This document shows positions 1-64,000 of a stretch of DNA of 64,000 nucleotides, piece after piece. The notes below the pieces were generated by a model. That model saw only the letters and a program-made list of their open reading frames with translations. It was not told the DNA's origin and did no database searches. The stretch spans positions 62,001 through 126,000 of the forward strand of contig OZ316899.1 in the NCBI GenBank assembly GCA_973895155.1, read 5' to 3'. Both the position numbers and the translations under genes were made by a program. The stretch is from Marsupella aquatica (taxonomy: Eukaryota > Plantae > Marchantiophyta). How positions within the stretch are numbered: the stretch's first letter is position 1; each line of letters begins with the position of its first letter.

Positions 1-1304
1 CAAAATGCTAAAATGCATTTGAGTCCAGATATCCGGTTACTATGGTGATAGGCACAAATGAAATCCACCACTTGGAGGAAGATCCACAAAGTCTATGCAC
101 GCAGGAACCCATGTACTGTCCCTACCCATCAACCTTGGTTCAACTAAAAACAATTGTAGGGGAACTAGATCTAGAGACACGTAGCTATGTTTTGCAATAA
201 ATCTAGTGTGATTCAATCCGTACAATTATGTTTAACTATTCAATCTGTACAATTATGTTTAACTACAGTATAATATTCACGCTTATTCTATGATCCAAGC
301 CGTCACCAAAGATTTGCTCTAGAGGGATAATAATGTGGATTCCTATGAATCACCTAACAAGAAGCGGGCACTAACTAAGTACAAGTGTCCCTAATTAAGG
401 CTTCCATGCTTGAATTGGTCTTAGCCAATAGGAAGCAAGACCAAATTAACAATACTTTTTGTGTCCTCATGAATACATATATTCGAAGCTCTTAATCTAC
501 CACCAATGCTCTCTCCCCTTGCACCAGCCTAGGTACTTACATTCTTGAGGAGACCCATCCAGTGTGTCTAGAATGTTATACACAAGCCCAGGGAGAAGGA
601 ATTTTTTGCCCATTCCCTTTCTTTCAGTACACCTCTGTATGACATAAATTCCCATTGCGACATTTTCCTTTCTAGCATAGAGTGGGAGCCACACAAGGAG
701 CCATGGCTCCACCCTTTCCCATTCTTTCAGTGTGCCTTTGGTGTAGAGCAGGAGCCAAATATTGGAATTGTGTAATCCTGCACACCTCTAAGCTTGAACT
801 CAGGCAGGCTAATTTCATAGTGTGTCGGATTGGGATATGACAAAAAGCTAAAATCTCAGCCCACAAGATGCAGGTAATTAAGATTCCTTAGTTAGAAAAC
901 CCCTCCCTAACCCTAGTACTTCCGGAATGACATACAAATGGGCATACAAAGGCCCAAAGGAAAATGAATTTTTTGCCTTTCCCAATCTTTCAGTTCTTTT
1001 AGTGCACCTTTAGCGTAGAGCAATCCAAAAGGATGAATAGGGCGTGTCAAAGTGTTACAGTCCAAATAAATAAATCAAAGTGTTATGGGATTCGTATTTT
1101 GGTAGCCCATAGTGATTTTGTCTTGACTGTAATAGTGTTTTATGACCTGAGCAATAATTGAGTTACATCTATGCAGCTTTAACACTCCTTTATGGAATCT
1201 TGGAATGAGGTGCTTGAACTTAGGTGGGCTAACTTCATGGTATGTACCTTTAGTATAAGGCAAACAAATAAAATTCCAGCAGACAGGATCATCCTAATTC
1301 ACCA

Positions 1305-2472
1305 TGTACAAATATTGAGGCGAGACCAAGGAAAGAACTGTACACTCCTTGGGACAAATCAATAGTAGATTTATGAAGGTGAGTACCTTAACATCAAAAT
1401 TCCCCCTTTCTTCCCACCTAGTACATGTTAAAATATTCATAAATCTAATGATAAAAATTACAACTTACAACTGCATTTTGGTACTCAGATCTGAAATGGT
1501 TCGTGTACTATTTGACCAGAATTATAATTTTTACTGAATTAGAATTAAAATCTTGAGAAAATTGTTTGCTACAGTGTGGGAAGATCTAAAAAAATTGACA
1601 CCATAAAATTGAAGTTTACACTTTATTGGATTCTTTATTATGAAATATTCTTGAACTTTTTGTTAGAAAAGTTCTTAAACTAAAGTCCTCAAGGTTTTGA
1701 AGGACAATGTTTTTGAATGGCTATCAAAGATGTCACCATTTGGATGTGGTTACAATTATCCCTATTTTCATTGCTCCCCGTGTGAATGAGGGTACTCTTA
1801 TCTCTTGAGGGTACCCTTGTGCTTGAGGGTACTCTTATCAGTGAGGGTACTCTTATCAGTGAGGGTACTCTTATCAATGGGTACGCTTATCAATAATGGT
1901 ACTTTGATCAATAAGGGTACCCTTATCAATGAGGATACTCTTATCTGCTGAGGGTACCCTTGCGTATGAGGGTACTCTTATCAATGAGGATACTCTTATA
2001 TCAGCAAGAGTACTCTTATCAATGAGGATACTCTTATATCAGCAAGAGTACTCTTATCAATTAATGGGTACACTTATCAACAATGGTACTTTGATAATGA
2101 GGGTACCCTTATCAGTGAGGGTATTCTTATCTCCTAAGGGTACCCTTGTGTTGGGCCTTGTGCATGAGGGTACTCTTATTAATGAGGGTAATTTTATTAG
2201 TCATAGCAAGCAACAAAGCAGGCAGGGAACCCCATGAAGGCGCCCCGCACCGGCAGAAGGACTCCGAACATACTGAAAAGACCCTAAACCTCACTAGACC
2301 AACATTTTGGGTATTGCATGGACAAATACTGGCCAAAGTACATGCCTAAATTTACCTGCTCTGTATTAGTTCCCTAAACCAGGGGTGATTTTTTTTATCA
2401 AATCCATACATTGTATCCTAGTTTTTTTCACACATGATGTAAACCTACATAATGTGAAAGTGGGAGAGAAGA
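1305..2472 (+). repeat. Repeat block A (direct copy of 9542-11002 and 30245-31650)
   Basis: Similarity starts at TGTACAAATATTGAGGCGAGACCAAGGAAA and ends at GTGAAAGTGGGAGAGAAGA in all three copies. This copy is more diverged and has a shorter minisatellite. Confidence 0.95.
1789..2195 (+). repeat. 18-bp-based minisatellite (GAGGGTACTCTTATCART)
   Basis: Units at 1825, 1843 and 1861 have an 18-bp period, followed by variant units forming a higher-order repeat of about 145 bp. Confidence 0.95.
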
Positions 2473-2651
2473 CTTATGATTTGATACAATCTTCATTTAA
2501 CTATAGTACAATATTCACTAATCATCAGTATATATGGTAAGCTCCAATTCCTCCATATAGTATGTAGACAAAAATTGAAGCAATCGATGAAATAATTAAC
2601 AATTTCATTACACTTGATATTAATTACTTACAGTGCTTCCTTACTACTTCC

Positions 2652-5600
2652 TCACCAGTACTCAGGATATTTTGTTTTCACAATAGCAGCAGCAAACAAA
2701 ACAAAGTTATTCACTACTTTCCCTGTACCTATCTGCATGAACCAAGTAGCAAGTTCTTCATCACTTTTCTCTCGAATTTCTGGAAATTCCTTGAACAATT
2801 CTGTTTGTATCCGAGAAACCCTCCAGCCTTGCCACACAAAATGTCGAAGACGCTCGCCTGTTCTATCATTGCACTGATCACCATATGGTCCTTTATGAAT
2901 ACACATTCTAGTGACAACTACAGTATGTTGAAAGTGACACTTAAAACAAGTCCATGCATTTTGAGGGAATGTGTTCTTGCAGGTCCGGGCCTGGTGAGAT
3001 CCTAGACATCTAAAACACAATGACCGCAATATAGGACAGTTGACAGCAATGTGTACTTCTTGCTCCCTTGATTCAGGACACTGACAAATTAAGCATTGAC
3101 TTCCATCACCCGCAAAAGTTCTGATGATACGAAGATCCCTTTTATCACTCTCAAAAGATCGGTTGTGTGCCATAGCCCTTAGCCTTGCAACCACAGGCTC
3201 TGCTTCATGTACCCCTTGTATAATTGGGGTCATCGGCAAGGTGTTTCCTTGTCGTCTTGGCATGGGAGTGGCTGGGGGTTGCGTAGGAGTTTCATATGTT
3301 GACTCATCCGAACCCCCTCTTCCTGGAATTCCCATTGAAGATGATGCTACCTCATGTGGTGGAATTGAGGCTGTTTTACAAGGAATGTCTTGTGTGAACA
3401 CCTCAAAGTCGACTATGTCCACACCTGGGCTGCACATCACAGATGCTTGGGAACACAAGTCACACAAACTAGAGAATGGAATAAGATGACATACTTGAGG
3501 TTTTCCATCGACCTGGTCATGGAGCCCAAACCGACGACATGATGTCTTGTTCTCTATCCATTTGTGTGAAGCTGCTGTGGTTGAATCAATGCGTTCGGCC
3601 ATCTTGCGATAAGCAAGGTTGGTCACCACATAACTCATCGCCGGGAGCCCATCACGTCCACCTCGTCCAGATTCTTGGTGGAAGTGTTCCAGAGACCTGA
3701 AACTACCACGATGAATGACAAGCTTAACCCATTTATAATTGTATCCACTACTAATCACTCCGGTGGCCACCATGATCTTACAAGCACCTGACGTCCAAGA
3801 ACTCAATGAAGCCCTCTTCACCGCTATGTCCAGATGCGCATGCACATACACACATGACATTTCTTTCCCTTGGAGGATTCTTGTAGTTGATTCCACCTCC
3901 TCGCGGGTTAGACAAAATACTAGGGCCCTCTCTTCTGGCAAAGAATATGCTCTCCAATCACGCAGAAGACTCACTATTTCTTGATCCATCATGTTATGGC
4001 CAACCTCAACAACGGCATACCTGATGTTGGGTCTCACAGTAGGACAACGAATCCACACCATCTCTGTAGCTAACATCCGCTCAATATCAACTTGATTCTT
4101 GGGTGCTAGGGATGCAGTTAACCCTATGATTTGGCAATTAATTTCCATGAGGCCAACCAACTTTTTCATTGACGGTCGAAAGTCAGATAACAGGAGGTGC
4201 ACCTCGTCGTAGACAATGGAATGCAAGGAACCACTGCATTTCAACTGCTTTGCCAAGATAATGAATAGTTTGGATTCTGCAGCAATCTCCACAGCCACAA
4301 AAATGATCGAAGGAGGTCTTGCCACTTCGACTGCACCATCCTTATACACAACACAACTAATATTTGCTTGTTTGCATTCCTCTACGTGGCCCTCTACTAG
4401 GATAGTGAGTGGAACGATCACAATCACCGTCCTATTATGTCCCATGGTGGAAGGTGCCATGAACACCAATGATTTTCCAGACCCAGTGGGTAGTATGGCA
4501 ACAAAGTCCACCACATTATCTATGGATAGAGCAACTGCTGTTGCTTGTTCCGACGATTTCCACTGTTGATGACCAAGCCTTCTTAAGGCTTGACAAGCTC
4601 CAGCAGTCCTATTGAGACAAACTTGTAGCAGGGGATCACTTTCTCCACTTGCCAATAATGTCTGATGGATGTTTGAGTGGAAAACTGTAAACCGCCTCCT
4701 TTTGGGAATTTGCCTCACCTCATATTCAACACCTCCAACAGGTCCCAAAAAGTCAAAAGGTGCAGTCGACATTACCTCGGGCCTCTGTGACCCACCGAGG
4801 CCAACCAACTTGTGCCACAATCGTGACACCAATACACACCCTCTTAAAATATGTCCATCCATGCCTCTAGGATCCTTTGTACTACGAGCATAGTGATGGC
4901 CGACCGTAGCTGTTTCATGACCACCTGCTACATCCACAAGGTCTTCTTGTAAATGGGCCTTACAAGCTCGTATATTCTCACTCCAATGTGCTGCCACATG
5001 CCGGTACTTTGCAATCCCAAATGGAATGCCACAGTGCTTTTGGAAAGCATCTAATACACTGGCAGAAAGGTCTGCTCCCGTCAGCCTCTTGTCCATGGCC
5101 ACAAACCAACAATCCAGGTACATTGCTGCAACTTCCGGACCCCACAAAATATTTGCCACGAAAGATTGTACTGGGCGAACTAGACATAACAATTTCACAA
5201 ATAGGTGGCTTTGATTGTCAGGAATGAACCGAGCAGTGAGGTTTATAGGTTTCCCAGCATTTGCACATTTGTGGTAGGATTGATAAACCATCAGCGTATC
5301 AGATAACCAAATGAATGCTCTATCCCCAGTGGCAGTGTTGCGAATCAATAGGCTCGAGTATTCTTCCCCTCTTGCAGGTAATCCAGAACAGAAATGCAGA
5401 AGTAGGTTCAATAGCCTCTGTAGCTTGGAACATGCAACCATCCACCTGTGGAGTGCAGGCATGTTCCAAATAACTCCATTTACATTGTCCACTCGTAGGA
5501 TGAAATGTGCCATCATCATAGTATTACTGAACATGTGGTTCAATAGATCCTTTCCATGTTGTTGGAACTCTGGATTTCGGGCGTCTATGAGAAAAGAATA

Positions 5601-7610
5601 ATGCACTTCGTCTGTCTGGACAGCATCATGAATGCAGCCCTTGGTACTCACCAAATTGAGTATCCATTCAGATTTGAGACCGAGAAGAACATCATGGTTG
5701 AGTGTTGTTGTCGCTTCTTCAACAATGGCACGGATCATATCCCTGAACGCATTCAATGTGATAATATCACCGTCAATTGAGCATGCTGTTTGTGTATCGT
5801 CCATGTGTATGAGATTTGGTCGAGCATGGGTGCCTCGATTAATTGTTTTTGCCAGTCGCATGTACTGCCGAACTTGAGTAATCGGCGTGTCCAATGCCAC
5901 ATCGCTCACGTATTTCTCCAGGATGTTTACTTCATTCCCAGGTAGGCCACGTGGGTTTGGATGCCAAAGAGCTTGTGAGAGTTCCATCAGGATTGTACAT
6001 CTTGCCCAGTAGTGAAGTATTGCCAATATTTTGGTGATTTTCCCAATTTTGCAAAATGCATACCCTGTGGATTGGGAACCCAGCCCGTCACTCTTTAGAG
6101 AGTGGAGGATAAAGAACCGAGTGAGCAAACAATCCGCCGGTGAACGAGCATACAACAGCTCCGGAATTTTTGGAGTCCAGAGAAGAAGTAGTACTCGATG
6201 GATATTTGTGAGATCAATATCACCTTCTTCTGCAGGCCGCGCCTCACTTGGTTGGCCTAATTGTGCCAATAATTGTTGTAGGGCACCTTTTAGATCCGGC
6301 CTATCTGTGTATATAACACAATGTTGAGGCCGAGAATCATAAGTACAAGAACGAACGAGGCAAAGAAGAAGGGAAACCATTCCAGCACAGTATTGTGGAA
6401 CAGTGTTTTTCTCTTGTAGTCCACCCAATCCCCTTGTGACATCGGCATTTGGAGTCGGCTTCATCACCATTCTTTGCACCCTATAATCTAAATTTCCACT
6501 AAGAATATTTCTTGTGCATGTCATGTACGCACGGACCACAGTGCCCAAGTACGATAGTGAAGACCCAGGGTCGGCGGGCCTTGGGGGTTCCATCTCAGAT
6601 TGCACTTCAACAAATGGCACACCTTCCGGCATGAACTGGGATGCAATCTCATGCCATCTTGATACCCTTAGCCACGGCGACAATTCCCTCACTGGAGGTG
6701 CAAGATCTGTCTTTAATGACTGTAGATGAGCTTGAAAAACTTTTGCGACTGCACCTCTCGTACTCTGAGCTACTGCATCGTCCGCAAGGTACACATTGCC
6801 ATGGTCCACTCCATAGAATTTGCGGCCGACTCCCTTGAAGAGGGCTTGCACTTGACATGGAGTAGCAATGTCCTTGAAACCAAGGTGGTTGTGTTTCATA
6901 CATCGGTGATTTGCCATCGTCCGCTGTGATCTACAAAAGAAGATACATCTCGAGCAAGAGAAGCCCCAATGAATGAGGACGCCCGGAACTGGAGACAACA
7001 ATTCTGCAGTTGGATTGATTGTGTATGGTAGTAGGGACGCATCATTTGTACGTGTGAACAACACACCCTGCAACAAACCCGACAATTGCTCTGGTGTTGG
7101 ATTCGTGATTGAATTTTGTGTTGCAACTCTCACCCTGTCCATGTTCCTTCGATGACTTCCAACATGACGGATAATGCTACTTCCTTCCGTGTGCTGAAGG
7201 GCTGTATGGCATTGCAAGCATACTAGAAGAACAAGGTTGTTGTGGTGAACAATGCAAAGCTTTGCATTTCTCAACATGTCTGGTGTTGCTAACAGGTCAT
7301 GATCTAGGATAGTGGTGGGGACTTGGTTGACAATTGGATCGTCTACATCCATGAACGGGTCAACTCCTACTGCTTCATTGTGTTTCCTTTTGTAGTGAAG
7401 ACGTAAACTATCACTACGGGGATAGGACGAGGAACATGTGGCCACAGGGCAATGGAATCGACCATCCTCTTCTTTCTCAATGATCTGGGTTGTGCCATTG
7501 TTGAGCTGCAATTGGTAAGTAGAACGGTGAACTGAGCGGGAATGGGAACTGCGAGAGTTTGCTGACTGAAATTCTTCCCCACACTGACTACATCCAAATA
7601 CTGTCACCAT
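2652..7610 (-). CDS. Tyrosine-recombinase-like / RecQ helicase fusion protein with C2H2 fingers and DUF3505-like domain (fungal telomere-linked-helicase-like architecture)
   Basis: Uninterrupted 1652-aa ORF. It has two C2H2 fingers (CSQC..HSRSVH; CPVATC..HYKRKH) and a Cys/His region (LVCLQCHTAL..HVGSH; PVPGV..GFSCSRC..MANH..CQVQALF) resembling DUF3505/OrsD. YR-like residues are PARG (R at ~5370-5372), YHK (~5268-5276), KYRH (~4998-5009), GH (~4917-4922) and HYA (Y at ~4890-4892). RecQ motifs are LPTGSGKS (~4470-4493), DEVH (~4198-4209), LTAS, HQESGRGGRDG (~3648-3680) and the RQC-like CRR..C..CDLC. The C-terminus is Cys-rich. Confidence 0.85.
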   Translation of the reverse strand: MVTVFGCSQCGEEFQSANSRSSHSRSVHRSTYQLQLNNGTTQIIEKEEDGRFHCPVATCSSSYPRSDSLRLHYKRKHNEAVGVDPFMDVDDPIVNQVPTTILDHDLLATPDMLRNAKLCIVHHNNLVLLVCLQCHTALQHTEGSSIIRHVGSHRRNMDRVRVATQNSITNPTPEQLSGLLQGVLFTRTNDASLLPYTINPTAELLSPVPGVLIHWGFSCSRCIFFCRSQRTMANHRCMKHNHLGFKDIATPCQVQALFKGVGRKFYGVDHGNVYLADDAVAQSTRGAVAKVFQAHLQSLKTDLAPPVRELSPWLRVSRWHEIASQFMPEGVPFVEVQSEMEPPRPADPGSSLSYLGTVVRAYMTCTRNILSGNLDYRVQRMVMKPTPNADVTRGLGGLQEKNTVPQYCAGMVSLLLCLVRSCTYDSRPQHCVIYTDRPDLKGALQQLLAQLGQPSEARPAEEGDIDLTNIHRVLLLLWTPKIPELLYARSPADCLLTRFFILHSLKSDGLGSQSTGYAFCKIGKITKILAILHYWARCTILMELSQALWHPNPRGLPGNEVNILEKYVSDVALDTPITQVRQYMRLAKTINRGTHARPNLIHMDDTQTACSIDGDIITLNAFRDMIRAIVEEATTTLNHDVLLGLKSEWILNLVSTKGCIHDAVQTDEVHYSFLIDARNPEFQQHGKDLLNHMFSNTMMMAHFILRVDNVNGVIWNMPALHRWMVACSKLQRLLNLLLHFCSGLPARGEEYSSLLIRNTATGDRAFIWLSDTLMVYQSYHKCANAGKPINLTARFIPDNQSHLFVKLLCLVRPVQSFVANILWGPEVAAMYLDCWFVAMDKRLTGADLSASVLDAFQKHCGIPFGIAKYRHVAAHWSENIRACKAHLQEDLVDVAGGHETATVGHHYARSTKDPRGMDGHILRGCVLVSRLWHKLVGLGGSQRPEVMSTAPFDFLGPVGGVEYEVRQIPKRRRFTVFHSNIHQTLLASGESDPLLQVCLNRTAGACQALRRLGHQQWKSSEQATAVALSIDNVVDFVAILPTGSGKSLVFMAPSTMGHNRTVIVIVPLTILVEGHVEECKQANISCVVYKDGAVEVARPPSIIFVAVEIAAESKLFIILAKQLKCSGSLHSIVYDEVHLLLSDFRPSMKKLVGLMEINCQIIGLTASLAPKNQVDIERMLATEMVWIRCPTVRPNIRYAVVEVGHNMMDQEIVSLLRDWRAYSLPEERALVFCLTREEVESTTRILQGKEMSCVYVHAHLDIAVKRASLSSWTSGACKIMVATGVISSGYNYKWVKLVIHRGSFRSLEHFHQESGRGGRDGLPAMSYVVTNLAYRKMAERIDSTTAASHKWIENKTSCRRFGLHDQVDGKPQVCHLIPFSSLCDLCSQASVMCSPGVDIVDFEVFTQDIPCKTASIPPHEVASSSMGIPGRGGSDESTYETPTQPPATPMPRRQGNTLPMTPIIQGVHEAEPVVARLRAMAHNRSFESDKRDLRIIRTFAGDGSQCLICQCPESREQEVHIAVNCPILRSLCFRCLGSHQARTCKNTFPQNAWTCFKCHFQHTVVVTRMCIHKGPYGDQCNDRTGERLRHFVWQGWRVSRIQTELFKEFPEIREKSDEELATWFMQIGTGKVVNNFVLFAAAIVKTKYPEYW

Positions 7611-8584
7611 CCTGCATGAAAAACAACAAAATTAGCTGATGCCATATTTTGCTCTGAAATTATATAGAGCTCTTCACATCAGATTTTCCCGTGGAGCTCC
7701 ACAATGGACTCTGAAGCCAATCTCAATTGGCCAACTATCCTAGTATTTTTCATTTTCCATTACCTATGTCCCAAGCTTGATCTGCACCATGAATGTGCAA
7801 TCTAACCCAAAGCTTCACTGACATAGAAGTTGGTTGAGCATGTTCACACATTCAACGTACTTTGTGAGCACAGACACAAATTAAACGAATTCAATCCGAC
7901 TCTTCTCCAAAACCTGGTCAGTTGGATCATATTTTCACTATCTTGGGAAGTGAACTTGTACCATGCACTCTCTCGATGCCCTTGGGGCTAATAATTACTC
8001 CAATGCCTCTAAAGCCACCAAACTAATTAATAAAGCCCAAGAACTTATGCCATGGTAATTAGTGACACTATACGGTGTATATTGTCATTCCATACGATAA
8101 TAAATCACATACTATTATTCATTGTACAGTCTATGTTCTTATATTTTGATGTGCTATTACTAGGACACTGAGAACTTATACATACCACGTACATACCCTA
8201 AAAAATTAAACTTAGAATGATAGAGCCTTGTGTATACATACTGCATCTAATGCCTAGTTGCAATGAAATAAATAATTCTACTTCAGGATATATTATTTAT
8301 GTGTGTAGGACCCCCTAAATGTTTTCACTGGTAGTAAAGTAATCATTAAACTGTTAAACCCTTTCAAGGTATTATAAACACTTAATGAACACTCAACTAT
8401 TATTTGATTCCTAACCAGAACAATCTTTATGGTACAACCTCTCGCCAAGTTATTGAGTATCCACCAGGCTACAAGTAGTCAATTCAGATCGGCGGCAGAA
8501 GAATAATCATTTTGCCTTGAGTAACTCTGAAGTGTGATTCATTTATGCCTGGTTTGGCCTTGATTTGTCATCCGTCACATCTGG

Positions 8585-8665
8585 TCATCCCGCCCCTATC
8601 CTGACACCGTCCCAACCTCATCCCAACCCTATCCCAACCCCACCCGGTCCCAACCACACCCCGTA
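8585..8665. repeat. C-rich low-complexity tract (TCCCAACC-like units)
   Basis: catcccgcccctatcc..tcccaacctcatcccaaccctatcccaaccccacccggtcccaacc; repeated in copy 2 at ~29291-29370. Confidence 0.8.
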
Positions 8666-9541
8666 GGGCAACATGTAAACTTGCCCGTTAACTCAAACCG
8701 GGCATTTATCCCACACAAAGATCATCCAACCCCAGGGGCAAGTGAATAATCATTATGCATGGAGTAACTGTGGAGTGTGACTCATTTCTGCCAAGGGAAG
8801 ATCATCCAAACCCAAGGGAACACAGTACATTGAAAATGGTCAGAACATTGAACTACACAAACAAGGAGGGAGCTCGACCTGTACTTGCTCTAGGTTGGTC
8901 TCCTAGTGGTGTTGGCTATGCTGATGAGGAAGAAGCCTGAAGCACTTGTTGCTGCAAGCTGCCTCTCTCCGGCCACAATTCCAGGATCCTGAAAATTAAG
9001 CTTCACACCCTGACTTGGGCGTATGCCCAGGTTGACATTTTCCCTCCCTATCATTCTTATTGTTCGGAGAACATGATTGACAGTGAGTTTTGAAGTAAAT
9101 TCTGGTGTATTATCCTTTTCCTTTTAATTAGTAGATATTTAAAAAGCAGAAGGGTTTGCAGAATTTATCACAAAGGACATGGTTACATTTCATTATATTG
9201 AGTTTATGATGGTTTTATTACATTTTGCTTTGAACTTTTTATTGAATACTCCACGTTTCTCAGATTGCACAAGGGGATCTGGTTGACATTGGGATGACTT
9301 TGTGAGTGCAAAATCTACTTCCTTTAGTAGTTGGGAAGCTATCCGCCCTCTTTCACAAGATATTGCCTTACAGTTCATTCAAAAGTAAGTTGGCTTCAAG
9401 CACTATTGTTGCCAATGATATGAAGCTCTATATGCACTTGGAGAAATGAGTTTCAGTTTCAGGTTTCTTGTCATTGTTTTTGGTCATCCTCAAGACACTA
9501 AATCCTTTTAGTGTTCTGTGCAGTGTCATTCATGCCAACAT

Positions 9542-11002
9542 TGTACAAATATTGAGGCGAGACCAAGGAAAAAACTGTACACTCCTTGGGACAAATCAAT
9601 AGTAGATTTATGAAGGTGAGTACCTTAACATCAAAATTCCCCCTTTCTTCCCACCTACATGTTGAATTATTCATAAATCTAATGATAAAAATTACAACTT
9701 ACGGCATTTCGGTACTCAGATCTAAAATGGTTCGTGTACTATTTGACCGGAATTGTAATTTTTACTGAATTGGAATTAAAAGAAAAAAAATTCAGTGGAT
9801 TTGTTTGCTACATTGTGGGAAGATCTAAAAAAATTGACATCATAAAATTGAAGTTTACACTTTATTGGATTCTTTGTTATGAAAACATTCAAGTTGAACT
9901 TTTAGTTAGAAAAGTTCTTAAACTAAAGTCCTCAAGGTTTTGAAGGACAGTGTTTTCGAATGGCTATCAAAGATGTCACCTTTTGGACGTGGTTACAATT
10001 ATCCCTATTTTCATTGCTCCCCGTGTGAATGGGGGTACTCTTATCTCCTGAGGCTACCCTTGTGCTTGAGGGTACTCTTATCAGTGAGGATACTCTTATC
10101 AGCGAGGGTACTCTTATCAATGGGTACGCTTATCAATAATGGTACTTTGATCAACGAGGGTACCCTTATCAATGAGGATACTCTTATTTCCTGAGGGTGC
10201 CCTTGCGTATGAGGGTACTCTTATCAATGAGGGTACTCTTATATCAGCAAGAGTACTCTTATATCAGCAAGAGTACTCTTATCAATGGGTACGCTTATCA
10301 ATAATGGTACTTTGATCAACGAGGGTACCCTTATCAAGGAGGATACTCTTATTTCCTGAGGGTACCCTTGCGTATGAGGGTACTCTTATCAATGAGGGTA
10401 CTCTTATCAATGAGGGTACTCTTATATCAGCAAGAGTACTCTTATCAATGGGTACGCTTATCAATAATGGTACTTTGATCAACGAGGGTACCCTTATCAA
10501 GGAGGATACTCTTATTTCCTGAGGGTACCCTTGCGTATGAGGGTACTCTTATCAATGAGGGTACTCTTATATCAACAAGAGTACTCTTATCAATGGGTAC
10601 GCTTATCAACAATGGTACTTTGATAATGAGGGTACCCTTATTAGTGAGGGTATTCTTATCTCGTAAGGGTACCCTTGTGTTGGGCCTTGTGCACGAGGGT
10701 ACTCTTATTAATGAGGGTACTTTTATTACTCATAGCAAGCAACAAAGCGGGCAGGGAACCCCATGAAGGCGCCCCGCGCCGGCAGAAGGACTCCGAACGT
10801 ACTGAAAAGACCCTAAACCTCACGAGACCAACATTTTGGGTATTGCATGGACAAATACTGGCCAAAGTACATGCCTAAATTTACCTGCTCTGTTTTAGTT
10901 CCCTAAACCAGGGGTGATTTTTTTTTATCAAATCCATACGTTGTATCCTAGTTTTTTTCACACATGATGTAAACCTACATCATGTGAAAGTGGGAGAGAA
11001 GA
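9542..11002 (+). repeat. Repeat block A' with expanded 18-bp-based minisatellite (10031-10725)
   Basis: Direct homologue of 1305-2472 with a longer GGGTAC-rich array. Confidence 0.95.
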
Positions 11003-11887
11003 AAAATAGCAAAAACCAAAGCAAGCCAAAAAAATTCAGCTTTTTCCAGGAAGAAAAAAAAATTTCACCTCCAGGAGGGAAGGAAAAAAACTTCAACTTC
11101 AGGCGCTAGGGAAAAAATTAAACCTGAGGGGAGGGCAGGGAAGGAAAAACAATTTGAGCTTCAAGAAAGGGAAACTTTAAGATTTTAGACAATAGGAAAA
11201 CTTCAGGTAAGGTAAGAGTCAAATATTTTTTTGTAGTATTTGTAAATTAAAGTCGGGAGTTTTGAACGTATCTATTCTCTTCAGTGAATTTATTTTGGCT
11301 ACCTTGTTCCCCAGAAAGGCAAGCATTACACTGCATCGGTTGAAGTGCAAAGAAGATAGGACTGTATTTTCTTTCCTGGGTATTGACCAATAGACACATT
11401 ATTAAAATATGGGGTACCATTTATTCTAGTAAACAATTCTCTCATTACATTCAATATAAATGGACCCTAAACTCCCCCTACCCCATTCTGGTGTAGTCGT
11501 TTATTTTTACCGTCAACCCTAGATTTTTGGAACCTAGAAGCGACATGTGAGGCACACTTCACATAAATCAAAATTTATTTTTTCCCGGTCCCACATGACC
11601 TGCCAATTTTCCCTTGCATTGGACATTGGCATTTAGATAAAAAAACACTACTCAAATAGATGATTGTACAACATAACAAATGTGCTGTACGACACCTCAT
11701 TTGTGGCCAAAAACTCATTTGTGGCCGAAGACTGTTTGTTACATTCCTACTTTACCTAACCTGCATGATTACATCATGTCGTCGCGCACGTTTATAGTCT
11801 TTGTGTCCATGTATGTAAAACCCCACATTTTTACAGCCCAGCTTAGTACATTTCTTAATACATTCATTCATACTTTAATTAATTATT

Positions 11888-12295
11888 GGATTACCCCGGC
11901 ATTTGCTTCGTATCTATGCGTAGGATACCCCGGCATTTGCTTTGTATCTATGCGTAGGATTACCCCAGCTTTTGTATCCATGGGTATGGCCAATTTCCGA
12001 ACGTTAACCTTACTAGTACTTTATTAATTATAAGATTACCCCGGCTTGCGTTTCGTATCCTTGTGTAGGATTACCCCAGATTTTGTATCCATGTGTATGG
12101 CACAAATCTTGAACATTAATTAATGTATATTTATTGATGGATAAGATTACCCCAACTTTCGTATCCGTGTGTATGGCACAATATCCTAAGATTAACCTGT
12201 CTAGTACATTGCTTCGTGATTGGATTACCCCGAGGTTCGGACGTATTCCTAACATTAACCTTAGTTGTACATTACTCGATTATTAGATTACCCTA
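11888..12295 (+). repeat. ~35-bp minisatellite (GGATTACCCCGGCATTTGCTTYGTATCTATGCGTA) with degenerate extensions
   Basis: Units at 11888, 11923 and 11957; the ATTACCCC motif recurs to ~12295. Second copy at ~32517-32925. Confidence 0.9.
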
Positions 12296-12779
12296 AATTG
12301 TACACATATATGGCCCAATTTCCTAATATGAACCATAATACTGCATTACATGACCTCCACTTTTGTATCTCTTATTGACAATGGCCGCTTATCATGTAAA
12401 CAGAGTCAAGAGTGTGTGGTTTTCTCAAAATACCCAGCCTTGTTCTTTTTCTTTAAATAGTGTTGTGTGGGTTTATCAGAATACTTGGCCTTGTTCCTTT
12501 ACAGATGAACACCTATTAAGATTAAGAGTGTACCAAGGGTTAGCACGAGGTGCAATACAATGCCCACAACATGATAGATTAGGCAACCATACTACCCTGT
12601 TGTGCCTGTTTGTTCCCAAACAAACCTTCACCCCTAACCCCTACTAGAAGGTTGCCCATTCAACCTCCTTACAGTAGCAGGCTGAACAGAAATCAACATT
12701 GATTCTATATCAATCAACATCCGCCACAATGTTAATTCACTTTTTGAAGAGGGGAAAAAAAGTTCAGTTGAATTCAAAA

Positions 12780-14200
12780 TGGTGAATTCTTGCTCAAGCC
12801 AAAAACGTCATCCATTACACAAAAGTTTCTATTCATGTAAGGAAATAGTTCTTCAATGTTGAACGAAGACTTCTCTGAGCAACATCACATCATGTGCTCA
12901 GCGTGAAGAGTCCTGGTGATAAACTTGCTGCTGGTTTCTACTCCCCAAGGGATCCAACTTTCAGCTCCCGTGCACCTGCAGTGAGAGGTAGGTTTTAATT
13001 GAACTCATGTATCCTCATCCGATCACTACAAGCAATTGCAATGTCAAGGTAGCAACCATTTCAGCTACATCTTAAATGGCCATATGTTGCATCACCTACA
13101 ATCATCTATACAAAAGTTCAGCTTAGTTACGCTTCAATTTTGTGTACGAGGATGTGTAAAATCTGCCAATGAACTATAACAGTAATAAGAGCACCAGACT
13201 TTGAGCTGCTCACCATCTACAGGGGATATTTGTGGACCACATTATACCCAAAGCGCAAGTTTTTAGTGTTGCACCCACAAAACTCACCACCTACACCATG
13301 AATTGATGACAAATCCAATTAATTTCACCATACACACAAGAGAAGACAACAGTTCCAGCTTATTGTGGGAATACCACACATCCCGAGTGGTACTGAATAT
13401 GCAATCAATGAGGTCACACTTTTGCATCCATCCACAGCAATTCACCTTGCAATCATGAAATGGCGAGACCGTACCCTGCCTGTCATTGTGCTTTTGGTAA
13501 ATTTTGCCAAATGCACCTCAGCTTCCTCCTCTTTGACTGTTGTTTTCGGGTTCAACAGTTGTATCCCCTTCACCAGTTCATACAGGATGTTCACTCCAGT
13601 CCACCGTCTCATTGGAGGAGTCCAAAACAACAGCTGACTCTTGTTCCGGCTCGAGTTGGGGTTCTGGGAAAAGCTCAACTTCAAGGTTGGGTGCTATACC
13701 CTTGACCTCATGCCAAGTCACCTCCCATAAACTGTACCCACTTATACTACTCCGTTGCACAAGGACTCCTTCTTTGTGCATGATAACAACTTGTTCTTAT
13801 ACTACTCCGTTGCACAAGGACTCCTTCTTTGTGCATGATAGCAACTTGTTCTTCAGCAACTCAGGAATGACATCTTCCAACTTTTCACTGCTTTTTCCCC
13901 TCAGTCGGGGCTGAATCTACATATCCAATCGGCCCACCACAGCCAGCCATATTGCTCAAAAACTAGGCAGCTAGCCCAAAGAGTTTACTGTTCACTTGCA
14001 GCACAATCTTGGACAATAACCGGGAAATCAATTGCAAGGGCGCATCCATACCACGATACTCTATGGGTAGATGTCTGACACCAACATCCAACACATCATG
14101 AAGCATGACAAACATAACCTGGTGAAAGAAAAGGCCACATATTGTTAGAGGAAGCTGGACATTATATGTAGAGGAGGATATACACCGCTGCAATCACAAT
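12780..14200 (-). pseudogene. Possible degraded multi-exon gene of unknown family
   Basis: Protein-like fragments occur on the minus strand (e.g. KGIAPNLEVELFPEPQLEPEQES, KEEEAEVHLAKFTK, GDATYGHLRCS*NGCYLDIA) with plausible GT/AG sites, in-frame stops and a frame-breaking 55-bp tandem duplication (13741-13850). No family was recognised. Confidence 0.3.
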
Positions 14201-14621
14201 ATGGTCAATTTCCGAACTTCCTTTCTCTCTTCTGCCCACATACTCGTGTCAGAACTTGTGCTATGCAAAGCCATATCTCACCCACTTGTTATGTGCCCAT
14301 AGATGCATCCTTTTTTAGGCCCTGTGTGGTGCATACACTATCAGCATTCTCGTCACCTACATCTCATATCCAATGGGAGTAAACCTTAGCCTACTTCAAA
14401 TACAATTTTACAGAGTGACCCGCTAAAACATGTACGGCACATACACACCTCTTTGCACACCACCAACTGGAGGTTTTGCAAATGCTTGGGCAACATGGTG
14501 GTAGAGGATGTCATTAGCTCAGCTCAAGTGGCCTCCAATCACTTGTCATAATTGTAAGAGTCTCAAAGCCTGCCTCAAAAGCCTCTAGATGGCGAGCAAT
14601 GTGCCTTAATTTGTGAATGCT

Positions 14622-17600
14622 CTATCGTCTCGGCCTTCCTACTGCCTGTTGCCTAGACAACCTGAGTCGCTCCTCTTTCAGTACTTCCTGCAATATTGCG
14701 TTATCCTTTTTTCCGCTACTCAAACTTCCGTGTACGCATTCATCAATCAGTGTCCTCTTTCTCTGTTGTACATGCCACAATGTCTCCTCAATAGTATTCC
14801 TCATTAGGAAATGTGTAACAAACACTTCTTTTGTCTGCCCTAGACGATGAGTTCTGTCCACTGCTTGATCTTCTGCTGTTGGATTCCACCATATATCTGT
14901 AAAGAGTACATGATTGGCAGCCGTGATATTTAATCCCGTATTGGCAGCCTTTAATGACAGTAGGGCGACTTGTATCTGAATCAATCCAGTGTAGTGAAAT
15001 GCTTAGTGAGTGACCGATGTACAATTTCTCAAAAACATGCACCAAAACAACCTATATGGGGTGCTTTATGCATACCTGGCGAGATTCGGCAAAGTCTCTC
15101 AGATTTTGGTCACGCTTCTCCAAACTCATGCTCCCGTCCACCCTTGTGAACTGGATGTTTGCACTTTCAAGAGTTCCTTGTAACAAGTCAATTAAGCCGG
15201 TCCATTGAGAAAACACAATGGTCTTATCGTCACTTCCAGACTCTCGCAGCTCGTTCAAGTAAGACATGACACCATCAATTTTGGGTGATGGCCCAGAAGT
15301 ATGAAAACCGAGAATTTCCAAGTCCTCCTCTGCCAATTCAGTGCCAGACGACGTACATATATCACATACTCTGTACACCGTACTCCATGAAATTTGCTGC
15401 TTACAGTGTGGTGCTCCGCATATTATGTCCTCTTCCAGCGGATCAAAATAACAAGCTGAACTGGAACAGTAATAGTGACCACAGATGGAAATCATGGGGT
15501 CATCAAAAAGCTCACCCTGAAAATATTACAAAAATGGACTTCAAAGTTAGTGTGCAATGTCAAATGTTTCACCAATCGCCACCGGTTGAACAACACTCCC
15601 ACGGGGTACTGGATTTACAAATAGGATTTACTATGTGCGAAAAATCACCTGGCACTTGTTACAAGTCACCCCTTCTGGAGCATCCAACAACTTGTTTACC
15701 AATTCGCCTGAACGGACTCCATCGGGTTGGATCTTGGGAGTATTCACACTATCTTCTTTTTCATTGTGAAAGACAAGGTCACGATGCCCACAGTGGCGTC
15801 TCATTCTCAGCATCAACGACAGCAATTTAGCTTTCTCTTTCTTATTTCCCTTCTGTGAAGCCCACAAATCGACCCGGTTGAGTAATTGTACAAAACAACA
15901 GGGCAACCACGGTATCTGTGCACAATTGAAGAATGACAAAGTACACCCACATAGGGTGGGCCAAACTTTGGACATACCGAGTCTTCCGCTGCACTCCTTG
16001 CCTCTAATTTCTTATACACTATGGCATCGCCTTCAACTAAAAAGTCGAGATGAGCTACTCTTACATGCTTCTTAGGTAGATTCAGGATACCTGCAAACAA
16101 AATATGTCCAGCTATAAGATTGCATACAAACATACAACACATCGAAATCCATATGAAATTCAACCAATTCCAAATAATGGAAAAGTCCAATTCCAACACA
16201 TGTGAACATTGTAGTTGTAGTTGTCTTACTCTTATCTCTTCTCAATGTAATGGCCCTCAGCTCCTTGTGTAGTATTGCGTGTCCAGCTTTCCTACTTTTT
16301 GCAATATGCTGCCTCAAAATCTTGAACCGGTCTATGTCACAGTAAGGGGGGTATCCAAGAAATTTGAAATAACTGTATGCCTCCCAAGTAGAATTTGACA
16401 CAGGAGTTCCACTTACACACCATCTGCTTCTTGCATGTAGGTTGCAAGCAGCTAATGCTCTGCCACTCCTATGGTTTGAGATTGCCTGACACTCGTCTAG
16501 AATCACCCTGTACCATTGTACCTGCTCCAGGCAAGGAGGCAATGGATCCTTCGTTTTCTTGGGTGTTGGTTCCACAGGAATTTTTTGACTTAATTTCCCT
16601 TTCCTTCTCAGTGTAGGTGGGTCCGCAGTGGAATGTTGGGCGAGAGTGCCATAAGTGGTAATTATAACATCGTATAAGGCCAACTGCTTTGGATCCATAC
16701 ATCTGTCCGACCCGTGAAATATTAACACCTTTACATTTGCCCTTGCAGTAGTTTTAGTGGTAATCTCACGTTTCCATTGAGTCATAACACTTCCAGGACA
16801 AACGATAAGGGTCTTGCTTCTGGGTGGTCGATTGGTGACTAAGAGTGTAATCAGTTGAATTGTCTTCCCCATTCCCTACCAACAAATACAGTTAGTTCAT
16901 TTCATGCAATGGGGAAGAAAATTCCAAGTTCACACCACAAAACACATGATGACCCTGAAGTCAATGCGCAGCCCACTCAACATTAGGAAATGATGTGAGC
17001 TTTAGGGTTTTACCTGGTCATCTGCCAAAATACCCCCAAAACATTCGGAATCACCACTCTCCCTTGACAACATCCAGAATAGACCTTTCCGTTGATGTTG
17101 ATAAACTGTCACATTTTGCATAAGCCCATCTGGTGGGCTTGCTTCTCCTGTGAAGTCCCTATCATCGATGTATTCCTGCAATGGTCACGGAATAACAGTC
17201 AGCCTTCTTAACCGGCTCTACTTATCCAAACTGAGTATTTGGACAAGATGCTGCGACATGGTTAGTTTACTCACTCGTTCCTCTGCTTGCGAAAAAGGTT
17301 GGACTCGGACTCGGGGAAAGTCCATCTCTGAATCTGAATCTGAACAGGAATCTGCGATTGTACGACGCACGGAGGTAGCGTCAATGTCAACATGATCCAA
17401 GCTATCCCCTTCATTATCAAAAGACCACAATAGTTGTCGCCTTTTTGGGGGGTCCTCCAAATTAATACGAGTCATTTGCGAGACCACAGATGGAGAACAA
17501 CTTGCAAACTCATCCCTCTGTACGCGATTTTTACATGGCACTGGCACTGTTGTCATTTCATTGTTGGAGGTTGAACCAAGTAATGGACGTCCATGAGCTT

Positions 17601-20600
17601 GCCTCTTTGGTTCCGCGATGAACGGTATAACTGGTTCAGCGTTCGACACTTGCTTTCTCTTCAAATTCCTCACTGTACATTCCAACTCTTCAACCTTTGC
17701 AAGAGCTATGTGCAATTGGTCATCCTTGAATTTTAATTCTACTTTCTGAGTCGAAATTATTTGTTGCAAGTCTACATTCTCGCCCAATCTACAATGCACC
17801 TGTTCAAGCTCTGCCATTGTACGCTCTAAGTCCAATTTCAAAGACTCCACGTTAGTGCGCTGAGTATTGCGTTCGGCAGTGCACTTTGCTACCTCATTTC
17901 TCAGTTCCCCCATGCACATTTCGTTCTCCTTCAAAGCTTTGTGAGCAATTGCGTATTCCGCCTTCAGCCTTGTCTGTTCTACAAGTGCTCGTTGAAGGTC
18001 TTCCAACTTGCTCTGTGACTCTAATCTGAACAACTGAAGTTGTGTGCTCACATCATCTCGTTGTTTAGTGCACCCTGCAAGTTCACTTTCCAATTCTTCC
18101 ATGCGCATTTGGATATCCTTCAAAGCACATTCAGCACCTAAACATGATTCCATGCGCACTGCCTGCTCTACAACCTTCCGTTGAACATCTTCAAACTTGC
18201 AGTCTGACGACAATTTCAACAACTCAAGTTCATTGATCGCGGCATCTCGTCCTGCAACACACCTTTCAAGGTCAGCACTCAATTCTGCCATGCGCGATTG
18301 GTCCTCCTTCCAACCTTGTTCAGCAGCTTGGTAATTGTCATTGCGCTTTGTCACCTGCACAAGCTTTTCTTCAAGGTCTTTCAACTTCCATTGTGACTGC
18401 AATTTGAACTCTTCAAATTCGCTGGTGGCCGCATCTCGTTCTGCAGTGCCCATTTGAAGTTCAGCACTCAATTCTGCCAAGCGTGATTGGTCCTCCTTCC
18501 AACCTTGTTCAACAGCTTGGTATTCGTCATTGCGCTTTGTCACCTGCACAAGCTTTTCTTCAAGGTCTTTCAACTTGCATTGTGACTGCAATTTGAACTC
18601 TTCAAATTTGCTGGCGATAGCATCTCGTCCTACAGTGCCCATTTGAAGTTCAACACTCAATTCTGCCATGCGCGATTGGTCCTTCTTCCAACCTTGTTCA
18701 GCAGCTTGGTATTCATCATTGCGCATTGTCACCTGCATAAGCTTTTCTTCAAGGTCTTTCAACCTGGACTGTGACTGCAATTTGAACTCTTCAAATTCGC
18801 TGGTGACCGCATCTCGTTCTGCAGTGCCCATTTGAAGTTCAACACTCAATTCTGCCATGCGTGATTGGTCCTCCTTCCAACCTTGTTCAGCAGCTTGGTA
18901 TTCGTCATTGCGCTTTGTCACCTGCACAAGATTTTCTTCAAGGTCTTTCAACCTGCATTGTGACTGCAATTTGAACTCTTCAAATTTGTTGGTGATCGCA
19001 TCTCGTCCTGTAGTGCCCATTTGAAGTTCAACACTCAATTCTGCCATGCGTGATTGGTCCTCCTTCCAACCTTGTTCAACAGCTTGGTATTCGTCATTGC
19101 GCTTTGTCACCTGCACAAGCTTTTCTTCAAGGTCTTTCAACTTGCATTGTGACTGCAATTTGAACTCTTCAAATTTGCTGGCGATAGCATCTCGTCCTAC
19201 AGTGCCCATTTGAAGTTCAACACTCAATTCTGCCATGCGCGATTGGTCCTTCTTCCAACCTTGTTCAGCAGCTTGGTATTCATCATTGCGCATTGTCACC
19301 TGCATAAGCTTTTCTTCAAGGTCTTTCAACCTGGACTGTGACTGCAATTTGAACTCTTCAAATTCGCTGGTGACCGCATCTCGTTCTGCAGTGCCCATTT
19401 GAAGTTCAGCACTCAATTCTGCCATGCATGATTGGTCCTCCTTCCAACCTTGTTCAGCAGCTTGGTATTCGTCATTGCGCTTTGTCACCTGCACAAGATT
19501 TTCTTCAAGGTCTTTCAACCTGCATTGTGACTGCAATTTGAACTCTTCAAATTTGTTGGTGATCGCATCTCGTCCTGTAGTGCCCATTTGAAGTTCAACA
19601 TTCAATTCTGCCATGCGTGATTGGTCCTCCTTCCAACCTTGTTCAGCAGCTTGGTATTCGTCATTGCGCATTGTCACCTGCACAAGCTTTTCTTCAAGGT
19701 CTTTCAACCTGCATTGTGACTGCAATTTGAACACCTCAAATTCTCTGGTGACCGCATCTCGTCCTGCATTGCACATTTCTTGTTCAACACTCAAATTTGC
19801 CATGCACGATTGGTTCTCATTCCAACCTTCTCCAGCATCTTCATATTCGTCATTTCGCATTGTCTGTGCCGTCAACTCCCCTTCAAGGTCATCAATCCTG
19901 CCTTCTAACTTTGATTCCGATGACTGAAGTTTACATTGAATAGGTTGAGGTTGGGTTTCCCTTCTTGTAGTACCCTCGTTGCCAACATTTGGCCCCGATA
20001 TAAGGCTTTCCCATGAAAATCCCCAATGTAGCAGCAACTGTGTAATAGCAGTCCCACAATAAGCGGGGAACGCCTTTGACTCACGAACATTCCTCATACC
20101 CTGAAGGTGTTTCTTGAATTTACTTATTTCCAAAGCCAATTCATCGTAAACTAAATCACTCCAATCTGGTAGCAATTTTGGCACAGGGCCTGCTAGTCTT
20201 TTTCCCTTCGGCAAAGTACCACACAAATACCAGTAGAAATAACTCAATTGTTTTGCTGATAACTGTGAAGGCTTCTCCTTACCCAGCAGAATTTCCTGCA
20301 CCACTCTAATTGCCCCAGACCATCTATCATACGGAGCTCTCAAAAGCTTTAAACTATAGGGATTCCCTCTTATTCGTGGACGAACAAACAAATCATTGAA
20401 TTCAGGACAGTGCATTCTCTGCCTATACTTGGCAAATGTACCAGATGGCAGCTTGAATGCCGCACGTAACACATCTTGTGTGATTTTCAATGAACATCCT
20501 CGGAATTCACTGGATTTTGATGCATAATCAAATCCCAACACAAACTCCTTCACCCCACATACGGCTGTTATGTTGTAATCAATCCCAAAAGTTTGTTGCA

Positions 20601-20739
20601 GACCAAGGTTGAAAATCATTGACGATCGAGTTGGATCACCTCCCACCAAACTGCGAATTCGTTCCGGTGTGCAGGAATGCCACAACGTTCCAGTGCCGCC
20701 TGTTTCAATTCCAACCCACGGATTGTCAAAATGTTCCAC
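14622..20739 (-). CDS. Predicted chimeric protein (~1794 aa): transposon-associated N-domain, coiled-coil repeats, and RAD5/RAD16-subfamily SNF2-RING-helicase
   Basis: Exon model: 20739-17275, 17175-17014, 16875-16230, 16090-15978, 15852-15649, 15516-15076, 14975-14622. All introns are GT-AG and 99-139 nt, and the total of 5385 nt stays in frame. SNF2 motifs: EASPPDGLM..HQRKGLFWM..GGILADDQ|GMGKT, TLIVCP, DVIITTY, VILDECQ, RWCVSGTP, LLSLMLRMRRHCGH, RING CNKC..CGHYYC..CGAPHC, KTIVFSQW, RVDGSMS, LNITAANHV..WWNP..QAVDRTHRLGQ. The SNF2 part is secure; the exon 1 to exon 2 junction is predicted. Confidence 0.8.
18250..19761 (-). repeat. Coding tandem repeat, 8 x 189 bp (63 aa = 9 heptads)
   Basis: RDA codons are spaced exactly 189 nt apart (19761 to 18249). 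Units 2-3-4 recur as 5-6-7, and about three degenerate units follow. Confidence 0.95.
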
Positions 20740-21269
20740 ATATCATCACTAAACCGCAATGCAAAATTCAACTATATGCAATGACGACCAACTATTAAGT
20801 ATTGTAATCCAAACCTTCCTTTTCCACCTCCTTGTAGGGCTGGACCTCGTCGTAAGGTGACTCTGCCTTGTCCTCCATGTTTTGGATCTACTGTCCTTGA
20901 AATTCACTTCTGTCGTATGAAAGGTAGTCCAATTAAGTAAACCCTAATCCTATCACCAACACATTGCCGTGAGCAACTCATGAGGCTTACTCGACGGAAG
21001 GAGGGTATTGACACACAAGGAGCCTCTCAAAACATGACAGATTCCATTTCTGCAAAGCTGCTTGTTGCTCTATTGGATGTTGTCAATCCATGTACTTAAA
21101 CTTAAACTCCCTGTTGTGAAGAAACATTCCCTTTGTTATGAAGCGTCTTGTCCAAGTCACTGCCAACCTTTCTGGAATCCGGAAGATGCGAACTAAAATG
21201 CTCCTATATTGTCAGCACCCCATAAGCACCAAAGTTGTGCATAGTTGGTGCTCGGGTAAAGGGCGTTGT

Positions 21270-22450
21270 ACAGTCCTTCTGTATTACCCGAGCACACTGT
21301 GGCTGTGCGTTATAGAATACCCCATCCCTCGTACCCCCAACCTTCAAAATACTGTAATTTGATACATACATACCCTTCGGTGCACATTGACATTGTTTTG
21401 CATTACCCCAGAACATGGTGGCTGTGGGTTTTGGAAAACCCCATCCCTCGTACCCCCCAACCTTTAAAATACTGTAATTTGATAATACATGTACCCTTTG
21501 GAACACATTGGCACTTGTATTACCTCATGGTGGTTGTGCGTTTTGGAATACCCCATCCCTCGTACCTCAACCTTCAAAATACTGTAATTTGATACATACA
21601 TACCCTTCAAAGCACATTGGCACTTGCATTACCCGAGCACTTGGTGACTATGCATTTTGGAATACCCCATCCCTCGTACCCCCCAACCTTCAAAATACTG
21701 TAATTTGATATATACATACCCTTCGGAGCACATTGGCACTTGCATTACCCCAGCACATGGTGGCTGTGCATTTTGGAATACCCCATCCCTCGTACCCCCC
21801 AACCTTCAATACTGTAATTTGATACATACGTACCCTTCGGTGCACATTTACATTTGCATTACCCCAGCACATGGTGGCTGTGCATTTTGGAATACCCCAT
21901 CCCTCATACCCCTCAACCTTCAAAATACTGTAATCTGATATATACATACCCTTTGGAGCACATTGGCACTTGCATTACCCCAGCACATGGTGGCTGTGAG
22001 TTTTGGAATACCCCATCCGTCGTACCCCCCAACCTTCAAAATACTGTAATTTGATATATAGATACCCTTTGGAGCACATTGGCACTTGCATTACCCCAGC
22101 ACATGGTGGCTGTGCATTTTGGAATACCCCATCCGTCGTACCACCCAACCTTCAAAATACTGTAATTTGAAACATACATACCCATCCGAGCACATGGACA
22201 TTTGCATTACCCCAGCACATGGTGGCTGTGCATTTGGAATACCCCATCCCTCATACCCCTCAACCTTCAAAATACTGTAATTTGATATATACATACCCTT
22301 CGGAGCACATTGGCACTTGTATTACCCCAGCACATGGTGGCTGTGAGTTTTGGAATACCCCATCCCTCGTACCCCCCAACCTTCAAAATATTGTAATTTG
22401 ATACAAACATACCCTTTGGAGCACATTGACATTTGCATTACCCCAGCACA
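21270..22450 (+). repeat. ~116-bp tandem satellite, about 10 copies
   Basis: The CCCCATCC anchor occurs at 21320, 21439, 21551, 21665, 21781, 21895, 22011, 22127, 22242 and 22358. Copy 2 is at ~41330-42510. Confidence 0.95.
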
Positions 22451-22789
22451 TAATTATATACAAGCCATCCGGATAGTGCACTTGTGATGCCCGTTGAACT
22501 CAAATTGCCATCGGAAGCTATATATATGGACAGATTGCTTGACAGAATTCCACAATTACTTGTTATACTGTATAGTTGATATATTCTTGTGTTCATTTTT
22601 CCTGTCCATTTGGAAATTGCACAAATTAACAAAAGTATCCATAAAGGTCTGTCATCGTAGAAAGTGATGACATCAAGTCAATTTTGAGCACTCCCTCGAA
22701 GGTGTAATTGTTCAGCATTTGTAAATACCTCGCACTATATATCACGACTGTACACATTGAATTAGTTCTACTCAGCCATTTCCCATGTC

Positions 22790-24160
22790 CAAATTTGAAT
22801 GGTGACACTTTTGATACTAACGGAGTTTAAAGGTTTCAACATGAATGCTATTGCTGCAAAAATGTTTAACCGGAAATGTTATGGGAGTTTACGGTTTAAC
22901 CGGAAATGTTATGGGAGCCTACGAGCAACGAGCACATTAAGGAACCAGATTGAAGACGGGCAATAGGAATTCTAGAAGCCCAATACTTCCCGACCATAAT
23001 ACCATCCCAACCATGGCGCAGAAGGGAATTTGAAGGCGGCAAGCACATTAAGGAACCAAATTGAAGGCGGACAGGAATTCTAGAAGGCCAATGCTTCCCA
23101 ACTATAATACCAGCCCAACCATGGCGTTGAAAGGAATTTGAAGAAAGTGATGACGTCAAGTCAATTTTAAGCACTCCCTCGGAGGTGTAATTGTTCACCA
23201 TTTGTAAATACCTCGCACTATATATCACGACTGTACACATTGAATTAGTTCTAATCAGCCATTTCCCACATCCAAATTTGAATGGTAACACTTTTGATAC
23301 TAACGTAGTTTAAAGGTTTCGACATGAATGCTATTGCTGCAAAAATGTTTAACCGGAAATGTTATGGGAGTCGACTATGGTTTAACCAGAAATGTTATGG
23401 GAGCTAATCAGCCATTTCCCACGTCCAAAATTGAATGGTGACAGTGCTTTTGATACTAACAGAGATTAAAGGTTTCAACATGAATGCTATTGCTGCAAAA
23501 ATGTTTAACCGGATATGTTATGGGAGTCGACTACGGTTTAACCAGAAATGTTATGGGAGCTAATCAGCCATTTCCCACGTCCAAAATTGAATGGTGACAC
23601 TTTTGATACTAACGGAGATTAAAGGTTTTGACATGAATGCTATTGCTGCAAAAATGTTTAACTGGAAATGTTATGGGAGTCGACTACGGTTTAACCGAAA
23701 ATGTTATGGGAGCTAATCAGCCATTTCCCACATCCAAAATTGAATGGTGACACTTTTGATACTAATGTAGTTTAAAGGTTTCGACATGAATGCTATTGCT
23801 GAAAAAATGTTTAACCAGAAATGTTATGGGAGTCGACTACGGTTTAATCGGAAATGTTATGGGAGCTAATCAGCCATTTCCCACGTCCAAATTGAATGGT
23901 GACACTTTTGATACTAACGGAGATTAAAGGTTTCGACATGAATGCTATTGCTGCAAAAATGTTTAACCGGAAATGTTATGGGAGTCGACTACGGTTTAAC
24001 CGGAAATGTTATGGGAGCTAATCAGCCATTTCCCACGTCCAAAATTGAATGGTGACACTTTTGATACTAACGGAGATTAAAGGTTTCAACATGAATGCTA
24101 TTGCTGCAAAAATGTTTAACCGGAAATGTTATGGGAGTCTACGGTTTAACCGGAAAATTA
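22790..24160 (+). repeat. 153-bp tandem satellite interleaved with ~110-bp GAATTCTAGAAG-containing repeat
   Basis: The TAATCAGCCATTTCCCAC anchor occurs at 23561, 23714, 23867 and 24019. The 110-bp unit starts at 22933 and 23043 and recurs at ~24186-24400 and ~27310-27500. Copy 2 is at ~42850-44220. Confidence 0.93.
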
Positions 24161-27036
24161 TGTTATGGGAGCCTACGAGCGACGAGCACATTAAAGAACC
24201 AGATTGCAGACGGGCAATAGGAATTCTAGAAGACCAAATGAATACTTCCCGACCATAATACCAGCCCAACCATGGCACAGAAGGGAATTTGAAGGTGAAG
24301 AGCACATTAAGGAACCAGGTTGAAGGTGGGCGGCAGGAATTCTAGAAAGCCAATCTTTTCCGACTAAAATACCACCCCAACCATAGTGCATAAGGGAAGG
24401 GTCTGTCGGCAATTTGAATTACTTGTTCCCAGGCTGCTGCCAAGTGCAAGCAAGCGTGGACGTGGGTTCCCACTTTAGTTAGACAAACCATATGGAAGAA
24501 ATTCATTGAACGTGGGACGAACGAAAGTATTGTGCTTGCAAAAAGAATAGAGACAGTTTGTGTCTATCCCAACTTCATATTCTCGTTGCTATTGGCAACA
24601 GAGAAGAAGATTTAATTGCACAATGAATTGGTAATACAGAGCGTACAATGGTTTTGGTGGGGACAGTTGCCAACTCAATAACTTTGAGCTTTTAACTATG
24701 TTATTACCTAATTATCGCTGAAAGTGCTCAGACAATAAATGTTCACCTATTGCCGTAAAGTATAAACATTGTGCACGTTCAGTTCCGCTACTTGAATTTA
24801 CCAAATCAAATTGGCAAGTGTTGGATTACACATCACTTCCCAAGTTAAAGCAACTTAAATTAGCTGGAGTGAGGGTCGCCACCTATTGGAATTTGGAAAT
24901 GGAGTGCTTCTTGTGCACCACCATCAGCTTTGCCTCGGCTGACTTTTGGTGTAGTCCTCCCATCAAGCGTGCGCAGCCCCTGAGACACGAATTGCAGCTC
25001 ATGAGCTTCAAACGCTCTACAAGCATTACAAGCATTTGTGTGGCAATTCTAATGGTTGTCGTGAGCAATTGAGGGATAGACTTATACTGTAGATAATAAT
25101 GCCGGCAGCCCCATCCCAATTTCCTCATTCCAATCAGTAGTGTGCTCTGGTTTATTCCACAGCTCTTGTGGGGCCTGATAGAAACTTCCAACCATGGTAA
25201 CTCAAATGAGCAAGAAGCAAAAGAGGTATTCATCAATTTGACTAACCGGTGTTGCGACAACGCTCGCTTGAAAGGACTCAAACAATTCCAATGCCAATTT
25301 TCAGAACAAATTTGTCTTTAATCAATGCAAATGATCAGAACAGCCACACATTCAAGCACATAATTATATACAAGCCATCTGGATAGTGCACTTGTGATGC
25401 TCGTTGAACTCAAACTGCCATCGGAAGCTATGGACAAAATGCTTGATAGAATTACACAATCACTTGTTATACATAGTTGATATATTCCTGAATTCATTTT
25501 TCCTATCCACTTGGAAATTGCACAGATTAATAGAAGTATCCATGAAGGTCTGTCATCGTAGAAAGAGATTTCCAGCAAAAACTTGTAAGAAAATTGCAAG
25601 ACGTGAGGTGCTCAACAGTTTTTTGTGTCTTGGCCAGTCTTGGGAGGCCATAGGCATTCGTCTATTTGCAGGACGTTTGTTAGCTTTTTTGGGTTTGCAT
25701 AGATTACGGTACGGTGGCTATAGAGAGAAAATTGCCCGCCATTGCTTGCGGATATGAAGGAAATGCTAAGTCGAGCAGCAATTCCAACCAGAAGAGAGAA
25801 GAGACGGGTACAAAGGAAGATAGCAGGAGAGCTAGAACTATAATGCGACAGAAGTGGCAGTAAGTTAATTTGAAGGCTGCTTTCACGCTCTGTCAAAAAA
25901 TATGAAAAAGTTTTGTCTTGGTATGGACATCCAACGACAACTGCTCCAAAGATCTCCTCTCAAGGCACTTGACAAACATGCCGTAGTGAATGACTACAAA
26001 GCAAACTTTGACCCGTGTAACCAACCAGACTTCAAGCAGTTGGAATCTATCTACATCAAATGGGGCGACCCGGTGATCTATGAATTTATCAAGTTCATTG
26101 AGGCGCCGGTGGGTAAATTTACTCGGGCTAAGCTAGCCTCCGGTATTGAGCATCATCACATTTCAGCTCTGGTGGAATCCACACTCAAGATTTTCCCAAC
26201 GGCTTAGTGACTCCGAGGTGTCTACTATCCTCTTCGACTACGTGGGCAGGAATCTGCGGTCAGTGTTGTTTTTGCTTCTCCTACAGGCACTTACCGACCG
26301 CGTGTTCTGCATCACGGCCCCATTATTTTGACAACCTGGTAACACAATTCAACATTCGTGAAGCAGGAACTCGACATCCCACACATCAAAAGGAACGGCC
26401 GGATCGCGAGGTCCTACAAGTGTGCCAAGGGGTGGAGTATAAGGCAAGGCAGAAGGCAGCTTTTTGGCAGGCGTAGGCTGAGGAGCAGCAACAACGGGAG
26501 GAAGTTGAATTACAACACCTGGCATTACGGGCCCAAGAGTTTGAGGCGGATCGGGCATAGACCCGGGTGTGGATTAGCATTGAGTCTAGAGAGTAAATAA
26601 TATATCACAACTGTATAGAGTGAATTAGTTCTAATCAGGAAGCCTGGTCTTCTTTAATTTGTATCTCATTTCCCACGTCCAAAATTGAATGGTGACACAT
26701 TTGATGCTAACGGAGTTTAAAGGTTTCAACATGAAAGCTATGGGAGTCTACGGTTTAACCGGAAATGTTATGGGAGCCTCCACTTTAACCAGAAATGTTG
26801 TGGGAGTCCATATGCTGAAACTTGGAGACATACCATGCATCGCATGTGAGACACAGCCTTTACATAAGAGTCTTGTATGGTGGGTTGGACAGTGAAGGCA
26901 ATTTGGGTCCTAGGAGTGTTTGAATGGAGTTGCAACACAGATGGAGGTGAGTAGCAAGGCATGAATACCGCAACCATGGATGTTGTACAGAAGAGAAGCT
27001 CCATCACTGCACACTCGGCCTGAAACCACGCCACGC

Positions 27037-27330
27037 CACTGCCACCAGTAAGCATAAAAAACGCAACCATTCGGAAACGCCTTCGCTCGAAGACTGCATC
27101 CAACAACGACTCGAATCCATCACTTGCTGCAATTATTGACAACGTTAGTACGCCATCCAAGCGACACAAGATTCACGATGCACTGCCACCAGTAAGCATA
27201 AAAACCGTAACCATTCGGAAACGCCTTCGCTCAAAGACTGCATCCAACAACGACTCTAATCCATCACTTGCTGCAATTATTGACGACGTCAGTACGCCAT
27301 CCAAGCAACGCAAGATTCAAGATGCAGATT
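27037..27330 (+). repeat. 2 x 144-bp tandem duplication (48-aa in-frame remnant)
   Basis: CACTGCCACCAGTAAGC starts at 27037 and 27181. It reads LPPVSIK..IRKRLRSKTASNNDSNPSLAAIID.VSTPSK..KI.DA twice in one frame. Confidence 0.85.
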
Positions 27331-27906
27331 GAAGGGAATTTGGAGGTGGCGAGCACAGTCAAGGACCAGATTGAAGGCCAGCAACAGGAATTCTCGAAGG
27401 CCAATGCTTCCCGACCAAAATACCGACCCAACAATAATGCAGAAGGGAATTTGAAGGTGACGAGCACATTTGAAGGCTGGTACAGGAATTCTAGAAGCAT
27501 TGACCAAGCTTTGTTTCCTTTGTATTTCTCACGAACCTAATTGAATGGTGACACTTTTGATGCTAACGGAGTCCAATGGTTTCAACATGAATGTTATAGC
27601 TGCAAAAGACTTTTATTGGAAATGTTATGGGAGTGCGGGACTACAAGTGAGTCACAATGAATGCTAGTGGTGTATGAACACTTAAAAAATAATGTTATGG
27701 GAGCCTACGGCAACCACCCGTAAGTCACCCTAATCAATACTAGCGGAGTTTAAAGGTTTTAATAATAATGTTGTGGGAGTCCAAATGTTGAAACGTCGAG
27801 ACCGTGCACTGCATGTAGGAGACCATGCACCGCGCTCCCTAAATACCCTGAAATGGCCTGAAGACCGGCCTCATTGCACGCGCTGTGCAGAGAAGATATA
27901 TACAGG

Positions 27907-28235
27907 GGGTTGGGAGTTGTGTGTTGGGGATTAAGGGGTTGTGGGTTCAAGGGGAAGTTGTGTCTTGGGTTGGGTAGGTTGAGAGTTGTGTGTTGGGGGT
28001 TGAGTGAGTTGGGGATTTAATTTGTTGTAGAGTTGGGTGTTGGGGGTTCAGGGATTGGAAGTTGTGTCTTGGGTTGGGTAGGTAGACAGTTGTATGTTGG
28101 GGGTTGAGGGAGTTGGGGAGTTATGTGTTGGAGGTTGAAGGAGTTTGGAGTTTGGTTGTGGGTGGGGGTTGACATTGTGGGTTGGGGGAGTTGTGGGTTG
28201 GGAGTTGCCGGGGAAGTTGTTTGTTGGGATAGAGA
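27907..28235. repeat. G/T-rich strand-asymmetric low-complexity tract (GGTTGGG/GAGTTG units)
   Basis: Almost no C on the + strand and many G3-G5 runs. It begins exactly where copy 1 of the 20 kb repeat ends. Confidence 0.9.
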
Positions 28236-28589
28236 CAACCATGTTGTAAAAGATGGACAAGAAAGATGATAAAGAAAATCCAACACAAAAGGGAAAATCA
28301 ACACTAAACCTTTGAACCTTTGATCCCTGAGTATAGACAGCCACAACAAGGGCAGACTGACACATTGGGCAGTCAGTTGTAAAAGATGGACAAGGAAGAT
28401 GATAAAGAAAAGCCAACACTTAGTCTAGAAAGAGGGGAAATTCAGAGAAAATCTGGACTGTCAATAAGAAGAGATAGATGGGCAAGATCATGTGCAAGGA
28501 CTTCAATTCAATCCAATCTTCAATGGAAAATCCCAGTTCTTACAATATACGGTTAACATAATTATGTATACAAATCATCATTCCTGCTT

Positions 28590-28810
28590 ATATGTCACAA
28601 GTATCTCCTCGACAAGACAAGTCAACAATAAATATCAACCTGCTTATCCGCCACAAGTATCTCCTCGATAGGACAAGCCAACAATAAATATCAACCGTGA
28701 AAAGTCAAAAATAAATGTTAGCCGTGGAAAGTACCTCCTTGACACGACAAGTCAACAATAAATATCAGCCATCGTAACAATAAATATTAGCATGGAAAGT
28801 CAACAATGAA
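28590..28810 (+). repeat. Degenerate short tandem repeat (ACAAGTCAACAATAAATATCA-like)
   Basis: The CAACAATAAATATCA motif recurs 3-4 times with variants in the spacer between the two 20 kb copies. Confidence 0.75.
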
Positions 28811-30244
28811 TGTTGGCCGTGGATTTTAAATGAACGGGCCAGATGCTTGTATACACACGACCACACCATCTTCTTCACGACCGCCACTACACTTGTTACA
28901 GGCCTCCAAAACAGCCACACAGCCGCTGCACTACGGCCGTAATGCGCCGATAATATATATAAGTTGCAATGAAATAAATAATTCTACTTCAGGATATATT
29001 ATTTATGTGTGTAGGACCCCCTAAATGTTTTCACTGGTAGTAAAGTAATCATTAAACTGTTAAACCCTTTCAAGGTATTATAAACACTTAATGAACACTC
29101 AACTATTATTTGATTCCTAACCAGAACAATCTTTATGGTACAACCTCTCGCCAAGTTATTGAGTATCCACCAGGCTACAAGTAGTCAATTCAGATCGGCG
29201 GCAGAAGAATAATCATTTTGCCTTGAGTAACTCTGAAGTGTGATTCATTTATGCCTGGTTTGGCCTTGATTTGTCATCCGTCACATCTGGTCATCCCGCC
29301 CCTATCCTGACACCGTCCCAACCTCATCCCAACCCTATCCCAACCCCACCCGGTCCCAACCACACCCCGTAGGGCAACATGTAAACTTGCCCGTTAACTC
29401 AAACCGGGCATTTATCCCACACAAAGATCATCCAACCCCAGGGGCAAGTGAATAATCATTATGCATGGAGTAACTGTGGAGTGTGACTCATTTCTGCCAA
29501 GGGAAGATCATCCAAACCCAAGGGAACACAGTACATTGAAAATGGTCAGAACATTGAACTACACAAACAAAGAGGGAGCTCGACCTGTACTTGCTCTAGG
29601 TTGGTCTCCTAGTGGTGTTGGCTATGCTGACGAGGAAGAAGCCTGAAGCAAGCTGCCTCTCTCCGGCCACAATTCCAGGATCCTGAAAATTAAGCTTAGT
29701 TCACACCCTGACTTGGGCGTATGGCCAGGTTGACATTTTCCCTCCCTATCATTCTTATTGTTAGGAGAACAGGATTGACAGTTTTGAAGTAAATTCTGGT
29801 GTATTATCCTTTCCTTTTAATTAGTAGATATTTAAAAAACAGAAGGGTTTGCAGAATTGATCACAAAGGACATGGTTACATTTCATTATATTGAGTTTAT
29901 GATGGTTTTATTACATAAACCCTAATTTTGCTTTGAACTTTTTATTGAATACTCCACGTTTCTCAGATTGCACAAGGGGATCTGGTTGACATTGGGATGA
30001 CTTTGTGAGTGCAAAATCTACTTCCTTTAGTAGTTGGGAAGCTATCCGCCCTCTTTCACAAGATATTGCCTTACAGTTCATTCAAAAGTAAGTTGGCTTC
30101 AAGCACTATTGTTGCCAATGATATGAAGCTCTATATGCACTTGGAGAAATGAGTTTCAGTTTCAGGTTTCTTGTCATTGTTTTTGGTCATCCTCAAGACA
30201 CTAAATCCTTTTAGTGTTCTGTGCAGTGTCATTCATGCCAACAT

Positions 30245-31650
30245 TGTACAAATATTGAGGCGAGACCAAGGAAAAAACTGTACACTCCTTGGGACAAATC
30301 AATAGTAGATTTATGAAGGTGAGTACCTTAACATCAAAATTCCCCCTTTCTTCCCACCTACATGTTGAATTATTCATAAATCTAATGATAAAAATTACAA
30401 CTTACGGCATTTCGGTACTCAGATCTAAAATGGTTCGTGTACTATTTGACCGGAATTGTAATTTTTACTGAATTGGAATTAAAAGAAAAAAAATTCAGTG
30501 GATTTGTTTGCTACATTGTGGGAAGATCTAAAAAAATTGACATCATAAAATTGAAGTTTACACTTTATTGGATTCTTTGTTATGAAAACATTCAAGTTGA
30601 ACTTTTAGTTAGAAAAGTTCTTAAACTAAAGTCCTCAAGGTTTTGAAGGACAGTGTTTTCGAATGGCTATCAAAGATGTCACCTTTTGGACGTGGTTACA
30701 ATTATCCCTATTTTCATTGCTCCCCGTGTGAATGGGGGTACTCTTATCTCCTGAGGGTACCCTTGTGCTTGAGGGTACTCTTATCAGTGAGGGTACTCTT
30801 ATCAGCGAGGGTACTCTTATCAATGGGTACGCTTATCAATAATGGTACTTTGATCAACGAGGGTACCCTTATCAATGAGGATACTCTTATTTCCTGAGGG
30901 TACCCTTGCGTATGAGGGTACTCTTATCAATGAGGGTACTCTTATATCAGCAAGAGTACTCTTATCAATGGGTACGCTTATCAATAATGGTACTTTGATC
31001 AACGAGGGTACCCTTATCAATGAGGATACTCTTATTTCCTGAGGGTACCCTTGCGTATGAGGGTACTCTTATCAATGAGGGTACTCTTATATCAGCAAGA
31101 GTACTCTTATCAATAATGGTACTTTGATCAACGAGGGTACCCTTATCAATGAGGATACTCTTATTTCCTGAGGGTACCCTTGCGTATGAGAGTACTCTTA
31201 TCAATGAGGGTACTCTTATATCAACAAGAGTACTCTTATCAATGGGTACGCTTATCAACAATGGTACTTTGATAATGAGGGTACCCTTATTAGTGAGGGT
31301 ATTCTTATCTCGTAAGGGTACCCTTGTGTTGGGCCTTGTGCACGAGGGTACTCTTATTAATGAGGGTACTTTTATTACTCATAGCAAGCAACAAAGCGGG
31401 CAGGGAACCCCATGAAGGCGCCCCGCGCCGGCAGAAGGACTCCGAACGTACTGAAAAGACCCTAAACCTCACGAGACCAACATTTTGGGTATTGCATGGA
31501 CAAATACTGGCCAAAGTACATGCCTAAATTTACCTGCTCTGTTTTAGTTCCCTAAACCAGGGGTGATTTTTTTTATCAAATCCATACGTTGTATCCTAGT
31601 TTTTTTCACACATGATGTAAACCTACATCATGTGAAAGTGGGAGAGAAGA
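30245..31650 (+). repeat. Repeat block A'' with 18-bp-based minisatellite (~30735-31375)
   Basis: Third direct copy of block A. Confidence 0.95.
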
Positions 31651-34600
31651 AAAATAGCAAAAACCAAAGCAAGCCAAAAAAATTCAGCTTTTTCCAGGAA
31701 GAAAAAAAAACTTCACCTCCAGGAGGGAAGGAAAAAAACTCCAACTTCAGGCGCTAGGGAAAAAATTAAACCTGAGGGAGGGCAGGGAAGGAAAAACAAT
31801 TTGAGCTTCAAGAAAGGGAAACTTTAAGATTTTAGACAATAGGAAAACTTCAGGTAAGGTAAGAGTCAAATATTTTTTTGTAGTATTTGTAAATTAAAGT
31901 CGGGAGTTTTGAACGTATCTATTCTCTTCAGTGAATTTATTTTGGCTACCTTGTTCCCCAGAAAGGCAAGCATTACAGTGCGTCGGTTGAAGTGCAAAGA
32001 AGATAGGACTGTATTTTCTTTCCTGGGTATTGACCAATAGACACATTATTAAAATATGGGGTACCATTTATTCTAGTAAACAATTCTCTCATTACATTCA
32101 ATATAAATGGACCCTAAACTCCCCCTACCCCATTCTGGTGTAGTCGTTTATTTTTACCGTCAACCCTAGATTTTTGGAACCTAGAAGCGACATGTGAGGC
32201 ACACTTCACATAAATCAAAATTTATTTTTCCCCGGTCCCACATGACCTGCCAATTTTCCCTTGCATTGGACATTGGCATTTAGATAAAAAAACACTACTC
32301 AAATAGATGATTGTACAACATAACAAATGTGTTGTACGACACCTCATTTGTGGCCGAAGACTGTTTGTTACATTCCTACTTTACCTAACCTGCATGATTA
32401 CATCATGTCGTCGCGGACGTTTATAGTCTTTGTGTCCATGTATGTAAAACCCCACATTTTTACAGCCCAGCTTAGTACATTTCTTAATACATTCATTCAT
32501 ACTTTAATTAATTATTGGATTACCCCGGCATTTGCTTCGTATCTATGCGTAGGATACCCCGGCATTTGCTTTGTATCTATGCGTAGGATTACCCCAGCTT
32601 TTGTATCCATGGGTGGCCAATTTCCAAACATTAACCTTACTAGTACTTTATTAATTATAAGATTACCCCGGCTTGCGTTTCGTATCCTTGTGTAGGATTA
32701 CCCCAGATTTTGTATCCATGTGTATGGCACAAATCTTGAACATTAATTAATGTACATTTATTGATGGATAAGATTACCCCAACTTTCGTATCCGTGTGTA
32801 TGGCACAATATCCTAAGATTAACCTGTCTAGTACATTGCTTCGTGATTGGATTACCCCGAGGTTCGGACGTATTCCTAACATTAACCTTAGTTGTACATT
32901 ACTCGATTATTAGATTACCCTAAATTGTACACGTATATGGCCCAATTTCCTAATATGAACCATAATACTGCATTACATGACCTCAACTTTTGTATCTCTT
33001 ATTGACAATGGCCGCTTATCATGTAAACAGAGTCAAGAGTGTGTGGTTTTCTCAAAATACCCAGCCTTGTTCTTTTTCTTTAAACAGTGTTGTGTGGGTT
33101 TATCAGAATACTTGGCCTTGTTCCTTTACAGATGAACACCTATTAAGATTAAGAGTGTACCAAGGGTTAGCACGAGGTGCAATACAATGCCCACAACAAG
33201 ATAGATTAGGCAACCATACTACCCTGTTGTGCCTGTTTGTTCCCAAACAAACCTTCACCCCTAACCCCTACTAGAAGGTTGCCCATTCAACCTCCTTACA
33301 GTAGCAGGCTGAACAGAAATCAACATTGATTCTATATCAATCAACATCCGCCACAATGTTAATTCACTTTTTGAAGAGGGGAAAAAAAGTTCAGTTGAAT
33401 TCAAAATGGTGAATTCTTGCTCGAGCCAAAAACGTCATCCATTACACAAAAGTTTCTATTCATGTAAGGAAATAGTTCTTCAATGTTGAACGAAGACTTC
33501 TCTGAGCAACATCACATCATGTGCTCAGCGTGAAGAGTCCTGGTGATAAACTTGCTGCTGGTTTCTACTCCCCAAGGGATCCAACGTTCAGCTCCCGTGC
33601 ACCTGCAGTGAGAGGTAGGTTTTAATTGAACTCATGTATCCTCATCCGATCACTACAAGCAAGGGCAATGTCAAGGTAGCAACCATTTCAGCTACATCTT
33701 AAATGGCCATATGTTGCATCACCTACAATCATCTATACAAAAGTTCAGCTTAGTTACGCTTCAATTTTGTGTACGAGGATGTGTAAAATCTGCCAATGAA
33801 CTATAACAGTAATAAGAGCACCAGACTTTGAGCTGCTCACCATCTACAGGGGATATTTGTGGACCACATTATACCCAAAGCGCAAGTTTTTAGTGTTGCA
33901 CCCACAAAACTCACCACCTACACCATGAATTGATGACAAATCCAATTAATTTCACCATACACACAAGAGAAGACAACAGTTCCAGCTTATTGTGGGAATA
34001 CCACACATCCCGAGTGGTACTGAATATGCAATCAATGAGGTCACACTTTTGCATCCATCCACAGCAATTCACCTTGCAATCATGAAATGGCGAGACCGTA
34101 CTCTGCCTGTCATTGTGCTTTTGGTAAATTTTTCCAAATGCACCTCAGCTTCCTCCTATTTGACTGTTGTTTTCGGGTTCAACAGTTGTATCCCCTTCAC
34201 CAGTTCATACAGGATGTTCACTCCAGTCCACCGTCTCATTGGAGGAGTCCAAAACAACAGCTGACTCTTGTTCCGGCTCGAGTTGGGGTTATGGGAAAAG
34301 CTCAACTTCAAGGTTGGGTGCTATACCCTTGACCTCATGCCAAGTCACCTCCCATAAACTATACCCACTTATACTACTCCGTTGCACAAGGACTCCTTCT
34401 TTGTGCATGATAACAACTTGTTCTTATACTACTCCGTTGCACAAGGACTCCTTCTTTGTGCATGATAGCAACTTGTTCTTCAGCAACTCAGGAATGACAT
34501 CTTCCAACTTTTCACTGCTTTTTCCCCTCAGTCGGGGCTGAATCTACATATCCAATCGGCCCACCACAGCCAGCCATATTGCTCAAAAACTAGGCAGCTA

Positions 34601-35248
34601 GCCCAAAGAGTTTACTGTTCACTTGCAGCACAATCTTGGACAATAACCGGGAAATCAATTGCAAGGGCGCATCCATACCACGATACTCTATGGGTAGATG
34701 TCTGACACCAACATCCAACACATCATGAAGCATGACAAACATAACCTGGTGAAAGAAAAGGCCACATATTGTTAGAGGAAGCTGGACATTATATGTAGAG
34801 GAGGATATACACCGCTGCAATCACAATATGGTCAATTTCCGAACTTCCTTTCTCTCTTCTGCCCACATACTCGTGTCAGAACTTGTGCTATGCAAAGCCA
34901 TATCTCACCCACTTGTTATGTGCCCATAGATGCATCCTTTTTTAGGCCCTGTGTGGTGCATACACTATCAGCATTCTCGTCACCTGCATCTCATATCCAA
35001 TGGGAGTAAACCTTAGCCTACTTCAAATACAATTTTACAGAGTGACCCGCTAAAACATGTACGGCACATACGCACCTCTTTGCACACCACCAACTGGAGG
35101 TTTTGCAAATGCTTGGGCAACATGGTGGCAGAGGATGTCATTAGCTCAGCTCAAGTGGCCTCCAATCACTCATCATAACTGTAAGAGTCTCAAAGCCTGC
35201 CTCAAAAGCCTCTAGATGGCGAGCAATGTGCCTTAATTTGTGAATGCT

Positions 35249-38200
35249 CTATTGTCTCGGCCTTCCTACTACCTGTTGCCTAGACAACCTGAGTCGCTCC
35301 TCTTTCAGTACTTCCTGCAATATTGCGTTATCCTTTTTTCCGCTACTCAAACTTCCGTGTACGCATTCATCAATCAGTGTCCTCTTTCTCTGTTGTACAT
35401 GCCACAATGTCTCCTCAATAGTATTCCTCATTAGGAAATGTGTAACAAACACTTCTTTTGTCTGCCCTAGACGATGAGTTCTGTCCACTGCTTGATCTTC
35501 TGCTGTTGGATTCCACCATATATCTGTAAAGAGTACATGATTGGCAGCCGTGATATTTAATCCCGTATTGGCAGCCTTTAATGACAGTAGGGCGACTTGT
35601 ATCTGAATCAATCCAGTGTAGTGAAATGCTTAGTGAGTGACCGATGTACAATTTCTCAAAAACATGCACCAAAACAACCTATATGGGGTGCTTTATGCAT
35701 ACCTGGCGAGATTCGGCAAAGTCTCTCAGATTTTGGTCACGCTTCTCCAAACTCATGCTCCCGTCCACCCTTGTGAACTGGATGTTTGCACTTTCAAGAG
35801 TTCCTTGTAACAAGTCAATTAAGCCGGTCCATTGAGAAAACACAATGGTCTTATCGTCACTTCCAGACTCTCGCAGCTCGTTCAAGTAAGACATGACACC
35901 ATCAATTTTGGGTGATGGCCCAGAAGTATGAAACTGAGAATTTCCAAGTCCTCCTCTGCCAATTCAGTGCCAGACGACGTACATATATCACATACTCTGT
36001 ACACCGTACTCCATGAAATTTGCTGCTTACAGTGTGGTGCTCCGCATATTATGTCCTCTTCCAGCGGATCAAAATAACAAGCTGAACTGGAACAGTAATA
36101 GTGACCACAGATGGAAATCATGGGGTCATCAAAAAGCTCACCCTGCAAATATTACAAAAATGGACTTCAAAGTTAGTGTGCAATGTCAAATGTTTCACCA
36201 ATCGCCACCGGTTGAACAACACTCCCACGGGGTACTGGATTTACAAATAGGATTTACTATGTGCGAAAAATCACCTGGCACTTGTTACAAGTCACCCCTT
36301 CTGGAGCATCCAACAACTTGTTTACCAATTCGTCTGAACGGACTCCATCGGGTTGGATCTTGGGAGTATTCACACTATCTTCTTTTTCATTGTGAAAGAC
36401 AAGGTCACGATGCCCACAGTGGCGTCTCATTCTCAGCATCAACGACAACAATTTAGCTTTCTCTTTCTTATTTCCCTTCTGTGAAGCCCACAAATCGACC
36501 CGGTTGAGTAATTGTACAAAACAACAGGGCAACCATTGTATCTGTGCACAATTGAAGAATGACAAAGTACACCCACATAGGGTGGGCCAAACTTTGGACA
36601 TACCGAGTCTTCCGCTGCACTCCTTGCCTCTAATTTCTTATACACTATGGCATCGCCTTCAACTAAAAAGTCAAGATGAGCTACTCTTACATGCTTCTTA
36701 GGTAGATTCAGGATACCTGCAAACAAAATATGTCCAGCTATAAGATTGCATACAAACATACAACACATCGAAATCCATATGAAATTCAACCAATTCCAAA
36801 TAATGGAAAAGTCCAATTCCAACACATGTGAACATTGTAGTTGTAGTTGTCTTACTCTTATCTCTTCTCAATGTAATGGCCCTCAGCTCCTTGTGTAGTA
36901 TTGCGTGTCCAGCTTTCCTACTTTTTGCAATATGCTGCCTCAAAATCTTGAACCGGTCTATGTCACAGTAAGGGGGGTATCCAAGAAATTTGAAATAACT
37001 GTATGCCTCCCAAGTAGAATTTGACACAGGAGTTCCACTTACACACCATCTGCTTCTTGCATGTAGGTTGCAAGCAGCTAATGCTCTGCCACTCCTATGG
37101 TTTGAGATTGCCTGACACTCGTCTAGAATCACCCTGTACCATTGTACCTGCTCCAGGCAAGGAGGCAATGGATCCTTCGTTTTCTTGGGTGTTGGCTCCA
37201 CAGGAATTTTTTGACTTAATTTCCTTTTCCTTCTCAGTGTAGGTGGGTCCGCAGTGGAATGTTGGACGAGAGTGCCATAAGTGGTAATTATAACATCGTA
37301 TAAGGCCAACTGCTTTGGATCCATACATCTGTCCGACCCGTGAAATATTAACACCTTTACATTTGCCCTTGCAGTAGTTTTAGTGGTAATCTCACGTTTC
37401 CATTGAGTCATAACACTTCCAGGACAAACGATAAGGGTCTTGCTTCTGGGTGGTCGATTGGTGACTAAGAGTGTAATCAGTTGAATTGTCTTCCCCATTC
37501 CCTACCAACAAATACAGTTAGTTCATTTCATGCAATGGGGAAGAAAATTCCAAGTTCACACCACAAAACACATGATGACCCTGAAGTCAATGCGCAGCCC
37601 ACTCAACATTAGGAAATGATGTGAGCTTTAGGGTTTTACCTGGTCATCTGCCAAAATACCCCCAAAACATTCGGAATCACCACTCTCCCTTGACAACATC
37701 CAGAATAGACCTTTCCGTTGATGTTGATAAACGGTCACATTTTGCATAAGCCCATCTGGTGGGCTTGCTTCTCCTGTGAAGTCCCTATCATCGATGTATT
37801 CCTGCAATGGTCACGGAATAACAGTCAGCCTTCTTAACCGGCTCTACTCATCCAAACTGAGTATTTGGACAAGATGTTGCGACATGGTTAGTTTACTCAC
37901 TCGTTCCTCTGCTTGCGAAAAAGGTTGGACTCGGACTCGGGGAAAGTCCATCTCTGAATCTGAATCTGAACAGGAATCTGCGATTGTACGACGCACGGAG
38001 GTAGCGTCAATGTCAACATGATCCAAGCTATCCCCTTCATTATCAAAAGACCACAACAGTCGTCGCCTTTTTGGGGGGTCCTCCAAATTAATACGAGTCA
38101 ATTGCGAGACCACAGATGGAGAACAACTTGCAATCTCATCCCTCTGTACGCGATTTTTACATGGCACTGGCACTATTGTCATTTCATTGTTGGAGGTTGA

Positions 38201-40798
38201 ACCAAGTAATGGACGTCCATGAGCTTGCCTCTTTGGTTCCGCGATGAACGGTATAACTGGTTCAGCGTTTGACACTTGCTTTCTCTTCAAATTCCTCACT
38301 GTACATTCCAACTCTTCAACCTTTGCAAGAGCTATGTGCAATTGGTCATCCTTGAATTTTAATTCTACTTTCTGAGTCGAAATTATTTGTTGCAAGTCTA
38401 CATTCTTGCCCAATCTACAATGCACCTGTTCAAGCTCTGCCATTGTACGCTCTAAGTCCAATTTCAAAGACTCCACGTTAGTGCGCTGAGTATTGCGTTC
38501 GGCAGTGCACTTTGCTACCTCATTTCTCAGTTCCCCCATGCACATTTTGTTCTCCTTCAAAGCTTTGTGAGCAATTGCGTATTCCGCCTTCAGCCTTGTC
38601 TGTTCTACAAGTGCTCATTGAAGGTCTTCCAACTTGCTCTGTGACTCTAATCTGAACAACTGAAGTTGTGTGCTCACATCATCTCGTTGTTTAGTGCACC
38701 CTGCAAGTTCACTTTCCAATTCTTCCATGCGCATTTGGATATCCTTCAAAGCACATTCAGCACCTAAACATGATTCCATGCGCACTGCCTGCTCTACAAC
38801 CTTCCGTTGAACATCTTCAAACTTGCAGTCTGACGACAATTTCAACAACTCAAGTTCATTGATCGCGGCATCTCGTCCTGCAACACACCTTTCAAGGTCA
38901 GCACTCAATTCTGCCATGCGCGATTGGTCCTCCTTCCAACCTTGTTCAGCAGCTTGGTAATTGTCATTGCGCTTTGTCACCTGCACAAGCTTTTCTTCAA
39001 GGTCTTTCAACTTCCATTGTGACTGCAATTTGAACTCTTCAAATTCGCTGGTGACCGCATCTCGTTCTGCAGTGCCCATTTGAAGTTCAGCACTCAATTC
39101 TGCCATGCGTGATTGGTCCTCCTTCCAACCTTGTTCAGCAGCTTGGTATTCGTCATTGCGCTTTGTCACCTGCACAAGCTTTTCTTCAAGGTCTTTCAAC
39201 TTGCATTGTGACTGCAATTTGAACTCTTCAAATTTGCTGGCGATAGCATCTCGTCCTACGGTGCCCATTTGAAGTTCAACACTCAATTCTGCCATGCACG
39301 ATTGGTCCTTCTTCCAACCTTGTTCAGCAGCTTGGTATTCGTCATTGCGCATTGTCACCTGCATAAGCTTTTCTTCAAGGTCTTTCAACCTGGACTGTGA
39401 CTGCAATTTGAACTCTTCAAATTCGCTAGTGACCGCATCTCGTTCCGCAGTGCCCATTTGAAGTTCAGCACTCAATTCTGTCATGCACGATTGGTCCTCC
39501 TTCCAACCTTGTTCAGCAGCTTGGTATTCGTCATTGCGCTTTGTCACCTGCACAAGATTTTCTTCAAGGTCTTTCAACCTGCATTGTGACTGCAATTTGA
39601 ACTCTTCAAATTTGTTGGTGATCGCATCTCGTCCTGTAGTGCCCATTTGAAGTTCAACACTCAATTCTGCCATGCGTGATTGGTCCTCCTTCCAACCTTG
39701 TTCAGCAGCTTGGTATTTGTCATTGCGCATTGTCACCTGCACAAGCTTTTCTTCAAGGTCTTTCAACCTGCATTGTGACTGCAATTTGAACACCTCAAAT
39801 TCTCTGGTGACCGCATCTCGTCCTGCATTGCACATTTCTTGTTCAACACTCAAATTTGCCATGCACGATTGGTTCTCATTCCAACCTTCTCCAGCATCTT
39901 CATATTCGTCATTTTGCATTGTCTGTGCCGTCAACTCCCCTTCAAGGTCATCAATCCTGCCTTCTAACTTTGATTCCGATGACTGAAGTTTACATTGAAT
40001 AGGTTGAGGTTGGGTTTCCCTTCTTGTAGTACCCTCGTTGCCAACATTTGGCCCCGATATAAGGCTTTCCCATGAAAATCCCCAATGTAGCAGCAACTGT
40101 GTAATAGCAGTCCCACAATAAGCGGGGAACGCCTTTGACTCACGAACATTCCTCATACCCTGAAGGTGTTTCTTGAATTTACTTATTTCCAAAGCCAATT
40201 CATCGTAAACTAAATCACTCCAATCTGGTAGCAATTTTGGCACAGGGCCTGCTAGTCTTTTTCCCTTCGGCAAAGTACCACACAAATACCAGTAGAAATA
40301 ACTCAATTGTTTCGCTGATAACTGTGAAGGCTTCTCCTTACCCAGCAGAATTTCCTGCACCACTCTAATTGCCCCAGACCATCTATCATACGGAGCTCTC
40401 AAAAGCTTTAAACTATAGGGATTCCCTCTTATTCGTGGACGAACAAACAAATCATTGAATTCAGGACAGTGCATTCTCTGCCTATACTTGGCAAATGTAC
40501 CAGATGGCAGCTTGAATGCCGCACGTAACACATCTTGTGTGATTTTCAATGAACATCCTCGGAATTCACTGGATTTTGATGCATAATCAAATCCCAACAC
40601 AAACTCCTTCACCCCACATACGGCTGTTATGTTGTAATCAATCCCAAAAGTTTGTTGCAGACCAAGGTTGAAAATCATTGACGATCGAGTTGGATCACCT
40701 CCCACCAAACTGCGAATTCGTTTCGGTGTGCAGGAATGCCACAACGTTCCAGTGCCGCCTGTTTCAATTCCAACCCACGGATTGTCAAAATGTTCCAC
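35249..40798 (-). pseudogene. Pseudogenised copy of the coiled-coil/SNF2-RING chimeric gene
   Basis: The exon structure matches copy 1, but there is a CGA>TGA nonsense change at 38615-38617 and a 1-bp deletion (AAA vs AAAA) at ~35931-35933 between RING and HELICc. It has 5 rather than 8 189-bp units (38876-39820). Confidence 0.92.
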
Positions 40799-43700
40799 AT
40801 ATCATCACTAAACCGCAATGCAAAATTCAACTATATGCAATGACGACCAACTATTAAGTATTGTAATCCAAACCTTCCTTTTCCACCTCCTTGTAGGGCT
40901 GGACCTCGTCGTAAGGTGACTCTGCCTTGTCCTCCATGTTTTGGATCTACTGTGCTTGAAATTCACTTCTGTCGTATGAAAGGTAGTCCAATTAAGTAAA
41001 CCCTAATCCTATCACCAACACATTGCCGTGAGCAACTCATGAGGCTTACTCGACGGAAGGAGGGTATTGACACGCAAGGAGCCTCTCAAAACATGACAGA
41101 TTCCATTTCTGCAAAGCTGCTTGTTGCTCTATTGGATGCTATCAATCCATGTACTTAAACTTAAACTCCCTGTTGTGAAGAAACATTCCCTTTGTTATGA
41201 AGCGTCTTGTCCAAGTCACTGCCAACCTTTCTGGAATCCGGAAGATGCGAACTAAAATGCTCCTATATTGTCAGCACCCCATAAGCACCAAAGTTGTGCA
41301 TAGTTGGTGCTCGGGTAAAGGGCGTTGTACAGTCCTTCTGTATTACCCGAGCACACTGTGGCTGTGCGTTATAGAATACCCCATCCCTCGTACCCCCCAA
41401 CCTTCAAAATACTGTAATTTGATACATACATACCCTTCGGTGCACATTGACATTGTTTTGCATTACCCCAGAACATGGTGGCTGTGGGTTTTGGAAAACC
41501 CCATCCCTCGTACCCCCCAACCTTTAAAATACTGTAATTTGATAATACATGTACCCTTTGGAACACATTGGCACTTGTATTACCTCATGGTGGTTGTGCG
41601 TTTTGGAATACCCCATCCCTCGTACCTCAACCTTCAAAATACTGTAATTTGATACATACATACCCTTCAAAGCACATTGGCACTTGCATTACCCGAGCAC
41701 TTGGTGACTATGCGTTTTGGAATACCCCATCCCTTGTACCCCCCAACCTTCAAAATACTGTAATTTGATATATACATACCCTTCGGAGCACATTGGCACT
41801 TGCATTACCCCAGCACATGGTGGCTGTGCGTTTTGGAATACCCCATCCCTCGTACCCCCCAACCTTCAATACTGTAATTTGATACATACGTACCCTTCGG
41901 TGCACATTTACATTTGCATTACCCCAGCACATGGTGGCTGTGCATTTTGGAATACCCCATCCCTCATACCCCTCAACCTTCAAAATACTGTAATCTGATA
42001 TATACATACCCTTTGGAGCACATTGGCACTTGCATTACCCCAGCACATGGTGGCTGTGAGTTTTGGAATACCCCATCCGTCGTACCCCCCAACCTTCAAA
42101 ATACTGTAATTTGATATATAGATACCCTTTGGAGCACATTGGCACTTGCATTACCCCAGCACATGGTGGCTGTGCATTTTGGAATACCCCATCCGTCGTA
42201 CCACCCAACCTTCAAAATACTGTAATTTGAAACATACATACCCATCCGAGCACATGGACATTTGCATTACCCCAGCACATGGTGGCTGTGCATTTGGAAT
42301 ACCCCATCCCTCATACCCCTCAACCTTCAAAATACTGTAATTTGATATATACATACCCTTCGGAGCACATTGGCACTTGTATTACCCCAGCACATGGTGG
42401 CTGTGAGTTTTGGAATACTCCATCCCTCGTACCCCCCAACCTTCAAAATATTGTAATTTGATACAAACATACCCTTTGGAGCACATTGACATTTGCATTA
42501 CCCCAGCACATAATTATATACAAGCCATCCGGATAGTGCACTTGTGATGCTCGTTGAACTCAAATTGCCATCGGAAGCTATATATATGGACAGATTGCTT
42601 GACAGAATTCCACAATTACTTGTTATACTGTATAGTTGATATATTCTTGTGTTCATTTTTCCTGTCCATTTGGAAATTGCACAAATTAACAAAAGTATCC
42701 ATAAAGGTCTGTCATCGTAGAAAGTGATGACATCAAGTCAATTTTGAGCACTCCCTCAAAGGTGTAATTGTTCAGCATTTGTAAATACCTCGCACTATAT
42801 ATCACGACTGTACACATTGAATTAGTTCTACTCAGCCATTTCCCATGTCCAAATTTGAATGGTGACACTTTTGATACTAACGGAGTTTAAAGGTTTCAAC
42901 ATGAATGCCATTGCTGCAAAAATGTTTAACCGGAAATGTTATGGGAGTTTACGGTTTAACCGGAAATGTTATGGGAGCCTACGAGCAACGAGCACATTAA
43001 GGAACCAGATTGAAGACGGGCAATAGGAATTCTAGAAGCCCAATACTTCCCGACCATAATACCATCCCAACCATGGCGCAGAAGGGAATTTGAAGGCGGC
43101 AAGCACATTAAGGAACCAAATTGAAGGCGGACAGGAATTCTAGAAGGCCAATGCTTCCCAACTATAATACCAGCCCAACCATGGCGTTGAAGGGAATTTG
43201 AAGAAAGTGATGACGTCAAGTCAATTTTAAGCACTCCCTCGGAGGTGTAATTGTTCAGCATTTGTAAATACCTCGCACTATATATCACGACTGTACACAT
43301 TGAATTAGTTCTAATCAGCCATTTCCCACATCCAAATTTGAATGGTAACACTTTTGATACTAACGTAGTTTAAAGGTTTCGACATGAATGCTATTGCTGC
43401 AAAAATGTTTAACCGGATATGTTATGGGAGTCGACTACGGTTTAACCAGAAATGTTATGGGAGCTAATCAGCCATTTCCCACGTCCAAAATTGAATGGTG
43501 ACAGTGCTTTTGATACTAACGGAGATTAAAGGTTTCAACATGAATGCTATTGCTGCAAAAATGTTTAACCGGATATGTTATGGGAGTCGACTACGGTTTA
43601 ACCAGAAATGTTATGGGAGCTAATCAGCCATTTCCCACGTCCAAAATTGAATGGTGACACTTTTGATACTAACGGAGATTAAAGGTTTTGACATGAATGC

Positions 43701-45659
43701 TATTGCTGCAAGAATATTTAACTGGAAATGTTATGGGAGTCGACTACGGTTTAACCGGAAATGTTATGGGAGCTAATCAGCCATTTCCCACATCCAAAAT
43801 TGAATGGTGACACTTTTGATACTAACGTAGTTTAAAGGTTTCGACATGAATGCTATTGCTGCAAAAATGTTTAACCAGAAATGTTATGGGAGTCGACTAC
43901 GGTTTAATCGGAAATGTTATGGGAGCTAATCAGCCATTTCCCACGTCCAAATTGAATGGTGACACTTTTGATACTAACGGAGATTAAAGGTTTTGACATG
44001 AATGCTATTGCTGCAAAAATGTTTAACCGGAAATGTTATGGGAGTCGACTACGGTTTAACCGGAAATGTTATGGGAGCTAATCAGCCATTTCCCACGTCC
44101 AAAATTGAATGGTGACACTTTTGATACTAACAGAGATTAAAGGTTTCAACATGAATGCTATTGCTGCAAAAATGTTTAACCGGAAATGTTATGGGAGTCT
44201 ACGGTTTAACCGGAAAATTATGTTATGGGAGCCTACGAGTGACGAGCACATTAAAGAACCAGATTGCAGACGGGCAATAGGAATTCTAGAAGACCAAATG
44301 AATACTTCCCAACCATAATACCAGCCCAACCATGGCACAGAAGGGAATTTGAAGGTGAAGAGCACATTAAGGAACCAGGTTGAAGGTGGGCGGCAGGAAT
44401 TCTAGAAAGCCAATCTTTTCCGACTAAAATACCACCCCAACCATAGTGCAGAAGGGAAGGGTCTGTCGGCAATTTGAATTACTTGTTCCCAGGCTGCTGC
44501 CAAGTGCAAGCAAGCGTGGACGTGGGTTCCCACTTTAGTTAGACAAACCATATGGAAGAAATTCATTGAACGTGGGACGAACGAAAGTATTGTGCTTGCA
44601 AAAAGAATAGAGACAGTTTGTGTCTATCCCAACTTCATATTCTCGTTGCTATTGGCAACAGAGAAGAAGATTTAATTGCACAATGAATTGGTAATACAGA
44701 GCGTACAATGGTTTTGGTGGGGACAGTTGCCAACTCAATAACTTTGAGCTTTTAACTATGTTATTACCTAATTATCGCTGAAAGTGCTCAGACAATAAAT
44801 GTTCACCTATTGCCATAAAGTATAAACATTGTGCACGTTCAGTTCCGCTACTTGAATTTACTAAATCAAATTGGCAAGTGTTGGATTACACATCACTTCC
44901 CAAGTTAAAGCAACTTAAATTAGCTGGAGTGAGGGTCGCCACCTATTGGAATTTGGAAATGGAGTGCTTCTTGTGCACCACCATCAGCTTTGCCTCGGCT
45001 GACTTTTGGTGTAGTCCTCCCATCAAGCGTGCACAGCCCCTGAGACACGAATTGCAGCTCATGAGCTTCAAACGCTCTACAAGCATTACAAGCATTTGTG
45101 TGGCAATTCTAATGGTTGTCGTGAGCAATTGAAGGATAGACTTATACTGTAGATAATAATGCCGGCAGCCCCATCCCAATTTCCTCATTCCAATCAGTAG
45201 TGTGCTCTGGTTTATTCCACAGCTCTTGTGGGGCCCGATAGAAACTTCCAACCATGGTAACTCAAATGAGCAAGAAGCAGAAGAGGTATTCATCAATTTG
45301 ACTAACCGGTGTTGCGACAACGCTCGCTTGAAAGGACTCAAACAATTCCAATGCCAATTTTCAAGTGGCTCGCTCAGCCACTCGCTGCGAAGTTGCGCAG
45401 CTACCTTCAGTTCTGCTGTTGCATGAAGACACGGAATTGGCCAAAAAAATTGCAAACAGTTATGTGAAGGAGAAACGATGCAGGTGGGGCAAGTCAATGG
45501 CCCGGGCCAAACTCAAAGCATCGATTCAGAGCTTGAAAGCGAACAAAATGGCAGCTAACTAAAAAGTTTTGCTGTGGTGGGTGTGTTGACCTCGCCACAC
45601 AACAACTCACGGGACAGCAGGGTGAAACAAGTTATAAAAGTTAAGTTCCAAGATTTTTG

Positions 45660-45928
45660 GCACTTAACTTTCCAGTGAAGTACTCATAAAATGACGGACA
45701 CTAACTAGAGATCGTTAGTGATTTTAACTATCAGATTTAACTATGAGTGCGAGTTGAGCCGGCAGGAACCCTGCGCCTGTTTTCTTTTGATTTAACAGGA
45801 TTATTTAGTTGAAAAGATAACCCACCCTAAGAAAATTAACTAGGCGCAGGGAGGTTCTGGACAGCCCAAATGTCTATTTTTACTTAGAATCTCATGTTGA
45901 GCGAGTATTTAACCAAAAAGTTAAGTGC
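45660..45928. mobile_element. Possible MITE / foldback remnant (~270 bp)
   Basis: Imperfect terminal inverted repeats GCACTTAACTTTccagtgaagTACTC and GAGTAtttaaccaaAAAGTTAAGTGC, with internal inverted CCCTGCGCCT / AGGCGCAGGG. No clear TSD. Confidence 0.45.
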
Positions 45929-48900
45929 AAACACACATGGAACTTATCTTTTTTCACCCCCGCACTCACATAAATGTTTGTCGTGGTAGAAGAGCAGAGA
46001 GCCAGAGCCACGCACTCTTTCAGTCCCACTTTGTCTTGGCTTGGGTTTGTTACTTACTATGCTCCATGTTGACAACATTCCCTACTCCTTGTTCCTCCTC
46101 GGACCCAATGACATCAGACTTTTAACATGACGGGTTTTTCAGTTAGAACTGGGGATAGGAGAAAAATTTGTCTTTAATCAATGCAAATGATCAGAACAAC
46201 CACACATTCAAGCACATAATTATATACAAGCCATCTGGATAGTGCACTTGTGATGCTCGTTGAACTCAAACTGCCATCGGAAGCTATGGACAAAATGCTT
46301 GATAGAATTACACAATCACTTGTTATACATAGTTGATATATTCCTGAATTCATTTTTCCTGTCCACTTGGAAATTGCACAGATTAATAGAAGTATCCATG
46401 AAGGTCTGTCATCGTAGAAAGAGATTTCCAGCAAAAACTTGTAAGAAAATTGCAAGACGTGAGGTGCTCAACAGTTTTTTGTGTCTTGGCCAGTCTTGGG
46501 AGGCCATAGGCATTCGTCTATTTGCAGGACGTTTGTTAGCTTTTTTGGGTTTGCATAGATTACGGTACGGTGGCTACAGAGAGCAAATTGCCCGCCATCG
46601 CTCACGGATATGAAGGAAATGCTAAGTCGAGCAGCAATTCCAACCAGAAGAGAGAAGAGTCAGGTACAAAGGAAGATAGCAGGAGAGCTAGAACTATAAT
46701 GCGACAGAAGTGGCAGTAAGTTAATTTGAAGGTTGCTTTCACGCTCTGTCAAAAATATGAAAAAGTTTTGTCTCGGTATGGCCAGCGCCCACTCGCAGTG
46801 GAAGTCTAAACTGACCTCATTGAAATCTACAAATGTGATCCACCGCCGTGCAACAGAGGCCACCTCCCGTGGACCTGTCCACCAGAAGAATCTTAACCCA
46901 CCTAGTATTCCCACGGCCGACAATGAGGAAATCTTCTGCATCCCCCATGGAGATTCTACAACTGGGTAGCCAACGGATTTTTAGGAATAAGGTGGTACTA
47001 GGCTTTGAATTGGAATTCAATTCCTGGCAGGCTAGAGATTGGCTGTCAACTTTCAACCAGGAGAATGAGATTAAGTTGGGACTCCACGACGAACTGCCTA
47101 AGTAATGCTCTCTTTGTGGTTCAATTCAACGCCAACTTGGGGGAAGACATCCAACGACAACTTCTCCAAAGATCTCCTCTCAAGGCACTTGACAAACATG
47201 CCGTAGTGAATGACTACAAAGCAAACTTTGACCCGTGTAACCAACCAGACTTCAAGCAGTTGGAATCTATCTACATCAAATGGGGCGACCCGGTGATCTA
47301 TGAATTTATCAAGTTCATTGAGGCGCCGGTGGGTAAATTTACTCGGGCTAAGCTAGCCTCCGGTATTGAACATCATCACATTTCAGCTCTGGTGGAATCC
47401 ACACTCAAGATTTTCCCAACGGCTTAGTGACTCCGAGGTGTCTACTATCCTCTTCGACTACGTGGGCAGGAATCTGCGGTCAGTGTTGTTTTTGCTTCTC
47501 CTACAGGCACTTACCGACCGCGTGTTCTGCATCACGGCCCCATTATTTTGACAACCTGGTAACACAATTCAACATTCGTGAAGCAGGAACTCGACATCCC
47601 ACACATCAAAAGGAACGGCCGGATCGCGAGGTCCTACAAGTGTGCCAAGGGGTGGAGTATAAGGCAAGGCAGAAGGCAGCTTTTTGGCAGGCGTAGGCTG
47701 AGGAGCAGCAACAACGGGAGGAAGCTGAATTACAACACCTGGCATTACGGGCCCAAGAGTTTGAGGCGGATCGGGCATAGACCCGGGTGTGGATTAGCAT
47801 TGAGTCTAGAGAGTAAATAATATATCACAACTGTACAGAGTGAATTAGTTCTAATCAGGAAGCCTGGTCTTCTTTAATTTGTATCTCATTTCCCACGTCC
47901 AAAATTGAATGGTGACACATTTGATGCTAACGGAGTTTAAAGGTTTCAACATGAAAGCTATGGGAGTCTACGGTTTAACCGGAAATGTTATGGGAGCCTC
48001 CACTTTAACCAGAAATGTTGTGGGAGTCCATATGCTGAAACTTGGAGACATACCATGCATCGCATGTGAGACACAGCCTTTACATAAGAGTCTTGTATGG
48101 TGGGTTGGACAGTGAAGGCAATTTGGGTCCTAGGAGTGTCTGAATGGAGTTGCAACACAGATGGAGGTGAGTAGCAAGGCATGAATACCGCAACCATGGA
48201 TGTTGTACAGAAGAGAAGCCCCATCACTGCACACTCGGCCTGAAACCACGCCACACCACTGCCACCAGTAAGCATAAAAAATGCAACCATTCGGAAACGC
48301 CTTCGCTCGAAGACTGCATCCAACAACGACTCAAATCCATCACTTGCTGCAATTATTGACAACGTTAGTACGCCATCCAAGCAACACAAGATTCACGATG
48401 CACTGCCACCAGTAAGCATAAAAACCGTAACCATTCGGAAACACCTTCGCTCAAAGACTGCATCCGACAATGACTCTAATCCATCACTTGCTGCAATTAT
48501 TGACGACGTCAGTACGCCATCCAAGCAACCCAAGATTCAAGATGCAGATTGAAGGGAATTTGGAGGTGGCGAGCACAGTCAAGGACCAGATTGAAGGCCA
48601 GCAACAGGAATTCTCGAAGGCCAATGCTTCCCGACCAAAATACCGACCCAACAATAATGCAGAAGGGAATTTGAAGGTGACGAGCACATTTGAAGGGTGG
48701 TACAGGAATTCTAGAAGCATTGACCAAGCTTTGTTTCCTTTGTATTTCTCACGAACCTAATTGAATGGTGACACTTTTGATGCTAACGGAGTCCAATGGT
48801 TTCAACATGAATGTTATAGCTACAAAAGACTTTTATTGGAAATGTTATGGGAGTGCGGGACTACAAGTGAGTCACAATGAATGCTAGTGGTGTATGAACA

Positions 48901-49923
48901 CTTAAAAAATAATGTTATGGGAGCCTACGGCAACCACCCGTAAGTCACCCTAATCAATACTAGCGGAGTTTAAAGGTTTTAATAATAATGTTGTGGGAGT
49001 CCAAATGTTGAAACGTCGAGACCGTGCACTGCATGTAGGAGACCATGCACCGCACTCCCTAAATACCCTGAAATGGCCTAAAGACCGGCCTCATTGTACG
49101 CGCTGTGCAGAGAAGATATATACAGGAGAATGGAGGGAGCCTTGAAAACATCAAGGTATTTTGCCTGTACAACGTGTACATAGCTGCACAATCCAGGTGG
49201 TTGTTCGGTCTGTCCCGCTATGTTACTTATTTCTATTATTAATTCGGGTCTCTCCTAAACTTTGATGCACCCTAAACGTCAATGATGGTCGCCGTTTGAT
49301 GCGACACACCCCAAAACCATAAACTTCAAAGGCTGTTTGCTTTTCTTCCGTCCGGCAGAATGTAGTGCTCGAATTGCAATCGGCCGCCAGTGTGACCGTC
49401 GCATTCCACCTAACCAAGCCCTGTTGGGCAAGTGAGTTTCCGGTCCGGTTTCAGGATTAACAGACTAAGGTAACCACCAAGCAATAAGCCTTACAGCTTT
49501 TGCGGAATTGCTTTTGCCGTTTTTTTCTACACGACATTCTTGTAGAGAAAAGAACAGACGGCACCAGCCCACATTATAGAGTAGAACAACAACCTCCCTT
49601 TGACAGTTGAGCAAAGTTAGGAGGCAAAAGCTGTTCTAAATGTGCCACGGTTGAATTTTCCAATCATTATTGTATTTTCCGTGCGTCTATGTCCACGGGC
49701 AGAAGCAGCCACTCGCTCACCACGCTGTAATAATCATGGCATCATATCGCTTTCACCTAGACCCTCAGGCCGGCCACACCCCGGTCTGGTTCCATCTTAA
49801 ACCCTAAACTTGCCCTCAATCTATACTATATTTTGTAATGAGTGATTTTCCACCGTGTTCTTTCACAGGATGTGAACGCCCTGTGTTTCAAAAAACAATT
49901 TAGATCCGTGTTTAGGGTTTCAT

Positions 49924-50739
49924 ATAGCCCGATGCCCGTGCGTTGCACGAAAGATGTCGAGGTGATTAAAACATGTTGGGATGAGAAAAAGATGCCAAGA
50001 TGATAAAAAATGTCGTGAGAAAAAGGATATTGAACCGACAAAAGATGTGATGTGAGCTTCAATTTAGGCAGGATAATACAATTTTTTATAATGTTTGATT
50101 TGTATTATGTAAACCCATTGCCCGTGTGCTGCACAATTGTCATTACAGCCATTTTATTGTTGCAATCAATTATCATTGTGACCATTTCATTGTTGTGGCC
50201 ATTTCATGTTTGGGGGGCCATTGTGCGCTTGGTCAATATGGTTATTGCAAAAAAGAATTTAGGATTCGGCGTTATTGTAAGTTGAAAGAAATATTGCATA
50301 GAGAGTAAGAAAAAGTAGGAAATATAGTTCAATCTCCCCTCAATAGCCTCTTTTCCACTTCATATAAATAATGTCTTTTCAACTCAAAAAAGTCTAATTT
50401 GTATTGTCCCCTTTCCTATAAGTTTACTTCGGGGTGAATGGGGTAAGCATGTGTCCAAAAGTGATGTGGGGTCTACTTAGATTTTCTTGTTAGACCCACC
50501 TACCCATTATAGCCACATGTCACTCACATTCAATTTCCAATACTCTTCATATTGGAATCAATTTAATGGATATCAGTGCCATAGTCCAGGTGTGGGTGGA
50601 AGCACGTGTTTGCCCCAAGCTACAGTAGCACATCCATTATTCTTCTCACCAGATCTAATGGACGGGAATATTTAAGTTTTAAATCCAAGGGTCATAATAA
50701 GTACCCTCCAAAACTGCAATTTGTAAGCAGACGATAAGA
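49924..50739 (-). mobile_element. Non-autonomous Helitron-like element (family copy A)
   Basis: On the minus strand the 5' end is TCTTATCGTCTGCTTACAAATTGCAGTTTTGGAGGG. The 3' end is ACATCTTTCGTGCAACGCACGGGCATCGGGCTAT, a hairpin followed by a mutated CTAG. It is an inverted homologue of 53980-54797 and about the same length. Confidence 0.7.
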
Positions 50740-50772
50740 AAAAACAAAAAACAGAATTGTGTAGTATAGCGA

Positions 50773-50796
50773 ATAGATAGATAGATAGATAGATAG
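50773..50796 (+). repeat. (ATAG)6 microsatellite
   Basis: atagatagatagatagatagatag. Confidence 0.95.
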
Positions 50797-50902
50797 TGCC
50801 CCCCGACTCGACCCTCGCGTAGGCAGATTCTAGGTTGTATGGTGTACTTTAAGTTATTGCCGAAGGGGTGGAGCACAGGGAAGCAGCAAACCCAAGCCAA
50901 GA

Positions 50903-52400
50903 TTATGTATCCGGACTTACTAGTCTTCTCCCTTGATGAGTGCCTATGGCTCCCGACCACTCGAAGAAACGCAACATAAACCTGATTCGCACCGGGATGT
51001 CATACCATATCATCTCACAATCGTCCAGACGAATGGCCCTCTTGTTGATCCCAGCTGCAGGCAAAATAATACGAAGGGTTTCTAAACCCATAGCTTCATT
51101 GACCTCAATAATCAATACTTTCACTAACTCTGGAATATTATAGTCCACCCTAAATTTTGATAGTGTACTTTTGGGAAATTGTATGCTTTTTAGATAAGGC
51201 TTTTCTTCCAGATACTTCAGCAGCAATTTTGGAAACCCTAAACCCTACACCTTTTGAGACATAACATAAGAAAAGGGGCTAAGGTCCACAGGGGATTCCT
51301 TGAAGTAAGTCGTTAACTTCAACGGAATGAGGAATTTTTTTAGAGAGAGACCAGCCACGAAAAGCCACACCACAAGGGGGAACCCTAACCCTAAACCCTA
51401 AGCCATTTTATCGATGCCTACATTGAGCACATGGAACTCCGCTTTGCTGAACAAGTACTTCCACAATCCGTTTAGCAAAGACCATCTGAAAAGCACAAGC
51501 CACCTAACCAGCCCTAGTACATTGTTGTGCATACAAGAATTCTACATGTCTTGTTGTCAGGGAGGAGTATGATAGACAGAGGACTTTGCACAGGCCGTTC
51601 ATCCGCACTCGAGAGCGAGTCGCTCTCCTTCACCAACACACGCAATAGGAGAAGGCATCGTGAAAACAAAGGCTTCTCTATACTCTCTCCTCCCATACCA
51701 CACGCAGAGGGAGAAAGAATCGAGTGTATGGATAGATCTGGCAAGGTAAGATTGATTCCCATTTTTGGAAACAACTATACCCTATTTCTGGTGGTGATAG
51801 GGTATTCTACACACCTTCCCCCCTCTCATGACATAAAAGAGAAAATTGAAATTTAGCTTTTTGAAAAATAACTAAATAGATATTCTTCACAATTATACAC
51901 ACTCATTTTAGCTGTATAGGGTGGAGAGTATTAATAATTATACTTCCTTCAAATAATACAAATGCCTTTAACATGCAACGAGTAAACCCTAAAACCCTAT
52001 TAAATATTCATGTCTGACAAATTAACTTTGTTGTTGTTAATTTGTGCACTCACAATTATTATCACTTATTGTCTAGCTTGCCTCCTTCGGTTACACTGAT
52101 TTCTAGGTGATCCAAGGTGGGAGACTGGGAGTAAACTATAACATAAATCCAATGCTAAGCCATGAGAGATGTGCTTAGTAGACCCCCTTCTGGAAAAAGC
52201 TTGCTTAATCAACCCCCTGCTTACTTTTCCCCAGTCTGGACCGTTGATAGACATTTCGATTTCAGATCTGGACCGTTCATAGACCTCAGGGGGTCGATCA
52301 TTAGGGAATTGTTCCCAGCAAATCTCATTAGGTAAAGGGACAATTTTGTTTTCAGTTTTGGCCGGACTAAGTATTTTAGTTGAAGATAGATAGGTGATTT
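50903..52400 (-). pseudogene. Possible fragmented protein-coding gene of unknown function
   Basis: Two protein-like ORF segments (LKYLEEKPYLKSIQFPKSTLSKFRVDYNIPELVKVLIIEVNEAMGLETLRIIL...; IVPLPNEICWEQFPNDRPPEVYERSRSEIEM...). No family was recognised and no splice model could be confirmed. Confidence 0.3.
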
Positions 52401-53979
52401 TGCACAAAAGTACATATATATTGAATAAAAACGTTTTCAAGTTTGAAAGTGGAAGCCATGGGATGTCATTTCTAAAAGTGTTTCCATTTGGGAATTCTTA
52501 GTGATAGAAAAGTGGTCAAAAGGCAACAAAAACAACTTGATTACGCCAAAATAACTTTAAAGAATGAGTTGGGGGAAGGAAGGAGAGGTCGAATTTGTGC
52601 TGCATGCAAACCCTGAACCCTGAACCCTGAACCCTATCCCCTAAAACTGAAATCCCAAAAATTTGTGGTCCAAAAGGAGTGCATTGTACCAAGTGAAGTG
52701 ATATCCGGGCACTTGTTCAAATTTGTCGGCAGGGAAGACTGCAGAAGTTGTTGAAGCAAGAAATCAATGAGAAAAAAAAATTGAAAAAATGAGTTGTGGG
52801 TGGAGAGGAGAGGTACCGGTAGAAGTCGTGTGGCAGGGTAAGTTTTCTCTCTCGTCCCCATCCCCCACCCCACATATCGCTGTCCCCGACTGCATTGTTA
52901 TTGCAAGATTGTGGGAGAAAAACAAAAAGTCTGGAAAAAATACGTGATTCAACCTCCCTAAACCCTAAACTATTAAACCTTTTTTTTTCTACCTAGGATA
53001 AATGAGAAATTTCATAATTAAACCATTTAGGCTAGGAATACCCAATGCCAGGTCTCTTGTCTTTAAAGATACATATATCTTACTTGTAAAGCGCAAAATG
53101 CAAGCTACAGTTGGGGCCTAGGTTTCTAGAGTGAAGCCCTAACTCCATGGCTCATATTCTGGATGGAAAATTCATGACTACTAGCCCCCACTACCCGTTC
53201 TTTTCACGTAAATAGAAGGGAGTACAATATAAATGACACCAAACATAGTCCTTATTCACATTCTTTGAGATTAATGAAAGAAAGAAAGAAATAAAACATC
53301 ATCCATGTCATCATTTTAATAATTATCCATAACAAACCATACTCTTTTCTATGCACATCCCTCTTTCTATGCACATATGTTATTCTACTCACTATATATA
53401 TACAATCCCGCCCTTTTTTACTTATCGTCTGCTTACAAAATGCAGTTTTGGAGGGAACTCATTAATATGACCCTTGGATATAGATTATAGCATGCTCATC
53501 CTGGAACATGCTTTATTTTTTTGTCTTGTAGTGATGTGAAAGTAAATAAAATATGAGAGCATAGAAGTGCTGTTATATAAGTAAAGTGTCTGCCAAGAAA
53601 AGCACAGTACGTGACCAAGAAAAGGTACAATCAAACGATGCTACGATATGTGCACCTAACTCAGGGTGCCTTATGAATGACACTCCTTTCAATCCATAAA
53701 CCTATGAAAGAAAAACATGAGGAGAACTTAAGAGGCTATGCATTCATGTGCTTCATCATCATTTCTCTCACTCGTGGCGGTGGAGACTTTGGATTCATCT
53801 CTAAGAAAACACATACTGTGAAAGGGGGCTGCCAAAATAAGTTCAGAACACTCTAGAATACCTAAAACTAAAGGGGTCTAAAAATTAATTAAAAATGTAT
53901 AGAATACAAAGGCTGCCCCTTGATAAGGCAGATTGGAATGAAAATACATGACACAAAAATCAGAATAAGAAATGTGCAT

Positions 53980-54801
53980 TCTCTTCGTCTGCTTAGAAAA
54001 TGCAGTTTTGGAGGGAACTCATTAATATGACCCTTGGATTTAAGGCCTAAATATTCCTGTCCATGAGATTGGGTGCAAGGAAGAATAAAGACTCTCTCCT
54101 AGCTTGGGACACGGATGCGCTTTCACCCACATCTAGACTATGGCACTAACATCCATAAAAGGATTCTAATATCAAAGTGACTGGAAATTCAATGTGAGTT
54201 GACCTGTGGCTATAATGGATAGGTGGATCTAACAAGAAAATCTAGGTAGACTCACATAACTTTTGGACACATGTTTGTCGCATTCAATTAAAGTATACAT
54301 ATAGAAAAAGAACAATACAAATTAGAGGTTTCAGTTCAAAAGACATAATTCATAGGAAGGTGGAAAAAAGGCTATTGAGGGGAGAACTAAATTAATTTCT
54401 TATTTTTTCTATTCTCTCTATGAGGAATTTCTTCAAACTTACATTATTTAACACTAAATCCTAATGCGTTTTTGCAATAACCATATTGACCAAGGACACA
54501 AATGAATGGCCCCACACATAAAAACGGCCACAACAATGACAATGAGTTTATTAACTAGACATCTTTCATCGCCTCAATATCTTTAAGGTTCTCTCCTTGA
54601 TATCTTGCCTCACCTCGACATCTTTTCTCATCTTGATATCATTTATCACCTCAAACATCTTTTTTCATCTCAACATTTTTTTTTCTCTCCTTAACATCTT
54701 TTTTCTTCTCAATATCTTTTCCCTCCTCCCCTCGTATCACCTCGACCTCGTTTTATCACATTGACATCTTTCATGCAACGCACGGGCATTGGGCTAGCTA
54801 G
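53980..54801 (+). mobile_element. Non-autonomous Helitron-like element (family copy B)
   Basis: The 5' end is TCTCTTCGTCTGCTTAGAAAATGCAGTTTTGGAGGG. The 3' end is CATGCAACGCACGGGCATTGGGCTAG(CTAG)T. Internal ACATCTTT repeats are present. Confidence 0.75.
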
Positions 54802-55645
54802 TGTAAATAGAAATGACTACAAAAAGCACGCATGATTATCATTTTCCCATCCACATCATTGATGAGCCATGGAGTTACGGTCTAGGGGCTTCTTCACTCG
54901 ATCTAGAAACCTAGGCCCCATCTGTAGCTACCACTTTGTAGTGGGCGGTTTATAAATAAAATTTCTTAGAAATTATCACAAAAAAACTTGCATGTACCAG
55001 TTGACATTTGAGTTTTTCCCATGCACATGATGGCCTAGGCCTAGTTTCTTAAAACTACACTTCAGTTGGCACTGTTATAGTAAGATAGTAAGATAACATG
55101 ATATGATATATGTCAAATGGTAATCATGCATGGTTTTTGTCAATGATTTCTATTTACATTAAAAAAATGAGCTCCATGACCCCATCATAACATATGCGCA
55201 TAGAAAGAGGGATTTGTATAGAAAAGAGTATGCTATGTTATGTATCATTATTAAAATTATGACATGCGTGACGATTTTTTTATCATTTCATAACCAGACC
55301 ACCAGAGGGAAGAGAATCCTCCTTTTGGGTAATTTTTCTTTGTATTTTTGAGTGCGTTAATTTCCCATACATCCTCCCTTCTTTTGAGGAGGGCATTATG
55401 TGAAGTATCACAAAAATAGGAAAGGTAAAACCCAAATTGTACAAGAATTGTTTTTAACTTCTTACATGCCTTTACCCGATTGCAGGCCCTTTCGCTTGGA
55501 CTTTCTATTCAGAGATTCACTTTTTCTTGTTTGTTACCTAAAAGTCACTCAAGTTTTTACGTACATTAACTGTCCTAGTTACTGGCATTGTGAGAATCTT
55601 TCTTCTACAACTATAGTACAGTATCCCGCATCCCGCCAGATTTCG

Positions 55646-56862
55646 TCCTTCGTCCCCTTATGAAATGCAGTCTTGGCGGGAATCATCCCTGGCCATTGAT
55701 ATTTTTTGAGGTCTTTGCATCACCGTTGATCGTGAAAACGAGAGGTACTTGAGGTATTTATTAGCCCTATGCAGGGCAGCTGCTGAGCTGCATACCTTCC
55801 TCTCTTGAAAGGGCGGTGGAAGCCCTGATTATGCCACACTGACACACACCTGACATCCTCAGCACTTTAATCTAGAATAGTTGTATTGTACTAGAAAGTA
55901 CAATAATTATGGCTGGTACCAGATTGTCCTTTTTTGTTCTCCCATTGGGAGTACCAGGGTACAACAATATTATAATAATTCGGAGCTACGCAAACTAAGA
56001 TGAGGGGGAAGGACGGAAGGTAGACAGGAGATTGGCCGAGAGGAAAAAAAATGGGGGAAGGGGGAATATAGAGAAAAAAAGACAGAAATTGAGTAAATGG
56101 AGAACAATTTCAAAAAGAAAGACACAATGGGAAATTAAAGAAAAGACAAATAATTATAAAGCACTATGCAAAGATGAGAGGGAGAGTAGCAAGAACTTGG
56201 CCAGCAGGGTAAACTAAGGGAAGTGGAAGAGTTAAAAGGTGTGAAAAAAAGGGAAGTGGAAAAAAGCAGAATAATCTTGTGTATTTCTGTATCATGTTTT
56301 TAATAGTATTTAAGTATTTAAAATAAGTATTAATAATTTTGAAATTCATTTTAATAAAAGTTGATTTATAGCATACTTTCTTTTACGTAATGATTGACAT
56401 CTTTTCTCCATGATATCCCTTGCACAACATCGTATTTTATGTAGTGACATTTTTTTACGCAACAACATCTTTTTTTGCAACGCATATGGAACGCATTTGC
56501 CTACATTTTCTGTGTTTGCTTTACAACTTACCCGAAACCTTGCCATCTTTGTCTCCTCTCAACATCTTTTGGGCAATGCACAGACATTTTTTGTGTCCTT
56601 TACCTCACAGCAACATCTTTCCGTAAACTCTCAACATTGGTTCATTGTGTTCGCATCTTTTTTTCACCTTGCCATCGTTTCTCTCCTCTACATCTTTTTC
56701 TCGCTTCCATTTATTTTTCTCCCGTTGACACCTTTTCTCACCTCAACATCTTTCCTCTCCTGGACATCTTGGCCTCCAGCCCTCGCCTTGGATTCTATGT
56801 CTCTCCTCAACATCTTGCACTCACCTAAAAATGTTTCGTGCAACGCACGGGCATGGGGCTAG
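55646..56862 (+). mobile_element. Non-autonomous Helitron-like element (related, ~1.2 kb, copy C)
   Basis: The 5' end is TCCTTCGTCCCCTTATGAAATGCAGTCTTGGCGGG. A 3' hairpin CGTGC-AAC-GCACG (56837-56849) is followed by GGCATGGGG-CTAG and then T. ACATCTTT repeats are shared with copies A and B. The 5' boundary is less certain. Confidence 0.7.
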
Positions 56863-57656
56863 TATCTCTTAATGCCCTCCAATGACCAGGACATTACCCT
56901 ATTCGTGTTCCACCATCTAGTCCTATATGAATCCAGCGATCTCAATTATAATTCACGCCTTTCATTGTCGTACACACACGACTGCTTCATGAATCGCAGG
57001 ATCCACTCACGCCGGGGACTGGGACCTATCCACTCACGCTTGGACTGGGACCTGCGGAGCGGAGGTTTTATTAATGATGATCGGGTACGGTTGCTCGTTC
57101 GTTTAGGCCTTAGCGAAGGTTCGGGAAGGACACAGAAGGGTATCGAAGGAGCGGGCCACTTCCCACTGCTCTTTCTTATATTCTCGCCATTTCGCGAAAA
57201 GCTCTCTCATCCTTCTGCGAAAACGCTTGCATCAGCAACTCCACAAACTCACGCGTTTTATCGATCATATTGCTAACGATTGTGGCAGAATTGCACTCGT
57301 CGAGCTTGCCCATGTCCAGCACGGCCATCTAGTTCAGGAATTCCTTTTGTCTCCCAGGGAAGTCACATTGCCGCAACGCTAGCCTCGGAAGTGGGAAATC
57401 CAGAAAGAGTTGGGACGAGCCATCCGTGGTGTCGCTAACAAACATTGCAACGAAGATCTCCAACCTCTCCTTTGAGCGGAGATATACACAGCACGAACTG
57501 TTCTTTGACGGAAGTAAATGCCTAGACATCTGGGAAGCTTTCCTTGGGCTCCAGGACCACATCTTCAGAACTACTCCAGGGGACGATTGATTTGACCCGC
57601 CACCACATTTATCACGTGCCCGTGATCGGTTCCATCAGCGAGGGCACGAGGGACTT

Positions 57657-59678
57657 ATGGCGTCGGGAGTTGGAGCGCCATCACAGCGACGGCAGCCGCA
57701 ACCCGGGAATGTAGCCGCGGCCACGGTTCCAGTAGTAGTGACATCGCCGCCACCAGCCCCGATGTTACCCTTGAGCAGTGGGCAGCAACAGCAGCAACAA
57801 CAACGGGCGACGCCGCCCAGGGCAACACCACCACCAGTTGAGCCACCATACCTGAGTTCTGACAAGGAGTCCATTCCTCTCGACAGACGACCCTCTCGCC
57901 AACCCACCCAAGCACAAATCCGAGTAGCGGCGACCCAGGTAGACCAGACGCGGGGCCAGGCTTTCCAGACATCTACACCAACGGCTGCCACCTTGCCCAC
58001 ACAGCCCGCCCGATCAGATAGTAGGGAGGATCGGGATTCCGGATTATCACACCCGACCGATCATTCCGAAAGCCGAAACCGGAACCGCAAGAGGAAGGAG
58101 CCGACGGCGTCATTGGCCCACTTACCCATGGAGGTAGCCCGGTTGACACTGCATCGGATGGGAGAAAACCTCCACCGGAAGATCCTCCATACCGCGAATG
58201 ACGCCTACATCCGGGCACAGGGATTTGAGCACCTTGTGACCCTGCCCTGGAACACGAGCTGCTACTACACTAAGGACTTCACACACTTCATCACCAACTA
58301 CAACGCAATGCAGGAAACTACAAGAGTGGAAGGACGCATGATGTCCTTATCGGAAAATAGATTGCGGAGGATCTTTGGCTTACCCGAAGGCACGGACAAG
58401 GTGGAGTCCCGTGCCCCGGGAGGAAAGGGGGCAAGGTATCACTCCTCCAATTTTCCACCAGATGGGCACGTCGACAACAGCTTCCTCATCCGAACATGCC
58501 TCAGGCCGGAGATTGCGGAGCGCCTGGAGTTCCAGAGATACGCCATCCACCTGATGGAGCCGCGACAAGACATCTCCGCTGCACAAGTAATTCAAGTGGA
58601 GAATTACAGGCCAAGGAGGTGGGCTTCCTACTTCGCGAGGAGGTTCCACGAGGAGATGGTCCGGCTGCAGAATACCTTCCACATTGGGGGCAAGGCACAT
58701 ATGGCCAGCCACATCGAGATCATCCTCCATTGGTATGCCCGATTCGATCGAGGGGGTTTAGGGTGCAATGTGACAGAAATCTTCCCGTCCGACCAATGGC
58801 CCCAGCCCGAAGCAAGGAGCCTGGTAGACACGCCGGACAACGTGAGACCGAACCCGGTGGCCGACTTGGTCGCACCTCCTCCACAGGCGGATGAGGCGAT
58901 CGGGGCCATGGATGCCCAGGGCCAGGCCATAGCCGCAATCATGGGGATTTGGGATTTTGTAACAACCATGGATCCAGAGCCGGCCCTCGAAGCCAAGCAC
59001 TCTTCCCCGGTTGACATGACCCCGGAGCAGGCCGGTTTCTCACGTCGACCAAGCCAAGATTTGCAGGGCCAAGTTCCTTGTCAGGATCCACAGTCAATTG
59101 CGGCCAAGTTTTTCATCGCCTTGCTGGGGAACGTAACCAAGAATGTCTGCCGCGAGATGGGTTCGCTCATGATGGACATCTTCACTGTGACCAAAGACGA
59201 GTACCAGACTTCCCAATGTCAGAGGGAGGATGCGGAAAACCGACGCTACACTGAGACTACCAAGGCGATCCAAGCACATTTTAAAGAGGCCAATGACAAA
59301 ATAAATGAGTATGTGGCTTTGTCATTCATCACGACCGCGGACAAGGATGCGGAGATAGCTGGGCTTCGGACCCAGATCTACGAACTAGAGGGTCGGGAGC
59401 ACAAATGGCGGACGGACATGATCGAGGAAGAAGCCACGACAGGGGTCGACGCTCTCGAGGCCGAGGTTGATCGCCTTAGGAGAGAGGTCACCGAGCAAGG
59501 CCACCTAACGGACATGCTGAAGAGTAACGTCCACGACTTGGAGGACGCCTCTCAGGACGCGGCGGAGGAGGTTGACATCATGCAGCGGGAGTTTAACTCC
59601 TTGAACCACCAGATCCGGGTCCTCCGGGAGGACAATGATCGCCTGCGGGGTCATCGGATTGAGTTTGGGAGGGACTAG
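57657..59678 (+). CDS. 673-aa protein: Pro/Gln-rich N-terminus, plant-transposon-associated domain and C-terminal coiled coil (probably element-encoded)
   Basis: Intact, intronless, GC-rich ORF. The domain at ~58221-58735 (GFEHLVTLPW..HFITNY..VEGRMMSLSENRLRRIFGLPEG..WASYFARRFHEEM..HMASHIEIILHW) aligns by eye with the N-domain of the 20739 gene. A heptad-rich C-terminus lies at ~59230-59660. Confidence 0.75.
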   Translation: MASGVGAPSQRRQPQPGNVAAATVPVVVTSPPPAPMLPLSSGQQQQQQQRATPPRATPPPVEPPYLSSDKESIPLDRRPSRQPTQAQIRVAATQVDQTRGQAFQTSTPTAATLPTQPARSDSREDRDSGLSHPTDHSESRNRNRKRKEPTASLAHLPMEVARLTLHRMGENLHRKILHTANDAYIRAQGFEHLVTLPWNTSCYYTKDFTHFITNYNAMQETTRVEGRMMSLSENRLRRIFGLPEGTDKVESRAPGGKGARYHSSNFPPDGHVDNSFLIRTCLRPEIAERLEFQRYAIHLMEPRQDISAAQVIQVENYRPRRWASYFARRFHEEMVRLQNTFHIGGKAHMASHIEIILHWYARFDRGGLGCNVTEIFPSDQWPQPEARSLVDTPDNVRPNPVADLVAPPPQADEAIGAMDAQGQAIAAIMGIWDFVTTMDPEPALEAKHSSPVDMTPEQAGFSRRPSQDLQGQVPCQDPQSIAAKFFIALLGNVTKNVCREMGSLMMDIFTVTKDEYQTSQCQREDAENRRYTETTKAIQAHFKEANDKINEYVALSFITTADKDAEIAGLRTQIYELEGREHKWRTDMIEEEATTGVDALEAEVDRLRREVTEQGHLTDMLKSNVHDLEDASQDAAEEVDIMQREFNSLNHQIRVLREDNDRLRGHRIEFGRD

Positions 59679-60160
59679 CAAGCGGGATTCACGGAAGGTG
59701 GAAGCGACGGTGTCCAGGGGACACTGGGTAGGATTAGGTTGGGATTACACGGCTGGCTTCGCTGGGGCTTAAACCCTAATTAGTGTTCCGACTATCGAAT
59801 CCTGCCATTTTAATTATGCTTCGTTTCGTAAACATTGCAGTTACAATAGTTTCCGGGACGCCAGGAGATCGGTACCTTTAGGCTTTTCTACCATTAGTTG
59901 CTAGTTTCAATGTTCACACGCAATGCGATAATCAGATAGTTCAACATTTGGTTACGCAGCTTGTTTTCCAACCATGTAGTTACAATGAAGAGAATTTTGC
60001 AAGTGTCTGTATCTCTGTGAAAGCCTGTGATGAGGAACGGAATGAGGAGAGTAAACCCGACCCGGGCGGCCCACACCAGTGATATACTGGGTGCCAAAAT
60101 GTAATCCTAAAGCATAAGTTTCAGACGCCCTAGTCAGCACCCCTAGTCAGTAGTAATAGC

Positions 60161-60188
60161 AGTAGTAGTAGTAGTAGTAGTAGTAGTA
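60161..60188 (+). repeat. (AGT)n microsatellite
   Basis: agtagtagtagtagtagtagtagtagta. Confidence 0.95.
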
Positions 60189-60518
60189 AGGAGGCAAAGG
60201 TTGAGATGGGCCACGAGCATGAACGGTCGTGGGTTTAGCATGGGTTACGACTACCCCGCCCACTAAACCCTATGCGACACTCGCGTGGGGGCATTGTTGC
60301 CACGGTTAGGTTTGTTCGCCAATTTCCACAATTTCCTGGTTACTGAGAGTGTAGGGGGGGCGGGCAGCGCTGTGAATGGTCAGTATATCGCCTTCATCAG
60401 CTGGCAACGCCCTATCGAATTCCCAGGGCGGGAAGACGTCCTTACGTGTACTAAACTGTAGCTTGTTTTGCATTGAACATGAGTCTCTGGTCGGCAACAA
60501 GGATAGAGCAAGCTCTCT

Positions 60519-61202
60519 TCATTCTTCCGATGATGGTTTCATCCTCATCACAGCTGCCGCCACCCGCTCAAAATTGTTCAGCATTCTCTCCACGTCCATT
60601 GAAAGTAGCCAAGGCTCAAATTTACTGTCATCCATTGGCATGTCAGGAAACAGCTGCCTGAGTCGACTGCGCGAGACGTCATTCCTATATGCATGCCAGA
60701 TTAGAATTCGTATCCTCTCTCCGGACAGATCGTTGCAGGTGCTGCTCCCGGATTCCCACGTGTGCACCTGGGTTCGGTAGATTTGATCAAACGGAAAGAA
60801 ACACTTGAAGCAAGCATTATTATGACGTTCTTGACTCTTCACATTACAGTTGGAAACCCGATGGCGATTGGACAGACACCGCAGGCATAACCCTCTCATT
60901 ACGCCACACTCCCTTATTCCATGATTTGCAGGGCTATGCGAGTCCTCCCAACACAGGAGACATCGCCTCCCATCACCCCCATGCCGGCGAACATACTCGA
61001 GATCAATGATATCCTTCCACATGTTTGCCTCTATCCTTATGCTCTCCGGTCTCGGAATATATACATCCTGAACAGCTGCTCCGTCTGGCCTTGTGTGATT
61101 GCCTCCACTTCGGCTTGGCGCTGACCCTTGCAGATGTGTGTACCAGGATGCCTTAACTTGTAACTTTATATTTATTTTGAAGTTACAACTGGGGTCAAAC
61201 AA
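60519..61202 (-). CDS. Cys/His-rich protein homologous to the C-terminal tail of the YR-RecQ ORF (possibly a terminal exon or remnant)
   Basis: GDGRRCLLC..H..CGVMRGLCLRCL..H...C..ACFKCFF..CNDLSGERIR...W..LFP..W..LNNF..AAA matches GDGSQCLIC..H..CPILRSLCFRCL.SH...C..TCFKCHF..CNDRTGERLR...W..FP..W..VNNF..AAA at 2652-3145. The first ~25 codons overlap a 91-bp tandem repeat and are probably non-coding. Confidence 0.7.
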   Translation of the reverse strand: MFDPSCNFKINIKLQVKASWYTHLQGSAPSRSGGNHTRPDGAAVQDVYIPRPESIRIEANMWKDIIDLEYVRRHGGDGRRCLLCWEDSHSPANHGIRECGVMRGLCLRCLSNRHRVSNCNVKSQERHNNACFKCFFPFDQIYRTQVHTWESGSSTCNDLSGERIRILIWHAYRNDVSRSRLRQLFPDMPMDDSKFEPWLLSMDVERMLNNFERVAAAVMRMKPSSEE

Positions 61203-61325
61203 TACACCGACCCTTAACTTGCGGATGTGTGTACCAGCATGCCTTAACTTGTAACCTTATATTGATTTTGAAGTTACAATTAGGGTCAAACATTACACCG
61301 ACCTCTGCATATGTGTGTACTAAAG
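61133..61325 (+). repeat. 2 x 91-bp tandem repeat plus partial third copy
   Basis: GATGTGTGTACCAG starts at 61133 and 61224. Confidence 0.85.
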
Positions 61326-63714
61326 TTTATTGCCTTAACTTGAATAATATGATATGGACCTTATAATTATAGTACCCGATTGATAATAAACTTAAGTGAA
61401 TAATTTTAGGTACAAAGAGCTTTTTGGAATCCAACAAAGGGCAAATTTCACTTTCTTAATATGTAATGCCCTAAGATAACCATAACAATATGAAACAAGA
61501 TTACAAAAGACTCATCTACCTTTCTACAAATAAATTGCAAATTACAATTACTTATAGTTTTGTTAAGATTGCATAAATCTATTGTGTTGATTCAAATAAA
61601 AGCTCTAAGTGTTATGGCAAATAATTAATATACTAATATTTGCACATCCATATATGATAATGCTACAAATTTTTAGCTAATCTGATAATTTATTTGAAAA
61701 TAAACACTATTATGATCAATATTACATAAGTGAAAATTGGATTTTAAACTATACATAGATTCCATGCTTCATTTAGCTTTACGAGTGAACAACTTTAGCA
61801 ATCACATTTATTCAACGAGGAATAAAGAGAGAAACAAACCTCTATTTCAAGCTTAGATGATAGCTTGGGGTTGTTTCTTAGTGATGCCAAAATTTGTCTA
61901 CAAACTCACACAAAATTGCTCATGTTAATTGAATGGACAAAATATCAAGTCACTTCACAAATAACAAATAAACACAAATTCTAGTCATAAAAAACATGCA
62001 CTGATATAAACATTTACCTTGATGGTAGTCACCATGAGAAATCTTAAAAAAATATCTTGTATGCCACTTGAGTGTAGCTCCCCTATGCCTTGTTCAAACA
62101 TATTCCTTGAATACACACCAAAAAAGTCATAAGCATAATGTCAAAACTCACTTGCACATTCAAGACTAATCAACTATTCTCAAAACATTAAACTATTCTA
62201 TTATTATAAAATCTCTACAAAAGTAAGGCTATGACTTTCAATTGATTAGTAAAACATACATTTAAAAAACAGAAATGAAGTTAGTATGTTTCTTCTCTCA
62301 TGAAGGTGCCTGTGTATAAAGTTACTCTCTTCCCAACATGATCATTATGATTCTACACTTATGGGTTTTTTCTTCGTTTCCATTTGCCATTAAAATTGAT
62401 GAGAATTTTGTTTTTGTCATTACTAGACAAATCATGATGAATAAATTACACTTTCCAAACAAAAAGTATACTTGTCTCCCCACAAAACAATTAAAAAACC
62501 AATGCTATAAATAGTTTTTGAGTTTATGAATTTGTTTGTTAGCCATGTCAACTTTTATTATGCAAACTTCAAATACTTTTAAAAACATCTCATAATTTTA
62601 TAGACAAGTACAATGCATAATTATCCATTGCACAAAAACATTGCAGGACAATGAAGTGCAGGTGATTGCCTAGCTCCTTGCCTCCAAGATAGTTTGTTGC
62701 TCACCCTTGTGATGAATAATTTGTCACTCGAACAAGCAAGGTGATTGCTACAGTGAGGAGTTGCAATGTGAATTACATAGAGAGGTGGAGACAAACAAAG
62801 GATGACAACATTATGAGCTCCTTCCAAATTTTTGGCACTGTATTTGGGCACATCATAGAGTTTTGGCAAACTTGATAACCAAGAAAGACCAGGAAAGAGA
62901 ATTAGTAAAACAAACAAATACAATATTACCAATGTGTTAAAAAAAATGAGTTGGACCCACATACTAGTTTTAGTTACATGTCCTCGCCCATGGTTGATGG
63001 GGGGCGGGGTCGGTCTATCTCGTGCCAAGATTTCACCACAAAATACAATAATATGGAGCCTGATGAGACCCTGCCAGGCCAAGTGAGACTCCCCAGTCCC
63101 CACAACCGCGCCGCGGACCTGGTAATGGGAAATGAAGCTTGAGCCAGACATTACATAACTGTGCCTGTCAACTGGCGGCTTAGGACTAATCATTGCAACC
63201 TAGCATTAATTACCCTTCTCAGATTCATTCGCTCGCCCTTATTTGCAAAGACGGTCCATCGCCCCTATTCAATGGGCCGACCAAAAGGATAAAGGAGTGT
63301 CATTATCATTATAATAAGGACCCTAAACCGGATTCCACCACCCTTTTTAGTGGATCATGATCAACATTATTGTATCGCTACCGTAGGGCAGTATTGTGAA
63401 CAACAACACTACTGTTCCAAGAATTTCCTTTGCAAAACTCTCAAATACCAGGCCCGTGACCGAAGCGGTCGGTCACAAAGGCTGAACCATTTTACGCGGC
63501 TTCTACAGTAGTAGATGTGTTAAAGTAAACTGTTGAAATATTCTACGCTCGATTTCGCGGATGAAAGTCGTCTTTCAGATATGGCTGATGATATTTTTCA
63601 AGTATTCATGATATAGTATAGCATGCTCATCCTGGAACATGCTTTACTTTTTGTCTTGTAGTGATATTAAGTGGACAAAATTAAAGAGTAAGACTAGAAT
63701 ACATATTAAATGTG

Positions 63715-63900
63715 AATGAAATCAAATAATATAAATAAAATACATACAATAAAAGTACATGGTGACCAATGGAAAGTACAATTTCATTACACAAAGTTGC
63801 TACGAGTTTTGCACAATGAAATCAAATAATATAAATAAAACACATGCAATAAAAGCACATAGTGACCAATGGAAAGTACAATTCTATTACACAAAGATCC
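63715..63900 (+). repeat. 2 x 100-bp tandem duplication
   Basis: ATGAAATCAAATAATATAAATAAAA...GTGACCAATGGAAAGTACAATT...ATTACACAAAG occurs twice, with anchors at 63721 and 63821. Confidence 0.9.
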
Positions 63901-64000
63901 TACGAGTTGTGCATGTATTTCAGTGTGTCTTATTAATGACTCTTATTCAATAAAAACCATAAACTTAGGAAAGAAAGCCACAAGGGGAGTTTAAGACAGG

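Follow-up and report, generated by a model that had tools for sequence, protein, structure and literature searches.

The window, by which we mean the whole 64-kb stretch of DNA analysed here, contains at 2652-7610 an intron-free gene of 1652 codons including the stop. It is read on the minus strand as a single frame without interruption, and a stop-free run of this length is expected by chance with a probability of about 1e-43, as calculated from the base composition. The protein aligns over its full length with a relative of 1654 aa (P0001; 32% identity, 98% coverage). As listed from its N-terminus, with all parts on the minus strand, it joins zinc fingers and an OrsD domain, a tyrosine-recombinase/topoisomerase-IB-like domain, a RecQ-type motor and a Cys-rich tail. 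The zinc-finger region (aa 1-241; 6888-7610) has four C2H2-like patterns in a motif scan (aa 7-28, 54-77, 131-153 and 219-242) and a Pfam match to OrsD/DUF3505 (PF12013) at aa 122-241, with an E-value of 6e-8 and a range from 6e-8 to 4e-9, while zf-C2H2_6 stays below threshold (E 0.008). It is followed by a family-specific conserved region (aa 242-594; 5829-6887) within the part over which many homologues align (query aa ~190-950). This region has no Pfam match and is possibly the DNA-binding arm of a recombinase. A first-pass annotation, made from the sequence alone, had described such a single frame with C2H2, DUF3505-like, recombinase-like, RecQ and Cys-rich parts, and the ORF listing, Pfam and motif searches bear this out.

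The middle of the protein is occupied by the recombinase-like catalytic domain (aa 595-945; 4776-5828), which was defined by AF2 modelling, structure search and residue conservation. The AF2 models have pLDDT values of 85.3 and 90.9. In an unbiased VIA-align comparison with 48,161 solved chains, every one of the best 26 matches is a tyrosine recombinase, a type IB topoisomerase or Ndc10. Their Z-scores lie between 10.7 and 4.8, and no unrelated fold exceeds 4.7. The recombinase fold suggested in the first-pass annotation is supported by this comparison. The highest value is obtained for the domain-only model against XerA (Z 10.9; 10.7-10.9 over the models), and Ndc10 reaches Z 5.7-6.0. Since the aligned structural core comprises only ~150-165 of ~350 residues, the domain contains large insertions.

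The predicted catalytic residues were compared in a family alignment of 64 sequences with a mean column identity of 25%. R747 lies in the motif PARG (codon 5370-5372) and is conserved in 63 of the 64 sequences. K781 in YHK (5268-5270) and R870 in an R870-H871 pair (5001-5003) are present in all 64, H898 in GGHE (4917-4919) in 59 and Y907 in HHYA (4890-4892) in 61. The catalytic residues named earlier are thus present and nearly invariant among the homologues. H898 and Y907 are nine residues apart, which is the spacing of Cre and XerD. The first His of the HxxR motif (R-3) is missing, as it is in type IB topoisomerases. Foldseek against the PDB also ranks recombinases first, with weak E-values of 0.3-1 even for the domain folded alone. 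At the sequence level, none of the 64 members matches a Pfam recombinase family (Phage_integrase or related), even with a cut-off of E 1. PDB sequences searched with a profile likewise yield no match with E ≤10, and in hhalign the family profile shows no signal against either Cre or lambda Int (probability <2%). The case is therefore built on the fold and the conserved residues. Based on models and alignment, the middle domain is assigned a tyrosine-recombinase/topoisomerase-IB fold with a conserved R-K-R-H-Y set, and catalysis is predicted, because five residues that persist in 59-64 of 64 sequences as divergent as these are hard to explain otherwise.

The helicase core (aa 1012-1391; 3438-4577) is of the RecQ-type SF2 class. 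It matches TIGR00614 (recQ_fam) with E 2e-39, the Pfam families DEAD (E 4.5e-16) and Helicase_C (E 3.7e-14), and RECQ1, RecQ and WRN in the PDB (E 1e-25 to 1e-22; RECQ1 4e-25). Motifs I, II, III and VI are intact, as Walker A GSGKS (with K1046 as its lysine), DEVH, LTAS and QESGRGGR. A zinc module had been proposed along with these motifs. The motifs stand, and as the recQ_fam alignment extends through the usual zinc region, such a module is plausible from the sequence, with RecQ_Zn_bind unmatched in the Pfam search. The Cys-rich C-terminal domain (aa 1451-1647; 2670-3260, CCHC-like knuckle at aa 1532) is common to relatives of the protein's own clade and is matched by tblastn in four of them (L001, L005, L006 and L008). 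No Pfam family covers it, and an Atlas search gave only weak leads (scores ≤0.70). A stand-alone ORF of 227 aa at 60519-61202 on the minus strand, found by BLASTP and tblastn, is a paralogue of this domain (30% identity over 202 aa, E 5e-26 in BLASTP).

Next to the recombinases, the middle domain has closer relatives in telomere-linked helicases (TLH). With Foldseek, the model of aa 540-960 matches aa 627-1069 of S. pombe Tlh1 and Tlh2 (E 4e-14 and 5e-14, TM 0.62) and S. cerevisiae Y'-Help1 (E 1e-7, TM 0.54). Many C2H2/helicase proteins among the AFDB clusters match it with E-values of 1e-20 to 1e-15, and an exhaustive search returned 1447 sequence relatives. The published TLH architecture consists of C2H2 motifs, a 'TLH domain' and a RecQ helicase, and was earlier described for fungi and a choanoflagellate only (10.1101/2024.02.27.582403). 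That 2024 Fusarium preprint calls the function of TLH undetermined. In the present protein, the RecQ-type helicase lies in the C-terminal half, the equivalent of the TLH domain just upstream and the C2H2 motifs at the N-terminus. Judged by model and sequence, it is a member of this long-known family and represents no new class, and the middle domain, as modelled, is the equivalent of the fungal TLH domain. The first-pass annotation had recognised the resemblance to fungal telomere-linked helicases, in agreement with the Foldseek matches and the published architecture; its proposal of a new class of mobile element is not supported, as Foldseek groups the middle domain with Tlh1/Tlh2 and Y'-Help1. 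A full-text literature search found no paper linking TLH to tyrosine recombinases. One of the matching AFDB proteins is automatically named 'Tyr recombinase domain-containing protein', a UniProt name which indicates that databases partly detect the recombinase link.

The host looks like a plant of liverwort type. The nearest named relatives are proteins of the liverwort Calypogeia fissa, one of them encoded on a 46.8-Mb scaffold. A C. fissa protein was also the sole match in a domain-restricted word-based protein search, an insensitive method. The neighbouring SNF2 gene is closest to Streptophyta clusters; it gave one match in the same kind of insensitive word-based search. The plant-like host suggested earlier is thus supported by both the neighbour and the relatives. 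ESM Atlas neighbours are mostly Ascomycota. In the tree, the protein groups with liverwort and unnamed metagenome sequences, and the named fungal sequences all fall in a separate, well-supported clade. An acquisition from fungi, as suggested earlier, may have occurred, with the direction of transfer undecided from the sequences. C. fissa itself has two divergent TLH lineages, both degenerate (pseudogenised), with the degenerate copies at unrelated places. One of these is interstitial, 8.5 Mb into the 46.8-Mb scaffold. Another relative, L010, has a diverged tandem paralogue. The TLH family therefore reaches beyond fungi and a choanoflagellate, and liverworts have several divergent lineages.

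On the minus strand, the gene is flanked by a unique 5' segment at 7611-8255, up to the edge of a 20.7-kb duplicated block (self-BLAST boundary at 8256), and by a unique 3' segment at 2473-2651, which borders on repeat block A. Block A (1305-2472, plus strand) is a dispersed repeat with internal tandem units, with further copies at 9542-11002 and 30245-31650. Reads cover it ~8x as deeply as the ORF and also show it with several other flanks. A short contig of run X1 spans the 2472/2473 junction, and its depth equals that of the ORF. Between 2400 and 8400 only chance-level short repeats were found in a search for terminal inverted repeats and terminal motifs, and no target duplications were found around the ORF. 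The loci of relatives have no flanking repeats or common flanking structure. At the locus, no reverse transcriptase domain was found, and the only further ORFs of ≥100 aa are antisense. Rfam gave no match, and a promoter/terminator scan with bacterial models was uninformative, as expected for a eukaryote. No telomere repeats occur within the 64-kb window. Other assignments were rejected. Block A is not an LTR-like terminal repeat, given the missing target duplication, the ~8x depth and the position of its right-hand copy inside the 20.7-kb segmental duplication. An LTR- or DIRS-type element does not fit, with no element-owned terminal repeats, no target-site duplication and no reverse transcriptase. 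A Starship captain was dismissed for want of a DUF3435 match in Pfam.

Copies of the gene are also found in read data. Sequencing runs that carry the labels of two other organisms, which are presumably relatives, contain copies 1-9% diverged from it. In run X1 of organism A, one unbranched contig of 5.8 kb extends without a break from 2552 to 8300 or beyond, so this lineage may be single-copy there. Run X3 of organism B gave 464 contigs of mixed identity. An organism B contig has a different left flank beginning at ~2470, and both organism B and organism C have internally deleted copies. When searched in the window, loose-end sequences of the reads were not found again. In the organism B copies, indels within the ORF are of 3 nt or sum to 3, and those in the flanks are of 1, 2 or 4 nt, together with a single 9-nt indel on the 5' side. 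The substitutions listed are 19 synonymous and 17 non-synonymous (omega ~0.35, p ~0.002). Together, the multiple-of-three indels and the bias towards synonymous substitutions argue that the ORF is maintained by selection, as had been suspected from the intact frame. At least one liverwort TLH lineage is thus intact and under purifying selection.

The reading we prefer, with a probability of roughly 60%, is that of a liverwort TLH member which is selectively maintained in a repeat-rich region, as a selfish or semi-domesticated end-associated element that spreads by recombination and not by cut-and-paste with defined termini. In such a mechanism, the zinc fingers would place the protein on DNA, Tyr907 would cleave and rejoin the DNA via a 3'-phosphotyrosyl intermediate, and the RecQ motor would unwind or branch-migrate the resulting joint. 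As an outcome, other copies or other chromosome ends could receive the gene and its surroundings by recombination. Several observations weigh against this reading: the interstitial C. fissa copy, the single unbranched contig of organism A, the missing His of HxxR, the lack of a sequence-profile match, the weak Foldseek E-values and an aligned core that covers only part of the domain.

An alternative proposal is that the recombinase-like domain is only a DNA-binding scaffold without cleavage, as in yeast Ndc10, the protein then being a targeted RecQ helicase. Ndc10 is indeed among the structural matches, and the missing histidine and the lack of sequence-level similarity to recombinase families suit this proposal. 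However, the tyrosine nucleophile and the R, K, R and H are kept almost throughout the divergent family, which makes it distinctly improbable. Another alternative is an autonomous Crypton-like DNA transposon, in which a unit of ~5.8 kb is excised as a circle and integrated at short target sites with the help of the helicase. A conserved recombinase fold and catalytic set, a compact intron-free gene with short flanks between unrelated repeats (2473-8255), the occurrence of numerous variants and deletion derivatives in organisms B and C, the alternative left flank from ~2470 and the scattered degenerate copies in C. fissa would all be in line with this. We nevertheless regard it as unlikely, as termini, short terminal matches, inverted repeats and target-site duplications were all not found, the apparent boundaries are edges of other repeats, and no flanking structure is common to the relatives' loci. 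The cross-species purifying selection and the single organism A contig suit a resident gene equally well. The autonomous excise-replicate-integrate element of the first-pass annotation is thus only a candidate reading: no terminal repeats or target duplications were found, and the direct repeats are explained by a dispersed repeat and the 20.7-kb duplication.

The gene might also be a fully domesticated host gene, a plant factor of TLH ancestry for chromosome-end maintenance or repair that is no longer selfish. The omega of ~0.35 and the frame-preserving indels between related organisms, the intact motifs and the single unbranched contig of organism A are what one would expect of such a gene. 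This is quite unlikely, however, considering the pseudogenised relatives in C. fissa, the variant and deleted copies that are numerous in organisms B and C, and the repeat-rich, duplicated neighbourhood. Finally, fungal contamination or an assembly chimera could be suspected from an architecture earlier described for fungi and a choanoflagellate only, and from the mostly ascomycete Atlas neighbours. This explanation, which the first-pass annotation had itself raised, is not borne out and is essentially refuted: contigs of run X1 from organism A bridge both flanking-repeat junctions at ORF depth, the 64 kb of continuous sequence also carries the Streptophyta-like SNF2 gene, the named relatives closest to it are proteins of a liverwort, with one encoded on a scaffold of chromosome scale, and the gene lies outside the clade of all named fungal sequences.

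TLH genes count, like the Y' elements of yeast, among the classic features of chromosome ends. Returning to the preferred reading of an end-associated element, an R-K-R-H-Y set conserved in more than 60 very divergent members would offer a concrete chemistry for the spread of TLH among chromosome ends, or the same chemistry might act when telomeres fail. The liverwort lineages also raise the question of whether the family crossed between kingdoms or is of ancient origin. As a tentative idea, to which we give clearly less weight, fungal, choanoflagellate and liverwort TLH, and perhaps the Y' helicase, could form one ancient superfamily of selfish chromosome-end elements. In these, the TLH domain would be an enzymatically active recombinase of the tyrosine-recombinase/Topo-IB type that acts with the RecQ motor in copying the element between ends, and the liverwort lineage would stem from cross-kingdom transfer or an ancient eukaryotic origin.

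Compared to known systems, the protein is closest to TLH (S. pombe Tlh1/Tlh2, Magnaporthe TLH1, Ustilago UTASa, Fusarium TLH and the Monosiga protein), which have their parts in the same order. The fungal genes are likewise intron-free and encode ~1500-1900 aa. Unlike them, the present gene has an apparent liverwort host, belongs to a clade separate from the named fungal members and carries a Cys-rich C-terminal domain beyond the fungal plan. In Y'-Help1/YRF1, the region upstream of the helicase (~aa 330-745) matches the middle domain by fold, far more weakly than Tlh1/Tlh2 do; the yeast Y' is a subtelomeric element amplified by recombination. With XerA, XerD, XerH, Cre, lambda Int and poxvirus Topo IB, the middle domain has the catalytic-domain fold in common (Z up to 10.9), and its R, K, R, H and Y stand in the order and at the secondary-structure positions expected from tyrosine recombinases. 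It differs from these proteins in showing no sequence-profile similarity to them, and from solved tyrosine recombinases in its ~100-150 inserted residues and its fusion to a helicase. Cryptons and Starship captains (DUF3435) are eukaryotic, tyrosine-recombinase-based and free of terminal inverted repeats. In contrast to these, the present gene lacks defined termini and a target motif, and Pfam matches it to neither DUF3435 nor Phage_integrase. It also encodes a helicase, and none is known from Cryptons or Starship captains.

The minus-strand ORF at 2652-7610 (the TLH gene, for telomere-linked helicase) runs for 1652 codons without interruption, with a chance probability of about 1e-43 at the local base composition. 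Pfam assigns OrsD/DUF3505 to residues 122-241 of the encoded protein (E 6e-8), DEAD to residues 1022-1173 and Helicase_C to residues 1224-1321, and NCBIfam matches it to recQ_fam (E 2e-39). The solved structures nearest to the helicase are RECQ1, E. coli RecQ, WRN, RECQ5 and BLM, and its motifs Walker A (GSGKS), DEVH, LTAS and QESGRGGR are intact. Four C2H2-like patterns occur in the first 242 residues, backed by a sub-threshold zf-C2H2_6 match only. The open single frame with fingers, DUF3505 and RecQ described in the first-pass annotation is thereby confirmed, with the fingers below threshold, and the residues it named as a catalytic set like that of tyrosine recombinases are present as R747, K781, R870/H871, H898 and Y907.

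The middle domain (residues 595-945) is predicted to be a tyrosine-recombinase/Topo-IB-like enzyme, a well-supported reading of its model. An exhaustive HMMER search with residues 1-1000 gathered 1447 relatives, in which conservation peaks at residues ~560-950. In an alignment of 64 of these, whose columns average 25% identity, E750, K781 and R870 never vary, while R747 is kept in 63, Y907 in 61 and H898 in 59 of the 64 sequences; the same alignment has no conserved His three residues before R870. AlphaFold2 models are confident, with a pLDDT of 85.3 for residues 540-960 and 90.9 for residues 595-945. When the middle-domain model was compared, independently of Foldseek, to 48,161 representative PDB chains, the best 26 were exclusively tyrosine recombinases, type IB topoisomerases, Flp and Ndc10. 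Among them, XerA scores Z 10.7, XerH and XerD 9.2 and Cre 8.1; phage integrases and the bacterial, pox and human Topo IB also belong to this group. Unrelated folds score Z 4.7 or lower. The catalytic residues lie at the expected places, with R747 at a helix start, K781 after a beta-hairpin and R870 in a helix. H898 and Y907 are nine residues apart, a spacing also found in Cre and XerD. As the superposed core covers only ~150-165 of the ~350 residues, the domain holds large insertions. The earlier proposal of a recombinase-like catalytic domain is thus upheld by fold and residue conservation, but not by sequence-profile searches with the domain or its relatives, which gave no recombinase signal, and the Foldseek E-values of the models against PDB are weak (0.3-1).

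Residues 627-1069 of S. pombe Tlh1/Tlh2 match the middle-domain model by fold (E 4e-14, TM 0.62), and several copies of S. cerevisiae Y'-Help1 also match it (E 1e-7, TM 0.54); XerC/XerD rank lower in this search. Many AFDB cluster proteins named 'C2H2-type domain-containing' or 'DNA 3'-5' helicase' match at E 1e-20 to 1e-15, one match being auto-named 'Tyr recombinase domain-containing protein', and the ESM Atlas neighbours are OrsD/DEAD clusters, for the most part from Ascomycota. As described previously, TLH proteins combine C2H2 motifs, a ~250-aa 'TLH domain' upstream of the helicase and RecQ motifs; they are known from fungi and one choanoflagellate, and their function is described as undetermined (10.1101/2024.02.27.582403; PMC4522978). 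Based on the fold match and this architecture, the gene is a member of the known TLH family. The observation of the first-pass annotation therefore stands, as does its recombinase-like domain, while its 'new class of mobile element' does not. No paper linking Tlh1 or telomere-linked helicases to a (tyrosine) recombinase was found in the searchable literature (subscription literature may differ), so a TLH domain of recombinase type seems not to have been described there and is apparently unpublished. What is new is a plant member of this family and, apparently, the recombinase/Topo-IB-like reading of its central domain.

Contigs of public sequencing runs were compared over 2301-8300. In organism A, one 5814-nt contig of run X1 spans 2552-8300 and extends further, differing from the window by 13 substitutions and 4 gaps, and short contigs with ORF-like depth (~107) bridge the junction at 2472/2473 with a repeat, block A. 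These contigs thus tie the gene physically to its flanks, independently of the window sequence, which answers the concern of contamination. Organism B yields 464 contigs of mixed identity, most 1-4% diverged from the window, and organism C a few contigs, 1-9% diverged; together with forms that skip internal stretches of 913, 152 and 814 nt, these indicate a multi-copy family in both organisms.

The SNF2 fragment that neighbours the gene has its closest matches in Streptophyta SNF2/RAD5/CHR28-like clusters. The nearest named homologue of the TLH protein is P0034 of the liverwort Calypogeia fissa (51% identity in the domain), and a second C. fissa homologue, P0039, sits on a 46.8-Mb scaffold. 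Both C. fissa loci are degenerate at the DNA level: L002 has in-frame stops (43% identity over 1606 aa) and L005 is fragmentary. In a maximum-likelihood tree of the middle domain, the window's protein and P0034 are sisters (support 100/96) within a 16-row clade (100/99) of both C. fissa lineages and taxonomically unlabelled sequences, while all named fungal sequences (Serpula, two Suillus, Rhodofomes, Candolleomyces and the chytrid Cladochytrium) fall in another clade (100/99). The phylogeny suggested earlier thus places the gene with a liverwort, and two old lineages in one liverwort count against a single recent transfer. Other contigs, from metagenomes or Logan, carry intact relatives of 1549-1654 aa (L001, L010); on the ENA metagenome scaffold L010, the 1549-aa member (1173-5822) is followed 1.7 kb downstream, on the same strand, by a strongly diverged OrsD-bearing paralogue (7564-9963). 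An identical contig with a broken TLH-like gene was seen in at least 11 contigs (L006-L009; JGI 3300028862, 3300029998, 3300030943 and 3300030047). It is eukaryotic, low in GC (36%) and also bears a Crinkler-domain ORF; its presumed source is a eukaryote abundant in the samples.

Repeats bracket the gene: block A (1305-2472) on one side and its copies A' (9542-11002) and A'' (30245-31650), both inside a direct, near-tandem 20.7-kb segmental duplication (8256-27906 = 28962-49126; identity 98-99%, small indels, and 1.2 kb inserted into copy 2 near 45.4-47.1 kb). These direct repeats were rejected as the element's own ends, since block A has ~8 times the ORF depth, several other flanks in reads and sharp ends of its own, A' lies within the duplication, and the A...A' pair has no target duplication. 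The left edge of the duplication at 8256, 645 bp upstream of the start codon, is a repeat boundary in reads, and organism A reads have other flanks at ~8121 and ~8262. The unique gene-bearing segment (~2473-8255) is thus bounded by other repeats; it has no detectable TIRs or terminal motifs, and the relatives' loci have no conserved flanking structure. One organism B contig departs from the window at ~2470 into unrelated DNA, which fits either a different gene location or a later block A insertion. An autonomous mobile DNA element of the kind proposed earlier is the less likely reading.

Elsewhere in the window, a 1173-aa ORF of about ten 189-bp (63-aa) tandem repeats (17218-20739, minus strand) lies upstream of the SNF2-domain ORF (16072-16872); its duplicate (37844-40798, minus strand) has three fewer units and is split into 238 and 727 aa. 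Arrays with periods of ~116 bp and ~153 bp (21277-22570 and 23138-24196) recur in the second copy (41336-42630 and 43198-44256). Between the copies, 27907-28230 is a G/T-rich degenerate minisatellite of GGGTTG / GGAGTTGTG-like units, distinct from the canonical telomere repeat; no telomere repeats occur within the 64 kb. A 673-aa ORF (57657-59678, plus strand) in GC-rich DNA (54% at 58-60 kb) has no significant Pfam match and adjoins a 227-aa ORF (60519-61202, minus strand), a paralogue of the TLH protein's Cys-rich C-terminus.

Of three less likely rivals, a Crypton-like transposon would share the predicted recombinase chemistry, and is to be set beside the bare ends of the unique segment. 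A fully domesticated gene would agree with selection on the frame, which was suggested earlier beside youth and is borne out: the listed indels within the ORF measure 3 nt or add up to 3 nt, the flanks have indels of 1, 2 or 4 nt besides a single 9-nt deletion in the 5' flank, and 19 of 36 listed ORF substitutions are synonymous against ~28-30% expected by chance (binomial p ~0.002), giving an omega of ~0.35 that is rough, coming from 40 of 161 sites. The same reading has to accommodate the multiple and deleted copies. If the middle domain were instead a catalytically dead DNA-binding domain, the fold match could be retained, and the near-invariant active-site residues would have to be explained otherwise.

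Most economically, the gene is read as a chromosome-end gene, selfish or semi-domesticated, that would drive its own recombinational spread, like the fungal TLH and Y' families. The conserved R-K-R-H-Y pocket would imply DNA cleavage via a 3'-phosphotyrosyl link, and the RecQ motor, being part of the same chain, might open the cleaved duplex or drive branch migration of a Holliday junction. Borrelia ResT offers an analogy: it unwinds DNA in an ATP-dependent manner, and its chemistry has been likened to the reactions of type IB topoisomerases and tyrosine recombinases (PMC5388405).

Follow-up and report, generated by a model that had tools for sequence, protein, structure and literature searches.

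Organisation of the locus

The window, i.e., the whole 64,000-nucleotide stretch of Marsupella aquatica DNA that was analysed, carries on its minus strand an open reading frame (ORF) of 1173 codons (20739-17218) followed by the exons of a SNF2-RING helicase, the last of which ends at 14622. The long ORF opens with GTG right after an in-frame stop, and its first methionine is residue 41. It comprises an orphan N-domain of about 260 aa (19960..20739), a tandem array of 189-nt repeats (17863..19964; 63 aa or nine heptads each) with approximately 8.6 near-identical units and diverged units on the flanks, and a Ser/Asp/Arg-rich tail (17275..17862) ending with ...VQPFSQAEER at codon 1155. This codon, CGA (17277-17275), is directly followed by GTGAGT, and a CTGAC motif and a TTGCAG acceptor are found 99 nt downstream of this donor. 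The intron so defined (intron 1; 17274-17176, 99 nt) is in phase 0 on both sides, with the junction reading GAG GAA CGA|GTGAGTAAACTAACC...GGCTGACTGTTATTCCGTGACCATTGCAG|GAA TAC ATC, and it includes the stop codon at which the ORF ends when read through (17220-17218). The 3.56-kb ORF has two GT[AG]AGT sites, one of them being the intron 1 donor, 19 codons upstream of the stop.

The helicase exons all lie on the same strand. Exon 2 (17014..17175) holds the start of the helicase core (EYIDDRDFTGEASPPDGLM...HQ...GGILADDQ) and was matched in tblastn by many plant homologues; exon 3 (16230..16875) encodes the SNF2 N-lobe from GMGKT to LRRDK(S); exon 4 (15978..16090; ILNLPKK...EARSAAEDS) was placed by the splice model and alignment with plant proteins; exon 5 (15649..15852; ...LLSLMLRMRRHCGH...CNKCQ) contains the first two RING cysteines; exon 6 (15076..15516) contains the remaining RING (CGHYYC-SSSA-C...C-GAPH-C) and the start of Helicase_C; and exon 7 (14622..14975) encodes Helicase_C motifs V-VI and ends with a TAG stop (14624-14622). 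The introns between them (introns 2-6) are 100-139 nt each. Joining these exons (17175-17014, 16875-16230, 16090-15978, 15852-15649, 15516-15076, and 14975-14622) yields a stop-free product of 639 aa with the order SNF2-RING-Helicase_C, and together with the 1155 upstream codons a single frame of 1794 aa runs via six GT-AG introns to 14622. The sequence-only reading had claimed the donor after codon 1155, the CTGAC motif, the TTGCAG acceptor 99 nt on, phase 0 and a frame of about 1794 aa, and each of these was found as described. Its statement that the SNF2 exon has no start of its own does not hold literally, however, as exon 2 includes in-frame ATGs, e.g., within ...GLMQNV....

A putative 5′ coding exon (20815..20878, minus strand) could begin with the ATG at 20878 and would add MEDKAESPYDEVQPYKEVEKE plus one nucleotide; it has the start context AAAACATGG and a GAAG|GTTTGG donor, both of which are identical in the second copy of the gene, and no homology support was obtained for this exon. 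A candidate intron of 115 nt (20700..20814, minus strand) would link it in phase 1 to ...GAAACAG|GC, according to a frame worked out by hand. We consider that copy 1 (about 20878/20739 to 14622, minus strand) is probably a single gene with a predicted protein of about 1794-1802 aa, in which the 1155-codon frame is most likely spliced in frame onto a remodeller gene of the plant FRG/CHR28 type.

The helicase part and its plant relatives

The SNF2 N-lobe was recognised on exon 3 (PF00176, SNF2-rel_dom, E 6.4e-38), with GMGKT, DECQ, and SGTP present, and the Helicase_C lobe on exons 6 and 7 (PF00271, E 4e-7 and 2e-11), with QAVDRTHRLGQ present. All eight ligand positions of the RING align to the plant RING; the spacing between C5 and C6 is C-x4-C, whereas it is C-x2-C in the FRG/CHR28 family. 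The match to zf-RING_UBOX (E 0.008) is below the Pfam cut-off, with exon 6 scanned alone and the RING split by intron 5. A library search with exon 3 returned 18,822 matches, the best of which was a plant CHR28-like protein, and the spliced helicase aligned almost end to end with plant CHR28-like proteins (E about 1e-100) at 30-35% identity across about 600 aa. At the near-invariant columns of the family (at least 93% conserved) the expected residue is kept in 76 of 88 cases. The 639 aa encoded by the 3′ exons can be identified from sequence as a divergent, well-preserved SNF2 ATPase of the green-lineage Ris1/FRG (CHR27/CHR28) group with a putative RING between the RecA lobes.

In the phylogenetic tree the protein was placed in a 43-row clade (SH-aLRT 96) with CHR28 from Selaginella and Cardamine and a Physcomitrium homologue, which puts it in the FRG/Ris1 clade, while fungal-type sequences ("GGILADDM") formed another branch apart from this clade. 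Its terminal branch measures 3.19 changes per site compared to a median of 0.53, i.e., six times as long, and joins the green-lineage clade at its base, a feature that distinguishes it from the known FRG/CHR28 proteins; because of this long branch its exact position in the tree is unsure. The nearest relatives are of the CHR28 type rather than RAD5, and the HIRAN domain, a mark of RAD5/HLTF, had no Pfam match in the pieces scanned, namely the whole 1173-aa ORF and the stretches of exons 3-7. The closest relative, L001 (an ENA contig), is 43% identical in exon 3, and its contig begins at exon 3 and is therefore silent on the upstream region. A top match from Thlaspi was rejected as a special relative since it represents a mis-joined double SNF2 model, and a metagenome match to an intronless SNF2 protein of 478 aa (33% identity) was judged irrelevant.

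Introns 2, 3, 5, and 6 have the same position and phase as introns of angiosperm CHR28 genes, the coinciding sites being ILADDQ|G (phase 0), RR(T/D)K (phase 1), C.(I/K)C(N/Q)| (phase 0), and the site before (V/I)(S/Q)V..SLKA (phase 0). Intron 4 nearly coincides with a plant intron, falling in a 5-residue gap. A phase-0 intron is found 7-9 residues ahead of the E(A/S)(S/F) anchor in CHR28-type genes of Selaginella, Riccia, Cardamine, and Pterospermum, and in all four genera it comes after a long variable exon; the acceptor of intron 1 in copy 1 lies 10 residues ahead of EASPPDG. The gene thus retains, as judged from aligned intron positions, the exon-intron structure of the plant family, and the earlier claim of retained introns is borne out with intron 1 at the conserved phase-0 site. 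In contrast to CHR28-type genes it is without two of the family's introns (LLKHQ|RIAL and LALQ|QKKR), and its N-terminal exon has 1155 codons compared to 93-395 in the plant genes examined.

The putative giant exon

No Pfam family matched the N-domain when the cut-off was relaxed to E<=10, and HMMER retrieved nothing for it from an index of 5.8 billion proteins (candidate lengths 645-2050 aa and 154-490 aa), libraries that hold neither the proteins of this genome nor those of close relatives. JGI metagenomes gave zero matches, and tblastn inside the window recovered copy 2 alone. Among 100 named embedding neighbours in a protein atlas, 76 were PF20167 (Transposase_32) and 12 were ATHILA, at scores of 0.88-0.90 and about 150 of 256 shared features, fewer than true members of a family usually share. 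The "transposon-type" label that the N-domain had been given is therefore without Pfam or HMMER support and goes back to these embedding leads. No HMM or pairwise match at any threshold was found between the N-domain and the plant mobile domain (PMD) or Transposase_32 (PF10536, PF20167). A single-sequence AF2 model of the N-domain was unusable (pLDDT 39).

Three 63-aa units were modelled by AF2 as one helix (pLDDT 91), and since 63 equals 9 x 7 the heptad register is maintained from unit to unit. The repeat array is thus predicted with confidence to be a continuous alpha-helix, in agreement with the rod of roughly 700 aa proposed earlier. Pfam matches to CENP-B_dimeris and Aegerolysin in the repeats were dismissed as compositional, with no significant individual stretch.

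A suggested search for homologues with the order N-domain, coiled coil, and SNF2 was carried out and recovered none from the protein index, the JGI metagenomes or 150 relatives; likewise, none of the 150 relatives had a counterpart of the N-domain and 63-aa repeat rod. An HMM built from 32 plant upstream segments had no match in exon 1, and in a family profile spanning the junction the true tail added no score. A short, borderline match across the junction to VQAFSLGDEKE of Physcomitrium (p from <0.0005 to 0.04, depending on the null) clashes with the intron-position alignment and was not relied on.

One gene or two

The main alternative is that the locus consists of two units, in which a stand-alone transposon-type gene of 1173 aa (LTR-borne, PMD-like with a coiled coil) stops at 17218 and came to lie, by insertion or recombination, just in front of an FRG-like gene's exon 2, with the helicase being a 5′-truncated remnant or the product of an internal ATG and the in-phase donor being coincidental. 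The embedding leads to Transposase_32/ATHILA, the in-frame ATGs in exon 2, and the lack of detectable homology between exon 1 and any FRG N-terminal region are all in keeping with such an arrangement, which we nevertheless regard as unlikely. Based on the frequency of GT[AG]AGT in the ORF, we estimate that a site in the right phase would occur by chance in the last ~80 nt in about 1% of cases. The acceptor is the one that the family uses for a conserved internal exon; as intron 1 occupies a phase-0 site conserved in land plants, exon 2 should be internal and requires an upstream phase-0 exon, which the long ORF appears to provide, and no other FRG-like N-terminal exon was found in the window. 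The ORF stop and the intron 1 acceptor are 43 nt apart, which leaves no space for a terminator and an independent promoter. LTR ends, inverted repeats, and a retrotransposon interior were not found flanking the ORF, and a remnant without its 5′ end would be unlikely to retain 639 codons, six introns, and 76 of the 88 near-invariant columns along so long a branch.

The adjacency of the ORF and the SNF2 exons was examined in sequencing runs. A search for RNA runs found five, four of which (X1-X4) were compared with the locus. All four behave as DNA in that their contigs pass unspliced through the introns, and one consists of GATC-ended, Hi-C-like pieces. Since independent contigs (e.g., 17092-17335 and 15354-17222) cross the ORF/SNF2 junction, this adjacency does not stem from a join made in assembly. 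In X3 and X4, loose ends at 17371/17416 were considered as a recombination breakpoint and are better explained by one contig of 146 nt with 46 nt in common.

The second copy and the state of the locus

A second copy of the whole gene (35249..40801, minus strand) lies within a tandem duplicate of roughly 20 kb. Its GT/AG dinucleotides are all preserved, so the earlier claim that splice sites are kept in both copies stands; what that claim overlooked is that copy 2 is disabled. A CGA codon has become the nonsense codon TGA at 38617-38615, and exon 6 has lost one nucleotide (T4>T3; position 15307 in copy 1, about 35934 in copy 2), so that copy 2 is classified as a pseudogene; its repeat array has three units fewer than that of copy 1. 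The locus was probably duplicated in tandem in recent times, with copy 2 now decaying.

Both copies might, alternatively, be unexpressed relics in a repeat-rich subtelomere, the frame of copy 1 being intact only through the recency of duplication and decay. This would accommodate the nonsense codon and frameshift of copy 2, the 28 differences between the copies, 23 of which are transitions as expected of methylated, silenced DNA, their ratio of 11 non-synonymous to 6 synonymous changes, which is not clearly distinct from neutral, and the outcome of the run search, in which no RNA run containing the locus was found. We think it improbable, because a 1794-codon frame via six introns that has kept GxGKT, DECQ, SGTP, and QAVDRTHRLGQ along a branch as long as 3.19 changes per site points to long-term selection until the recent past, and because variants among the DNA runs lean synonymous in the helicase exons (7 synonymous, 5 non-synonymous). 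In the tail of the giant exon (17275..17862) these runs have 6 synonymous and 8 non-synonymous variants.

Putative origin and function

Returning to the reading as a single gene, the 1155-codon frame would be this gene's form of the long variable N-terminal exon of the family, joined via the family's conserved phase-0 intron (17274-17176). The exon has probably been rebuilt into an orphan N-domain, a helix of about 700 aa made of 63-aa repeats, and an acidic/Ser-rich linker. The sequence-only reading went further and had a transposon-type module capture a host remodeller, but neither direction nor recency of such an event is contained in the data: the SNF2 branch is six times the median and is basal in the green clade, and its length rules out a recent capture of a host gene. 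An FRG paralogue with a remodelled, large variable N-terminal exon would match the exon structure equally well.

SNF2-RING proteins of the FRG/Ris1 type have roles in RNA-directed DNA methylation (RdDM) and in SUMO-linked genome maintenance, and what targets them is poorly understood. Yeast Uls1/Ris1 and S. pombe Rrp2 (SPBC23E6.02) are SUMO-targeted translocase/ubiquitin ligases. They share with the gene described here the SNF2 subfamily and a long, poorly conserved N-terminal region before the ATPase-RING core, and differ from it in the fungal-type "GGILADDM" and in their branch of the tree. Arabidopsis FRG1/2 belong to the Ris1 subfamily (PMC8171942), where roles in RdDM and with SUVR2, known for these Arabidopsis proteins only, are cited from Groth 2014 and Han 2014. 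FRG/CHR28 proteins and the predicted protein have in common the order of SNF2 N-lobe, RING (putative in the predicted protein) between the lobes, and Helicase_C as well as the "GGILADDQG.GKT" signature. By analogy with Uls1/Rrp2 and FRG1/2, the protein could function as an ATP-driven DNA translocase and E3 ligase, and the long rod with its N-domain could tether or dimerise the enzyme at particular chromatin, perhaps that of the repeat-rich subtelomere. The anti-silencing or integration-targeting role put forward earlier is speculation.

The proteins that the N-domain mostly has as language-model neighbours, PMD/Transposase_32/ATHILA, include known cases of domestication and fusion. MAIN/MAIL1 are domesticated relatives of the PMD/Transposase_32/ATHILA ORF1 accessory proteins of Ty3/Gypsy elements (PMC7156037, PMC5418596), and a precedent for a PMD fused to another enzyme is MAIL3, a PMD-PP7 protein (PMC7156037). 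It is conceivable, if rather doubtful, that the giant exon stems from an LTR-borne PMD-like/coiled-coil gene family of this genome and joined, by an in-frame fusion of the DNA itself, the variable N-terminal exon of an FRG/Ris1-type remodeller-E3 gene. The product would be a fast-evolving chimera, in which a transposon-derived recognition module and a helical spacer of about 100 nm direct a translocase of the silencing (or anti-silencing) type to the chromatin of retroelements or subtelomeres. Such a cis-fusion of PMD and remodeller would be analogous to MAIL3 with a chromatin motor instead of the PP7 enzyme.

Variation in this family lies in the N-terminal regions, and in this fast-evolving gene of a subtelomeric repeat landscape a domain of possible transposon origin and a fast-expanding helical repeat would have taken the place of such a region. 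If expressed as one protein, the gene would show by a natural example how a chromatin motor can be re-targeted, and it would be a candidate player in transposon-host conflict; if its parts are separate, it would just be a transposon ORF next to a decaying helicase paralogue. The kinship with the S. pombe protein is also reflected in the automatic names of the plant relatives, which are given after C23E6.02.

Predicted Gene Structure of Copy 1

The long ORF of duplication unit 1 (20739-17218, minus strand, 1173 codons) does not begin with an ATG; a start codon could be provided by a purely conjectural 5' exon whose ATG is at 20878, spliced from a donor at 20814 to an acceptor at 20700. The last nucleotide of its codon 1155 is 17275, followed by a 99-nt intron (17274-17176, minus strand); together with the flanking exon ends the sequence is GAA CGA|GTGAGTAAACTAACC...GGCTGACTGTTATTCCGTGACCATTGCAG|GAA TAC ATC GAT. 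Across the 3.56 kb of ORF the GT[AG]AGT motif has just two occurrences, one of them this donor. Exon 2 begins, in phase 0, with EYIDDRDFTGEASPPDGLM. The remaining junctions were set manually (introns 2-6: ILADDQ|GMGKT; RRDK-S|ILNLP, phase 1; AAEDS|KGNKK; CNKCQ|GELF; ESRQ|IQVALL), and the introns thus placed are all GT-AG and 100-139 nt long; in several of them a branch motif resembling CTAAC or CTGAC is present. Exons 2-7 join into 639 aa without a stop, or 1794 aa including the upstream frame, and the sequence-only reading described the splice sites and the single frame of about 1794 aa accurately. The SNF2 exon had also been said to lack a start of its own, which is not strictly true, as exon 2 contains in-frame ATGs.

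Affiliation of the Helicase

When the exons were scanned piecewise, Pfam detected SNF2-rel_dom (E 6e-38), Helicase_C, and a sub-threshold RING signal; no HIRAN domain was found in the pieces scanned, so the helicase is not of RAD5/HLTF type. The search of 1.84 billion representatives using exon 3 returned 18,822 matches, and the top full-length ones were plant proteins (from Cardamine, Selaginella, Physcomitrium, Riccia, and many angiosperms) annotated as ‘ATP-dependent helicase C23E6.02’ or ‘helicase-like transcription factor CHR28’. Residues ~1166 to 1754-1777 of the spliced model align with plant CHR28-like proteins at 30-35% identity (E ~1e-100), and the hand-built exons are thereby validated. 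Among the 88 columns at least 93% conserved in 57 relatives, 76 are kept and the changes are mostly conservative. In the maximum-likelihood tree the window helicase falls inside a green-lineage clade (SH-aLRT 96), separate from the fungal-type ‘ADDM’ group, on an end branch of 3.19 (median 0.53). The domain hits, alignment, kept columns, and long branch together mark the helicase as a real but fast-evolving FRG/Ris1-type paralogue. The proposed capture of a host remodeller is only partly supported: the helicase is of this type and has plant intron positions, but, given its branch length, it did not arise by recent copying of an ordinary host gene.

The top library match (Thlaspi arvense CAH2053537.1) was rejected as a special relative because it is a mis-joined annotation, in which a partial SNF2 copy without RING runs on into another copy's N-lobe, the two matched stretches giving the high score. 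The closest exon-3 relative (43% identity) lies on a low-coverage eukaryotic contig of 3990 nt (ENA ERZ2610361, NODE_30); its exon 3 boundaries appear to be the same as in the window gene, it appears to have a canonical C-x2-C RING, and the last intron of the plant family (ILDLQ|GTAATT), absent from the window gene, is apparently present in it.

Probable Joining of Exon 2 to the Long ORF

The four sequencing runs behaved as DNA, with contigs passing unspliced through all introns (e.g., 15354-17222 and 17092-17335). Since contigs of independent DNA cross the junction, the juxtaposition of ORF and SNF2 exons is real, and since the runs were DNA, gene-structure homology was used for the exon 2 question by mapping the exons of four annotated relatives (Cardamine CHR28, Pterospermum, Selaginella CHR28, and Riccia) onto their genomic loci. 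In each of them, a long and variable exon (93-395 aa) precedes a phase-0 intron, which falls 7-9 residues ahead of the ‘E(A/S)(S/F)...’ anchor at the start of the helicase core; the window intron-1 acceptor is likewise in phase 0, 10 residues before EASPPDG. Introns 2, 3, 5, and 6 coincide exactly with those of the mapped plant genes in position and phase; the site of intron 4 falls in an alignment gap of 5 residues, and two plant introns are missing. Because of these shared positions and phases, exon 2 is internal by descent, requiring an upstream exon that ends in phase 0. The 1155-codon frame, whose ORF stop lies 43 nt from the intron-1 acceptor, is the sole candidate; when the N-terminal regions of 122 relatives were used as tblastn queries, no other FRG-like N-terminal exon was found in the window.

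We therefore consider it fairly likely, from gene structure, that the long ORF is spliced to the helicase exons as a single gene. The main rival is that a transposon ORF lies adjacent to a 5'-truncated helicase as two separate units. Against it, LTR ends, inverted repeats, and retrotransposon interior were not found around the ORF, the intron-1 acceptor is the helicase family's own, and a helicase deprived of its 5' end is not expected to have remained intact over a branch of this length. Against the single gene stand the in-frame ATGs of exon 2 and the missing ATG at the head of the long ORF. In addition, exon 1 gave no match to a profile built from the sequence that precedes the conserved intron in plants, and a junction-spanning family profile gained no score from the true exon-1 tail. 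One pairwise match, VQPFSQAEERE with VQAFSLGDEKE of Physcomitrium (BLOSUM62 score 30), was reached by 0 of 2000 random exon-1 segments, but gives p = 0.04 against tail shuffles, and implies an intron alignment differing from that of the intron-position comparison. The in-frame fusion is probable, and it would make this a Ris1/FRG SNF2-RING protein carrying an unprecedented N-terminal extension; possibly an LTR-derived module was fused in frame, at the DNA level, with an FRG paralogue, within that gene's variable exon.

The N-Terminal 1155 Residues

Residues ~260-1000 consist of 63-aa (189-nt) tandem repeats, with ~8.6 units at 91% identity plus diverged flanking units and a three-unit (567-nt) higher-order periodicity. 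A 63-residue unit spans exactly nine heptads, so the register carries over from one unit to the next, and three units are predicted by AlphaFold as a single uninterrupted helix (pLDDT 91), which supports the rod proposed from sequence. The first ~260 residues had been called a transposon-type domain, which was not borne out by Pfam (E<=10), a 5.8-billion-protein index, or a metagenome scan, none of which gave a homologue. Their single-sequence model was unusable, and the only homology hint came from ESM Atlas neighbours, mainly PF20167 Transposase_32 and ATHILA clusters (0.88-0.90, ~150 shared features), a putative link that the tool itself rates as a lead. Homologues with a similar exon 1, also sought, were absent from the 150 nearest SNF2 relatives.

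Copy 2 and Genomic Context

The window is eukaryotic and has a ~20-kb tandem duplication carrying the whole gene (8256-25303 and 28962-45363, 98-99% identity; 25926-27906 and 47146-49126); the locus is recently duplicated and subtelomeric, with one copy already dead. All splice dinucleotides are retained in both copies, as had been claimed, but the frame of copy 2 is broken by a nonsense change (CGA>TGA, 38617-38615) and a 1-nt deletion (T4>T3) in exon 6. Its repeat array (38490-40023) has three 63-aa units fewer than that of copy 1 (17863-19964), i.e., 7 versus 10 registered units, and so the array changed after duplication. Transitions make up 23 of the 28 substitutions between the copies, and coding changes comprise 11 non-synonymous and 6 synonymous. 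Variants in the DNA runs (helicase exons: 7 synonymous, 5 non-synonymous; exon-1 tail: 6 and 8) suggest, from small counts, that the helicase is under constraint and the exon-1 tail hardly so.

Three ORFs of 673, 227, and 190 aa (57657-59675, plus strand; 60522-61202 and 62624-63193, minus strand) matched no Pfam family. Satellite arrays (21283-22451, 23251-24156, and 10028-10708) include a 116-nt unit in ~10 copies and a 153-nt unit in ~6 copies immediately upstream of the gene, whose presumed promoter region (20900-21280) adjoins the 116-nt array; the other flank of the duplication unit has 18/145/163-nt satellite units. The block at 1305-2197 is repeated at 9542-10425 and 30245-31088 (~89% identity). 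Just outside the duplicated unit, an intact 1652-aa ORF (2652-7610, minus strand) encodes DEAD and Helicase_C (RecQ-like) domains together with an OrsD-type domain (PF12013).
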